Shown: piece after piece, positions 1-64,000 of the stretch
Position numbering within the stretch: position 1 is the first letter of the stretch
How the letters are laid out: every line of letters starts with the position of its first letter
Assembly (NCBI GenBank): GCA_030248215.1
Contig: JASANG010000621.1
Coordinates: forward strand, 310,001-374,000
Direction of reading: 5' to 3'
Length of the DNA stretch: 64,000 nt
Origin: Enoplolaimus lenunculus
Lineage: Eukaryota
Notes under the pieces: generated by a model
The model's input: the letters and a program-made list of their open reading frames with translations, nothing else
What the model was told of the DNA's origin: nothing
The model's database searches: none
Position numbers and translations under genes: made by a program

Positions 1-116
1 TAATCTCTAATATCCAGAAGTTTATTCTTAATAATGTAAAAGTCAAACCATCTCTTTCTTGTCTACTTAAATTTCGAATACTGATATATCTCTTCTATTC
101 TTTGCCGTCGTATAGG

Positions 117-331
117 CAATGGCGGATCCATGCGTGGGCCACCCCGGCCGTGCTCCCCCAACAGCATCTGGACAAAAATTATATAGTGTCAATTGCTGTT
201 CTACGCTGTTACTTCTCTTTTATACACAATAGTATAAGCACGCTTTGGGTCACTACAGTATGGGTCTGAAATAAGTTTATTACGTTTGAAATTTCGCCCC
301 CCCCCATTTTGAGATCCTGGATCCGCCACCG
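117..331. mobile_element. MITE with 8-bp TSD (hAT/Merlin-like)
   Basis: Ends CAATGGCGGATCC / GGATCCGCCACCG, flanked by CGTATAGG at 109-116 and 332-339. A related end (CAGTGGCGGATCCAGGATCTCAAAATGGGGG) occurs at ~879-915. Confidence 0.8.
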
Positions 332-3300
332 CGTATAGGAATTCGACCCTAGGAGCCAGCTGCCAGAAAATCATCTTTTTTAGTCAAAAGTGTTTACAAG
401 GGGGTAACGTAAGAAATTAATATTTTTTCAAACATGATCAAAACTATTGTCAAACAGAGTCAAACAAAAGTGGTTTCACGCAAAGTTTATCTGTTATCCT
501 ATTAATTGCGTACCCGCCCCAATGGGTCCCCAATACCACAACCGTTGGTATTGTTTTTAGTCAGCTTTTTTTAAGTTTTTTTCCTCAAAATATATAAACA
601 CTGTAAAACTTTGTTTATTGTTTATTCAAACATTGCGTGATTACAATATTTACCTTTTTCCGTCCGACCGTCTCCCTCTGACATTTCTAATGGAATAGTG
701 GTTGCAATTGAACTACTTAAATAGACGTTGTTGACCTGTTACTGTTTATGCATACACTCCCAAGGGCGTAACAACCGGGAGCGTATACAAGACAGGATTG
801 GAAGGATATATCCCACCGAAATTGCAGGACACTCGAAAAAGGTCTTTTCGGGCCCGTAGCCAAGGAAGGGGGGTCAGGCAGTGGCGGATCCAGGATCTCA
901 AAATGGGGGGAAATTTCACAGGTAATAAACTTTGTCACAAAATTGCTATATAATTTTTGTCGAGATGCTGTTGGGGGAATGTAAAATATTCTTTAAAGGT
1001 TAAAAAAATTTTCTCACTGGCTGCGCTGTTAGCAAAAAATGTTGGACATGGGTTTATTCCGTTTCGAAAGGTAATCCTGGCTACGCCATCTGCTAACAAC
1101 ACAATGATTTTTATGGGAAGGTTGCGGAGGTGCCCGGGACATTTAAAATGTAAACGTATGTTTCGTTCTTTTATGCAGTTTTTGTGGATACATCTAAGTG
1201 GAGGGCGCTTAGGCTGAAGCTATTCCATCAGGTTTGATAAGCCAAGAAAAGTAATATAACGTCATCATATCGCACATAATTTACAAGTAAGCTAAAACAG
1301 CTTCGAGGGAGGTTGTGAAAAATGCGAAGTAGATGAATGAGAATCGTATAACATTGCATGAAAGCCTATCCAAGTGATATCTTTAAGCTGACGTTTGCAT
1401 TTTGTCTACGCTGAATGCAGTGCACCCTTGTTCGATACTGTTTTATAATTAATATCATTGATTTTAAGTATATAATATGTTTTGTCCATAAGTTTACTTC
1501 GTTAACACTACTGACATTTTGTTTTTATCATGTAAAACTACTGTTACTCAGCGCAGCGTCGATAACATCATTTTAGTGCAATTTTGTAGTTGTATCCTTA
1601 GGTTAAAATATGCATGAAAATTAAAAAAAATATAAAATTTAATCAACTTTTAAATTTGTGTTTCAAAGTTTTGGCACGGTTCGAGCGCGGCTACAAGGCT
1701 ATAAATGTGGCGGTACCTAAATTTTGACCGATGCCAATTGTTTTTTGAAAATACGCCGATGTCGCATTGATACCGATTCCAAATTTACGATTATAATTTT
1801 AGGACAACGGTTCATTTCAGTTAATTTTTTTCAAATACAAAAGCAAGAAAGACAGCAGTTGCTTCCTGATCTGACACAGTGATATACGCCATGAAGTGAA
1901 ATTGATAGCATTCTAAGTGTCATGTGCGAAAAGTATCGGCAAACATTCTATTAACTATGCCGATGCCTATCCCGATTAATCGGCACATCCCTATACAGGG
2001 CCATACAAAACATACAATTCGTAGCCGAGAATTTGAATAGGGTAAATAAAAATCTTAAATTATGTTTCAGTGGGGTTGTTCTTGTGTTAATTGAAAAAGC
2101 TTTCAAACGCCTTTAGCAAAACATCGCGAAGTGTGTATTGACCCTAAACCCTGTGGTTACGATCTTGTAAACATGCAAAGATGGGGTGTTTTCCTGGAGA
2201 ATTCGAGGTTTTGGCTGTTGTGCACGTTTGCAACAAACTGTAATTATTGAGAAATGTTCAGGTATTGGCATAACTTAGGCTTCTGTTTGGGGCAGTGGGA
2301 CGGGTAGTCTATTTCGTTGACTTATATATGGTGTGCTAACGCCTTAAAACCAAGGGATCGGTCTCTAATTACGAATCAAGAGATTGGGACCTACCGCCAT
2401 GAATATTCGTTTCGAGAAAATAATTAAAACAGAAACAGTTTAGCTTTTCGACTTCGCGTACAAATATGAAATAGTTTTAATTTTCTATTCTGTTGTATTA
2501 ATATTATCGTAAACAAGGATACTTTTCGAAGTTGGGGGTGGGGTGAATTTCAAGGCCATGTCGCAGCGTAAACGCTTTTGTTTTTTTAAAAATAACACAA
2601 TTATTGTGTTAATAATTTTGAAACAATTATATTGTTTGTGTGTAATTTATAAATGACTCTATTGTGGACGTATGTCATTTTGTTGTCGTAACAGGTGCCG
2701 TACGCAATGTTTTATTTCGTGGATGGTCCGCTCCCATACAAATGTAAATTGGGCGTCCGGACCGAGTTGTCGACCCAAGTTGCATGCTGCAGATAACTGA
2801 TTTTTGCAAACTTGGCGTGCTGGAGTACCTTTTCGCTATCGCTTTGACGCGTGAGACGTTTAATTCGGATTCAAAACCAATAAAATTTTTTCACCCAAAA
2901 AGTTTTGGAGGAATTTGATCCGCGGAGCCCCAGTTTTAGCTTGATCTCGATTTTCTCCAGACAGCAATAGAGTATTATTGAGCTTTTTAGCTTTAATGCT
3001 AAGGTGTAATTGGTTTCGGTTTAGGCTTAAGATTAGATATCCAAATCGGATGAACATACAGTTACGCCGGCTAATATTGGTAAAATAGACCAATTGTTTA
3101 ACTTAAATATTGTTTCAAAGTTCTCACTGTACACGTCTCATTGGCGTAACGTTAAGAATTTTATTCTTTTCACTAGAATCAGTCTTAGAAAAAAAACTCA
3201 TCTATAGACTCTTTTTTAGACTTTCTAAGACTTAGAAAAGTTGCTCAAAAACGTGATCATGAACTTGCAGACTGAACGATTTTGCGTGTGTCAGCGTATA

Positions 3301-4786
3301 GCAATTGTTCTATTAGCAAGAATATAGGACTACATTTGCACATTTACGTAAGTGTTATTCAAACGTCCATATCAAGGCAAAAGTATGTAACGAAAAACGT
3401 GTGTAAATATTAGTTTCACGGCAACTTATCTGCAATATATGAGCAGTAAAGTCCATGTACTGTAAATGGAAGGACGTTATGCAACTTCCACAATAACTTG
3501 CGTACACCAGGTAACTTTTTAGATTTCTTGCGTGCATATTGCAAGACACGAGGGTGGGAAAACAAAGAAATCCCTTAATCTTTTGATTTTTGTAATAATA
3601 CAACGCTCAACAGGTTTGAATATTGGAGTGGTTCATTTTGTATTCTGCTCACCTTGCTAGGGAGGCTCTAATTTTTTTAGGAGGCGCATACAATGTTGTC
3701 GGACGACTTACAAGCGCGGCTGAAACTTTTCTGGAGAGAACTTTTTAGTTACTGAGCTACTTGGCTTCCCTCGGGCTTTTGTGACCCGGGCGGTTGTAAT
3801 ATTCGCGACACCGCACCACTTCAGCTGATCTTTTGTCTTGATACTGCCTAAAATATAGCTGGTCAAAACGCTTACTTTTTGGTCGAACAATGTCCGGTTC
3901 AAAATTAATATAGTTCAATGGCGAATGTTATTCCCAATTTCGGGTTTTTTGCTGTGCACCGGCAAAACCTTTTGATCTTTCGTAGTTAAGTTCCTTCAGA
4001 GCTTAAGCTTTGACGGCATATCTGTAGCAAAATGGATGACCGTCTTTCCGCGGAACTGCAACAGAGTAAACTTAAGTTTTAGACTAACGTTTCTTGTTTA
4101 GCATAAGTTTAGGAATATGTCTATCCTTACTTTGACGCTTAGACTTAGGAATATGGGGCCGCTTAGACGAGGGCTTTGTTTTTTTGGCTGGGCTTGACTT
4201 AAATGTCTTTGAACTTTTAATTCTATTTTAAGTTGCGGCTAAATTTCGTTGTTTGAACCCCGGTATATGCAACTCTCAGTTATTTATATTGACAGTGGCG
4301 GTTCTGGAAATTTTTAACACAGTAGGCTTGTAATATACATAGTGAAAGAAACTTCGTGATCGAACACGCCGAAAATTGAAATCATGTTTTCATAAAAAAT
4401 TCTCATATGTTGGGCTGGGCTACCAATTCACTCTATATGTACCCCTGCAAATTTTCATTTACTTATTTATTTCAGGCTTTTATACACATTTCTAATCGTA
4501 ATATTCAGGCAGAATCTCATCATACAACATAAGTATTGATACTTAAAATATTATAGTTTCCTATTTATTATAATTTTAAAATATATAAAATACCAGATAA
4601 TTGGCTATATATTTTATACAATGAACCATTCATCTCATGGTACGAGATCGAATTCAGATTTACACAACGAATTTTAAACATTTATGCGGTTAAATATTTA
4701 AGACATTCGCTGTCAACTTGTGTGTCAAATTTAATAATTGTGACCAAAATTTCGTACTGCTAATATATACGTCAATATTTTCAACA

Positions 4787-7700
4787 ATGTTCGTGTTGTG
4801 TTTTGTCGTGGTCTATCAATTGATTTCGATATTAGGTAAGCATACGTATAAATAACAGTCACTCGAGCAGAAAACTACGAAAAAATTTCCTTACTTCTTG
4901 TTTTTTAGTTGCTCTGGCTACGCATCTGAACAGTTTCAAAACTGCAACACTCTAATACTCTCAGCCCCTCGTTTCCGAGTGAGCAGACCCCTATGATTAA
5001 CATGGCCAAATTTTAAACGATCATAATCAACTTAATAAATCTAATTTTACAACAATCAATAGATCGTGAGACAGCGTCAGAAAGTGAATTCAAATTTATC
5101 TGCGATACAAAGTAAATGAGTTATGGTCCAAAAGCCAAATAACACCTCTTCTCCTTTATAAATATTTCAGCTCAGCCACTGTCCGCCGTTCCGCCACCAG
5201 TCAAAATCACTGCCGACGCCCTAAAAGTCCAAATGGCTCAATCACTGGACCGAATCACATGGACTGCCCCTCTTTCGAACACCGTCTATTGTGTCAGCGA
5301 CGGCCCGCCAGAGTCAGTTCTGCTGTCATTTTGGTGCCCAACTTGCATTGACAATGCTGAACTCGCCGAAATTAACAGTCAAATTTCTTCCCGCACTGAA
5401 AATCTCTCTAAAGCAGCCGGGTTTCCCGTAATCAAACTAAATAGCATTCGTCTAAATGGGTCTATGGATAACACGTTGCTAGCGTGTAACGCTACCCTCG
5501 CTTCGGTGGTTTCTACCCACAGCAACATGCCGGATGGGGTCACGGCTACGCCACCCCTGAGGCGAGATCAAATGTCAATTGCGACTGCTGAAATTAGCGT
5601 GCAGTACATGAGCAAACCGGTGATAGTAAATGATAAACACAACGCACCGGTTTGTTCGCGTACTGCTGGTTGTTATTTTTTAATCCGACAACCTGATGCT
5701 AACTTCAGGGCCACTATCACCGAGGGGGCGTCCATCGGCGGGACCAGACGGCCGGCCGCTAATGGCGATGGCAACTTACGAACGACGACAACAAAATTTG
5801 TTTGCTCAGTCGCAGCGAATCCAGAACCAACTGAATTCGTATGGACTGCGAACGGCAAACAAATTGCGTCGTCGCAAGTGCTGACAATCGCGACTGAACA
5901 CATCGAACAAACGTTCGTGTGTTCAGCAGCGAGCGTCGGATTTCGCGAGACGTCCGATCAAGTACGAGTCACCGCGTGGGGTAAGTTGTGGGTGGAATTA
6001 CAATTTCGTGGATGGAGATAAGGTCGTTTTTAAAAAATAAGCTCTTTACAGTTTACGAAATTTTCTTGAAATCGCACAGGACATGTATGTGAAAATTGTA
6101 AAACGGTGCTAAATCAACTGCTTGTGGAAAATCCACTGTCTAATAGTTGGTGAAAGGTGGTAGGTTTTTGTATCAATTCGTAAAACCGAATTGCTCTACT
6201 GAAAGTAGTTTTAAAAAATAACTTTCAAAGGAGATTACGACATTTAATTGCCATTGCAATTGCTACTCTAATACGTCGTATACAAAACACTGCGATAGAG
6301 AAATAAGTACCGATATTGTAAGCCCTCCTGCGTCTGTAATTTCTAGATCCGCGAGTACTAACGGCTATTTTTTTATCATATTGCAAAATCAACCTAGTTT
6401 TTGTTTCGAAGGCGCGCAACAATGTGATTTTGCGACTCTCAACAATTTTACATTAACCACGACCAGTGACGGATTCAGAATTTTCTGGTGCGCAAAAGTG
6501 TTGAACTCGGGTTGTGACCAAAATATGTTTTTCAAATATTTCGCTAGAAAATACACTATGAGCTACACTTGTATCATTTGATCCGCAAACTTTTTATCAT
6601 GGCAGGTCCGATGGGGCGATACATCAACACATTATGCCCGCATCCGCCACTAATCATACCACTTGTTCTCAATTCGTTTTTTTGTTTCAGTTCCCGCAAA
6701 AACTCGACTGCTCATCGAAACCGACTCCGCAAATCCAGAAGCAGCATTGAATCGTTCAAGTCCAGGTCCACCCAAACTTAGCATCCCTACACAGCTAGGA
6801 ACCGAGGCTGTCCTACGGTGCGCAGCGCGTGCCTATCCATTGCCCGCAATGACGTGGTATCAGGCACGCGCTGATGGCACTGTACGGCCTGCAGCATGCG
6901 TTGAGGGACCTACGGGCCGAAATGAATTACCTGAGACGGAAGTTGTTGATCCAAGATATGGATTGGAGCTAAAGGTACGCTTTAGGAAGTGGGGCTAGGA
7001 GCAGCGTATTAGGGCGCGAAAGAAGCTTTTGCTCTTATTTCCTCAAATTCTCGAGCGCGATTCTGCATTTTTGAAACATTGGGGGACACTGCGTATGGTA
7101 CTTGTTTAGTTTAGCCCCATACAAAAACAAGTTTAACTGCATACATAACGAATCTGAACTTAAGCCTAAGCCTGAGCATAAGCCTAAATTTTTTGATAAT
7201 GTAGGTAATAAACATGAACGCTGTGTGGGAGGAATGCGCCTTCTATTAAAGTAATACCTGTTCGTGGAGACTAAACAGTACTCTGAGCAGTTAAGCCATT
7301 CATATCTTAACCAGTATGAATGATATAGAAGGTGTTCAAACTTTATGATAAATAAATAGCACTCTGAAATGACCCGGGCCGTTACAGCCAGTCGCATAAA
7401 TAGTAGAAGGGAGGTCAATCGGAACATGGGCCCCAAACTACGTTGAAAAATTCATTTCTGTTAATGACCAAAATGATTACTGAGACAGCTTTAACCAAAC
7501 AAAACTGAGGAATCTAGCGAGCCAAATTAGTCGTATAGCATTGTTTAAGACATTTTAACAAATGTTATAGCGCACACGAACGGCAGCAAAACGAAATATA
7601 GTTCGGAAACCGGTTATCCCTAGGGTAAGAACATTGATGTTATGGGTTATCATTTGCATTATTGCCCGTTCCTGATATGCTTATCCTACTTTTTCATTTT

Positions 7701-10700
7701 GCCCCATTTCCCTGTGTCAAAAGTGTTGTGTTTGTGTATTTCCCCCCAGTTTTATTTTTGATTTATTTTTGAGCTCTAATATATATTATTAAAGCTGGAG
7801 CGCCAACATACGTATTTTGGGCAGCGTTTCAGCTGATTTTTATTTACATGTGTGGCAGGCAAACTCTTAGTACGTATGATTTTTGCTGAGATACAAAGTT
7901 CTAATTAGAATATTTCGTTTTCGAACGTTTTAAATCACGTTGACTTGCGATTTGAGCTACTAATGAACGATTTGCATCTCAAAATTAAAATATCACAGAA
8001 AACCGTTGCCGTAATATGCAGTTTTTTAAACTATTGCCTTGCTAAGCAACTTGCTATGTTACCGGTAAAAATATGCAGTGCAAAATCTCCACAAGAAGTA
8101 AGAGTTTCGTAGGACTCCAGCCTCAAACTTTATAGTCGGGTCAAGCGATGATCGTAAACGACTGAACGCCTCTGACATGGAGAGACCAGAGTTGAAATCC
8201 TAGCTTTAAAATTTGACCTTTATTGAAATGAAAATTATTCATGTGAGAAAGGATTAATGGTTGATCAAAATTACTGCGGTGCTCGGAACCTGACGTTTCT
8301 TTTGAACTTTATACGTTCTAGTGGTGCAGTTAGAAATTGTTCGGAAATATTGAATATGTCTGCATAGAGTAGTGGAATTACAAATCTATATTTTGTTATA
8401 TTAATGTGGCCTTAGGTAAGCTAAAATCTCGGCTACGGTCAATAGGTACCCCCATTTGTTTAATTTTTAGCTGTTTGCATGCATTATATACAGTATATTA
8501 ACTGTCATACATATTTGTTGCTCAATGTGGTTTAAGTTATAAGCATATTTAATCAGCAGCGGGCTCGTAGCACTGTTCACAAGTACAAGTTTTAGAAGAA
8601 ACAGGTTTTGATTTTTTGGCATATTATATGACTTTGACCATAGTAATTGTTACCCTTCGATAGAACAGTACCGAAAGAATTCGCCTGCGTCAGACTGCTA
8701 ATGCATAGGATCAGAGCCCGTATTGTTAAATGTATATTAACAGTTGGTGATAGGTCTTGTAGCTTTGAAACCAGGGAATGGTGATGTTGAAATTCAACAC
8801 ATTTATTGTATTCGACGTATTCTACTTCTGTGCAAATTTTGAGATCTACAATTGCAGCAGTTCGGGAGTTTGAAAACCTATTTCTAACTGGTGATAGGTG
8901 CTATATGCATTTGATAATATGGGACCAGATCTACGAATTACGCTTAGTTTTAAACGTGCGGATTTTGCTCGACAGTTAGCGCTAATGTGCATTTACTCAT
9001 ACGTTAATCGCTTAGGAAATTGGGGTTGCAACCAAGTTAGAAACTTTACGTCTTGAGTATTGGAAAACTCTTATTTCAAATCAGTAATCTAAAACCAGTT
9101 TCCAATCGATAACTACTTTTTATATTTCAGATGCTTACATCAACCTGCAGTATCAACATTATCGACTACACAAGCGTTGGATCTTACTGGTGTACTGCGT
9201 GTAATACAGTTGCAGAAGGTGAACAACACTGTGATCCTGCCCATCACAGCCCGTCTCAAGTTTTCGATCTCACGGTGGAAGGTATGAATTTAAATTTTTG
9301 TCGTTTTTAGAATTTTTGTATTTGATATGGCAACCAGTTATCTGAGAGCTGCAAATTTAACATCATTCAATTCAGCTCGCTGAGTTGCGCCGAATGGTTT
9401 ATAAGTTATTAGCAACTTGGGGTTTAATATGTTTTTGGTCCCAATGCGGATAATTCGTAGCTCGACAAAACTGGATTTGTTACAGTTTAAAATTGGACGT
9501 AAAATAAGCGTTGGCAGGGATATTGTAAGAAGGCGAGCTGTGCAAAAATATTCCGGAATGCTATTGCTATTTCGAGGCAAACTAGAAAAGAACATATGTT
9601 TTGTTTGTCGTATTTGACTACACAATACTCAGTTAACTCGAAATGTAGAAATTTTCAAAATGTGGCCGCAACGCAACCAACAGTTCGCGTACAATTTTTG
9701 GTTGTACAGAATTTCCTTGTCACACAGTTAAAATTACCAACTATGACAAATGAAGCGTTATTTTCGAACAATTACTAGCAGTTGGATTATCATTGCGTTT
9801 CAGGAGCACCATATTTAGTTGAATTAAAATACAAAAATTCAAAAAGTCCAACCGCAACCAGAGTTGAACTTCCAGTTCGATTTTGCTCGAATCCGCCGCC
9901 GAATAAAGTTCATTGGCTCGTCGACGATGACATCATTCAACCTGGGGAACAGACTGGAAGCTTCATTGCACATAAACCGCAACTGGTATTTTTGTATTTT
10001 TGTGTGTTTTTACTGCTTAATCATTTCACGCACCATAGGCAATTAAGTAAAACTATACACGCAATAGTGTACACAGTGTTTATCAATAATGCGTATGCGT
10101 TCTCAGTCCAAAATGTACAAATTGCGTAGACACCTACTTGGCCCCAAATATCAAGCTTTTGTTGTCGAACTATAATAGTAAACGCCGAATTCTGGTTTGA
10201 AATTGCTTCTTCATCAATAGAAAATTTTTAGGTCCAAAAAGGATTATTTTAAATTTAATACTTATATTGAGTGAAGCTAAACTCGGAGTGTTGTGTGCCG
10301 GTTCATCGTTCTACTATTCTCAGAAACTGCTCAACATATTTTGATTTGAAAACCTATCACCTTCCTATGAGGTTTGACTTAGTTCGACGAACTAATTGTT
10401 GCCCTGGGCTCAACAGTTCAAAGTTTAAGCTAAGACTTGAACCCGGAACTCTCGGATGAAAAGCGTGCATTATCACCACTTGACTATGTAAGCTTTTGTT
10501 CGAGTTCAATGGGGCTCGCATGTCTTGAGACGATTTTTACGGCGACTGTTGCCATTTATATTTTAGAACGCATCATTCGTTCAATGTTATCAAATGATGC
10601 TCGAAGTCAATCCGTTAAGTGCGTTGGATGACCGCAGATCAATTCGATTGTTGGTTGAAAACGAACACGGAATACTGGATCAAAGCATTGATTTGAACGC

Positions 10701-13700
10701 GATTCGAGGTATGTTTGAATTTTATGTCTGAGTTGAAATCAGAAATTAATTTTTTTCGCAAACCAACTTTCGGAATGAACATGTACTAGTTTAATTTTTC
10801 AATACAACGGCTCTATAGATGTCATAAAATCTGAACCTGGAGCCTGGGTTGTTTGCAAGTACTGTTACATTTATTTTTCGCAGGAGCCTAAGTTAGCAAA
10901 TCAAATTTTCAGGTGAACAATTTGACGACGCCAGCGCTGACTATATCAGCTTAGCAATTGGATTAGCAATTGCACTGTTTATCATTTTACTTCTGGTTTC
11001 CCTGGTTTACTGTTGGTCACGGCGTGCTGCTTGTTTCTCAGGTAAGCGCTCTTTTGCTTCCTATAGGTTGAGATTGAAAATTTGTTACTTGCTGAGTAGA
11101 ATAACAGTTTTTAATTTTTTAATGAACGGCGCTAGTGTTAAGAATTTTGCGTAACTTTGAGACATTTACTTGAAAACAATGAAAGCATTGTTTTCTGAAG
11201 TACAAACTCGACCAAAAAGTTTTTGCCAGACTGAAAGGGTATATCAGAGCTGCGTGTTAACTCTATCTCTCAAAGAGCCCATTTATTAGCATAAAGTGCA
11301 AGTTCCATATTTGCACCAGAAAACATTGCGCACAAAATGAAAGCCTCGAGTTCGAGCGTCACGTTCCTATAGCAGCTGAGTAATGAATACGAAATACCTC
11401 CCATCCGACAGTCGTTGTTCGAATCCTGGCTTGAAATTGGGTCCTAAACGAAATCGAAAATATTCATGTGAGAAGAGGGAAATTTTTCTGTTTTAACACA
11501 ACTTGGTGCCTCTTCAGCTTAAGTTTTTGTCGGAAACACTTGAATTGCAGCTGACCGTGGCACGCCGAATTTATTCAAATATAAATACATTATATTTTCT
11601 GTTGTTTTAGCTAAAAAGAATAGTAATGGCCAAAAGTACATGTCAAAGTAAGGATTTAATATGTTGACTAAGGATATATTATGTGGTAAGCATGTACGGT
11701 TAGCTATGGCAGCAACAGTTGCAGTGGTTAATCGCTGTTCCAAACTGAAAGACAGCTTAAAAACTTGCAGAAATTCGTATCCGTTCTAAAACAAAACGTG
11801 CTAAATCGTAGCTTTGATATTGAAAACTTCGTTTTCTTCATATGTAAAAGTCTAAGTATTGGCAAATTAGTTGAAGCGCGAATGATCGTTTATACTGCAA
11901 TGATTTCGAAAAAAACTATTTTAGTAATAAACATACGTTAACCAAGACGAACTACACGTATACCAATAGGGCTCATTTTTAATTTCAGTGTTCGTACAGA
12001 CGGCAAATCTGGCAGTAACAGCGGCGCAAATGGTGCCAAGGCAAACGGTCTACCCAACGGTACCGGAACAGACCATGCGACGGCCGACAATCATGTCATT
12101 AACGGCATTTCTGGATCCGGACCTGAGGTAAAGTCCGCTGCACCGAACGCAAGCACGTATACTGGGCCAAGCACCACAGGGGCAGGGGTTAATAATGTAA
12201 ATAATTGTGGGAGTGGATCGAAAACCAATTATTTTCCAATGAATCTCAGCGATCAATCATTGAATTCCTTTGATTTGAATAGTTCTGGAGGTGTTGAATC
12301 GGAAGCTGGGCCTCCTTGTGGGCGTTCATTGCCGTTTAAAGGCCCCCCGGCCTCGAATGGTAACGGAAGCGAAGTGTCGTATCCGTCAACAATACCACAG
12401 CAGCAGCAACAGGAAGGACGAGCTACTCCAAAACCATCTGCGTACGTATCGAAAGAAGTCGCAGTTTAAGCAAATGACGAACTGCAACGATCACGCGAAA
12501 AAAAATTATTTAGTATCAAACATTTTCAGATTCACAAAATTTGGTTTTCGCGGTTTGGTCGTTTGTTTCCTTGGATGATTAATATTTGATTCCAGGACAC
12601 TGATGATTGTTCCAGAAGTTCTGGATCTTAATTCTGGCAAGCCTGGTGTCACTACTAGGATTGGAGACCAGACTTCAACATCGAAATAAGCTACTGTTTG
12701 AACGATAAATTGCTATTGCAATTTGACCGTATTTCTGCAATTATGAAATTTATGGAAACTTCTGGAGTGAAGAAAGATGTGATTTCCCTAGTCATCTGCG
12801 TGTGTCTCTTGCTTAAATAATTGTTGTCGCACATTTTCCTCATCTTTGAACTTGTTTATATTTGATCACTAAACCAACTGCAGTAATTGCAATTGCAAAC
12901 TGCCAAAGCAATACGTTTTTGAAATGCATCTTCTACAATAACTCGCGTTCACCATGTTACAATTGTCAAATGCCTGTTATATGTGCAGGTCATATCTTGG
13001 TTCGGTTTAGTTCTTCGCACCATGGTTACTAATGAGTCAATGCTACATTCGAAGCGCGATAGGTAGGTTTTATAACTGCCTCTATTCGTTATGTATTCCA
13101 ATTAGCATCACGCAAATCTCAACTGGTCAACAGAAAACGTGACACGTTTCGGCCCAAACCTGGATCCGCCCTGAAACAAAATTCGACTGCGTTATGACCC
13201 ATGATTGCGTAAAAGATCCCTTTGGATGTAAAGGCCCGTATCTCGGGTTCTAATTGCAAGAAAATCTCATCGTATGAACAGCCTGCAAATGGTACTTCGT
13301 ACATGGATATGTACTCATTATATGCCGGACATAAATTTCATATCCGGATATTGGGCGTTTTTGTCATACGAGATGACCAGGCCGGTAGCCATTCACCGTG
13401 AAAAATTTTCGACAAATGCTCTATATGATACGTAAAATTGTTGATGGGTGTCATTGTGATTGAAACAATTTTGCATTGGTTTTTGAAAGTGAACAAAATA
13501 CAATTCATAGGAAGGGTCGAAATATATTAGGGCTGGGTTAAGTCCCGACTCTAGTCGTGTTCTGGCTATTGGTCGAAAGGAGAAACACTCCAAGGTTGCT
13601 CCCGAAATGTGTTGAATAGTGTATGGAATCTCAATTTCTGGAATATGTTTTGTGCACTTGTTGTAATTTTGAATGCACTTTAGCAACGAAAATATATCTT

Positions 13701-16002
13701 TATATATTCGGTATGTATGTATGCATATAGTCTGAATATCTGTTCGCAAGGGAGTTGGTAAATATTCGTTTTACGCAACCCACTCGCATACAGATTGTAA
13801 CAATAAATAAGCTTCAAGTTGGGTGTAAGCCTCGACTTAAATTCTAAGCGAAATAATAATGAACAGTAATGTTGGGGTTTTTTACCTTATAACCTTGTTG
13901 TGCTAATTGCAACAAAACTGTCATTTTTGTATAACTACGAACACGATAAAGGATGTAGCTATAAACCAAGACATGTTGAGCCAGCTATTTTCATCAATTC
14001 AAAATTTATGTAATATAAACCAGTTTGCTCTGTGACAGCTGAAATACTATTGGTGTGTTAATATCCTTTGCCTAATTTAAGTACCTTTTGGAAACGAGAA
14101 ATTGGCTAAGTAAGTGTTTACTTCGAAACTATTCATGTATTTCTAGTTTTGTTAACTGAACTGTTGTTATTTGTGACCATAAGCTTAAGTTTTGCATTGT
14201 ATCAAACTTAGAGCAGTAGGCAAACTCTTAATTCGTGCTACTTGTAACATTTAGTGTACATTTTTGTTCTATATGTTTAATCTCATTTAATTTACTGGTG
14301 CTTGACCCATGCAGTCCGATCTATAAAGGGATCAATGGTTGGTACTACTTCTGAACTGAAAATTGACGCCGTGTGTTTTCTAACGGAGTTTTCAAAGGTT
14401 TATAGAATTAAATTGACAATACCGCATCTGATGTTGCAAATATTTTTTCTAAAACAGCGCTACACGGCAAAAAATGGTGAATCAAATTGACTCTCCGAAA
14501 TAGGCTCTACGGGACTACACAAACTGCGTCAAATTCGACTCCGCAAGAGCCTAATTTGACTCACTGAGCCGCACGTTTGACTCTGGTGGAGTCGAATTTG
14601 ACTCAGTTTGTATAGTCCCGTAGAACCTATTTCGGAGCGAGTCAATTGGACTCACCATTTTTTGCAGTGTATTTTTATCGATCAATTCTGATTAAATGAT
14701 TTGTATTACTGACAATGATCCACATCAGGATGACACGTAGTTCTTTAAACACATTTAGGGGGTCTGAAGATATATGTTGAAGTGTTTAATAGCTCCAGAG
14801 CAAAAAAACTTGCTGTAAGAAATAGTTTGGACGTTACTGTGGTGACAAGAATAAGAGGGTCAGGTAAATAAGGGTCCGGAATTCCTTGTTTGACTTTCAA
14901 TCAATAGGAGTCTATTTTTCTAATTAGAGTCCGTTAATGGATACCGTCCAATGACTTACTAATTGGTACATAAACATCAATCACCCCATGTGTTATCCAA
15001 ATAACTAGAGCTGGGTTAAAATTATTAAAAAAATATATATAATGGTCCTGAAGCGAATAGCTAGAAGGGGTACCCTCTGCAGAAGCGAAATAAATATCAG
15101 ACTTCCATCTTATTCAAGCCACTACAGTATGCCTTTTAGCCTCCTTAACCATGATATCGCACCCACAAACACACAAAATTACTTGAGAGGTTCAACGAAA
15201 TTAGGTATGTGACAGAATTTAACACATTTTACTAACCATAAATTTTTATTATCAAACATTTCTATTAACCTGTACTAAATAAAGTAGTTGATAAACATGT
15301 CCTAGACCTATAATCAATCAGGGTGTAAACGGATAGTAAAAATATCGGAAGCGGAAACGAAAACGGATAGTGATCAAAATAACGGAAACGGAAGAGGATA
15401 TTGAAGTATAAAAGTTTCAAAAACGTTTTATTTTTCCGCCATTACAATTGAGGCCTGCAAATATTTACCGGTACAAAATTTTTTAAGGAAAAATGGCGGA
15501 TGCATAGAAATTTTTAAGATTTTGGATGAATTTCGTAATTTTTAATTCATTTCAAATTGCAGCATATCTGTAAATCAAAAATTGCGAGAGATGTACGTGA
15601 CTTATAACTAATTTTGAACGTAAAAATAACAGAATTTCCGTTATTTCTATAACGGCAACGAAAACGGACACCGATTTTTATCGGAAACGGAAATGGATAT
15701 TCGGTTACACCCTGCGTGTAATACAAATCTATCTATCACATACAACATACGCACACCCATCGAACAATATCTGCATTTCCTCGGAAATTTTCAAAAAATA
15801 CACACGGTTTTTTCTATTTTTCCAGAATATCATCGCAAACCCAGCACGAAACAACAACAACAGCACAAACATAGAATCACACGAAGGCCTCACTTATGCT
15901 GAACTGGACCTGGTCCGCGATTCAAGCCGGCCGCCGCCGCCTGCATATCAGCCCACAGAATACGCACATATACAACCACCGAAAACTCCTGTATCAATCT
16001 AG
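4787..16002 (+). CDS. Ig-superfamily single-pass cell adhesion protein (Fasciclin-3/nephrin-like), spliced isoform of ~699 aa
   Basis: Phase-consistent GT-AG exons: 4787-4835 (signal peptide MFVLCFVVVYQLISIL), 5171-5980, 6691-6974, 9131-9281, 9804-9985, 10567-10708, 10913-11041 (TM ISLAIGLAIALFIILLLVSLVYCW), 11611-11647, 11989-12127, 15826-16002; total 2100 nt. Ig motifs CSVAANPEP..W, CAARAYPLPAMTW and GSYWCTA. The membrane-proximal FCSNPPP..W..CY..L.VEN..G domain resembles Fasciclin-3 domain 3. Confidence 0.85.
11989..12469 (+). CDS. Alternative extended terminal exon of the Ig protein (isoform of ~754 aa ending KEVAV)
   Basis: The frame stays open past the donor at 12128 for 114 more codons to TAA at 12467-12469, ending in the PDZ-ligand-like YVSKEVAV. 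Confidence 0.65.
14463..14669. mobile_element. Palindromic Tc1/mariner-type MITE
   Basis: Ends CACGGCAAAAAATGGTG...CACCATTTTTTGCAGTG with ~80-bp inverted arms and TA on both sides. A related copy with nested inserts lies at 61315-61686. Confidence 0.8.
15319..15714 (+). mobile_element. hAT-like MITE (CAGGGTGTAA family)
   Basis: TIRs CAGGGTGTAAACGG / CGGTTACACCCTG; collinear with the copy at 18864-19247; no clear TSD. Confidence 0.75.
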
Positions 16003-18863
16003 CCTACTACAACATCTAATTCAATTAATCATTTAAATCAAAACAGCGAAAATTTATCTGGGGGTAAACAGAACGATCCCTCTTCACTAGCTCATGCCTC
16101 TGGCCCTGTGACTAAATCCGCTTCAAACAATAGTATTGTATAGCACAGAAAAACTCGTGAAGATATGTGCTATATAACAATACTGATCGCACAGTGACGT
16201 TCAACCGCAGAACGTAATCTGGTGTGTACGTCAGTTATTCTGGAGTATGAATGTACACGTAAACACCAAAAAAAATATCAAGTTCTCGGTATTTTTATCC
16301 AATTCGGTGACAGTGAATCTCTGAACGCATTAAAAATGTGTTAATTTTAAGTTATAAATCTGTTTATTTTAAAATGAAATGCGTAGCTAAACTTTATTAG
16401 TGTAATATATTGGCTATGAATGATCGAAAGGTAATTATCATATGATTCGAAATTTCAACTAGCTCTAATTTTAAACTTCACGTTTAAGTTTAAACGTATG
16501 TGACCGTACAATACAGTCAGCTCTTCATGTTACAAAAGTGAAACAAATTTGAAGCCAGGAGCATGCGAAGGTTTCGCATAATTTACAACCGAGTTCAAAA
16601 CTTTTCCCAACCGGGCTTATATTTTTTCTACAATGGAGTCACCTTCTCCCGTTTGGTGACAGACCTGCCTGAAATGCAGGGCCGTAGCCGGCTCACCTAG
16701 CTAAGGGGGGCTAAAGTAGGAGGGGCATACAAGGGTTTTGAATGATGTGCCAGCACAGTTGAAAATTTTTTAGAGGGGGCCAATACTTTTCCAAGGGGGT
16801 TGAGCTCCCTTGGCTACCGGCTCGTTAAAATGCATTCAATATCTTCTGCTAGACGCCAGCTGAAAACAAATATGTTGGGCTGCTATAATAGATAATCTAT
16901 TTACCGTGGATGCTGAAATCAGCATGTTTGCATCCGTAGCAAAACCTTAAGGCCAGCGTTTGATTTCTAAAATTGGTAACGTTTTACTTTTAACGTCTTA
17001 ACTTTTCGTTAACGATTGCTCTATTGCTAATCCTTAGAACAAAACACACTCCTAAAAATGCAACATGCCACAAAATTTGTAACATATCAATCAACTGTAT
17101 TGTGATTTTAAATGTTTTGTATAATTGAACCGTTGTGCAACACATGTGCAATAAAACTGGACATTTTTATAGGCGAATGCGGATCAGACGCTAAATACAT
17201 GCAATTAGCCATACGCCATCGTAGGAACCCCAGCAGTGGTAAATGCTCAAAACTAACCATGATTAATAATCAAACAAATCGCCCATGTATAGAACAGGAC
17301 CGGATCGTTTTCTGGAGGGGCTATTAATAGTCAGGTTAAGCTTTAGACTAATTTTTTTGCTTAGGCTTAGGCTTAGGCTTAGGAATTTGCATCGAATACG
17401 CACCGTCATATACTAAATTTATTACCTTTGCAAGAAACAAAATCTAAAATATAAACATATGCCAAGTCGCATCGTGAGATTACATACTGGGCGTTATTTT
17501 AAATTCTAACCGCTCTTGGTTTAGTAAAACGCGAAATCTAACCGAGTATGATGCTAATCAGTAAAAGGCTAGCTTGCAAATCTGGCACTCTGTGAAGGGC
17601 ACATTTTCGACTTTCCCATGACACAGAACCCATGAGCTCATAACATTTGAAATCAAACCCGCACGCTGAGCGATTTCTTATACACCATAACAGTCCAAAG
17701 GTACTTTATCAGTGATTGTAGCTGTCTGAATAATAAACAGCTTAGTGGTGGGTTGGGGCGACAACCCCACCCTGCTTCGTGTTCTTTCAAAATGCGGAAG
17801 GTTCAAGGAAGCCGCAGCCCCCCCTGAACGAGAAAATTGCGAAATTGATTCAAAGTTTGATTGTTGCAGAAAAAGTTTTTTCGGTCTAGTGATGCGGGCA
17901 ATTGTGTATCCAAAGGTTGGCGGGTGGGCGTACGTCCCCCGTCAGAATATTTTTTGCGATAAAATGGTAACGTCCGTACAATTTTCCCACTCAGAAATTT
18001 CTTGTTATAAAATGACAAGGCCTCGACCTTGCAATTTTCCTCCCTCTGAAAATTATTGTACAAAAATTAGGTCCGTACCTTACAATTTTATCCCCTGAGA
18101 AAAATTTTGTGAATAACTTGCAGTGGTTTAAAAATCAGACGGAGACTACCCAAATCAACTCAATCTCAGGTGGCCAACGCAAGTATTTATTTGTCAGTAA
18201 CAATCTTTTAAACCGATACCCAGCACTATTGAAGCAGTTGCATAATGAATAATTATTTATAGAACTGTATGTTTTATGCTCATAGCGTTCAGCTTGTGGG
18301 ACAGGGTACTTCACTTAGAGGCAACAATTTGAAACCAGTGCTTGAGAAACGAAAATTGAGGTTTGGAAACTCAACACACGCAAAATCGACTTTCGGATAT
18401 ATCCGAAATAGAAAATTTAATTTCGCATATCCCCATATCCGTATAAATATCCGGCAAGAATTGCCAGGTATCCGTATATGAAAAATATTCGATGTCCATC
18501 ACTACTTGGGACAGCTGCTCTTTCCTGTACTCAAAAGGGTTATCAACCACCTTAGAAACATTTTCGCCTCACAACTTTTAGCCCCGCTTCTCTGAGTTTC
18601 AAAGTATGATAGCGCTAAAAACTATTTTACCCCCTAGCATGCGTAGCTGACTACGGGCCTGCAACCACTGTGCACATAAAATATCATTCTTGAATTGTTA
18701 AAACACAAACTATAACGGTAAAATTACTAAATTTAATACGTATCAAACCTACTTATTGAGCGAATAAAATCACACTTCAGATAAAGCATTTACTAATGAC
18801 TGCACGACAATGTAGAGATTACTGGATCTTCCGGGAGGGCAAGAATACCTTATATATGCTCTT

Positions 18864-19247
18864 CAGGGTGTAAACGGAAAGTAAGAATAGCGGAAACGAA
18901 TAGTGATCAATATAACGGAAGCGGAAAACGGATATTGTAGTATACAAGGTTCAACAATGTGTTATTTTTCTGCCAATACAATTTGGCGTGCATATTATAT
19001 TCACCGGTGTTTTAAAAATTTTAAAGAAAAAAATGGCGGATGCATCTAAATTTTAAACATTTTGGATGAATTTCGTAATTTTTATTTCATATCGAATATT
19101 GCCGCATATATGTAATCAAAAATTGTGAGATATATACATGATTTATAACTAATTTTGAACGTAAAAATAACAGTTTTCTATATTTGTATAACGTAAGCGG
19201 AAACGGACACCGATTTTAACCGGAAACGGATATCCGGTTACACCCTG
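18864..19247 (+). mobile_element. hAT-like MITE (CAGGGTGTAA family)
   Basis: TIRs CAGGGTGTAA / TTACACCCTG; near-perfect 8-bp TSD ATGCTCTT/GTGCTCTT. Confidence 0.8.
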
Positions 19248-20076
19248 GTGCTCTTACGATTTAGAATTAAAACTTTGGAAATATTACAAATCACAATGTT
19301 TCCCAAAACGCGCAGCCAGGCATTTATTTAGAGTGGAATTTACTTCCTCTACATGCTAAGAACTAGTATAGTGAGCAAAATTTTCGTTTACCTGCGTATA
19401 TATGCTGTTCTATACGGCCTGTAAAAGTATCTTTTTCAAGCCTTTCCAGAAGTTTCGGTGACGATAAATCTTCCATACATTACACCCTTGATGTTTCATT
19501 CATAGTAATCACCAAAGGCGTACAATATATCTTCGAAAATGTATAATATCCCCGCAAAATTCTGTAACTTTCCTTGGCTGCTGAGAAGTATGTATTGAGT
19601 AGCGAAATCTCTGGGTGATGCTGGGCCTAGACGAAATATAGTGGGACAGTAGCAAATTTTTGTACCTTAAAATTTATATTTTCGTACTATACGCCTTAGC
19701 TGGATAAGCATCTACTCCAAAAAATCTGCGGTGCACGTACCCCGCCTCAATTTAATGCTCATGCTCGACGCTAAAGCATCGTCTAAATTATATTTAAAAT
19801 GTCTGGAAATTGAAACTAATTTTTAGTTATAGCAGAGGGGTGAAAAAGCGGAGAAGGTCAACTTGCGGAAGGGTTGAAGTCGGGGTGAAACTCAAATATG
19901 AGTGGACCCCTCCGTTACTAGGGAATCCTCAGAATTTCACAGTTCATGGCGAGTTTTTTATTGACAATTTACATTGCAACGCCTTCAAATATTCCAGTAC
20001 AATAACAATAGCACCACAGCATAAAATCGAAAAGGAATAAAAAAATTAAATCATATTCCCAAAGCTTTTGTCAGCG

Positions 20077-22593
20077 CTATCTTTGTATCATCGCTTCTTG
20101 TTGTAGCCTTGACTGATATGCACCAGATACGTGATTCCAAACATCCATAAACCGATCCATACAGTAAGATAGGCATTTCTGCAATTAGCACAAAAGGAAA
20201 GTGAAAAATGCTAGCTGACGTGCAAAAAGAAGCAACATAAGGCTTTAGAGATATGTTACTTCTTTAGGGCCGTCCCGTTTTCTGGTGGGACTGCAAAACA
20301 GTTGGCTCAAATTCTAAGACAATATTTTTTCTTCGGCTTTGTAGGCTTACGTTTACGCTTATTTTAACGGTTACGCTCGGGCTTAGAGGAATGTCACAAA
20401 ACATATTTCCTTATTTAAAAACACAGTAATCTCATAGCTTAGAATGTGCAATCACAGCTGCACGCTACCCGCGGGTAACGCAGGTACAGGTAAGAAAAAT
20501 TTGACGCGGGCATACCTGCGAGTAACGAATTTCAAACTTGGGTACAAATTTGTGATTCTTTACCCGCCTAAAATTTTCATAAAAACGGCAAACATCGGTT
20601 TATAGTACATAGCTAGTATTCCTCATAATAAAGCCGGTTGCTAAGATCATAGTTCTGGCTGAATTAGGCTCATGCACGCAGGAATACTTTTCAAATACTC
20701 GCTTTTCCTACAGAGGTTATATTTTTCTGCAGCTTTGAACAATATGTTCACAAGTCTTCTAAATGAAATCTTAGGACAAGTTGCGACGAAACCACACAGA
20801 AACGTGTGGTTATACGATTTTGTCTAAAATGACTTCGTACAGATAACAATGTGCAGTATTATCCGGTGTAACATTTTTTACTGAATGGTTTGTTTCCAAA
20901 GTTACTAATAAAGATTTTTGTAACGTAAATCGAGTGAGTAACATCCATACACTGTAAAATTACACAACTGTATTGAACAAAGAAGAAAACATAAGGGCAA
21001 GTAAAGGCGGGTAGTGGGTAAAGAAATTTTGCGTGGGTATACCCGAAGGTAAAAAATAAAATTTCCGCGGGTAAAACGCAGCGCGGGTAAAAAATCTTTA
21101 CCAATTTACACCTCTGTGTGCAACAAATACAGATCTTCAATTTGCTAAGGACGAGGTTTTTGCAGTTTTAAACACGGGCAATACGAAATTTTTTGAAATA
21201 TCGGTTTTGTAAAGATCGGGGGCAGAACCTTATTCCGTGGGACGGGAGTAGAGATAGTTTAAGCTATAGACTTTTTTGCTTAGGCCTAGTTCTAGGAACA
21301 TGCTTAGACTACAATTCTGGCAATTGTTTGATGCGTTCTGTTTTAACTTTTGGCACAACTTTGACGAAAGAATTGCCGATGTTTTGTACAACATAATCAT
21401 AAAACCAAACGATTTAACAATACATTACAGATAATTGCTAAAATGAATAAATTGAACATCATTTTAATTACATAATTTTGCCTCTCCTCCGGTTCCGGCA
21501 AGTTTTCTTAACCTCCGGCTCCAGTATTTTTCACCTCCGGTTGCACCCTGATTGGCCCGTCTATTTTTAGCAGGTTTGTTATAAAGACGCATAATTACAG
21601 GTCGCTTGAATTCGCCTTGGCCTCATGTGATAAACGTTCAGAGAACGAGGTCATTGGACGCCGTCCTTCCAAAATGTCAAAAGGCAAAAATTTGTACTGA
21701 ATTTACCATGCACCCAGTATGGCAGGTCCGTACTAAGCTCAGCATGAGGCATAGCAAACGATTTTAAAATGTGCATGCGGAGAATTCACATGACTTACAA
21801 GCAGAGCTAAAATGTTTATGACACCACACCTTACTTCTTCTGACTTGTCAAGCGAGGTTCCTGGCTTTGTAATACACTTCTTCACACATTTATCCGACAT
21901 TCGCTGAAAAACATACAAATATATATTGTTAACTTTTCTAGCTAGCAATGTTAATGCAGAGGCAAAGCATAAGGAAAAAATAGTATAAAATGTAATCCTA
22001 CTTTAGTTGCACTCGTGAAACAAAACGAGACTGCAGTAAACAAGCAACATAGGTTAAAGCTAATAAGCTAGCACTATTGCAGTCCCATGAAAACGATCCA
22101 GCCCACAGCTACACATGGGCACAAATCCCAACCTTGCCAAAACTATCACAAATATATTAATTAAAGTAGTTTCCTGTCAGTAGTTTGTAAACTATGCGAA
22201 AAAGGTACTTATTTGTTATTTTAGGTTCGTCCACGTCGAAAAACCACAGACGAATTCAAACATGAAATCCTCTAAGTTTCGAAAACGTAGGCCAATGTAC
22301 AAAACAGAGGCAGAACAGTATTATACGCATATTCCTAAGCTTAAGAATATGCCTAAGCGTAAAAATGAGCGTATTCCTAAAAGCCTGAGCCAAGCAAAAA
22401 ACTTAGTCTACAGCTTAAGCTTACTTTACTACAGTCCCACAGAAAACCGTTCCGCTCATGATCTTTACATGGGCCAAAACTCAAAACTCACCTGCAGTAG
22501 TTCTTGAGCGTTAATCACAGCCATTTGTTGTTTAACGTCGTGAATTATCGTTTCGCGCTGACCAGAATCCATTTTGCTATAATCAACATCCAT
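20077..22593 (-). CDS. TIMM13: Mitochondrial intermembrane-space small Tim chaperone Tim13, 90 aa
   Basis: Exons 22593-22492, 21903-21835 and 20178-20077 give [90 protein letters not shown]. Twin CX3C motif plus Tim13-type NAQELLQRM and CMDR.MD.WN.VS.AY.SRLQ. Confidence 0.95.
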
Positions 22594-23145
22594 ATTTTGA
22601 TAAACTTCTTTAAAATATCCTTAAAATGTACCTTTAAAATATCCTTAAAATGTACCTTTGAATTTTGTGACCAAGTAATTTTTGTTAATATCAATGAGCG
22701 GTGACTTTGTATTCGTTTTGGACTGAAATCATAGAATAGACATTGTATTACCCGTTTTCTGCACAACATAATTTAAAATTATAGCGTCTGTTGTGCCGCA
22801 GCCGGATCTCGGGTTGCAGAACTATAAGACAGTTTAATATTAAGTCCTGTTATGCAATTAAATGGAATTTCAATGTCCTAGCAGCACGCTATTTGTTCTA
22901 ATCATAGGCTTCCAGATTTACAAAAAAATCAACTTATAGACGTTAATATTTACTGATCACAAAATATATAAAGTTTCATAAAATCAGTGAGATTAACATA
23001 AGCAGAATATTCTATTTCACACAGAATGAACCCGCGTGCACAAATCTTATGACGTATGCATCATTCACTGTTTGTAATTCTTGGTTGGTTACCTTAAACC
23101 GGACCATGTAAAGATCAACGGCGGATTGTAATAGAACACGTTTAA

Positions 23146-23408
23146 CCCTTTACCACATGAATATTTTCTATTTCCCTTGAGACCTACTTTTATGCTAGGA
23201 TTCGAACTCCAGTGATTGGAGTGGGAGGCGTTTACCGTCACCATTCAGCTATAGGAGCTTGACGCTCGAGCCCGAGGGGACTCTCACGTCTTGTGGTGAT
23301 TTAGTATTATGTATACGTGTTGCAATTGTTAAACACAGTACGATATATATTATTTTACGTATATACACTACGCTGAGTTGCCTATAGGCAACTCTATGTG
23401 ACAAGGGG
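23146..23408 (-). mobile_element. piggyBac-like MITE carrying a tRNA-like segment
   Basis: TTAA on both sides (23142-45, 23409-12); imperfect TIRs CCCTTTACCACAT / ATGTGACAAGGGG; internal A-box and B-box-like sequences. Homologous to ~62720-62938. Confidence 0.7.
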
Positions 23409-23551
23409 TTAAGCCTGCTAAGGTCATGTTCCATACATTGTCCCTTAAGCCTAAGTTCATATTCAAGTTGTAGCATAAACCTAAAGGCAAGTTATGCTGA
23501 AACCAATTGGATAAGCCAGCGTAACTTTAAAAACAAAATTGGTTCCAAGAT

Positions 23552-26500
23552 TTAGTAACAATCTAAATCTTTAACAGTATAGTTTCTAAGCATACAAATA
23601 TCATCCAGTAATCGTTCGGGGTCAAAATAATACAAATAACAATCAATTTGAGCATCTTTGATTACCAATTCCAAATCAACCGAAGCCAGCGTTTTCATTT
23701 CCGTTCTCATTTCCTCATTCAATTCTATTTTTTTATTTCCGACATCGTCATTATTTCCTTCATCCTTTTGCGCTTCCCTTACGATACACTGAATAGGCTC
23801 ATTTTGTTCACCCCCACCACTTGTTTGCTTGTCACATCCACTTCGGTTCAAAGAGCTCGCATCTAATTTAGGTATCTTCACATCTGGGCTAGTTATATTT
23901 TCGTCCATATTGACAACTGTCGTATCGCCTGATTTTAACCCCTGCCATTCTCGCTGAAACCCATCCAAATCCCGCGCTTTACGCAACCAAAGCCAAACCT
24001 CGTGTGCTAACGCACAAGTGTAAATTAAACTATGTCCGTCAAGTACCATCGCTTTAATCGCAATCCAAAACCCATAACTGCCCAAATAATCCCACCTTCT
24101 ACCTACTCGAAGCAAACCCAACTCAACTTCTTTACAATCCACTGTTGAAGGACTTGTCATTGCTGTAGCTTGATACCTAGACAGCAAGCTATCTGCTCCA
24201 TCCATACCCCGTATATTTATGTGCACACCACTGCCCATGCTAGCTTTCTCGTTATCCACTAAACCATTTTCTGCAACTTCGTGACAACCAGACCTCCCAA
24301 TCTTGCCCGTATCACTCGTTAATCCATTTTCCGGATACCTTGGCTCACTTGGCATATTTTCAACAGGTCTAGCATTACCATCACCGCCATCACATAATTC
24401 TATCTTCGAATTACCAGCAAAACACTGCTCCTTGTTTACCGAATAGCCCCAAATAGCTCGCATCAGATCCACTGCTGCTTCTTTGACAACGCCGTCACAA
24501 TCATCTGATAAATTGATTAGTACATTTTTAATTGATGCAGCCAAATTTGCATCTAACGGTTCGTGTTCGTAAACCCCTTTCGCGAATAGCAACATTTGAG
24601 CTTGCAGATGTTTTGACGAGTTCAAGCTTAACGTATCAAATCTATCGAGCAACTTTGAGCACCACAAAGTCTGAAAAAATTAGTTTACCGTTGTACAAAC
24701 GATATCTTAAGATGCGTAAACAACTCTCATACGTACATTGTTATAAAATCTGTCTCTTCCTTCTTGAATTTTACGCAATATTAAACGGCAACAATTTCGA
24801 AGATAAAAAAAATTAGAAATAATATATACATTTAAAAGACAATCAGGGTGCAACCGGAATTACAATTTACCGGAACCGGAACCGGAATTTGAAAATTTTA
24901 CCGGAACCGGAAAATGAAAAATGCATTTCACCAAAAATTTCATTTTAATCTTATTTTTTGCTCTATTATTTGTGAAATAACCTTAGTCGAACATAGGTAT
25001 TTATTTTATTTGTTGTATTTTAGATTTTCATCATCGACTGAAGTGAAATCCACCATCAATGGCTTATATTCGGAGTACAAGTGGCTTTCAAAAGAGATTC
25101 TTAAAAATTAGCAATGTTAAGAAAACGGCCAAATTATAATACCGGAATTTTTAAATCCGGTAAAAATTTACCGGAACCGGAACCGGAAGGTGAAAAAATG
25201 CCGGAACCGGAACCGGAATTCCGGTTGCACCCTGAAGACAATATCGTAAACCATTTTGTAAACAGTATAGCATTATGGCCGACCTCAATTGCAATTTCAG
25301 CTGCAATACACAATTCTTATCTGAACGTTAAACCAATAAAAATCTACAGAAATACCCACCCTAACTTAAAATTTTGAAAAGATTGTGAAGCAAGCTAGCA
25401 ACAGCATTTACAACACTATGATAATTTAGATTATGTAGCTATGGTAGAAAGCATTAGAACTGAAACATTAAAACATTTGAGAGTTTAGTACACATCATAA
25501 TTTAACTACAAGAAATACATTAACTTACCTGATCGCACTCAACCTGAGCCAGCATTCTGCTCCACATCAAATTTGTTTTCTGGCATCGCGCAAACTTTGT
25601 AAAGAATTTCAAGACAGCAATTTTAGCTTCGTTTGCAACTTTGAATTCTTCTTCATCAGACAGAACCATTACAAACAGTGATGCAGTAATTTTTGGATAA
25701 TCTATAACCAACTAAACTCAGGCAGTTGCTTATCCTATTAAGTTGAACAATTTATACTTACTGGGGTCCAGGCGAAAGCTTTCTTCCATAACAAAAATGG
25801 AAGAACGAAGAGGCCACACTTAAACAAGAGTATGCAACTCTGTACAACTGTATTCTGTATGAATGGCTTTTCACTAATTAAGTGACACGAGAGTTAAACC
25901 TTTATTCCAAAGCATTTCGTATGTAGCTTGTTAATAAAAGTTTGTCATTTTTAATCTTATGCAAGTTTTAAAAACCCACTGCGCAATAGTTTGCAAGAAG
26001 TTATAAGTAGAGTTGCCTCGGGGTCTAGAATTTTACCGGGCCAGGGCCAAAGTTGGACCCAAGGTCACGGTGCCGGCGTCGGCGACGATATCAATCGGGG
26101 CCAAGTTAGAACACCTTCACATAACTATCAACATGAGCAACGATATACGTAATATCAAGAGTGAATGATTTTTACAAGAGTGTGCAACTGGGTAAATTCT
26201 GTGCACAAACAACGTACCCATCGCACGTTGCGTTTTTGGCCTACCCACCCCCTCATTTGGGAGGGGGTACGTTGAAACAATACTTTGAATTTTAGCTAAA
26301 ATCGCTCCGATTATATTTTAACAACTATGTTTACTGTATAGTTTAAGTGGTCAATACCCCCCCCCCAAATCCGGGGGGGGGTACAAAAAATGCAACGCGT
26401 GCTGGTACACTTTGTGTCATGCACTATTGCGTCAGATGCACACTCTTCTGCAGTTGGACATCATCCACTCTTGGTAGCATGTATATGGTGGGTAACTTAC

Positions 26501-29500
26501 AGTGGGAAAATAAACAGTCTACATTATATTGTGTACTGTATACAGCAAACCGCAGGAAAATAAACAATACGGTGTACAGTAATTTTTTGTGATTTTATGT
26601 TTTTGAAATTGAAACGAGAACGGTGCTTGATAAAATTGATTTTCATGCAAGTCAATTAAGAATAGTATATAAAAACTGGCCCCGGTTAGGACACGGCGGG
26701 ACATCTTTAGTTATAAGTTTCCAATTTAAACATTACCAAAACCAGAATATCAACACTAGAACCGGATATCGATTATTAACAGCACCTGGATATTCGCGCA
26801 ACAGTTCTGCTTTATAACTTTAATAGTAGCATCACCTCGCAGAAAAACGACAACGATATGTACATATACTTTTGCATTAACAGTTTAATTATACAGCTTA
26901 TGTCATACATTTCAGCGATAAATATAGGAGAACTTAGAGCAGGCAACACCAGAATCGAATGTCGATTTTATCCATGCCCGAATATCCGGTCGCATACTAC
27001 TCACCATTCCGGTCACAGATCAAATTTGCTACTTGCAACTCTGAACAAATCACGGTCAACATTTCCATTATCGAATCTAGCGTTTCCCAATCTTGCTCAT
27101 AGCTTGATTCCCAATTTGCCGGCCCAGTTTCATCTAAGCTGGTACCACTACCAGCACCCGTCAGCCGAAACCAACGGCACAACCCAATGATTTTGTCTAC
27201 GTAAGTTTGAAGTAGTTTTGAGTCGCTTTGAGCTATCACAGATTTTAATCCCACTGTTGACACGAAATTGGCTTGTTCTTTAAATAACTGAAAAACAAAA
27301 AACAACAAGCATGTTACGATACAAATTCAAAAACAAACACCAACAGATTCCACCAGTTAGTAACAGGTTTTAAGAAATTTTTATAATAATTGCAAAACTG
27401 TTCCAAAAAATTGACTAACAAAACCGTATTCTTACCGATTGCGTTACAATTTTCTTCATTGAAAAATCCAACATATAGCTACACAACTTGCAGCATTCCA
27501 AACATATTTCTGGCACTAAAACACAAACCTTACAGTTGCTTGGAAACAAAACATAGGAGAATATTACATTAATTTTTACACTAACATTAAGCATGTAAAG
27601 AACTGATATTGAGCAATGAAATTCTCAATCAGCAAACGACTGACCTATGGGTTGGCATTAAAACAAACGACTTGTAGGCCAAAGTACAGTATAAATTCTG
27701 TTTCCGTAATGTGTTTGCAGGCTACGGTTTCAACTTAAGGTTTCAATTCCTGCTACCACCAATATTAATCACAATTATTTAGCGCCAGTTTACACAATAT
27801 GGAATTCAACTCCACGCTAGTTTTGACTCTCATATCCCATTCACACACGCACCTTTTGGCGCACGTGAGTGGAGATTTAGACGTAAAATTGTTTATATAC
27901 AACCAATTTACACGTGTTTTCAGTGAGTATATCGCCATACCCACCGCCGTTGCATTTCTACTGCTTCCGTGTCTCCAAACGTTCATAAAACCGTAGAACT
28001 CCACTTACCAGTGCTATACTTTTCAGCAACACTTTTCAACAATGCCAGTGAACAAAAAATCATCTTGTGGAACTTGATTTTACTGATATCCATTCGCATA
28101 ATGTCAGACACCGTATTTACCAATGCCACTAAGATTTGCTAAATAAAAATGGCAAACAAATAATCACAACAAACCAACTTATATTTATTTTTCGATTTTC
28201 ACGCCGCGCCAAATAGTTGCAGCTTAAATTTCCGTAATCAGGGAGTAGGTATTATTGTGAAATTAATGTTACACACTACATTTGATCAATTAACTACTGC
28301 AATGCGTGCCTTTCATTATATGTACGATCCGAGACTGCTAGTAAACACTAAAATATGCCGTTGACCCCCTCAATTGGAGGGGTTACCATAGAAGAAGGTA
28401 CGCGTGATGCTATATAGAATGAACTGCTAAGAAGTGAGTGTCACATTTCAAAATACTTTAACAAGAGTATGCAACAGGGTACATTCTGCGTAGGAACGAC
28501 CGTACACACCACCCAACAAGTAGTGTTTGTAAAAATATACCATTATCGACCTTTGTTAGTAGGTATTTAAACAAACGAACACTGCAGAATCTGCTTACCT
28601 GAAACTTTACATGGAAGTAGATTATTCCAAGTTCAAAATAATGTGCAGATTTTTTAACCTCATACGGGCAAAGGTTTTTCACTTACTGTATCCTGCGACC
28701 CGTCCAGTGTAATTTCTTTCATACATCGCAACGCTAACAGTATAGTTGGCAAGCTAACATGCAGCAAACCGGCTTTAGTTGTGTCAGAAACTTCGAAGTT
28801 AATATCCCTGAGATTGATTGAGAGATCAGACAGTCCTTTACGGCACATCAATAAAATATTTGAAAAGTAAGCGGAATTGGATGCAGTACACTGATACTTG
28901 CGTTTGCTAAAATATAAAATGGCTTAATTCCATGACAGTAGCCAGAAGGCACAATTTGAAATGGTTCATTTCAATCATAAATGGTTAAAATTCTAACGTG
29001 CCTTTCGCATGCATGTACGTACTAGTTCTTCTCGGGAAATGTCAAAATCGTGCAAAATACGTTCAGGCCAAGTTTCTAGGATTGCCCATTTATAGGGGGT
29101 AACCGCAACCTCTCCTTGGCTCATACGTTATGTGTAACCTCTCCTTGGCTCACGCGTTACTAACCCTACCGCCATCTAAAAATAAGAGCCGAGATCGAGA
29201 ATTTTGAAATAAACACCCGAAGACTGTTTACGAAAACTTAAAAATTAAGAAATCTACTTGGAATAAATAAATAAATAACGTACGCTAATGCAGAACACAC
29301 ATAAATCACCGAATTAGCATAGTTTAAGAAATTCAGTACGTTTTCAAACACCACGTGTTGTTGCAATCTAAAAATATCACAGAAGAAAACAATTCCATCA
29401 ATAATATAATACGTTGTTCTGAAAGATGATATTTTCATTGATTCCCCTAGATTGCATCCCTTAAGCATTTCGTTTTTGCTAGAAACTTGCCTTTCCAAAT

Positions 29501-32500
29501 CCTAATACTTCCCGTCGGTCCCGTAGCCAGAGAAAAACCAGATCGGAACTCAGCCCCTCTAGGATATCTCAAATTGTTTTGGATCGCCTGTCAGATTGAG
29601 CCGGTTACGGAGGGAAGCTAGTCCCCGTTCTTTCCCAAAAGCGTTACAACTGAGAATATAACATCGTAGGTATGCAGGATAAACTTACCTCGAAGCTCTG
29701 ACCAAACCAGCCAACAATTCACACATATTCGACATCGGAAATCCTTTGTTTCTCAAAGCACTTTCGTTAAGCAACCACACTAAGTGAGCAACTATTTCAA
29801 CTTGGCTTAACCTCGGTCCCGCCAGCTCCGTACAGAACCCTTCAAATTCCAATCCAGCTTCTTCCCACACCTTTAATACAACTACTAAAAACCGGCAAAT
29901 CTGATCTAAGGCTGTAAATCCAATCTGTTCAAGCTGGTTCCCTTGATTCAAGCCAAAAATAAAATTCGCCCTTCCGGTGTCCATAATAATAGCAATAGCA
30001 TTTTGCAAAAATGCACGCTCGTGCCGTTGCTTATGGTTTGTGAGTGCAATCTCAATGCAATCCTGCGCACAACGCTGTACGAATATACTGCAATCACGAA
30101 TTGCTAAAGTCAGCATTGTTGGATTGACAAAATAGCTCAAGTCTTTTGACGTGCAGCCGCCTAAAATATAAATATTACAATAATTATGAAGCGCAAATAT
30201 GCAGTACAACTCAAAATCTCTATTTACCAGACGTAGTGAAATTATATTTTTTGAGCGAAGCTCAGTATGATTAAATTAGAAAGTCGGAATCTCTGTGTTT
30301 AGTCTCGCTCAACTACGCTACAATGTTTCTAATATATGACCTGCGATGCTAAATTCTTCAATAAAAATGTACCAAAAAGTTCCATTAAATTTCTACTATA
30401 GAATGGTACGACACTACGACCATATGGACAACAGAATGCGACCAGATATCGGGCTCCGGCAAAAAATGAACGTGCGGCTCCGGCTCCGGCCGGATATTAG
30501 ATTATCCGAATCCGGAACTTTTTTGGTATACGGTCGCAACCTGATGGATATCTAAATGTCTGAATTCATACATAGTTTTAATACGCAATTGCTAACCAGG
30601 ATATCAGCTTAAATTAACGGAAACATCAATTTAACACCAGAAATCATAAATAATTGGTATCCAATTTAGCAACAGGGCCTGAAAACATAACCAGCTAATT
30701 TCGCATCTTAAGAGTTCCGTAATGGCCCATAATGTGCTGCCACGCAGGAAACAAACTAACCTGTTAGCAGATCTTTGTGTGCCAACACCCACGCATGTCT
30801 GACTGATGCATCTTGCCATAATCTTTCGACTTGCGATAACTGAACACTCAACCGTTCCAGTGAAGTTTCGGTGACAAAACTAACCTAAAACAAAAATATC
30901 GAAAGTACACTATCGCCATGTTTTCCTTACACTTGTCGCCAAAGTCTGATAAAGAACCGCTAGTAAACCAGAAATGCTTACGATTACCAGGCAATTTTTA
31001 TCGGATATCCGAAATTAAATATTTATTATTTAACTGCTTCAGTAGTCGGGGTTTTCAGTTTAAAAGATGGTACACAGTCTAAATAAATACTTGCGTTGAC
31101 CACCTGAAATTGAGTTGATATGGTTCCTCTCCGACTGATTTAAACCAATGTAACAGGTATTCTACCGAATGTCACCCTTCCTTCGAACTATTATATCCAT
31201 GAGCTGTTTACGTTCCAAGAAGAAAGAACCACATTGAAATTTACTTACGCTTAATTGTACAAACGTCAGCCCGTGTTATTTTCAGTGGTGCCCTGCTTTC
31301 TCACAGTAGAGAATGTTTAAATCTTAGACAAATTATTTTGCTTGGACTTAAGGGTAAGCGTTGTTTTAAACTTGCACTTATTACGCTAAGAAGGTTTAAT
31401 CTTAGGAATATGCTTTAGTTGTTACATTGCTAAAAGTTAAATCGGTCGAAATGTTCAGGACCCACTCTAATCTAAATATGTCGGAACATAATGCCGATCT
31501 GGCTCATCATAACGTCGGAACATAATGCCGATCTGGCTCATCATAACCTCCCATTTATTCAGATTCCTCGCACCCAAAAACCCTCCAGTAACCTTAATAA
31601 TTTGTGAAATAATATAAAAAACAGTTATTTAGGCTTATCAATTAAGCAAATATGCAAATTAGCTATTAGCTAACTACTCAATTATCAGTTTTGGAGGTTT
31701 GTAAACAATTTATTCAGATTTCTCGGGTCCAAAAACCCTTTCAAACAAGAAAAGTTGAGATTTTTTGGACAGACAGACGGACAGACATCCACCCCGTCGA
31801 CCCCAGAGTACAAAACATAAAACGCTTCGAGAAACTCCAAGCTTGGCTCGGAGTTTCGTTTCGCTCAATTAGTGAAATATTTTTAAAAGTCCTAATTTAG
31901 GCTTATCAATTATGCTAATATGCAAATTAGTTATTAGCTAGCTATTCACATATCGGTTATGGAGGTTTGTAAACAATTTATTCGGATTTCTCGTACCCGA
32001 AAACCCTTTAGTACTGAAATTACATTGCTTGTAACCCTAAGAATTAGTGAAATACAGTAAAAAGTCCTAAAGTAGACTTAACGAATTATGCAAATTTTTA
32101 GCCTGTAGCTAATAAACGGCTTAAAATTTTAAAACCCCAATGCGACGTTAACTTCCCAGGATAATAAGCTTTCAAACAAAAAGGTTTATCAAAATCGGTT
32201 CATCCTGAGATTCTTTTCGGACAGCCAAACATACAGACGGACGGACGGACATCCACCTTTCGACTCCCAAGTACAAAACATAAAACGTTTCACTCAACAA
32301 GTATATCTAAAAATGTATAATTTTGCGTTTTTTTCGAATAATATGTTTGCTGTAAAGAATTAATTATCGGGAAACTAAATAAATAAACATAACTAAATAA
32401 ATAAACATACATACATATTCAATTCACCTGAGCACCTCTAAACCAAAATCCCGACTGTCAAGACTCCTGATGAAACCGATTAATTATATGACCAAAACTA

Positions 32501-33455
32501 TGGCTACACATGTACCTTTCCTATCATTTTGGTTGTTATTTTCAACATAGTCACCGCACCAAAAACTGACAATTTTTCCGTCACAAATTCTTCGCTCGAC
32601 CACGAATCGAACACTGTCTTTGAAATACAACAGTCTAAAAATAATCTAATATAGAGGAATTGTACGATGCGCCGAACGGTATACAAACTTTTGAATTTTC
32701 TAATACAAATTTTTTTGGTCTTTGAAAGCAGAATTTATGACATCACCCTAGCAAAAGAACAGAACCACACTTGTCGTTCAGAACTATGTAAAAGACGATA
32801 AAAATTTACATATTTTAATGTAAAGGAACATTTATAGCAGCCGGCACCTCGTCCTATTTTCCTAAAACTAACATGTGACATAAGCTTCCACGAAATCTAT
32901 CAACTTATTGGCCCATGTCACTTGAAGGGGCGTCCACGTTTCTGGTGGGTCTATAAAAGGGCAGGTTTAGATTCTAGATAACATTTTTTTGCTTAGGCTT
33001 AGGAACACATTTTTACAACGCTTAGGCTTAGGCTTATGAATACGCTTAATCTGCTGTTACGCCCCTTAAAGTATTAACATTGGCCAACTTATTGATGCCG
33101 ACGTATCGCCTAAAACAGGTCGCATGCTTCAACTTCGTTTCAACACCGTGTACAGTTTGTAAGCCTACACATAACTAATCCAGGAACTCCAAACTAGCGC
33201 AATATGCGTCAGAACAATTAAAAGATGGTAAAAAGGATATCTTACAAGTGCCCACGCTCCTACAAACATACCTGCGACATGAGTTTCAACAAAATCCACC
33301 AACTTATTAATATAGGTATCGTCTATAGTCGTTCGCTCACTCCATTCATAACTCAACAGTAACGTTTCAAGGGCGTTCAACAATTTCGGATGCACTCGGT
33401 CATGATCTATTTGAACTGAATTTCCGGAGGATAAGGATACAGGCTGGTCTTTCAT
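23552..33455 (-). CDS. BRAT1: BRCA1-associated ATM activator 1 homolog (ARM/HEAT-repeat Integrator assembly factor), ~967 aa
   Basis: Phase-consistent exons: 33455-33272, 32634-32516, 30884-30761, 30160-29689, 28906-28687, 28138-28009, 27515-27436, 27287-27005, 25701-25529, 24670-23552; total 2904 nt. Motifs IDDTYINKLVDF, WQDASVRHAWV, DCSIFVQRCA and C-terminal LLDDI...DLDCY match recalled BRAT1 features. Confidence 0.85.
24844..25234 (+). mobile_element. hAT-like MITE (CAGGGTGCAACCGG family)
   Basis: Perfect TIRs CAGGGTGCAACCGGAATT; perfect 8-bp TSD AAGACAAT; subterminal CCGGAA repeats. Confidence 0.9.
26176..26430. repeat. Semi-palindromic dispersed repeat (CAAGAG...CTCTT family)
   Basis: Inverted arms CGTTGCGTTTTTGG..CCCC / GGGG..AAAAAATGCAACG. 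Similar element at ~63163-63408 and a fragment near 28462. Boundaries approximate. Confidence 0.55.
31480..31547. repeat. Perfect 34-bp tandem duplication
   Basis: GTCGGAACATAATGCCGATCTGGCTCATCATAAC occurs twice in tandem. Confidence 0.9.
31550..32300. repeat. Internally repeated element with (RGAC)n microsatellite, possibly Helentron/DINE-like
   Basis: Two copies of GGACAG..GACGGAC.GACATCCACC...AGTACAAAACATAAAACG and 2-3 copies of a TTAGGCTTATCAATT..GCAAAT unit. Confidence 0.5.
32927..33065 (+). mobile_element. GGGGCGT-TIR MITE containing TTAGGC repeats
   Basis: Reverse-complement homolog of 35069-35224; TIR GGGGCGT/ACGCCCC. Confidence 0.75.
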
Positions 33456-33574
33456 ATTTCAACACCGAATAGTAAACAATACACGCTGATAGGCTTGTAT
33501 TCTAAAAAGAATAGTACGTGTAAGCCGTTGGCAATAAATTTTTATCAAGTCAGTCTCGTTGTGAAAACAAATAA

Positions 33575-35811
33575 TGCGTCGTCCACAATTATTCGCGTAC
33601 GCGTTGTGGAATTTTGCGTCGACTGTAGACGACTGCCATCTACTATATTTACAACGGACGGCAGTTAGTTGTACTATATTTTTCAATTTTTGAAATTTTT
33701 AAAATTTCAATAGACGATTGCTATTTTTCGCCTACCTACCGTCTACGCCTGCTGTAAATTTGAAAAAAGGCAATCGTTTTTGATGGTACTAACAACATGT
33801 GAGATATCGTCTAAAGCGTAGTTTTAAACTTATAGTAGCCGTCAACAGGTGCGCTAGCTTAAGGTACTGCAGTTGTCGATGAGAGTTTTAAACAAAACAG
33901 CTTAGACACTTGCCCTTAGCAAATTAAATATAGCAGCTGTCAATGAGAATTTATGCAAATACGGCGACCGTCTACGGCTTTTAAGGTTCGCAAACTTGAA
34001 ATTTTCTAAAAATGTATTGTTTTTTCGCAGATCCAGAAAAAGGGGCCTGTGCAATTTCTGAAAAAGGGGGGAATTGCACTAGAAAACACTGGCGAGCAAA
34101 GAGAGCGAGAAACTGAATGCCGGCGGGCGAGTACAAACTTTGTTTGCCTAGACCAGTATGGCAGACGCGTTGTACGGATCCTCTATTGTTGTGTGCTTTT
34201 TCTTTCATATTTTCTTTTGCGCACTATCAAGTCTGCCCATTTGCTTTTTAATAGGGGCGTCCAGGTTTTTGGTGGGTAAGAGTGGGTATAGATTCAAGAT
34301 TTACATTTTTTGCTAGGCTAAAGGCTTAGGCTTATAGGAACACTTTTTTCAACGCTTAGGCTTAGGTTCCGTTTTGTTCATTTTTTAGTATCTTGATTAC
34401 GTGTTTGTCCGGCCTGCCGTATCTCTGCTGAATGTGTATTTGCAACTATACCTACACTGAAGCATATTGTTTTTTGCTTGTATTTTCCTGTTACTTTGGA
34501 ATTCTTGTAGTTGAAAATATGTTTAAAAATAGTTGTATTGCTTTTTTAAAAGTAAACGCCTATCAAACTTCTTAATATATACACCTCACGGAGAGCAAGC
34601 ACGAAAAGGGAACGCGCACGCGGAGTTCAAATGGGAAAGCAGAAAAGAGGGGTATGAAATAGTCCAGGCCAAGGGGATACAGTTTGCCCATGTATAGAAC
34701 AAGGCCGGAACTCCACAAATTGAAAATTTTGGCAATACACGCTCGGACAATTTTTTATAGATTTAAAAACTTTAGAATATACGCCAATTTTTCTTTTTAA
34801 ATGAAAAATTTTCAAAATGGAAAATACCGGAAAATTCCGGTGAAAAAATATCGGATTTTTCTACCGGCTACCGGAACCGGAATTCCGGTTGCACCCTGAC
34901 TCAACTATAGTCAGAAATTTTTTGCCGCTTCCCCCCCGCAAGGTAGGCTGTCCTGCGCCAACACACTGCAACTTTTATTTTTTTACAAATACACATAACA
35001 AACATGCAATAGAGCACAGCACGTATTGGAAGAACATGGGAATGCAAATCCTGTCCAATGTACTTTTAGGGGCGTAACAGCAAATTAAGCGTATTCCTAA
35101 GCCTAAGCCTAAGCCTAAGCGTTGCAAAAATGTGTTTATTAAGCCTAAGCCTAAGCCTAAGCAAAAAATGTAATCTAGAATCTAAACCTGTTCTTTTATA
35201 GACCACCAGGAACTTGGACGCCCCTTATTGTCCCCATAAATTTTTTTAGAACCGAAATGACTACAAACTACGCTGGCTATTTTAGGCCAACAATTCTTTT
35301 TTTAAAATATACCTCCGAAGTTTTGTACGACACAGAAATTCGACCACGCATGGCCTGTTTCATATTCGTATTGCACGTTTAAAAAATTTGAATCTAGAAA
35401 AGTTTGGTACAACATTGCGTAGACAGCTACCGTATCAAAATTTTCGGGCTGTCGTCTACGCTGCTCAGTTTGAACATATAGCAACTGTAGTCGCGTGTTC
35501 AAATTATAGGGGCAGCCGTCTACAGCTTTGAAACGAAAAATAGTAGCCGTCAACGATGGGCTATTTCTAACTTCAGTAGTTGTCAGCATTTACTATATAA
35601 AAGAAACCCATAGACAGTTGCTGTTTAAAAATTTAACCAAATTTTAAAAATGAAAAATTATTTTTGAAAAATTGAAAAGCACTGAAGGTTGCTATAAAAT
35701 TTTCGCAAAGGCAGCTGTTGTAGCTTTACTAATCACGAACCCGTTAAGGGCAGTCGTCTACGGTCGACGCAAAATTCCACAACGCGTACGCGAATAATTG
35801 TGGACGACGCA
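33575..35811. mobile_element. 2.2-kb non-autonomous TIR element with TAA TSD (PIF/Harbinger-like)
   Basis: ~65-bp near-perfect TIRs beginning TGCGTCGTCCACAATTATTCGCGTACGCG; TAA at 33572-74 and 35812-14; contains nested MITEs. Confidence 0.8.
35069..35224 (-). mobile_element. Tourist-like MITE with internal (GCCTAA)n telomere-type arrays
   Basis: TIR GGGGCGT/ACGCCCC, TTA on both sides, two GCCTAA arrays inside. Confidence 0.8.
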
Positions 35812-35937
35812 TAATATGCAGTTGTACAAAAATACGACCGCTGTATTGTTTCAAATGTCATATATACTATCGTTCTATATCTTGAAAGCTAACAGTCAAA
35901 GAATTGCGTGATGGATGCGACATAAATCTGTAGCTGT

Positions 35938-36483
35938 CAGGGTGCAATCGGAGGTGATAAATATCGGAGCAGGAGGTCAACGAAACTTGCCGGAGCCAGA
36001 GGTGAGATGAAATTAGCAGGGTACAACCAGAGGTCTGCCTCCGGCAGAAAATCGGCCTAGGGCTCCGGCTTCGGCAGAGTATTTGCCGGAGGTTCCGGCA
36101 AATTCGGTAGTAAAATTTTGCATAATTTTACCTAATTTCGCCTCACCTCCGGACCCGGCAAGTTTCGTTGACCTCAGTCTCCGGCTCCGGTATTTTTCAT
36201 CTCCCTTTGCACCCTGTAAATTAGGTAGTAAAAATGATGGTTATAGTTAATTTTAGCGAATATCTGTAATATATTGTGAAGTTGTTCGGTTTCACGCTAG
36301 TTTTCTGCGAAATTGAGAATTGTGACAAAAGTAAAACGAAACGCGCTAAACAGATACACTTTGAAAAATTATGCAAATTTTTACTACCAAAATTGAAGGA
36401 ACCTCCGGCAAACATTCTACCGGAGCCGGAGCTAGAGGCCGATTTTTCGCCGAAGACAGAGACAGACATCCGGTTATACCCTT
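35938..36483. mobile_element. hAT-like MITE with an inverted same-family copy nested at 36017-36216
   Basis: Outer ends CAGGGTGCAATCGG / CGGTTATACCCTT with flanks GTAGCTGT/GTAGCTAT. Inner ends CAGGGTACAACC / TGCACCCTG with flanks GAAATTAG/TAAATTAG. Confidence 0.7.
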
Positions 36484-37726
36484 GTAGCTATCTACCTTCA
36501 GTAAGTCGTTTTGGATCCAGCAAAAAATATCTCTAGCAATTATCGTAGTATTCTAGTGTCATTTGACGATTTCGTTTGCAGCGATGTGCTAATTCTTGTC
36601 GCGATTTCCCCAAAACTCTCATCGGGAAAATGTCAAACTACTGAAATGTAGCGAGCCCGATATAACCAACCGACCATGCAAGACGATTCTACATAAACTA
36701 CGCCCACAGCCACATGCTTTCCTCATGTTTACCTTCCAATATACGTTAAGAACCACGAGGACAGTGTACTCCAAAAACTGTGCGACAGTTAGTATTCATT
36801 GCGTCTAGAATCTATGTTGACCATGCGCATTTTTTAACATCAGTTATCACTTCATTTTGAAAACTCGCTCATGACTAAACTTGAGACACTCGTTAAGAAT
36901 TTAACGCGTACAACGTTTACTTTAGGTATAAAAATACATAGATTAATGAAAGTATATATTTTATACAGAACAGGTTGCAGTATCGCAATTTAATACAATA
37001 TCAATTTTTCTAAAAACATGCATCTTGCAACCTACGAATTTAAGACTTTGCTAAGCACTATATTTTCACAGGATACACATTCGGTAACTGCAACAAAACC
37101 AACGTAAACCTATACCAGCGATACTCGACAATAGCTACTAAGTATTTGCCAGAGAAGTTTCTCGCTTACAATAACTTTCTTGGAATCAATGTCCGAAAAA
37201 ACTTCACACAACAGTAATGCACCGTTCACAACAATTTTGTCAACGGTGCCACAAAATCTGCTATATCCCCTGGCCTATAAGTGATTTCTCTGTAGACGAG
37301 GGCTTTCCCGTATCCAACGCCTTCCTCGAAACTTGTGATAGCCCTGGGCTATCACAAAACTCCTCAAATTTAGCCACTTACAGCACTAGTATTTGGATAT
37401 CCGGCAATATTTGGCGGATATTTATTTGGATATCCGAAATTAAATTTCCTATTTCGGATATCCGAAACCCGATTTTGCGTTTTCTGGGTTTTTAAATATC
37501 AATTTTCGGTTCTTAAGCGCTTGTTTTAACAAGTTGCTCTTAAGGAAGTGCCCTAACCCACATGGTAATTGTTATGAGCGTAAAACATACAATTCTAAAA
37601 TCGTTATTTATTCTGCATTTCGGATACATATCGGGATATTTTACATATCAGGATATCCGGATATCCGGTGCCCATCTATACAAAACATACACAAACACAA
37701 TATAAATGCACACAACGCAATTTAAC

Positions 37727-37843
37727 ACACAAACAACAAACACACACTATCGAGTCACAGATCTTAAATCTTGCAAACTTTGGTACACAAACAACAAACA
37801 CACACTATAGAGTCACAGATCTTAAATCTTGCAAACTTTGGTG
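37727..37843. repeat. ~58-bp tandem duplication
   Basis: ACACAAACAACAAACACACACTAT(C/A)GAGTCACAGATCTTAAATCTTGCAAACTTTGGT occurs twice. Confidence 0.85.
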
Positions 37844-38968
37844 TTAACCCTGAACTAGGCCAAATTTTGTGGTACCGTTCGATTTTCAAGTAAAGCGACT
37901 TATTGTTTCTTAGGGTTAAGTTGTAGCTCATTCTTATGCCTAGTAATATGCTTTATAGTCCATGGCTATCACGAGCTCAAAATTATTGTGAACGGCGCGT
38001 AACTCAGTACATAAACCCAGGCATGCATAAAAGAAATAAGTTAAAGGAAAACCTTATACCAGCTTTGTATAAACCAGGTGCGCATGCAAGAGGAAAGATA
38101 AAGGAGACTATCCCCTGCCAAAACCTGTTGAGACACATGAAAAAGCACAGCTGGATCGCATAGGTCAAAAAAGTTTCTTTTACATGAGAGTATAACCTGT
38201 AGAACTGATATACTGGCTACGCCCCTGGTACAAACACATACGATCGAAATTGCACCTTATACATAGGGCGATTAGGATACATTTTCGTGTTCCAAACACC
38301 ACACCTATCTTAAAATAGAGAAAATGATCCATAAACAGGAAAATAACTACGTAACTCACCGTTCCAAAACTAGGGTTCGCGGACGCGTTTCGCAATGTCG
38401 GCAGTGAAATTTCTCGTAGTTTAAAAGAAATTTTATCATTCGGTCCATTTAGCTACATCTATTGGTGCGATTTCAAGAAAAGAATATTTAGAGTTACTTA
38501 ACAAATATGCCTAAAACCAAAATTTTCCGTAGACATTTAATAAAACTAGAAAATTACCCATTATTTTAATAGCTTTATTTTTTCACACACGGCTTTACCT
38601 ACGACAAATTTTGTTTTTTGACATAAGAAAAAACCAGAAATAGAACCTTTCACACCTAAATTGGAGTTAGCTTGCATCAGGGTCTGTATTCAGGTCTATG
38701 ACATCTCCAAATTCTAATTAATACACTCGGTGAATATTATAACTTTGCAAGAGCGCTTGTATTATTTTCGTATTCAATCCAATGGTGCAAAGTCTGTCCT
38801 AAGAAACTGAGCTTAACAATTTTTCTCATGCCAGTACTCTAGTTTTGCCAAATTCAAGCACCCTTATTATTTCTTTCTGCAATCTTTATGTGTACCCCTA
38901 TCTGAGCTATGCTTCCTCACCCCTGCCTCCTAATGCTATCAGACATCCCAGTGACCTACCCCCCGAAG

Positions 38969-41900
38969 CTACGGCGTATTCGAACCACTCCGGGTCGACA
39001 AATCGTCATGTGTACTGTTGGAATTCAACGCGGAAGATGGGGACATTTTTTGCTGGCCAGCACCAATCATAACTTCAGTTGCGCCCAGAGGTTGTGGTGC
39101 TACCCCACTACTTCCAGCCCCAGAATCGTCCCCAACACTGCTCGTAGTATCAAGCGAGTGTCGACGGCCTTCAGACCCTCCACCATCTTCCTGAGGCGGC
39201 GCTGCGGCCGCCGCTTGTCGCCGTATTTTGTCCTGATGCGCAGAACGAATTTCGAACACTTTTTCAATGCCTTTTTTGAAGCAATGAAAATTGTAGTCGA
39301 TAAGACCTTAAAATATCTATCAAACGATACAGCGTATTTATTTTAAAGAAATGAAACTCGCCAGTAATTCGCTACACCGGAGCGTGTATGTCACAAACAG
39401 TTAAGTGTTCGCTTAGGCTTAGATTCACGCTAAGCAAAAGGCTTTTAATTTTGTTTGGTACATCTTCTAAGTATTATACGTTGTAAGTTAATTATATTCC
39501 ACATATTCTTAAATAATAACTCTTACAACTACCTGTAACCGTAAATCAGTGACGTAACTTGTAATTAATAAATAAAAAAAGTAGAACTAGTACGTAAATA
39601 ACTCTCATAACACTCCTATGCATAGCCCTTAATTCAGTTGTAAGTATCTTACCTCGTTTCTCAAACTTATCAGATCGCAATATGCTGACTAGTGCAAGGC
39701 ATTCATTGATATCTTGTAAATACAATACTGTATTGTTGTTCAGTTTAATCCACGCTGATGTTTTCGTGTCGATATAATTCTGCGTCGTAGTGTTTCGTCT
39801 GAAAAGGCCATTAGCGTCAACTTATCAAATCAGGAGCTGTATTCTCAATTGCGTGTAGCACCTATCGTCAGTTTGTAGCAGGCTTTCGCATGCAGTAAAC
39901 TACGGTGACTATGGTTCTCGAACTTTGGAAGCGAGCGAGACAAATTAAAATATGCAAACAATGTGACAAATTTTAACACTCATCATTAACTGACTCGTGA
40001 ATTATATCATTTAATACCAACTAGCGGTAGGTGCTACACATTTGAAAATATAATCAACACAGGTCGCAAGATTCAAAATTTCAGGGCGTTGAACGGCAAA
40101 ACATTTGTCATAACTAAATTTGATCATTCTAGTACATATTTTGCAAACAAAAATTTCACGAATTTCAACTGAACAATTGCCAAACAATATTGAAATAAAC
40201 CCTACATAAATGATTCATGGCATAACCACAACATTCCTATATACGACAATATTCCGATTCCGATATGATAAATCCTGCTCTGGAATGTTATTTTTGAGAA
40301 TTTTTAACAACATAATCAAGTAACAGTGTATGTTGGCTTATCAGCATCTACCGACCATGGGAATAGAATCGACACGGTGGCGCTTTACTTGTGCATTTTA
40401 TGCCTGAGGTGTGTACATTTTTCCTAAATGACCATGTAAAAATGACTGGAAGTTCTTTTTAATGGGGATCATTTTTTCTCATGACAGTACTTTAACAATC
40501 GGACTTCCATGAAAATGGGCCAGGGGGTCATGTTCTGTTCGGTCATTTTATCATGCGACACCGGAACCTACTGACAAACCGAGCAGTTCCAAACTTTTAT
40601 AGAGGGGAAGCTCCATTCCGTTTCCGCTACATACGTCTACGTACAACACCCCCAACTACCGACTTACCCATATATCGACGAAACATCAGACACAACTTCA
40701 ATCATATCGCAACACAATTCGTACGTTTGTGGATCGACTGGTGAATGATCAGTGGCGACATAAATTTTACTGGCAACATCGAACAAAAAAGCTTTATCAA
40801 CACCTGATGTCTGAAACAAACACAACACACCATTCAAAAACAAAATAAAAATTCAACAATAACTAAGTTTCCCATATATGAAAACTATAGTTTCATCTCA
40901 CAAAACATCAACATTTTGGTAGATCACGCTCTATCACCCTTACAAATAATACCAATACATATTTACTTACCCAAATAAAAATATTAATTAACGCCTCAAG
41001 TGTTGATAATTCAACAATTAATTTTTGAACAACTTTGCTACACGCCTCGAATATTGAATGATCGTATATACTCGTCAAGTAGAAACTGAAAATATGCACA
41101 GAAGTACACACAACATCACATTCACTATTGTTCAAAAAAATCAAGTTTTATATATACCAGAATCAGTATTCATACACCTATGCAATAATTAACTTAAATT
41201 TTATCTGAACAATTTCGCACATTATATATTGTTTCAAAAACGAGATACCACCCTTATCACCATCAATTGAAGTCACACATGATATGAAAGAGACTACGGC
41301 AATTTCTCTCTATTTTTTAAATATTACTCTTCCATTGGTAAAATGAAACCACAACAGTTAAATATCACTGTCAATATATAGATATACAAGTTGTATAATT
41401 TTGCAATTTTATATCAATATCAAATATACAAACCAGCACCAACGAAACATAGCAAAAATGTTAATTCCAGCTATATATACCACGCTGAGACTGTTATAAA
41501 ACACCTTATCCGATGTCTCCAAAACCACACCATTGCACCTTAAGCTGATCTTTCCAGTAAGCCCAATGAACCGTATTTTATCGTTAACTTTCGCTGCGAT
41601 ATCACGTTGGACTTCAATTTTTTGATCGTCAGTGAGTCCATCAACTTTGTGAATAAATATTTCGAATCGTAACTCTGGATTAATGTTGTACGCGACCATT
41701 ATCGTACGGCCTAGCTTGTCTATCGCATTTTCGTAGTCTTCCTGTAAAAGTTACCAAAGCAAAAGCTAAACCTTCTCTTAAACATTGAAACAGCAATTTG
41801 ATATTTAACTGACGTAGATGACATCAAACACGTCGAAGAGAAACCGCACGCCTAGAATTAGAACAAAGCAATCCGGCATACATTCCATTTATGTACATCG

Positions 41901-42864
41901 AGGACGAGACATTACTAAGTGAGACTTTCCGGGAATTAAACGAAATCTGCAAATATATAAGAATTAAAATAAGTAATCTATAAGCGTTTCATCGCTTACT
42001 TGAGAGTCAATCACAAATATGAGAGAACCGGTACTTCCAAAATTGGCTTCAAGATCATAACTGCTGTCCAGATAATCGATTTGGCCAGGGAATTCAAGCA
42101 CTTGTAACTGGACAAACGAACTACTCGAAATATCTGGAAATATTGCAAAATCTAAAGGAATACAACATCATACAAGCCACGTTTAAATATAATTATGTTT
42201 TTGCTTATTCATTGTTTTAGTGTATATACGTGTAACCAAAAGTTATTATTGTGATAAAATTGTTTAATAAAAAATTTAATACATTAGTTGGTATGCCGCA
42301 GAAGTGATATATGCTATAAAAATGCTAAAAATAATTGTCCTTTTAACACTTTACGCGTGCAAAATTCTCTATTTGTATTGTAGAAAACACATTTAAAGTA
42401 AAGAAAACTCCAACCTTCTTTCACAGGCTTAACAGTGCTTTCAAGAAACAACGTTTCGTTCGGTGCCATTTTGTGAAAGACAACTTTATGTATTGAGGAC
42501 TTTCCACTCCTGAAATGTTATCAACTTTATCATAATTTTAAATGATGCCTCAGTTTTAGCCAAAGCCTAAACTAGATTTCTGGGCAAAATTTAGCTTATT
42601 GATGCATCATATGAAAGAACTATATATGCATCAGATTTTTAACGATGTGCAGTGTTAGTTCGAGGTTTCACTTGCCGTCATACATCCGCATATTATATAT
42701 CGAATCATAAATTGGACAACCACATACCTTTTTAAACCCATTAATATTAATCTCGGTTCCAATTGCTGAGGGTATAATTCTGCCAAGTCATCTGGAATTT
42801 CGTATTCATAATCACCTGGGTAACCTTCAGGTTGAAAATCACCTTCTTGGCTGTCCACTGCCAT
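38969..42864 (-). CDS. RRAGC: Ras-related GTP-binding protein C/D (Gtr2 ortholog), 436 aa
   Basis: Exons 42864-42728, 42509-42415, 42133-42000, 41741-41539, 41085-40971, 40810-40668, 39798-39653 and 39306-38969; total 1311 nt. Motifs [63 protein letters not shown] and GLIDYNF. Confidence 0.95.
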
Positions 42865-44575
42865 TACTAATACGTATTAGGTAACTCTATAAGAATACCG
42901 TAAAGAGTTATTAAATACATCTCACTAGATGTATTGCAGAGACATCACTATAGTGCGACTTTTGCCATTTTGCTTAAGATCGTATCTCTAGCTTAAGTCA
43001 GAGGTGTTCAATAGCGATGTTTACATGTCTGTTTTCAGTTGCGTTTTTTTCAAACCACTGCACAACCATCGGTCGGTATTGTCAGAGCTTCCAGAAATGC
43101 CCCAGGTTAGGGGGACAAAAATTTCGATTTTTTGGAAAACTTTTCAATTTTGAGCAAAATGTTTACTTAATAAATAATTTCCAGTTTAAGGACTTACTTA
43201 AACGAAAAAAGTAACTGATAAGCAGTGCCACTGGCATATTTCAGCGTATAGATAGCACACGCAGTATTGCATTGAAACCTCTCATCCGATAGGCTGCTTA
43301 ACCGAAGCTAGTAACATCCGCTCATGCCCACTTCAGGATGGTCGTCCAAATCATTATTCCAGCCTTGGCCTCTGCGCTGGTTTAAAAGAATGTATGCAAC
43401 GATTTGGAATAGTCAACGAACGTGGACAAACACCGTTCGGACTTGACTTACTGCGACAACAACGTTACTGCGTTGCGTTTCATAGACTACGAGCCATCGA
43501 AATTTATGACGAAACCAAAATCACAGACTTTTTGGACCACGCATAACAAGACGTTATGTTACATGACTTATTAATTTGACATTACACACGATTTCAAGAT
43601 ACACTACTGAGCCGCAACAGTCCAAATCAAGCATGTCATACACTGATGAACATTGCACGTCGTTACATCTTGCCACGACTACATGTCGAAGAAAGCGTAA
43701 TCGGTAGCCTTGACGCCCTCCAAGACAGAAGCGACGTTGCTGTGTCAACTATAACAAGACTGGACAATTACCTGTGCAGATTGGGCCACTTGTGGCTCCT
43801 CTTGTCCTTGTCTTCTTGGTGACGTTGACGAACTGTTAGAAGCTAAACAACTACCAAACACAATGACAGCGGAACAAATTATAGACTTGGCTTGGAAACG
43901 CAACGAACCTGACTTGTTAGCATAATACTTAAAAGAACAAGTTGGCGACCGTGAATTAGCCGACATACCGCATGACGAAATCCCGGAATCACTAAAACAA
44001 TCAGTACCATAGTATTCTGACCTACAGACGGAAAAAGCGCAAGACTACATACAGTCAAAGACAATACATCAAGATCACATCTCACATATTGACCACGCAG
44101 AGACAATGAAACTAGAGTACGAACGCTCGCCATGACAACATCGAGAACTTTCAGACGAACCTGAAGAACTAGACGAAAACAACATAGCAATTGCCAGAAG
44201 ATGCAGGCCTGTTGTTGGACGACATTCAGGCAAACCTGAATCCACCGGTTTAATAATTATCTAAAGTCGACTTTACGACAACACATAAGGACTTTTACGA
44301 AGCTAGTAAGTAACAACAAGATCTACGAGGACAAGGACGCTTTTACGACGACGATGATCCGAATGCACCACCTATGAATACATCACAAGATAAACAGAAT
44401 TTTTACAAAGATGCTGCGATTGCCTTTACGTCACACCGAGGGTATCCCGGACGTTCATTTGTTGCATTTGACATGACAAAAACTGAACGTGACGAATCAC
44501 AAGCAGAACGAACAGTTGAACAAATACTACAAAAAGAAGGTTTTGAAACAACAGAGGAATGAACATGCATAACAA

Positions 44576-44890
44576 AGAACATCTTTAAAAACTGCAGGTT
44601 CAAACGACAGCTATGCAAAAGCGGCTTGACGCTCAAGCTCAAGCCAACATTGACAATTCACGTGACGCACATAGATAGCTTAAAGACGAAATTTTACGAC
44701 TGGAGACAATTGCAAGACAAAGCTAGTACAAATACAACAAACATGGAACGACTTAAAGAACATCTTGAAGAAATGCAAGTTCAACGACAGTTATGCAAAA
44801 GCCCCTTGACGATCACGCCAACATTGACGATACAAGTGACGCACATAGCCAACAACTTAAAGACGAAATTTTACCACTAGAGACAATTAT
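44576..44890 (+). repeat. Diverged ~180-bp-period direct repeat within the decayed ORF
   Basis: AAGAACATCTT...CGACAG.TATGCAAAAGC..CTTGACG...GTGACGCACATAG...CTTAAAGACGAAATTTTAC.ACT.GAGACAATT occurs twice. Confidence 0.8.
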
Positions 44891-45623
44891 CAGTGATTTT
44901 AGCCCACTTTGTGAACGGCGAAAGATACGTGTACCAGAAAGATTATGAAAACGCTAGTTGACGAAACACATTCGTTCGCCATCGCCAACTCAAGGCACTA
45001 TGTATTGTAAGAAAGGTCGTATCATGAGTTCTGATAAAGCGCCGGCGTTGCACATCGCCACGCCGATCTTCTGGTACGACTGGAAGGGTTAACAAGCAGC
45101 ATCAGACATGCGTGAACAACAAACGCTAGCAGAACAATTACCAGAAGATCTTACTAAATGCGTTGACATACACACTGGCGAAATGCTACTGTAATACCTC
45201 ACAGGTACACGGACTTCGACTACCCATTCTTTGAAGGAGAAGGGTTAGGCCAAAACAATGACAACAGTTGCAATTTCATTTGTCAGCAATGTATTTTTCA
45301 ATGTACGAGTCACCACGATTTAAGGACAACCAGACTGACTGGTTACGTGGACGCATCGCTGAAATGGCAAAGAAATTTAAGGACGAATTGCAACGAACGT
45401 TAGCACAACGCATAATAATAATAACGACGTATCGTGAATTTATCGACACGTTATCTTACACCGAAGCATGCTTTTTCGAAGCAGCACATCAAACTGGCGT
45501 ATTGGATTTGACAGAAACGCATTACATTGACGCGTTGCGAACTCTTGCTGCATTTCTCCGCGACCGAGTCATCCATGTGATTGCGCTATGTGACCGGAAC
45601 AAGAACTTTTTGCAATGGGCCAC

Positions 45624-46829
45624 CAGGGATGGGAGTCTCGGTCTCGGTCTCGGAAAGTCTCGGGATTTAGCAGGTTTCGGTCTCGGTCTCGGTCTCGGTT
45701 TTTTGAGTCTCGGTTGTTTGGAACCGAGACCGAAAGTCAAGAATTCAGCAAATGCTGGTGAACCTATACAAAGTTGAAGTTAATCACAATTATATACAGC
45801 GACTTGAGAACAGAATGACGCCTCAACGATTGTCAAAAATCCTTTTTTGAAAGAAAATCCAAAACAGTTTGTCTCGGTTGTTTCACGACATAAATAATAG
45901 TTTTTTATTGTTATGCACAGTGTTCTAACACAATAGGAACAATATTAGCCGGAACAGCAACAGGCAAAGCATTTGAACTTTTCGTCGGAAGAAGGAACGT
46001 GAACCGGCATTTATGAAAATTCACCACCGAAGTACTGCAGGTAAAATTTAGCCACAAACGAATTCTAGTGGAACCCTGGTGCATACTTGAATTTCAGTAT
46101 GGCTGTATTGATGAACAAGTGATGTCTGCTGAATACAGGGTGCAACCGGAATTGCGGTTCCGGCATTTTTTCACCTTCCGGTTCCGGTAAATTTTTACCG
46201 GATTTAAAAATTCCTGTGTTATAATTTGGCCGTTTTCGTAACTTTGCTAATTTTTAAGAATCACTTTTGAAAGCCACTAGTACTTCTACTGTTTTTGCAT
46301 TGCTTGTTCATGCAGTGGTTATTGTTGTGGACAAAAGTATTTTTCTGGAAATGTATATATAAATCTTGACAATCATCGAATATAAGCCATTGCTGGTGGA
46401 TTTCACTTCAGTCGATGATGAAAATCTAAAATACAACAAATAAAATAAATACCTATGTTAGACTAAGGTTATTAAAATGAAATTTTTGGTGAAAGTCATT
46501 TTTCACTTCCCGGTTCCGCTTTGGGTAAAATTTTCAAATTCCGGTTCCGGTAAATTGTAATTCCGGTTGCACCCTGGCTGAATAACATTTCGCTGTGAAT
46601 CTGTGAATTCTCATTGTTACGCAATATTTACGAGTAGATCGATATTAATAAAATCACAAAAAACTTTGAAAACTGCAAAAAACCTTCAAAAAGAAACTAA
46701 TTTACTTTAAAAATTCAAATTTTTTCGGTAATGATCAAAAATTGACCGAGACCAAGACTTTTCTTGACCGGTCTCGGTTGTCGGGTCTGGGTCTCCGTCT
46801 CGGTTTTGTACCGAGACCGCCCATCCCTG
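45624..46829. mobile_element. hAT-like non-autonomous element
   Basis: TIRs CAGGGATGGG.GTCTCGGT / ACCGAGACCGCCCATCCCTG; 8-bp TSD TGGGCCAC/TGGGTCAC; subterminal GGTCTC repeats. Confidence 0.85.
46136..46576 (-). mobile_element. hAT-like MITE (CAGGGTGCAACCGG family) nested in the 45624-46829 element
   Basis: Perfect TIRs; perfect TSD GCTGAATA; reverse-complement homolog of 24844-25234. Confidence 0.9.
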
Positions 46830-47695
46830 TGGGTCACATCCGCACCCTTATCACCGATTAAAATGGAACTACAAATGCGTGCCAGCAAACGTTTCCTCGA
46901 AAACGCAACGACAATGCAACGATTCTTGCAATTACATTTTCCAGCAATAAACCTCGGGAATCACAGACGTTCATTTGACTACATTATTTTGGACTACGAC
47001 GAAGCAAAAAACATTAGCTTACCACAACGACATACGTTTACGTGCGATGGAAAAAGAACTTAAAGACGATAGAGGTGTGCAAACTCGTAGCACGTGGGTC
47101 GCAAAAATGGCGCTCATTATACTATTTTATAACGCCTTGCCGTTTATATGTACATAAAAATTATATTTTATAACCCTTTACGCTGTTCATTGACGTGCAT
47201 AGCATATATTTTGCATAATATCTCAAAAACTATTGACGCTTTGGCAATAAAAGTCATTAACTTCCATTGTATTGTTATGGTATGTATTACTAGTTCAGGA
47301 CGTCGTTGTGTTCGTTATTCTGTGCGTTGTTCCGTTTCGTTCGCGTGCGCCGTTCGTTACAATGTCAGTATAACCAACCGTAGCGTCTGTTATATAACTT
47401 GGTTTCGTTTGTTTACACTATGTTGCGTTATTGAACATTTATGTACGTTCTGTGTTATATTCGCTTGACGCCGGGTTCACATAAACCAAATCCGCGAAGC
47501 ACAAAGACATTTATCAATATCCACAATCATTTTCGATGCATAATTTTGCTTGTTTTTAGGTCATCCAGCCTTTGCGTGTCAGTCTTTGCATGTCAAAAGA
47601 CAACATGAGCTGAGACAGAAGGATGTCGGATGGAGCCCCAGTGTGCTTTCTCTGTCATTGTCACATTGGTGCTCACCATCAGCAACCCTGCTTAC

Positions 47696-48080
47696 CAGGG
47701 TGCAACCGGAATTAGAATTTACCGGAACCGGAATTTGAAAATTTTACCGGAACCGGAAACGGAACCGGAAAGTGAAAAATGCATTTCACCAAAAATTTCA
47801 TTTTATTCTTATTTTTTGCTCTATTATTTGTGAAATAACCTTAGTCGAACATAGGTATTTATTTTATTTGTTGTATTTTAGATTTTCGTCGTCGACTGAA
47901 GTGAAATCCACCATCATTGACTTATATTTGGAGTACAAGTGGCTTTCAAAAGAGATTCTTAAAAATTAGCAAAGTTAAGAAAACGGCCAAATTATAACAC
48001 CGGAATTTTTAAATCCGGTAAAAATTTACCGGAACCGGAAGGTGAAAAAATGCCGGAACCGGAATTCCGGTTGCACCCTG
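47696..48080 (+). mobile_element. hAT-like MITE (CAGGGTGCAACCGG family)
   Basis: Perfect TIRs; perfect TSD CTGCTTAC; nearly identical to 24844-25234. Confidence 0.9.
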
Positions 48081-49502
48081 CTGCTTACCTTATTCCTGGT
48101 CAAAGTCAACCATGTCATTTGTGTGCATTATTATATATTTCGTATTGTCTTAAGGTACTAAACCCGTTTTCCTACTAAATTTCATAAGCTCGTTACATTG
48201 CGCTATTCCATTTCCGCCAATTCACTCTATTTTCTAAAGTTTGTGCCAATATGTTCATGCAATGTTTTCTACTCAATTAACCGCTGGTCTTTAACTTTGG
48301 GCAAACTTCGGAGCGAAGTCGCGAAGACCGTGTAGTTTCAACAGCTGCTATCTAGTTAAGTAATTACTGTAATATTACCATTAAATATAACGAATATAGC
48401 GAGAGTAAGGCTGCATTAATTCTGTTTGCCAGACTGATGTTGCTTGGTGCCAAAATCATGTGTTAAGTAATTGAGCTGACGTTGTGCGTTTTTTTGGGTT
48501 TTCGAACCTTAATTTTCGTTTCTAAAGCACTTGTTTAACTTGTTGCTCCAAGGGAAGTGTGTACCCTGAATCGTAAACTGATTGCTTTGAGCGTAAAACA
48601 TACAATGCTAAAAATAGATATTTATAATGCAACTGCTTCAATAGTGCTCGGTTTTCGGTTTTTAAGATTAGTACTAGTGATGGTCATGGGATATTTTTTC
48701 ATATCCGGATATCCGGCAAGTCGTGCCGGATATTTATCCGAATATCCTGCAACAGAGATTCTATAGAATGTCACCCTTCCCTCGACCTACGTATACATGA
48801 GCTGTTTTTTCGTATTCCAAGAAGAAAGACCCACATTATAAAATATACTTACGCTAAAACGTACAAACATCAGTCCATCTTTTTAGTGGTGTCCTGCTTT
48901 TACTGGCAGATCCAGAAATTTCTGACGGGGAGCAGGCTCGTAAATGTTTTAATACGTAATTTTTCACCAAAATTTTTTGAGGGGGTAAAATTGTACGGTA
49001 TGCCTAATCATTTTTTACAAAACAACTTTCCGAGGGAGGACAGTTGCAATGTACAGACCTTGTCATATTATCACAAAAAAATTTGAAGAAGGAAAATTAT
49101 AGGGACGTTATCATAACTTCAAAATTTATGAACTCATGGCTTCTGTGTCATGATAAACTCAAATGTGCCGAATACAGATTGCCAGGTTTTCAAGCCAGCC
49201 TGTTACTATTAGCATCATACTCAAGGCTTGGCGTCTTAAATCCAAAGCGGACGCAATTGACGTATGTATGAGTAGATTTTGTTTCTTGCAATTAGATAAA
49301 TAAGTTTAGTGCTTGACGGTGCATATTCGATGCAAGTTTTTCACTGGGCTAATTTTTAAATAATTTAAAAATACGAAGTCATTTTTCAAGACAGCTCGTG
49401 TGGTGAGATGTAGCACTTTAGATGATCCGAGGTCTATCGCCTTTTAGAAAAATATGGTAAAATTTTTCACTGAAGTATATATAAATATTTTGGCCCATGT
49501 TA

Positions 49503-51240
49503 TGCGTCATCCATTTTAATGTGTGCTCGCCGTGTGGAAAATTGACGCAACCATTTCCAAGTACGGTTTTGAAAAACGCTTCAAAAAGGAAATGGAATTT
49601 CAAAACTGTTTCAATTTCCCACAGCTATCGATTTTTCAAACTCAAGTAGTTAATTGATAGCATTATTTGATCTTCAATTTACCATTAGCGCTTTTTTAAA
49701 CAAGGGCAATGGGAAATTGCGCCATTTTCCAAATTCAATTTCCGCTTTGCCTTGACACTTCAATTACCAAAGTGGAAATTGAAAGAGAAGCATAACGTTT
49801 AGCAATTAAATGATATTGTCCCTCTTATCGAAAATTGAATTTACAGTTTACAATTTCAATTGTGATATTGTCCCCTAAAAGGATGAAATTTTACAACTCA
49901 AAGTTCAAATAGAAGGTTAGGATGAGAGTTTCTAGAAATGATGTTTGATGGGCCACCCAAGTCGCAAGGTTGAAGTTGTGCGATTGAAATTTTGAATATC
50001 TTGACGTTAGTGGTCATTCGACGCTTGGGGTCAAGTTTCTTGTGCTACCAGTTTTACTGAGGTTGGGTTTAAAATTGGAACAGCAATTTTTTTGCGCACA
50101 TTGGAGTTACTTTTTATGGAGTACGACGGTATATTGATTCAAGGATTGGTGATTACAATTGGTATCCCCCGCAAACTGAAACCGCATATAGTCACGTTGA
50201 ACTTACTATGTCCGAACGTGTCTACGATCTAATTAAGAATATAGACGAAACGAGCGAAGATTTATTAGTGTTAATAGTTTTGCATAATTTAGCAAAAATT
50301 ATCTGTTTAGTTCGTTTTGATTGACTTCTGTCACTTTTCAAAAAATCAACATAAAACCAAACAACTTAACAACATATTGCAGATATTGGCTAAAATTAAC
50401 TAATTAGCCATCATTTTTACTACATAATTTCGCCCCACCTGCGGCTCCGGCTCCGGTATTTTTCACCTCCGGTTGCACCCTGCTACGTAAATGTATACCA
50501 GACAGACTTCACAGGCGTTTACAGAACTAAGAACCATGATAGAGAATTGGGCTCAATTACTTCAGACATCACGCCCCCTAAACGTCAGTCACTTTTTCCT
50601 ATACTTAGTGCTTCTTAGGCTAAGATTTAGACTTAGGGCTACGGTTACCGCCCCTGGATTGTTTTTTCCGGAAAAAAATTATGACCGGAAAAAATGGAAA
50701 AATGGAAAAAACTCATTCCTTGTCTGAGTGATCGGTTATCCCACCCAAATCTTTCTTTCACTTCCGACGTCGAAAACGCCTGCCGTCATAGTTGAAAGCG
50801 AATTATTGCACCGATTAGTTCAAAGGTCATGTACCTACAGCAGTGTTTCCGCTTTTATGATTTTTTCAATTTCCCACTGCCCTGCTGATTTTCAACTACC
50901 GTGAGGGAAATTGAAAATGAAATTTGGGTGCCCATTTCCCACTGCAGTTTTGGTGACTTTTCAATTTCCTTTTTGACAGCAAATTTAGCTTATCAATTTC
51001 CTATTTAAGTTTTAAAAATGTCTCAATTTCCTACTGCTGTCCTATTTAAATTCCCCATTGGGAAATCGACACTCAAAATATCATTTCAATTTACTAGTAC
51101 GGTTTGTAAATTGTCTCAATTTCCCACTAGACCAATTTTTTCAAATTAAATTTCCTTCTTGAAACGTTTTTCAAAACCGTACTTGGAAATGGTTGCGTCA
51201 ATTTTCCACACGGCGGGCACACGATAAAATGGATGACGCA
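49503..51240. mobile_element. 1.7-kb non-autonomous TIR element with TTA TSD (PIF/Harbinger-like)
   Basis: ~75-bp TIRs beginning TGCGTCATCCATTTTA; TTA at 49500-02 and 51241-43; many subterminal CAATTTCC motifs. Confidence 0.85.
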
Positions 51241-51249
51241 TTACTTTAA

Positions 51250-51386
51250 GGGGCGTCCAGGTTTTGGTTGGTCTATAAAAGAGTAGGTTTAGATTCTAGG
51301 TTACATTTTTTTGCCTAGGCTTAAGAACTCATTTTTGCAACGCTTAGCCTTAGGTGTAGCAGTACGCTTAATCTACTGTTACGCCC
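51250..51386 (+). mobile_element. GGGGCGT-TIR MITE containing TTAGGC-like repeats
   Basis: Collinear with 32927-33065. Confidence 0.75.
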
Positions 51387-52439
51387 CTTTAAGTAACATT
51401 GGCCAATATTTTTGACAATAACATATGAATAATAATGTAATCAATCGGATTTATTAGACAATCTGAAATTTTCTCGCTGACCCATGAGGATTTTGAAAAG
51501 TAAAAGTTTCATAGCTAGATTCAACATAAATGAAGTTTGTTTACGTTAAGTTTTATTTGTTTGCAATAGCTACGAGTTGTGTCTACAGTTTCAGAATGAG
51601 TAAGGAGTCATTGCCGCAAAATGTTGCAAATATTTAACGACACTGGAATACTACGATAATTGCTAGATATTTTTGCAGGATCATCCAAAACGACTTGGAG
51701 GTAGATAGCTACCAGGGTTCAACCGGAGGTCTATTGTCGGCCGCAGGGCCAGTCGGGAACTTCAAACTAACCGGTAATGAAACAAAAAAAACATTAACTA
51801 TTTTACCGTAGTAATAAAACTTGGTGTTTTTACCGGAAACGAAAATTGATTTTTGCTGTAAACAAATATCCGGTTTACAGCCTGGCCATAACCCTTCCAT
51901 CACGGCCAACAGTTTTCAAGGACTCTCAACGTTCAGTCGCCATTAACTACAGGTATGTCTATACCGTTACGACTTACACTCACAATAAACGGAAGCAACT
52001 ATACTTTTATTAATACGATAAAATACAGGCCTGTTACTTATATACAGGGCGGCCCCGTTTTCTGATGGAACTGCAAGATACTACTGTTATGCTTATACTT
52101 ACACTGTTTAAGACGATTATGCTGCTTAGGCTAAGGAACATACTTCTACTGGTTTTACGGCCCCAAAAGTAACACCTGCCAAAAAACAAATATTATCTCA
52201 ACTCTACATATATACAAATATACACTCAACTCTGCATTTTTGTCGTAGTTCTATGCATGTGTTGTTCATATAAAAAAAAGAACAAGTTTACTAAAACTGC
52301 ACCGTAAACGAGAACCAGTTACACACCATTTGTGCTAATTCCATATGAACAGATAAACTCAAAAACACTAGATTCGAGTATGAAACTAGCATTGAGTTAA
52401 GTTTAAGTCCGAAGCGCTCGTTTGCCGAACACCCCGGGT

Positions 52440-54170
52440 TTTATTAAAAGGATAAACCACATTTACATCAACGAAAGCAATTATATAAACCAAAGAAGGC
52501 AACAACATATTATCATAACATAACAAAGGTCCTTGAAAATTACCCATTATTCTACTCTGCTTGCAAGGATATTATTCAGAGCAAATATGTTAAAAAGCAC
52601 ACAAGAAACCTAGTTTCAAAACAAACTACAAATCAGGTACGCTGAGAAAAAGACATTCGAAAACCCAGCATGCTATCATTCTGTCGGGTTATTGTTCCAA
52701 AAACCTTAAAAAAACATTCTGCTTTTAGATACAGCTTAAGTTTGCACAAATTTCTATAAACATTTTCCTGAAAAACATCAACAACACAGACATTTTCATT
52801 GTTAAACTCGAGTTTACATCGAGCACTCCATATTGCCAATTGTGCATGTTGGACGATGAAATTAAAAGCTATTCTCTTTAATGGGTCGTGAATATTTCGT
52901 CCCAAAATTAAATCCGAAATCGTTATTTCATTTACTCCAGCTACCTGTTGCAAAACGGGAGTAATGAAAAAACTAATTTCTTGCGCCCGCAAACAATAAA
53001 TAAACACATGAACATTATCCTCCCGCACTTCAATTCCATCCAAATAACAAAACGAACATATATTTGTCCCATCTGTAAAATGACTAGTGCGGTGATTAGT
53101 ATACAATGACTTGTGTCTTAACCTAAAATGGACGTCTAGCGCAGAGCCGTCAACATATTTCGCTTTTGCCCATATCCATGATCCCTCGACAAAAATAGGT
53201 TCAACTCCTTGCTCGTCTCGCCAAAAAACATGTTTAGGATGCATGAGTCCCTTATACACAGCGTGTATCCACATTTTATGCAATTTATTTGCCGACACTG
53301 TTTTTAAGGATAACTTTTCGCCAAAAAACCAACAAAAATTTCCATCCATTTTAAAAGATGACTCAATCATTGCAATCCGTATCTCTTTATATACTCCGGT
53401 ACATCAATGCGTCTCAGTTGACGTTTAGTCGAAAACTGAACTTGCCGAAAGAAATGTTCGAAACATCTCTTCCAACTCACAACTTCGGTACCTCTTAATA
53501 TTCGAATATAAAACATTAAACGATTCACTTTCAGTCTGACAAAAATATTTGGGAAATTTATCCCGCCGTGACTAGGTTGTAAAAACAGGATATCCCTTCT
53601 AATAATACTAGCGGTGGACGGGTACCACAACCACTTATAAACCACATTGATAGTTTCCTTCACTAGTTGCTCAGGGGGTGTTACTAATTTTATCAAATAA
53701 TTAAACATACACAAAAAATAAATGTGAACAAGATGGATTTTTCCAAAAACACAGAGATACCTCGGGGCGGTATTCGCTGTTCAAGACTTGCAATTGCTTC
53801 ATAGCACTTTATCCAATTTTCAGGAACATCGAGTCCCTTTGAATCAAACCAAAGGCCATAAATTTTCACTCTTTCAACAATAAAGCGTGCATATTGATGG
53901 GGTACAAGTGCGTTCCTTAGATCGCCCATTAATAGTATCTGTGTTTTAGTTTCCTTTAGTCGGCTGCCAGAGGCCTTTTGAAATTTTTCAAAAACATCAA
54001 AAACCACACTTATATCTGAAATCCTACTTAGAAAAATATTAGTGTCGTCGGCAAACTTAGTCACTCGGGTGTTAATGCCGTATAGTGGTATCCCCGAAAT
54101 TCTTGAAGTTATTCGAAGATAATGAGCTACCACTTCCGCTGTTATGACATATAATGACGGCGATAAGGGA
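52440..54170 (-). mobile_element. 5'-truncated, frameshifted Tx1/L1-clade non-LTR retrotransposon (RT C-half plus zinc finger)
   Basis: PLSPSLY, KFADDT, SGSRL..KT, VKIYG, GGINFPN and C-terminal CSFC..EDNVHVFIYC are spread over ORFs 53693-54184, 53367-53714 and 52633-53370. AATAAA at 52445-52440. Confidence 0.9.
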
Positions 54171-54899
54171 AGTATTTGTTTCATTTGCTGTATTAGTTTC
54201 TAAAAGTCTGTACTGTGCTTCCTCTTTTTCAGCAAGTTTGATTGCATCCTCCAGTGACTTAGGTTCCTTAGATAAAACAAATTTTTTCATTCTACGGTCA
54301 CGAAGGCCTTCAATAAAAAAGTCGCAAGCGAATGCATCTCGTGTATGTTCATCTATATTAGGCCATGCGCCACGTGCGAGTACTTTAATAGCTTGCCCAT
54401 AGTCACCTACGCCTTCTGTAACTAATTGTTTGCGACGAACTAGTTCATTTCTTTTAAATTTTTCTCCCTCTGGTGCTTGCAGTAACTCTACAAGTTTAGC
54501 CGTTAATGCTGAGTAACTGCGCTTAGTGGCATCAGGTAGTCCACGATAACATTCAAGTGCAGTGCCTCTTAAATACGCTGGTAGTACTTTGGTTTTCCGA
54601 GCTTCATTCCAGTTATTGGCGTTGGCTACAAGTTCAAAAAGTTCGAACCACTGTTTAAAATCTTCCCCAATTTTTCCATGATATAGTGCAAGGTCGGTTT
54701 GGTATGTTACAGATGTGCTAGAAGTGGTGTCTAAATCAGTAATTTGTTCTTGTAGTACTGCAACACTTTTATTTGTTTCCGTTTGATTGCGTAAAAGGTG
54801 TGAAATTTCTTGATTTTGTCTTTCCAGGGCTCGCAAAATGCTATCTGTGCGCTCCTTCCCCGTGAAAGATGTAGAGGGTGCAGGGTCCTCCTTAGACAT
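54171..54899 (-). CDS. gag: Ty3/gypsy-type Gag, N-terminal/capsid half (truncated)
   Basis: Capsid motifs YHGKIGEDFKQWFELFE..ANNW, LPAYLRGTALECY, RKQLVTEGVGDY, FIEGL and PKSLEDAIKLA; lies downstream of the LTR and PBS. Confidence 0.9.
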
Positions 54900-55280
54900 T
54901 GAGTCCGGTTTAGACCAGGGCGCTTAGAATTATTCGAAAATATGGGATGTACCAGCGGGTACGGAATGGTAAAGCAAGAATTGGGAGCGAGATGCGCTCC
55001 GGAGATGAACGAGGTACGTTCGAAGGCTTCTGGGGGCGCCCAGAAGAGCTTCTGGAACTAAACGGACTTGGTTATGAAGGACGTGCTAAGGTGTGATGTT
55101 GCCTACTTAAAGTATCCCGTTTTATTTATTGTGAGTTAGTTAGTATGGTTAAATTAAGCCTAATTAATTTAGTACGTGTGCTTAATTTTACAGTGTAAAT
55201 TTGTCGGTTGGGTTGTTTTGCTAATGTGTCTGTTACGGGGAAGCGGTATTCCTATCTACTGATTGCACCGGGTTTGAATT

Positions 55281-55303
55281 TTCGATCCCCAGTACGACCT
55301 CCA
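55281..55303 (-). promoter_or_regulatory. tRNA primer-binding site
   Basis: TGGAGGTCGTACTGGGGATCGAA, 4 nt after the LTR end. Its complement reads as T-loop TTCGATC, T-stem CCCAG, acceptor strand TACGACC, discriminator T and CCA. Confidence 0.85.
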
Positions 55304-55307
55304 AAAA

Positions 55308-55772
55308 TGTAACGCCGCTTATGAATTCTATCTACTTACCACAAGGGATCCAATTCGTGGCATGCGCTATCAATAAACCCACGAAACTGGCCGATAATTG
55401 TAAACGTCCAGAGCGAAAAGATAATACGAAAAACTCGGTTTTCCAAGCGATAAATACGGCGCACACAGCCCGTTGGTAAGAAAATGTAAACTGCCAATTG
55501 CACTGAAGTAAACAGCAAAATTCCAACTAGTTCTGTTCTCTAACCGCGCTCTCCGTTTATATATCAGCTAATTGTTTAGCCTTAACATTCAGAATTTTAC
55601 AACATTTTTTTAACTACCCTTTTCAAATCTTCCAACTTTGCGCATTTCATAAAATCAACATTTCAAATTATTTTCTCTTTTTCTCCATTTACAGCTCGTG
55701 AACAATGCCTATTCATCACTGGTTTTAAATATAAAAATTTAAGCAAAGTATGAATAATCACCAAAAGTTACA
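55308..55772 (-). mobile_element. 5' LTR (465 bp)
   Basis: TGTAAC...GTTACA terminal inverted repeats, TATATAAA at 55563-55556, followed by the PBS and gag. No second LTR found in the window. Confidence 0.85.
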
Positions 55773-56186
55773 CTGCGCCACACTGCAATTAAAGCAGCCT
55801 TGAAGGGTTTAATTGAAACTCAACAGGCTATGATACACCAACTTACAAATAAAACGGACCGACGTGTTTCATTTGTAGAAGACGGTGCAGTAGCCGCTAT
55901 CGAACCAGAAGATAAATATAAAAATTTAAGTCTTGAAATAGAACGATTGCATAGAAGATTAGATGGGTTCTTTCGGGTACAAAATAATCGTAGACCAGAT
56001 TCGAGAAGATTTAGTTCACCGGGTTACCTTGGACGCTCCACCACTTCGGGCAACATACGCTGTGAACACTGTAATGGTGCACACCACAGCTATACTTGTA
56101 CTCGAAAACCATACACTTCTAGTTACCGGTCAGCAACGCCAGACAGACCCAGTAGAAGTCCGGGACGAACATTTAGAGGACAATAA
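55773..56186 (+). CDS. gag: Gag C-terminal half (coiled coil, CCHC zinc knuckle, R/S/P-rich nucleocapsid region)
   Basis: Frame is open from the LTR edge; CEHCNGAHHSYTC = CX2CX3HX4C; basic RS-rich flanks; no start codon of its own. Confidence 0.75.
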   Translation: MRHTAIKAALKGLIETQQAMIHQLTNKTDRRVSFVEDGAVAAIEPEDKYKNLSLEIERLHRRLDGFFRVQNNRRPDSRRFSSPGYLGRSTTSGNIRCEHCNGAHHSYTCTRKPYTSSYRSATPDRPSRSPGRTFRGQ

Positions 56187-58334
56187 CCATACTATACTAG
56201 TCGGAATGAGCAGCGAGGACCTACCCTAAGCACACCTAGACGTGCTAGTCCATCTCCAGCACGCGGAGCTCAGCATAGCAGCAATAACCGAGATCGAAAC
56301 TATGTTAACAGTATTGATACTACAAACTTGGAGAATTTACAGGCAGAGAATGACGCTTTGAGGGATCACTTGCAACGGTTAAGTGAAGCTGGACCGACAT
56401 CCTTTTTAGCAAATGTGATACCACACACTAAACCTCAACAAAAAATTATTAATTCATACCAACCAACCACAAAATTTAGGTTTATACTCATCATTGCTTT
56501 TGTACTTATATACTACTGTTTTTATTGCGGTCACTGCGGTACATATAACTTTTGTCAAGGTAACAAAGGGGGTCACGCTATAGCAATCCCACAAACACTC
56601 ACCTGTGTTAATCCTCATGTGGCAAAAGTACAGGATATAGATATTAGACTTTTTACACCTCGAACCGAACCCGTAATAAGGACCACATGGAAATGTTCTA
56701 TTATACAAAGAACTATTTGCACTAACACTGGGTTCTTCGGTTCAAAAGGAATCGTTTCAGATAACACTTATGAAAAACCAGCTGATATTATCACTTGCAA
56801 AATAGCACGCACTAACAAGGTCTATAGAAATACAACGCTCATTCAGACAACTCCAACTACCTGGTCTACCTTGCAAACTTTAAATGTGAAATACAAATGG
56901 TGCTGCTATAGTTTCTGCCAGTCAATTGAGAATTTTCTCCTAGAGGTTGGCCAAGCCGCGACATTTAATGGTGTGGTTCTAGTTAGTAGTCTAGGGGATC
57001 TTAGCGCCTGCACAACCTCCAATGACTATTGTCAAACACGTACAGCAACCTACGTCTGGATCAAACATTTTCCACCAGGACCTTTATGTCACTTACAAGA
57101 GCATGGTACATACACCGGAAAAATTAGTAACCAGCACATCATTGTCGATGAGGTTCAAGGAGCATTTACACTTACTAATATTACCACTATAAATTGCCGA
57201 TGCACAAAGGGTATTCTACATGAGACATTTGAAGGGGTTAGTATCGAATTTCTTTCCGTTAATAGTTTACAACTGAAATCTCTGCAAACCCAATACTCGA
57301 TGCAAACAGATGACAATATTGCATCAAACACCAGTGAACATACTAACGCCATCGATCCTGTCAATACTAAATTAAATTATTTACAATACCAAATTAATAG
57401 AATGCAAATTGAAAGTTTTGCACGGGTATGGCAAGAGTTATGTGCTAATAGGAAACGACAACTACATATGATAAAACAATTAATAACACTAGATGCCACA
57501 TTGGGAGCCAGAGTTTTACTTCAGCGGGACAGCATACATGCAGTTATAGCTGGTGAAGCACTTCTCGTATGGGACTGTATACCAATCGAAGTTACATATT
57601 TTTATTGGGACCACAATTTAAATGGAACCTGTTATGAGTATATACCTGTTGAAACAAAACTCAAAACACTTTTTGTTTTGCCAGGTACTAAAGATCTAGT
57701 GGCTGAATCAAAAATTATACCTTGCAATACACCACTGCATACTTATTACCAACTTCAAAATCGTTGGCATTCTATAGGACAGGAAATTCATGTATCCGAC
57801 GTACCACTGAATCTAATCTGGACCTCAAAATTTAAATTCTTTTCTTTTAATGCCAGCTCAATTGCTCTGAGACATACTTCAAACTACCTACCTTATATGT
57901 ACCAACTCTTAAATGAAAGACAACGGTACCGCGACACACAAACGCAATTAGACAGACTTGTTAATTACACAGCAGGAATGTCTTACGATCCATCAGTCGT
58001 CTATAATGTGATTAAAGGAACCGGAGACGGTATAGCTACGGTGGTTAAAAGTTATGGTAATACAGTTGGCAAAATATTTCATAGTGTTACTACCGACACT
58101 ATAAGTTTAGTCAATGGCTTGCTGCGGGGACCCATACAAATTATTATCAATCTCATAGTTATTATAGGCCTTATGTTAGCAGTTATTGGGTTCCTATATG
58201 TAGGCTATAAAAGAAGACTGTTTCAAAAATGCAAACCGCGGAAAACCATATTTAAAAACCGAACTATAACAAGGTTTTGGCCCGTGTCTAAAAGAATTCA
58301 CCACCAGAAGTGCCGGAATTACCAGATGTACTAA
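56187..58334 (+). CDS. env: Env: class III viral fusion glycoprotein (herpesvirus gB/chuvirus G-like), in frame with gag
   Basis: Internal signal-like FRFILIIAFVLIYYCFY and a Cys-rich ectodomain. VWQELC..LDATLGARVLLQRDSIHAVIAGEALLVWDC resembles the gB central helix region. Also CYEYIPV, a Gly-rich amphipathic membrane-proximal segment, TM IIINLIVIIGLMLAVIGFLYVGY with basic stop-transfer KRR, and several N-X-S/T sequons. Confidence 0.85.
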   Translation, partial: PYYTSRNEQRGPTLSTPRRASPSPARGAQHSSNNRDRNYVNSIDTTNLENLQAENDALRDHLQRLSEAGPTSFLANVIPHTKPQQKIINSYQPTTKFRFILIIAFVLIYYCFYCGHCGTYNFCQGNKGGHAIAIPQTLTCVNPHVAKVQDIDIRLFTPRTEPVIRTTWKCSIIQRTICTNTGFFGSKGIVSDNTYEKPADIITCKIARTNKVYRNTTLIQTTPTTWSTLQTLNVKYKWCCYSFCQSIENFLLEVGQAATFNGVVLVSSLGDLSACTTSNDYCQTRTATYVWIKHFPPGPLCHLQEHGTYTGKISNQHIIVDEVQGAFTLTNITTINCRCTKGILHETFEGVSIEFLSVNSLQLKSLQTQYSMQTDDNIASNTSEHTNAIDPVNTKLNYLQYQINRMQIESFARVWQELCANRKRQLHMIKQLITLDATLGARVLLQRDSIHAVIAGEALLVWDCIPIEVTYFYWDHNLNGTCYEYIPVETKLKTLFVLPGTKDLVAESKIIPCNTPLHTYYQLQNRWHSIGQEIHVSDVPLNLIWTSKFKFFSFNASSIALRHTSNYLPYMYQLLNERQRYRDTQTQLDRLVNYTAGMSYDPSVVYNVIKGTGDGIATVVKSYGNTVGKIFHSVTTDTISLVNGLLRGPIQIIINLIVIIGLMLAVIGFLYVGYKRRLFQKCKPRKTIFKNRTITRFWPVSKRIHHQKCRNYQMY

Positions 58335-58915
58335 AACCGAATGAACAAATTTTGAATACAGAAACAACAAGAAAACCTTCTTGGGCTATTATTGAGATTT
58401 CCGAAAAAGATACACCAATTTGGCCACCAAAATCAATTTGTGGTACAAAAACGGGTAATTTTCTTATTCCAGCTGAAGTGGCTGAGAGAAAAATGACTAT
58501 TATTTTCCGTTCTCCGAATATTTCTGACGCCACTCTCATAGCAAAAATGCTGCTGTTTTCCAATTCAAACACAATAGCCATTCATCGCAAAACTTTTAAG
58601 CATCCAACTTTAAGTTAACAAGTGAATCACTAACATTAGCTGAGCGCTTGTTACACGATAATGCAAGGTTAAAAACTTAAAGTAGGCTTTAAAGTTTCGA
58701 ACTCAACTTTATTTGGTCGTGGAGTATTTATGCGCTACAATTTGAAATAATTGACATTTATTTACTCTAATTAAGGTTTAGGGACTCTATTCGCTTACGG
58801 ACTCTTATTAGGGATACGGACTCCTATTGATTTGGACTCAAAATGGGAAGTCCCGCTAATTAACTACAGTAAGTATTCAGGCGGCGCAGATGCTTAACTT
58901 GTTTAAGAAACGTAC

Positions 58916-59023
58916 TTTTAAAATATTGAATCCGTTGCGTTCAATTTCGGCGCATATTTCGTCGGAAAATTCGTACGCATCCGGTTTAATAATTGCCAGT
59001 GTTTTCTCTGAATGATTTATCAT
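58916..59023 (-). CDS. First coding exon of a group II nucleoside diphosphate kinase (NME5-like); downstream exons not found
   Basis: MINHSEKTLAIIKPDAYEFSDEICAEIERNGFNILK followed by donor GTACGT; EKTLAIIKPD is the NDK N-terminal motif. Confidence 0.75.
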
Positions 59024-61314
59024 ACTTTTTTGTAGTTTTAAAGCAAATTTCAAATTTGACGCTAAATAAAAATGCAAAACACGGATCATTTTAAACTTAT
59101 AGGGAACATCCTTTTGAACGAGGAAACTGAACTATGAAATGTGAAACAATTTCTCGACTATTCGTTTTGCGTCTGTGATAGTTTACAATTTCAAATTGCG
59201 ATACAGTTGCATTGGCGGCATAAATTAAATATTTGAAGCTGTGATTGCTTGGGTTTAAAATATTTCTTAAAAATGTTAATTTTCAAAATTTCAACATTTC
59301 ATGCCGAAATTTCTTAAATTTATAAAATATATTCATTTCGATGTTTTATATATACATATATATGTATATAAGTATATATCAAGTGCAAATAAATTCAAAC
59401 TTTGTCACAACTAAATCATTACGCCATTTCAGGGTCAAAAACCCTCTGCGTGTCTCTACTGCTTACGATGCTGCTTCACTATCGATATTCCAACCGCAGT
59501 CGCCGAAATTTCTCATTCATAGGACGAATTAAAAAACTTAGAAGAAATTAAAAAAATAGGCTTAGATTGAAGGCGAAAACTGAAAATTAAAGTTCTGAAC
59601 ATAAACGAGTTGATTTTCAATCAATATGGTTGAAATGTTTTAGAAAACATAATGCGACATATGGGTTTACGTTTCTCTTTTTTCATTTTAATATTAAAGG
59701 TCAAAGAACGCGTAAACAAGAACTCGGTTTGAAATAAGATAATAAACCGAACAAATTTTATATACGAATGCAGTTACAGAAAACGGTTGCTAAGTAACGA
59801 CAACAATAATCTTGGTGTAGAATAAATATAAAAACGCAGGGTACGCAAGTGTACTCAACATAGGTTGGCTATAAAATATTTTGAAGACATTGAGCAAACT
59901 ATAGGCCGCAAGAGACTAGAAGCATCGATTTGTCACTTAGAACATATGCTATTGCAAGTACTGTAGGGACCCGAATAAGCGAGAAGGGGGTAATAAGATG
60001 GGGTCGCCATTTTGGGTAGTCCGTAACAGATAGAATCCCTAAACCCTATTTAGAGTCGATAAATGTCAATCATTCCTAACTGTAGCGCATGACTGACTCC
60101 AGGACCAAACAATTTGAGTTTGAAACTTGAAAGCGTACTTAAGTTTTGAAAATAGATTCCTTAGTATAACCTTGCATTAGCGCTCAAGCTGTTGACACAA
60201 GACAAATAAAAGTTTAATTCAACGGATAGTTGCAGTACCGGTTATTATGTCGCTAACAAAGAATGACGGAGCGTGGGATAAAAATAAACAACAGTCTGTA
60301 ACCGAATAACAGGGAGGTACCCTTTGGAGAGGCCAAATAAATCTCCTATCAATGTTTTTAACCACCAGGTTGCTAAATGTTAACAAACTTTCACGCTCGC
60401 CACATTCGCTGGCCTACTGCTTTACTTAATATCACATAACTCAATCGAACTGAAATATGCAAGAATGGTAATAAAACAGTTTTGGGGTGAGGTGTTCCGT
60501 GTGCTGTCTAAGCTTTTTCCTGAGCTGTTCCGCTGCTAAAGTAGAACACGTCAATGAATTTCGCTTCAAAGATGAGTTCACTCTCTAGATCCACCGTTGT
60601 GCAACTTTGGTGTGAAACTTTTTCGGAAAGGTATCCTCACAGCTATGAAACACGAGGGTGACCTCGCAAAATTTCAGATCAATCGTCGAGAAGTTCTGGA
60701 TCCACCTCTACGTTATGGAGGCCCATCCTGGAGTTTGGAGGGAGATCCCATCCCTGTCTGCTCCGGCTCTGCATATATTGCAATTCCGCAATATTTTCAG
60801 GACACTGGACCTTTAGTAGTTGAAGTATTTAAAACCTATGAACGACTTTATTAGCCGAGACGTTGAAAGCATTTGAGGTAAGGTCTAAACCCACGGTTCC
60901 TACCTAAACTGGCTGGCTTGGAGGCTACGCCATGAGCGCAATGGTAAATTACCGCGCTATGAAAACGGTGTACAGTCGAAAATAGGATAGACAGTCAAGG
61001 GACGACCTTGTTGAATATTGAACCAATGCAAAAAGTACTGATGGTTTCTGGCACGCTTCGCTCGCGATGTTTTTTGCGACATATTGCGGTGTAGACCCGT
61101 GCAAAAATATACTGGATCAGCAACCGGCAATGAATAATTCAGTGCAAACTGCAAATTGTGTACGCGAATTCTACTCGAATTTTTTATGTCATTTGAGAGC
61201 TTTGTTTGCCTGGTATGGCTAGTCTTGTGTAGCTCAGCGGCGGCTGTGGCTACACCATATATAGGTGGAAATTAGACTGTTTTAAACAAGTCGCTGCCCC
61301 CAATATTGTTCCTA

Positions 61315-61686
61315 CGCTGCAAAAAATGGTGAGTCTATTTGACTCTCTCCGATATAGGCTCTACACATGCGACGCTGTGAGTTGAACTTGACTCAATTTG
61401 TGTAGTCCCGTAAGCCCAATGCGGAAAAAAGAGTCAATTTGACACACCATTTTTGGCCCATGTATAGAATATGGCCGGAACGTTTTCCGGCGGGACTGTA
61501 ATAGTATAAGTTTAAACGTTAGACTAATTGATTGCTTAAATTTAGGCTTAGGCTTAGGTTTAGGCTTAGGAATCTGCTCATTCTTACGTTTAGGCTTTAG
61601 GCTTTAGGTTTAGGCGTTAGGCTTAGGAGTATGCTTATACTACTGTCCAGGCCTTGTTCTATACATTGGCCCCATTTTTGGCAGTG
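61315..61686. mobile_element. Tc1/mariner-type MITE with a nested TTAGGC-containing insert
   Basis: TA-CGCTGCAAAAAATGGTGAGTC ... CCATTTTTGGCAGTG-TA; homologous to 14463-14669; TTAGGC arrays at ~61541-61628. Confidence 0.65.
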
Positions 61687-62719
61687 TACGTTCCTGAAAC
61701 TTTACATTTAAGTTGCAATCCATCGTAAACAAGATTTACATCTGTATTTTTACTTCCGGGTTGCACAGAACTGGTATCCGGCAACAACTTTTATTACAAC
61801 GCGTATAATTAACCATAGGCTAAATGTGTATCTGCGAAGAATAAGTACCGGATATAAAAAATTATAATTTATTTGCTAGAATAGCTTAGCGACTATTCAG
61901 ATGCGATAAAGTATTATTTTACCCAAATGCTATGATTTGTACCTATTAACCTGTTTGTTAGTTTCAATTTCCGGTTCTAGTAATGGTTACTTATCCGCGA
62001 TTCGTCTGTGTAATATTTTGAACGAAATGTTACTAGGCAATTTTGGTGTTGTTTTGAATAACATTTAAATCCAATCGATTTTCAAAGTATATGTCTTGCA
62101 AACAACCCTTTCTGCATGGCGAGGATTTGTTTGAAATTTTGGCCAATGTATACAACAGAGCCAGAGCAGTAGCATATTCCTAAGCCTAAACCTAAACCTA
62201 AGCCAAATCCTAAACAAGCGTGAGAATGAGCTTATGCCTAAGACTAAGCATAATACTAAGCAAAAAAATAATGTAAAGCTTAAGTTTACTCTATTGCAGG
62301 CCCCCAGAAAAACGTTTCGCCTGTAATTTTTACATGAGACGAAATTTTTACTTTAAAAATCAATTTTATACTTTGATCAACATTCGCTGACCACAAAGGC
62401 CAGCAAAACGTACGCCTTCAATGCATACGGTGGAGTTATTTAAGCTTTACAATGTTTCAATTTTGGTATGAATCTATGGTCTTGAATTTTCCAGTAAATT
62501 TTTATTTTAACTTAAATTAGCTCATAGTTTTAGACTTCCAATAGAGATCGCGAAGAATGATTCGCTAAGTTATCTCAACTGTAGAAGTGTGTAGCAGAAC
62601 CGGTTAAGTGTCCTCAGCATAGGGCTAGCACGTCACACTCGGTCGGTCTAAACTGGTGCAATTGGCCAGTGGCAGATTCGCCTTGTTCGTTGGGTCTGAC
62701 TTGGGACGGCAGTGTTTAT

Positions 62720-62938
62720 AGGTTAATTAGTATATATCGCACCGTGTTTAACAATTGCAACACGTATACATAGTACTAAATCACCACAAGACGTGAGCGC
62801 CCCCTCGGGCTCGAGCGTCAAGCTCCTATAGCCGAGTGGTGATGGTATACGCTTCCCACTCCAGTCACTGGAGTTCGAATCCTAGCGTAAAAGTAGGTCT
62901 GAGGGGAAATAGGAAATATTCATGTGAGAAAGGGTTAA
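62720..62938 (+). mobile_element. Copy of the tRNA-bearing piggyBac-like MITE
   Basis: A-box TAGCCGAGTGG, B-box GAGTTCGAATCC, end ATGTGAGAAAGGG-TTAA; reverse-complement match to 23146-23350. Left boundary unclear. Confidence 0.7.
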
Positions 62939-63611
62939 TTTGAAGTAAATGTGATAAAACTCTGCGACGACAAATGTTGAACTGACTTATCCGCTAAATC
63001 CAGATAAAAAACCCTTGAGCCGTCATCGTTCGGCAATCGGTGGACGGTAGTCCATCGGACAGTGGAGATAACGGCTGAAACTGAAGTTATACTAACGCGG
63101 TAAGCGACGGAGCTAACTTGGTTTCAAGCAAGTTTGCAAACAAATTAAGTTATTGGTTCAACCAAGAGTGCATGTTACATCCACCGGGCGTTGCATTTTT
63201 AGCCGACCCCCCTTGTTTAGAGGGGGTCGCTGTCACGTGCAATAACCCTAAATTAAATTATAAGCGGAGCAATTAGTTGCCGGATACATAAAGTGACATG
63301 GTTCGCATAGGTTGTACGCCCCTCTAAATAGAGGGGGGAAGGCCAAAAACGCAACGCGTGCCGTGTACATTATTTTCTACGCAGAATGCACCCAGGTGCA
63401 TGCTCTTGTTTAAGTATGCATCATCCACTCTTGCTTTAACTGATCATGCTTTTTAGTATTTGTTTTCAACTTATAAGTTACCTTACTCCCTGTTGTATGA
63501 GTGTCGGTATACCGACATATGTGCCAACTCGCATGCGGTTAACGCCTATTTGATCCACCCGCAAGGTCGGGTTTAAACCTAGCTGTCTACAGATTTTTCC
63601 ACATATGCAAA

Positions 63612-63699
63612 CGGTAGCGGTCCACTTGTCATACGGCGCTGTCCGTTACCATCATGCAAGCGGTAGCGGTCTACTTGTCATACGGCGCTGTCCGTCACC
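63612..63699. repeat. ~49-bp-period tandem duplication
   Basis: CGGTAGCGGT.(C/A)ACTTGTCATACGGCGCTGTCCGT.ACCA occurs twice. Confidence 0.8.
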
Positions 63700-64000
63700 A
63701 CCCGTTCCCATGCGGTATCGTATATGAGTAACGCCACACGAATTCTTTCACATTTCTACTATCACTCCAGGCTCTCAGAATTTTAACTGAATCTTGTCTC
63801 ACGGATCTCGCTTGGGTCGACCCGTCAATTTCTGAATTCTCCAGTGTTTTTTCTAGTCGTCTCAAGACTGATTGATAGTATGTTGCATACAGCTGATACT
63901 GATACGTTACCCATTGATCTTCAACATATGAGTAGGTGTAAAGTTTTTGACCAAATTATAATATCGCATTATACCATTTTATCGCCAAAAATAGCTGAAA

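What the first reader, a model, noticed from the sequence alone, without database searches (positions are those of the whole stretch)
54171..58510. Endogenous LTR virus with Gag fused in frame to a gB-like class III fusogen (Gag-Env polyprotein, no pol between them)
Seen: the gag C-half ORF (55800) and the glycoprotein ORF (56328) share a frame (offset 528 nt). The linker PYYTSRNEQRGPTLSTPRRASPSPARG...TNLENL is open, so 55773-58334 is one 854-codon frame with a single internal TAA. No protease, RT or integrase lies between the zinc knuckle and the env signal-like segment. Known: env-bearing gypsy and BEL elements normally order gag-pol-env, and gB-like envs occur in some invertebrate LTR elements. 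Inference: a polyprotein of about 1,100 aa or more with cytosolic Gag, an internal signal sequence, a lumenal fusogen and a TM anchor. That capsid-signal-envelope topology resembles flavi/alphavirus structural polyproteins but sits on a gypsy-type LTR/PBS backbone.
Basis: partly seen in the sequence, partly recalled or inferred. Interest (0 to 1): 0.92.

Follow-up and report, generated by a model that had tools for sequence, protein, structure and literature searches.

The report
Broken gag-env-pol retroelement, herpes-like envelope
This is a damaged copy of an animal jumping gene whose capsid gene runs in one reading frame into an envelope gene predicted to fold like the herpesvirus fusion protein gB; the copying enzymes likely followed the envelope, a gene order already published for roundworms, flatworms and moss animals, so it is a new member of a known kind.

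Summary
55773-58334 is one frame with a single stop. The ectodomain folds like herpesvirus gB (pLDDT 85; Foldseek E 2e-20; VIA Z 11.6 to prefusion gB). Gag and env are fused in relatives too: 34 of 152 homologues carry both in one ORF, none with pol between. But the element is not a pol-less capsid-envelope polyprotein. 15 of the 152 read Gag-Env-Pol in one ORF, among them a C. brenneri protein whose env matches a published GAG-ENV-POL errantivirus (eLife 2026). This copy is broken four times: the 5' half (LTR, primer site, gag N-half) is inverted, there is a stop, a frameshift near 58293, and a truncation near 58494, where relatives place the protease. Sibling contigs lack the first three breaks and run on past the fourth. 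Likely mechanism: one polyprotein crosses the ER membrane twice, leaving Gag and Pol cytosolic and the fusogen lumenal. Pol itself was not seen for this family, and the nearest relative's ORF ends before the protease. Verdict: new member of a known kind.

The parts
55308..55772 (-). 5' LTR, 465 bp, TG...CA ends with short inverted termini, one TATA-like box; inverted relative to env
   Evidence: no second copy in the window
55280..55302 (-). tRNA primer-binding site just inside the LTR; last 12 nt differ at 2 positions from the Gln type listed for Caenorhabditis GAG-ENV-POL elements
   Evidence: no tRNA gene in the window to match
54171..54899 (-). gag N-half (coiled coil and capsid), inverted in this copy
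   Evidence: 48% identity to P0001 over 230 aa, E 7e-68; 26% to P0159, E 2e-10; no direct Pfam gag hit
55773..55784 (.). 12 nt between the LTR and gag C-half, likely flank carried with the inversion
   Evidence: siblings have loose ends before 55785
55785..56186 (+). gag C-half with zinc knuckle (56061-56099), ending at a stop not seen in sibling contigs
   Evidence: 40% to P0001, E 4e-18
56187..56465 (+). basic, Ser/Arg-rich Gag tail and linker, open frame, no Met
   Evidence: one sibling contig spans 55862-56450 without pol
56466..56543 (+). first hydrophobic segment, predicted internal signal sequence
   Evidence: Kyte-Doolittle 19-residue peak 2.11; present in 27 of 34 gag+env relatives
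56535..58106 (+). class III (gB-like) fusogen ectodomain
   Evidence: Pfam PF24664 E 8e-21; model pLDDT 84.7; fold searches
58107..58214 (+). second hydrophobic segment, predicted membrane anchor
   Evidence: peak 3.02; matched in relatives
58215..58494 (+). cytosolic tail, frameshifted near 58293 in this copy and cut off near 58494, at the distance where relatives have the protease active site
   Evidence: a protease profile does not score it
52636..54170 (-). neighbour, not part of the element: high-copy non-LTR (LINE) RT fragment abutting the inversion breakpoint
   Evidence: RVT_1 E 3e-7; depth far above the element

Best explanation
This is a broken copy of a multi-copy LTR retroelement in which gag and a gene predicted to encode a gB-like class III fusogen share one reading frame, and pol likely followed env in the same frame. 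Shown: the shared frame, the lack of pol between gag and env, two hydrophobic segments around the ectodomain, the four breaks in this copy, and single natural ORFs reading Gag-Env-Pro-RT-RNaseH-IN in relatives. Predicted: the gB fold. Inferred: the genomic RNA is translated into one polyprotein. Gag is made in the cytosol; the first hydrophobic segment acts as an internal signal that threads Env into the ER, where host signal peptidase would free its N-terminus; the second stops transfer, so protease, RT and integrase return to the cytosol on Env's tail. The element's protease would then release capsid, nucleocapsid and enzymes. Membrane-tethered Gag would assemble beside Env trimers and bud into the secretory pathway, letting particles move between cells. 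This copy itself is dead.
For: Nearest relative P0001 is one open 1186-aa Gag-Env ORF matching all three window pieces in order. Of 152 homologues: 19 GAG-ENV, 15 GAG-ENV-POL, 13 ENV-POL, 7 POL-ENV, 98 env only; 0 of 34 gag+env proteins have pol between. Pfam confirms gag<env<RT<RNaseH<IN in P0003, P0004 and P0159, and gag<env<protease<RT<RNaseH<integrase zinc finger in P0156, the second-nearest capsid. All 7 POL-ENV proteins carry the BEL/Pao marker DUF5641. Sibling contigs join the gag halves across opposite window strands (1 contig each in 2 of 3 runs), read a sense codon at the stop (7 of 7 contigs, 3 of 3 runs), differ by a one-base indel near 58293 (all laid depth in 2 runs, 110 of 145 in the third), and run on past 58494 (2 of 3 runs listed). 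The break lies 99 codons after the anchor; 30 relatives have the protease Asp 68-272 residues after it. Fold.
Against: Pol was not seen for this family: it is absent from the window, no genome is held, and three locus scans found nothing. The window's tail is not scored by a protease profile nor by pairwise comparison. P0001, the closest relative, ends about 87 residues after the anchor without a protease. 7 of 34 gag+env proteins lack a clear hydrophobic segment before the ectodomain. Topology rests on hydropathy only; cleavage, assembly and infectivity are untested. The three runs come from one study and two samples.
Confidence: 0.75

Rival explanations
1. Same gene order, but the Gag-Env ORF ends after the anchor and Pol is reached by frameshift or readthrough, or from a separate ORF, giving less Pol than Gag-Env.
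For: P0001 stops about 87 residues after the anchor with no protease; 19 of 152 homologues are GAG-ENV without RT, though several of these still reach a protease motif or are fragments. The window's own env frame closes at 58334.
Against: The window's closure follows an indel near 58293 that sibling contigs do not share, and the neighbouring frame is open to the truncation. 15 homologues are continuous to RT.
Confidence: 0.15
2. Env is made mainly from a spliced mRNA; the shared frame with gag is incidental and the fused protein is minor.
For: One acceptor-like pyrimidine-AG site lies in the linker at about 56400. Spliced or internally promoted env RNAs occur in Tor elements (PMC4402516 Results).
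Against: The frame is kept open in 34 diverged relatives; env has no AUG of its own here; the knuckle-to-signal spacing of 128 residues fits relatives' 114-268 (10 proteins).
Confidence: 0.05
3. One reading: a pol-less element encoding only a capsid-signal-envelope structural polyprotein, like a flavivirus or alphavirus structural region, mobilised in trans.
For: No pol in the window; P0001 has none in its ORF.
Against: The copy is truncated where the protease should start and siblings continue beyond it; 28 of 152 homologues have pol after env.
Confidence: 0.04
4. An ordinary gag-pol-env element that lost pol by an in-frame internal deletion in this copy.
For: The copy is heavily rearranged.
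Against: A diverged sibling contig spans 55862-56450 with no pol; 0 of 34 relatives have pol between gag and env.
Confidence: 0.01

Closest known systems
GAG-ENV-POL Ty3/gypsy errantiviruses with HSV/gB-type ENV (Chary and Hayashi, eLife 2026, PMC13524379), in Nematoda, Bryozoa and Platyhelminthes
   Same: Gene order, gB-type env, ectodomain between two hydrophobic segments, LTR plus primer site. Their Cbre_errantivirus_2 env domain reads the same as P0159, a 2593-aa single ORF homologous to both window gag and env. The adjacent-cysteine WCC/YCC motif of the window env occurs in their supplement only in 7 Bryozoa C2b rows.
   Different: Window env is only about 22-26% identical to P0159 and groups, weakly, with unnamed proteins rather than the named nematode ones. 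The passages read state the order but not the in-frame fusion. This copy lacks pol and the 3' LTR.
Nematode endogenous retroviruses, NERVs (Sacco et al. 2022, J Gen Virol; paper not held, title seen in a reference list, content recalled)
   Same: Recalled: one continuous gag-env-pro-pol ORF and a nyamivirus-like glycoprotein. The top viral fold hits here include Nyavirus midwayense G, E 3e-23.
   Different: Recalled as limited to chromadorean nematodes; the host here was not identified and monophyly with them was not shown.
BEL/Pao elements with gB-like or phlebovirus-like env in one Gag-Pol-Env polyprotein (e.g. Atlas, 2,828 aa, passage in 10.64898/2026.03.22.711591)
   Same: Env made as part of one polyprotein with an internal signal; 7 BEL/Pao proteins carry an env homologous to the window's.
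   Different: Env is last, after integrase; different Gag and marker domains. Atlas env is class II.
Flavivirus and alphavirus structural polyproteins (recalled)
   Same: Works like them in predicted topology: capsid, internal signal, lumenal glycoprotein, anchor, then cytosolic enzymes (flaviviruses).
   Different: Their fusogens are class II and they have no LTR, primer site or RT; this is analogy, not kinship.

Membership tests
GAG-ENV-POL Ty3/gypsy errantivirus with gB-type env | LTR with TG...CA ends followed by a tRNA primer-binding site | tested here: met
   465-bp LTR and adjacent primer site, 2 mismatches to the listed Gln type
GAG-ENV-POL Ty3/gypsy errantivirus with gB-type env | Paired LTRs | tested here: inconclusive
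   Only one LTR in the window; the copy is truncated near 58494
GAG-ENV-POL Ty3/gypsy errantivirus with gB-type env | Gypsy-type Gag with zinc knuckle | tested here: met
   Homologous to gags that hit Retrotrans_gag; no direct Pfam hit; knuckle spacing is non-canonical
GAG-ENV-POL Ty3/gypsy errantivirus with gB-type env | Env with class III gB fold | tested here: met
   All 38 Foldseek PDB rows shown are herpesvirus gB; VIA top 5 are gB, Z 9.2-11.8, prefusion HSV-1 gB Z 11.6, rmsd 5.3, 370 aligned
GAG-ENV-POL Ty3/gypsy errantivirus with gB-type env | env directly after gag, no pol between | tested here: met
GAG-ENV-POL Ty3/gypsy errantivirus with gB-type env | pol (protease, RT, RNase H, integrase) after env | tested here: inconclusive
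   Met in relatives; absent in this truncated copy; tail not scored as protease
GAG-ENV-POL Ty3/gypsy errantivirus with gB-type env | Pol classified as Ty3/gypsy by profile or tree | not testable with these tools
   No Pol sequence for this family; no genome held
NERV (Sacco 2022, features recalled) | Monophyly with the chromadorean nematode clade and a nematode host | tested here: inconclusive
   Quick env tree gives the window no strongly supported group; host not identified
BEL/Pao env-bearing elements | Order gag-pro-RT-IN-env with DUF1759, Peptidase_A17, DUF5641 | tested here: not met
   env follows gag directly; none of these domains in window ORFs scanned
Flavivirus/alphavirus structural polyprotein | Class II fusogen, no retroelement signals | tested here: not met
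   Class III fold; LTR and primer site present

The most novel reading that the evidence does not exclude
The window marks an undescribed sub-lineage, outside the named nematode clade and possibly in a host group not yet reported, in which the whole retroelement is one double-spanning membrane polyprotein: Gag tethered by its own C-terminal signal, a gB trimer in the lumen and Pol hung on Env's tail at 1:1:1. That would be a flavivirus-style assembly route for a reverse-transcribing virus, with a gB that would fuse without gH/gL.
Probability: 0.35. Interest if true: 0.55.

Novelty: new member of a known kind. Interest (0 to 1): 0.3.

Why it matters
It adds a family, and a set of unannotated relatives, to a little-studied class of enveloped retroelements. 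The in-frame layout predicts an unusual way to build a particle (ER-tethered Gag, enzymes on the envelope tail, fixed ratios) and a minimal gB-like fusogen. The eLife paper says the entry mechanism of these gB-carrying elements is unknown. The gene order is not new, and this copy is defective.

Tried and rejected
No host genome is held, so sibling loci could not be read whole. Locus scans found no relative in viral contigs or metagenome contigs. Sequence search of solved structures gave nothing significant. A protease profile from 8 relatives did not rank the window tail among 1,269 window segments; pairwise tests were also blank. The Atlas look-up gave no answer. A search with a presumed host exon found no homologue, so the host is unassigned. 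No RNA holder was listed. No tRNA gene or Rfam match. Earlier scan notes were empty. The env tree is the quick version, with most forks open; 64 rows with both ectodomain halves were kept out of 152 homologues plus the window. Sacco et al. 2022 is not held. Searches for 'gag-env-pro-pol', 'gag-env-pol', 'gag-env fusion' and related terms found only the eLife paper as relevant; subscription papers are not covered. I rejected a BEL/Pao assignment and a chance pol deletion for the reasons given above.
Full report
Observation. The frame 55773-58334 (+) has 854 codons and one internal stop at 56184-56186. It carries a zinc knuckle at 56061-56099, a hydrophobic segment at 56466-56543, a cysteine-rich ectodomain and a second hydrophobic segment at 58107-58214. 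At local base composition the chance of at most one stop is about 1e-23 for the frame and 0.002 for the linker alone. There is no Met between 55830 and 57300. Pol of two full-length relatives has no tblastn hit in the window.

Anatomy of this copy. A 465-bp LTR (55308-55772), a primer-binding site (55280-55302) and the gag N-half (54899 to 54171) lie on the minus strand, facing away from the gag C-half and env. Three DNA runs from one study and two samples hold the element. Summed contig depth over it is roughly ten times that of the unique flank, which suggests a multi-copy family but is not a copy number. One contig each in 2 of 3 runs joins 54190 to 55791 across opposite strands, so siblings have an uninverted gag. 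All 7 contigs laid on the stop read a sense codon. A one-base indel near 58293 is seen in all laid depth of two runs and 110 of 145 in the third. Loose ends at 58494 are listed for two runs, and another repeat starts near 58487. One diverged contig spans 55862-56450 without pol. So the copy has four breaks: inversion, stop, frameshift, truncation. The contigs cannot say whether these are real alleles or assembly errors.

The envelope. Pfam Monjiviricetes_fusion matches at E 8e-21. An AlphaFold2 model from 72 sequences has mean pLDDT 84.7. All 38 Foldseek PDB rows shown are herpesvirus gB, best E 2e-20, with TM-scores near 0.5 for prefusion forms and 0.3 for postfusion forms. The independent aligner ranks five gB chains first (Z 9.2-11.8; prefusion HSV-1 gB Z 11.6, rmsd 5.3, 370 aligned), then a rhabdovirus G. 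Among predicted viral proteins, negative-strand RNA virus glycoproteins including a nyamivirus lead. The class III fold is supported as a prediction.

Relatives. P0001 is one open 1186-residue ORF that matches gag N-half (48%), gag C-half (40%) and env (35%) in order. The representative search found 535 proteins at E<=0.001 and listed 150. With earlier hits, 152 were typed by domain: 98 env only, 19 GAG-ENV, 15 GAG-ENV-POL, 13 ENV-POL, 7 POL-ENV. None of the 34 gag+env proteins has pol between, and 27 of 34 have a hydrophobic segment just before the ectodomain. Pfam confirms the full order in P0003, P0004 and P0159 and, without an integrase-core hit, in P0156. All 7 POL-ENV proteins carry the BEL/Pao marker DUF5641. 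In 30 relatives with a detectable motif the protease Asp lies 68-272 residues after the anchor; the window breaks at 99 codons. Against this: the window's tail is not recognised as protease, and P0001 ends before any protease.

How it likely works. Shown: shared frame, two hydrophobic segments, continuous Gag-Env-Pol ORFs in relatives. Inferred from standard membrane-protein topology: Gag stays cytosolic, the first segment is an internal signal, the ectodomain enters the ER, the second segment stops transfer, and Pol returns to the cytosol. Signal peptidase and the element's own protease would cut the chain. No R-x-x-R furin motif was found in the ectodomain. Particles would bud with Gag tethered next to Env. 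None of these steps was tested. I give this reading 0.75, Pol by frameshift or separate ORF 0.15, spliced env 0.05, a pol-less element 0.04 and a chance deletion 0.01.

Comparison with what is known. PMC13524379 (seen: abstract, sections 6, 14 and 18, parts of 5 and 9, passages, rows of supplements 1 and 2; passages of its preprint) reports gB-type Ty3/gypsy elements ordered GAG-ENV-POL in Nematoda, Bryozoa and Platyhelminthes, some with the ectodomain between two membrane segments. Its Cbre_errantivirus_2 has the same env-domain letters and contig length as P0159, a 2593-residue C. brenneri protein homologous to the window's env (E 2e-21) and gag (E 2e-10). The window's primer site differs at 2 of 12 positions from the Gln type of the Caenorhabditis elements. 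The WCC/YCC motif appears in that supplement only in 7 Bryozoa rows. The passages read do not state the in-frame fusion; figure supplements could not be seen. Sacco et al. 2022 is not held; I recall that it describes a continuous gag-env-pro-pol ORF with a nyamivirus-like glycoprotein. PMC4402516 (abstract, first part of Results) shows Tor env from spliced or internal-promoter RNAs. The Atlas preprint (passages) gives a one-ORF Gag-Pol-Env BEL/Pao element.

Novelty. The window's env has no strongly supported group in a quick tree; its nearest rows are unnamed proteins, and the named nematode proteins fall elsewhere. The host was not identified. The element is a new, possibly distinct, member of a published class. 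The flavivirus likeness is a fair description of the predicted topology, not of kinship. Interest 0.3.

Noticed in passing
window 52636-54170 (-): A frameshifted, 5'-truncated non-LTR (LINE) RT fragment ends exactly at the inversion breakpoint; it may have triggered or been caught in the rearrangement.
   Followed up: partly
window 17359-17383, 35096-35160, 61542-61627, 62179-62215: Short TTAGGC-type arrays, one pair in inverted orientation. This is the telomere repeat of many nematodes (recalled), a weak hint at the host.
   Followed up: no
protein P0016: An env homologue preceded in the same ORF by Upf1-like helicase domains (AAA_11, AAA_12); a captured helicase is recalled for NERVs.
   Followed up: no
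proteins P0009, P0010: BEL/Pao proteins whose env is among the closest to the window's (E about 1e-87), apart from the other BEL/Pao envs in the quick tree: possible env exchange between gypsy and BEL/Pao elements.
   Followed up: partly
protein P0008: A Gag-Env-Pol relative with an RRM domain between zinc knuckle and env.
   Followed up: no
window 46136-48080, 49499-51244, 58673-60147: Three pairs of long inverted repeats, likely non-autonomous DNA transposons; 58673-58850 is extremely high-copy.
   Followed up: no
window 58880-59131 (-) and 5143-6018 (+): Probable host exons: a nucleoside diphosphate kinase-like piece and an immunoglobulin-domain piece.
   Followed up: no
window 55913-55930 and 55726-55743: An 18-nt exact match between the LTR and the gag C-half, on the same window strand; unexplained.
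   Followed up: no

Follow-up and report, generated by a model that had tools for sequence, protein, structure and literature searches.

A Ty3/gypsy element with its 5' half inverted at the LTR terminus: a possible chromosomal scar of one-ended autointegration

Introduction

Work on autointegration has treated it as a dead end within particles and infected cells. The DNA analysed here, a 64-kb stretch referred to as the window, raises the question of whether such an event may have left its trace in a chromosome. The window comes from an animal genome and contains spliced host genes along with numerous repeats, and one retroelement copy within it is divided into two opposed halves. On the minus strand, in rightward order, lie the 3' part of a LINE, the N-terminal half of gag (gag-N), the leader, the primer binding site (PBS) and an LTR; the C-terminal half of gag (gag-C) and env follow on the plus strand (Table 1). 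In the available portions of published reports, autointegration into the opposite strand inverts the 5' part of the element, and the autointegrants are characterised as extrachromosomal dead ends (PMC7197481, PMC4751563, PMC2644782, PMC12951756). What has to be explained is how, on a chromosome, an LTR end came to lie against the element's own gag.

Table 1. The rearranged element and the LINE to its left (positions within the 64-kb window)
Feature	Position	Strand	Basis
LINE 3' part, 5'-truncated, frameshifted	52440..54170	-	RVT_1 E 2.9e-07; family contigs
gag-N: N-terminal coiled coil and capsid region, 243 codons	54171..54899	-	48% identity to P0001 22-251
5' leader, PBS to gag start	54900..55280	-	position; family contig coverage
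PBS, tRNA-Gln type, 4 nt from LTR	55281..55303	-	20/20 identity to tRNA-Gln(UUG) 3' end, then CCA
Single LTR, probably 475 nt, TG...CA	55308..55782	-	contig continuity; terminal match; alternative outer end 55772
Strand-switch junction, LTR terminal CA adjoins gag-C	55782..55785	.	contig matches
gag-C: coiled coil, LHRRLDGFF motif, Cys/His knuckle-like motif	55783..56186	+	40% identity to P0001 262-378
gag tail in frame with gB-type (class III) env	56187..58334	+	PF24664 E 7.8e-21
Post-env frame at expected pol start	58292..58618	+	protease match not significant

Identity and extent of the element

Judged by sequence similarity, the element is a dead copy of a known kind, a gag-env-pol Ty3/gypsy element with a gB-type envelope. 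Protein searches returned one relative each: a natural 1186-aa Gag-Env fusion (P0001), a Gag fragment (P0002) and a 2293-aa Gag-Env-Pol protein (P0003) that carries protease, RT, RNase H and integrase after env. These relatives are 32-48% identical and too distant for base-level mapping. In tblastn, P0001 residues 4-251 match the minus strand (54905-54168, E 7e-61) and residues 262-1100 the plus strand (55797-58199, E 7e-132). The gag-N frame opens at an ATG at 54899, is cut just after the capsid and continues for 32 codons into LINE DNA, to a stop at 54072-54074; it also matches P0003 residues 68-228 (E 2e-21). The gag-C match to P0001 has an E value of 4e-18, gag-C is in frame with env, and the arrangement is collinear with P0001 and with P0003 residues 68-228 and 347-1054. 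The env region is 35% identical to P0001 464-1100, and its gB-type profile match lies above the cut-off. Both a premature stop in gag-C (56184-56186) and a frame break in env near 58293 are absent from the family contigs.

The 20 PBS letters that are identical to the tRNA gene occupy 55281-55300, the reference tRNA-Gln(UUG) gene having been called by ARAGORN in an unrelated record. The LTR carries a TATATAA at its position 220. Pattern scans with the PBS gave no viral match and one metagenome match, a tRNA cluster whose sole use was to name the tRNA. Metagenome contigs scanned at the protein level gave 80 pattern matches and no relative, and Rfam returned two matches on 54900-55900, both at chance level. 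Separately, an unrelated virus-like metagenome contig (L001) carries nine tRNA genes at 732-1849 between two similar ORFs, which we take to be of an endonuclease-like family. The gag-env-pol order with a gB-type env is described in Nematoda, Bryozoa and Platyhelminthes in the part of the report available (PMC13524379), and a 12-mer of the PBS is absent from seven supplementary files of that report.

The element is truncated on its right. Repeat and self-comparison searches found no second LTR copy in the 64-kb window, and tblastn with the relatives' proteins gave no match to pol anywhere in it; the order protease-RT-RNase H-integrase is seen only in the 32%-identical P0003. A protease start was suspected by eye at 58292-58618, and profile and protein searches of it were not significant. 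Beyond env lie about 300 bp of uncertain sequence followed by a high-copy repeat, and a jump in contig depth places the right end of the element between ~58500 and this repeat, near 58680. Just to the right of the truncated end, 58673-58790 and 60030-60147 form the inverted arms of an extremely high-copy repeat. Host exons were recognised for an Ig-domain protein (5143-6995, plus strand) and a Rag/Gtr1 GTPase (41412-41750, minus strand), and no host gene was identified in the window adjoining the element. Many short runs of TTAGGC, the nematode telomere unit, occur inside dispersed repeats, for example at 17354-17390, 35085-35167 and 61529-61637; taken together with the gag-env-pol order, they point to a nematode as the probable host.

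One family, several young copies

The locus was compared with public contigs from three runs (X1, X2 and X3), which derive from two samples of one study and may be the very source of the window; rare variants and short links are lost from contigs of this type, and their depth is not copy number. The inverted and plus-strand halves are both ~99.2-99.7% identical to the closest family contigs listed, with differences of 1/330 and 1/279 in the LTR, 1/322 in gag-C and 1/321 and 3/388 in env. This similarly low divergence of the two halves fits a single and apparently young copy. The family stands at ~5-8x the depth of the flank, with several near-identical copies, and LTR depth is about equal to that of the inner sequence rather than double (266 vs 274 in X2, 37 vs 36 in X3). 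X2 contains the right flank as single-copy DNA (0/681 differences), and the contigs lack the variants private to the window. Loose ends in X3 at 52547 and 54680 carry letters that resemble what is presumably a PCR amplification adapter, so low-input amplification is possible.

In related copies the halves are joined across strands by a joint at 54190|55791 found in both X2 and X3, 1 of the 12 joints listed for 54125-55900 changing strand; the contig carrying it belongs to a subfamily ~84% alike (31 differences in 189). Since one natural protein matches both halves in order and related contigs join them across strands, the halves belong to the same family. The first-pass annotation had assigned gag-N, PBS and LTR to the minus strand and gag-C and env to the plus strand, which the open frames and the P0001 alignment bear out; its reading also required both gag halves to come from one family, and it had gag-N stopping just after the capsid about where gag-C resumes, and P0001 agrees (residue 251 vs 262).

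The right break

The outer LTR end had been placed in the hexamer GTTACA (55767-55772), directly abutting a gag-like frame that begins LRHTAIKAAL. Both points are probably wrong. A multi-copy X1 contig of 279 nt with one difference (depth 79 vs 16 in the single-copy flank) spans 55503-55781 unbranched and so passes 55772, and of 22 ends tried, 55782 gives the best match to the inner end of the LTR, 9/14 vs 7/14 for 55772 and 55787. The outer end is probably (~75%) the CA at 55781-55782, although simplified contigs could hide a branch at 55772. On this placement 55773-55782 belongs to the LTR side and LRHT is not gag. One X3 contig of a related copy first matches gag-C at 55785. The terminus would fall at 55772 if 55773-55784 were a polypurine tract, but this is disfavoured, as the stretch has 8/12 purines and is broken by pyrimidines; the folding of the LTR (z 0.11) carries no information on the terminus. 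What stands of the earlier reading is that the break lies at the LTR terminus, its coordinate being probably 10 bp off: with either end, 55772 or 55782, the break is within 12 nt of the terminus. The terminal CA is kept to the base, with no host remnant beyond it, and 55783-55784 may be either gag, as in a clean integrase joint, or two extra bases from an unprocessed cDNA end.

Two repeats lie near the junction. A 7-nt word occurs twice, at 55770-55776 in the LTR end and at 55780-55786 across the junction, by chance or as microhomology. An exact AT-rich direct repeat of 18 nt links 55726-55743 in the LTR with 55913-55930 in gag-C (self-BLAST E 0.03). Family contigs carry the gag-C copy, so that the repeat predates the rearrangement; in the contig comparison it gave rise to a false joint, and it has no part in the mechanism.

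The left break and the gap in gag

The left break lies exactly at 54170|54171. Family matches reach 54171 in all three runs, in each of which a variant at 54212 lies 42 letters from the match end, and at 54170 the sequence of the LINE family parts from the window. The LINE is cut in the middle of its RT, within RQGCPLSP, so that the LINE in the window starts at PLSP, and its upstream motif was not found elsewhere in the 64 kb. It belongs to a very high-copy family (summed X1 depth in the tens of thousands), its 3' end is placed roughly, at an AATAAA signal, and it is young, with differences of 0/331, 3/457 and 0/358 letters from family contigs. A LINE target-site duplication was sought in the flanks and not found, and the LINE therefore either pre-existed or came with a deletion; being about as young as the element, it may itself have made the left break.

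In the first-pass annotation, 54171 and 55773 were envisaged as adjacent in an intact gag or as overlapping by 4-6 bp. No such overlap or target duplication was seen, the gag-N end and the candidate gag-C starts sharing at most 3 nt, and the alignments suggest that ~20-30 nt have probably been lost between the gag ends. With the first four gag-C residues counted back in, about seven P0001 residues remain unfilled in the MAFFT alignment. In the 84% subfamily two 30-letter loose ends overlap by five, which gives ~55 nt between 54190 and 55791 vs 25-27 in the window; 18 of 107 loose ends were considered in this comparison of 54125-55900. A contig 89% alike matches up to 54171 and extends for 60 nt more, and is not joined to gag-C. 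Direct adjacency of the gag ends in the window's own subfamily is also possible and compatible with the data, as no listed near-identical contig spans the linker. No contig bridging either junction occurs among the 24 pieces listed of 437 or the 24 listed of 36,204, which is not evidence of absence given the rare variants and short links that contigs drop.

Origin of the rearrangement

It is proposed, with a probability of about one half, that the U3 end of a cDNA joined the element's own gag and that host repair trimmed the resulting molecule and fixed it in the chromosome. The locus itself displays the geometry, a single family, a break at most 2 nt from the TG...CA terminus and a second break near the same gag position. 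From these we infer that the U3 end of a new linear cDNA, through the action of integrase, would have attacked its own gag on the opposite strand, creating the LTR|gag-C joint and inverting the 5' 1.6 kb; that ~20-30 bp would have been removed from the freed gag end during host repair, which would have joined that end to the chromosome; and that pol and the 3' LTR would have been lost later. The same geometry would result from end-joining or from a template jump by RT at the end of the cDNA. By our own arithmetic for an element of ~8 kb, chance alone would place a break no more than 12 nt from a terminus in ~0.15% of cases, and another no more than 30 nt from the first gag break in ~0.7%. A one-ended attack is likely to account at once for the break at the terminus and for a left break within ~30 nt of the attacked site.

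In a complete inversion circle, integrase chemistry gives a short duplication from staggered cuts. Attack by the U3 end alone fits the locus better than such a circle, because a LINE rather than a second LTR lies at 54171, there is no duplication, and pol and the 3' LTR are absent. In the available part of the report, one-ended integration followed by host repair is described for HIV and ASLV, including viral-viral joins in either orientation (PMC5041404). The autointegration put forward in the first-pass annotation is thus retained for the inverted 5' half and for breaks at the terminus and at the same gag site; against it stand the missing duplication, the lack of a second LTR end at 54171 and the lack of bridging among the contigs listed. 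Moreover, the terminus at 55782 is deduced rather than read directly, and the status of 55783-55784 leaves an integrase-clean joint unproven.

An integrase-clean LTR|gag joint would also arise by ordinary chemistry if a second young copy had integrated in the opposite orientation into the gag of a first, with the left arm and the 5' half of the first copy then deleted. Such a nested insertion would leave the gag-C, env and pol arms as a long inverted repeat around a 1.6-kb loop, the deletion falling at the stem-loop boundary, and by our own reasoning the processing of such a repeat would set the left break close to the gag site of insertion. Nesting and autointegration share this inverted-repeat intermediate and are therefore hard to separate. 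Several near-identical copies are at hand, at ~5-8x the flank depth (a depth that is not a copy number), and the available part of one report documents same-family nesting in plants (PMC6911290). We nevertheless regard this origin, with its deletion at the stem-loop boundary, as unlikely: it needs a very small target and a traceless deletion of ~9 kb, the outer 5' half, second LTR, second gag, pol and target duplication are all absent from the 64 kb, and the similar divergence of the halves calls for no second copy.

Somewhat less probable again is a chromosomal inversion after normal integration into the LINE, with one break where the LTR meets host DNA, possibly while the integration gap was being repaired, and the other in gag, followed by end-joining with a small deletion. 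Small junction deletions are typical of end-joining, one copy suffices, and the junction is the very point at which the LINE's RT is interrupted. This history, however, requires that the break coincide with the terminus and take no LINE base along, the bases that follow the CA not being those of the LINE; the LINE's upstream motif is absent from the rest of the window, and 5' truncation accounts for the LINE equally well. The chance that the structure is an artefact, an amplification chimera or a misassembly in a multi-copy repeat, is judged slim. No listed contig bridges the junctions, the private variants are missing from the contigs and X3 has adapter-like ends; yet two independent chimeric joints would have to hit the LTR terminus and a point within ~30 nt of the same gag site, the contigs lose rare variants and short links by their nature, and the right flank is single-copy DNA in X2 (0/681). 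Other explanations are very improbable. Overall, the rearrangement is probably real and its chemistry ordinary, both the element type and the chemistry of autointegration being already known.

Significance

Taken alone, the locus changes little, being a single defective copy of no demonstrated function whose order of events cannot be recovered. It is likely a preserved autointegration scar in a genome, a known accident that is seldom reported. If the proposed origin is true, a chromosomal and probably inherited autointegrant would show rescue by host repair, and genomes could be scanned for its signature, an LTR terminus that abuts sequence from inside its own element, the second break falling close to that internal site. 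A TATA-containing LTR, a PBS and an open capsid-only gag are retained in the inverted half, so that a truncated Gag is possible. A more tentative and rather doubtful extension is that a one-ended autointegrant was repaired by the host and inherited, that 'suicide' cDNAs can accordingly enter the germline, and that the truncated Gag could interfere with its own family. No inherited autointegrant was found in the literature by title and start of abstract, a weak negative given the incomplete coverage.

Comparison with known systems

The comparisons below extend as far as the available parts of the reports cited. With the GAG-ENV-POL errantiviruses (PMC13524379) the window copy shares a gag followed directly by a gB-type env, an LTR and a tRNA PBS; it differs in being rearranged and in lacking pol and the 3' LTR, and the absence of RT precludes its placement in a tree. 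The same-family 'autoinsertions' (PMC6911290) are alike in having an LTR end inside a gene of their own family, whereas the window retains neither an outer element nor a second LTR or a target duplication. The inversion circles of Ty1, Arabidopsis SISYPHUS and HIV-1 (PMC7197481, PMC4751563, PMC2644782) have an LTR end on an internal site of the opposite strand, as do the rearranged 1-LTR circles of Drosophila nomad (PMC12951756). The inversion circles, however, are extrachromosomal and have two LTRs, while the window copy is chromosomal and has one LTR, no duplication and a LINE at its other end. Aberrant HIV-1 and ASLV proviruses resemble it in combining one integrase-type end with one truncated, host-repaired end (PMC5041404); they arose in cell culture with drugs or mutants and their clean end joins host DNA, whereas that of the window copy, in an invertebrate genome assembly, joins the element itself.

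Follow-up and report, generated by a model that had tools for sequence, protein, structure and literature searches.

A decayed Ty3/gypsy-type retroelement copy with a gB-type Env and the probable gag-env-pol order of its family

Introduction

Where does env lie in an LTR retroelement whose copy breaks off shortly behind it? This question is raised by a locus in a 64,000-nucleotide stretch of DNA, analysed at its full length and called the window here, in which a frame opens at 58292 behind the transmembrane (TM) segment of an Env-like product. The original prediction likened this frame to the start of an aspartic protease, possibly cut before its D(T/S)G motif, and suggested that env sits between gag and pol. 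We hold with high confidence that the window contains a defunct copy, rearranged and cut short, of a Ty3/gypsy-type LTR retroelement from a multi-copy family with a gB-type Env, that intact members likely encode one Gag-Env-protease-RT-integrase polyprotein, and that positions 58292-58494 likely represent a linker and the start of the protease.

Env, Gag and an inverted 5' part

The env ORF (56187-58334, plus strand, 715 codons) comprises a gag-env spacer, an ectodomain, a TM segment and a tail. It matches PF24664, the gB/chuvirus-type fusion protein family of Pfam, with an E-value of 7.8e-21 and a score of 74 bits, where the cut-off is 27, and relatives of this Env also match PF00606 weakly. 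On the plus strand, hydropathy marks a first hydrophobic segment at 56475-56531 and the Env TM at 58140-58202. Seventeen cysteines are common to the window Env and P0002-P0004 in one alignment (A1), the last of them being probably misaligned. The product of this ORF is, to judge from its sequence, a class III, gB/chuvirus-type fusion-protein ectodomain, and the window copy thus has both a class III (HSV/gB-type) Env and a TM.

Upstream of env, a gypsy-type Gag is found in two pieces, which match the Gag of gypsy polyproteins and are collinear into Env. The C-terminal piece (gag-C, 55783-56183, plus strand), which contains a Cys/His knuckle of 13 residues at 56061-56099, is similar to residues 262-378 of P0006, the closest relative (40%, E = 5e-16), and residues 262-1100 of the same protein, from Gag into Env, align on the plus strand (34%, E = 2e-126). 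The N-terminal piece (gag-N, 54174-54899, 242 aa, ATG at 54899), of Ty3/gypsy type, lies inverted on the minus strand and is 48% identical to residues 22-249 of P0006 (E = 1e-65) and 27-34% identical to 11 further Env relatives listed. Since residues 4-251 of P0006 fall on the minus-strand piece and those from 262 onward on the plus-strand piece, the two halves of gag run collinearly, and a single point of inversion separates off the 5' part.

The minus strand carries an LTR-like segment, a PBS-like site, the 5' UTR and gag-N, and the plus strand from 55783 carries gag-C, env and the linker. The putative 5' LTR (55308-55782, minus strand, 475 bp, TGT...ACA) has imperfect 8-bp inverted ends and is inverted relative to env, and its outer end sits exactly on the inversion junction (55782/55783). 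Four nucleotides past it, at 55281-55303 on the minus strand, lies a PBS-like 23-mer that could pair with a tRNA-like 3' end terminating in GACCTCCA; no tRNA gene was found in the window. An exact 18-bp match between 55726-55743, in the LTR-like segment, and 55913-55930, in gag-C, in the opposite sense, is A/T-rich and may be due to chance. On the other side, gag-N adjoins at 54172/54174 the 3' part of a high-copy LINE (52633-54172, minus strand, very high depth), which holds the C-terminal half of an RT (RVT_1, E = 2.9e-7). How can the 5' part of an element be turned around in this way? Auto-integration, nesting of two copies, a LINE-associated rearrangement and an assembly chimera may each account for it. 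Inverted in place, 54174-55783 resembles an auto-integration (inversion) junction, with its other side adjoining the LINE fragment.

Other copies of the family were sampled as contigs from three DNA runs, X1, X2 and X3 (two samples of one study, possibly including the source sample), in which about 70% of the words from 55786-58620 are present. It should be kept in mind that such contigs drop rare variants and that depth is not equal to copy number; in X1 the depth of the element is 114-479 and that of the unique flanks 17-28, and because this difference is several-fold, the family is considered multi-copy. Gag is separated from env by an in-frame stop (56184-56186, plus strand) that is seen in the window copy only: the codon differs from the window in all of the listed contig depth, namely 298.8 of 298.8, 447.1 of 447.1 and 61.9 of 61.9 in the three runs. 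At 58293-58294 on the plus strand, the window copy has a frameshift, and the contigs differ from it in length there in 110.5 of 144.9 depth in X1, in 323.6 of 323.6 in X2 and in 79.4 of 79.4 in X3. As the contigs of other copies differ in length at this very point, the break between env and the downstream frame had been correctly placed by the original prediction. Both the stop and the frameshift are breaks that other copies do not show in the listed contigs.

Are the stop, the frameshift and the inversion real decay, or artefacts of assembly or amplification? Artefacts would leave the gene order unaffected. The window version at 56185 is in no listed contig and that at 58293-58294 in none of X2 and X3, and no joint across 55782/55783 is seen among the matches listed, as artefacts would have it; in X1 a multi-copy contig stops at 55781, by the outer LTR end. 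However, rare variants are dropped by the contigs anyway, the copy carries many other private substitutions, as expected of an ageing insertion, and its unique flanks match the runs almost perfectly. We therefore regard artefacts as unlikely and continue with the decay of a real copy.

Gene order among the relatives

In which order do the relatives of this Env arrange their genes? A search for longer homologues yielded, out of 3758 candidates, three proteins of 2293-2597 aa, all with Gag-Env-PR-RT-RNaseH-IN in one ORF. The locus L001, which is probably not independent of P0003, has a 2300-codon ORF with Env inside at the DNA level. A wider set of 153 Env relatives consisted of the best 150 of 540 HMMER hits plus P0002-P0004, and its layouts were assigned by profiles that were built from gypsy relatives and miss BEL/Pao domains. 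In this set, Env runs straight into PR within one ORF in 40 of the 153 proteins, and complete Gag-Env-PR-RT-IN polyproteins, mostly of 2,300-2,800 aa, number 10; other layouts are Env followed by RT/IN (3), Gag-Env only (13), IN before Env (1) and Env only (96). The nearest relatives are 48% identical to the window copy in Gag and 31-37% in Env. In a FastTree of 53 ectodomains the window Env pairs with P0006 as its sister (0.94), and P0007 and P0016, both of which have PR-RT after Env, join next (0.86); support is weak at the deeper nodes.

Some of these sequences deserve a remark of their own. P0001 and L001, the latter a eukaryote-like contig inside a MAG, carry retroelement sequences of animal type under the label of bacterial MAG contigs, and probably come from host contamination. 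P0020 has an Upf1-like helicase (AAA_11/AAA_12) in frame upstream of its Env. On viral contigs, no relative was found among 7 and 98 pattern matches.

The same Env family also occurs in another arrangement. Eight of 14 relatives checked against Pfam, which were chosen partly for this suspicion, are BEL/Pao proteins with Env at the C-terminus (P0013, P0012, P0036, P0038, P0043, P0053, P0070 and P0083); the family therefore exists in both layouts. Might the window env come from such a gag-pol-env element, and stand next to gag because of a deletion or nesting? The window locus is indeed rearranged, and some BEL/Pao Envs share a poorly resolved region of the Env tree with the group of the window Env. 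Against this origin, the Gag is of gypsy type and collinear with P0006 into Env, and the window ORFs scanned gave no match to DUF1759, Peptidase_A17 or DUF5641, so that an origin from BEL/Pao is extremely improbable. By its Gag match, its collinearity with P0006 from Gag through Env and its place in the ectodomain tree, the window copy belongs with the gypsy layout. As a separate observation, the Envs of three BEL/Pao proteins (P0012, P0013 and P0015) fall among gypsy gag-env-pol Envs, on a branch that is very short but has a support of 0.93; this hints that env has been exchanged between the two superfamilies.

The segment behind Env and its cut

The frame 58292-58618, which encodes KNSPPEVPELPDVL...FLIPAEVAERKMTIIF and overlaps the 3' end of the env ORF, is free of stops, as had been noticed, while the other two plus frames contain 2 and 5 stops over 58293-58494; an open frame of 67 codons has a chance of about 1% at the local base composition. 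No D[TS]G is found in 58292-58618, in agreement with the absence first reported.

How far does the element reach? Family contigs leave the window sequence at 58494, three of them in X2 and two in X3, with loose ends behind this point of a median length of 165 nt and 182 nt, respectively. From there, the rest of the element is replaced by an unrelated multi-copy repeat (58487-58600), recognized by loose ends before 58487-58490 and by pieces at 58489-58600, and the overlap at the junction of element and repeat is 5-8 bp. Because the family contigs stop matching at 58494 and a different repeat with left loose ends covers 58487-58600, the cut is placed at 58494; that the element is cut was seen correctly, and the position first given, about 58505, has to be moved. 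For the same reason the residues MTIIF are not derived from the element, and only ...FLIPAEVAERK is. The word AGTGGCGTCAG had been likened to MITE ends elsewhere in the window. It lies at 58524-58534 on the minus strand, inside the second repeat, and has no other exact copy in the window; its 7-mer AGTGGCG recurs at four other places. As a MITE end marking the break it was rejected, the true break being about 30 nt further left. In the comparison with other copies, which had been proposed as a check, the contigs run on past 58494.

Does the segment look like a protease? A string with a β-strand pattern had been offered as evidence, and by sequence alone the resemblance is weak: Pfam gives no match for the 66-aa downstream segment, its local scores against P0002-P0004 are equalled by 658, 820 and 112 of 1000 shuffles, and part of the string (MTIIF) comes from the unrelated repeat. 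A word WPPK, common to the segment and P0004, where it stands upstream of DTG, was also considered and dropped, being unsupported by the alignment score. Comparison with profiles, also suggested at the outset, did not help much further. A PSSM was made from 39 relatives, over the 22 residues that precede their catalytic Asp. Of 10 registers, the expected one, with the last element-derived residue at D-6, has the best score. This score is equalled by 803 of 5000 shuffles in any register and by 104 of 5000 in the fixed register, which is not significant alone; it is likewise equalled by 127 of 931 real 12-mers, and 10 of the 39 true members do no better.

Position is a stronger argument for the start of a protease than sequence, which alone cannot show it. 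In the relatives, the distance from the TM to the catalytic Asp has a median of 104 aa and a range of 69-449 (n = 39, one of 40 rows being left out for want of D[TSC]G). In the window copy, about 97 aa lie between the TM and the cut, and about 6 more would lead to the expected Asp. With about 97 aa against a median of 104 and the cut at 58494, the copy thus ends just before the expected active site. The segment 58292-58494 (plus strand), rich in Pro, Glu and Thr, is likely to be a linker followed by the first few residues of the protease, that is, by its position, the first strand or strands.

Could it instead be only a long cytoplasmic tail of Env, or a 3' UTR, in a gag-env element without downstream pol, either non-autonomous or with pol elsewhere? 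Several points would suit such an element: the segment has no significant similarity to proteases, P0006 itself stops about 85 aa past the TM with no protease match, and no Pol is present in the window, where profiles of PR, RT and IN made from P0002-P0004 have no match. But Env does continue into PR in 40 of the 153 relatives compared above (the top 150 of 540 hits together with P0002-P0004), the length of the segment fits the spacing from TM to Asp, and other copies extend at least 165-255 nt past 58476-58494. Furthermore, no LTR copy follows env. A 3' LTR directly after env had been named as evidence against env lying before pol; with 55311-55782 as query, no second LTR copy was found within the window, and the sole purine run noted after env is one of 10 nt at 58484. 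A tail or UTR is therefore very unlikely, and the linker and protease start remain the preferred reading. The Pol of the window copy's own family was not seen, PR-RT-RNaseH-IN being absent from this copy, which is cut at 58494. That env lies between gag and pol in the family, as the original prediction had it, is highly probable from the one-ORF Gag-Env-PR-RT-IN order of the relatives nearest to it in Gag as well as in Env, from the fit of the spacing and from the other copies, and not from the motif on which the proposal had relied.

Surroundings of the element

The window offers several observations on its host. The hexamer TTAGGC, the telomere unit of nematodes, occurs 51 times, against 20-32 times for three similar hexamers, and forms three interstitial arrays of 3 units, at 17361, 35101 and 35143, inside small repeats (families D2, D3 and D7). 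Together with the likeness of the PBS-like site to nematode ones, these hexamers point to a nematode as the probable host. Just behind the element, 58880-59050 on the minus strand is a host exon for the N-terminus of an NDK domain (PF00334), flanked by inverted copies of a very-high-copy repeat (58669-58803 and 60018-60150, 82%); a search of 79 minus-strand ORFs at 44300-52600 gave no other exon of this domain. Its product is presumably of NME5/7 type, and such a gene would be unusual for Chromadorea. Exons of a RagC/D GTPase (PF04670) lie at 38969-41750 on the minus strand, 59% to the only match found among 16 candidates, which is from a flatworm. At 5143-16002 on the plus strand there are exons of an Ig-domain membrane protein, with weak Ig matches and a YAELDL motif at the end, which looks Fasciclin-3-like.

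Discussion

How does this family compare with known elements? The NERVs (non-canonical nematode endogenous retroviruses) of Sacco (2022) are said to have one continuous gag-env-pro-pol ORF and an Env like that of chu/nyami-type RNA viruses, and reportedly are limited to Chromadoria and sometimes carry an Upf1-like helicase. As to a single ORF, other copies of the window family are without the gag/env stop and the 58293-58294 frameshift in the listed contigs, and their pol part was not seen. No Upf1-like helicase was seen in the window copy. NERVs place env before pol in nematodes (Sacco et al., 2022, given as the source in the available part of PMC13524379).

The nearest description is that of the elements named 'ancient errantiviruses', with GAG-ENV-POL order and an HSV/gB-type ENV (Chary and Hayashi, eLife; PMC13524379). 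According to the available part of that paper, errantiviruses of Nematoda, Bryozoa and Platyhelminthes have only a gB-type ENV and the order GAG-ENV-POL. As described there, these elements resemble the window copy in having a Ty3/gypsy Gag, a gB-type Env after gag with two flanking hydrophobic segments, and many copies. Their LTRs, like the LTR-like segment of the window copy, measure a few hundred bp. A PBS with the end GACCTCCA, as in the PBS-like site of the window copy, is found in 9 rows of Supplementary file 1, all from Nematoda, among the 30 of 35 ACCTCCA places listed. The window copy differs from them, by description rather than by sequence, in being broken, 5'-inverted and without pol. 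All 36 nematode rows of Supplementary file 1, as available, are from Chromadorea, and 'Enoplea' has 0 matches there. In the literature, no report of an enoplean gag-env-pol element was found among the matches listed. The BEL/Pao elements whose glycoprotein resembles that of chuviruses (Dezordi et al., 2020, after the available part of PMC13524379) have an Env of the same PF24664 family, but with env last (gag-pol-env) and a Gag of DUF1759 type. The gag-env-pol layout is already published for roundworms, flatworms and moss animals, and the window copy is one more example of it.

Another comparison is provided by giant gypsy elements of planarians, whose review is reportedly by Arkhipova and Yushenova. 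In these elements, Burro/GYPSM1, env lies in frame between gag and pol, which is called the first such case in the available text (PMC6431247). The Env of Burro matches fusion glycoproteins of mononegaviruses and its env is inside the gag-pol frame, like the layout that seems probable for the window family, as far as that text describes it. Burro ORFs, however, reach about 4,900-5,100 aa with BIR, Bcl-2, MATH and ankyrin cargo (same text), whereas the window family is compact and no cargo domain was seen in it.

What happened to the window copy, and in which host? It may tentatively be pictured, as something possible rather than probable, as an integrase auto-integration product, in which an internal site of gag received the outer LTR end in reverse orientation and the gag halves stayed collinear. 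Its family, with gag-env-pol in a single ORF, would then be present in many copies in a host beyond the range published so far, either an enoplean nematode or a member of another phylum with TTAGGC arrays.

How could a polyprotein with Env in its middle work? Following the established topology of polyproteins, the upstream one of the two hydrophobic segments would function as an internal signal and the Env TM as a stop-transfer sequence, so that Gag and Pol would stay in the cytosol while the class III ectodomain would enter the ER lumen. The parts may then be cut free by signal peptidase together with the protease of the element itself. A membrane-tethered precursor of this kind would supply capsid, fusogen and enzymes on one membrane in a 1:1:1 ratio, and it might couple capsid assembly to an Env-bearing membrane and thereby lead to cell-to-cell spread. 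The mechanism of entry of gB-bearing elements is stated to be unknown in the available part of PMC13524379.

An Env within a Gag-Env-Pol polyprotein poses the question of how a precursor that spans a membrane can be processed and then assembled. The layout itself is known in three phyla, and a cut-off copy that lacks pol has little to offer on this question. The value of the window copy is that it adds one more family and, possibly, a new host lineage.
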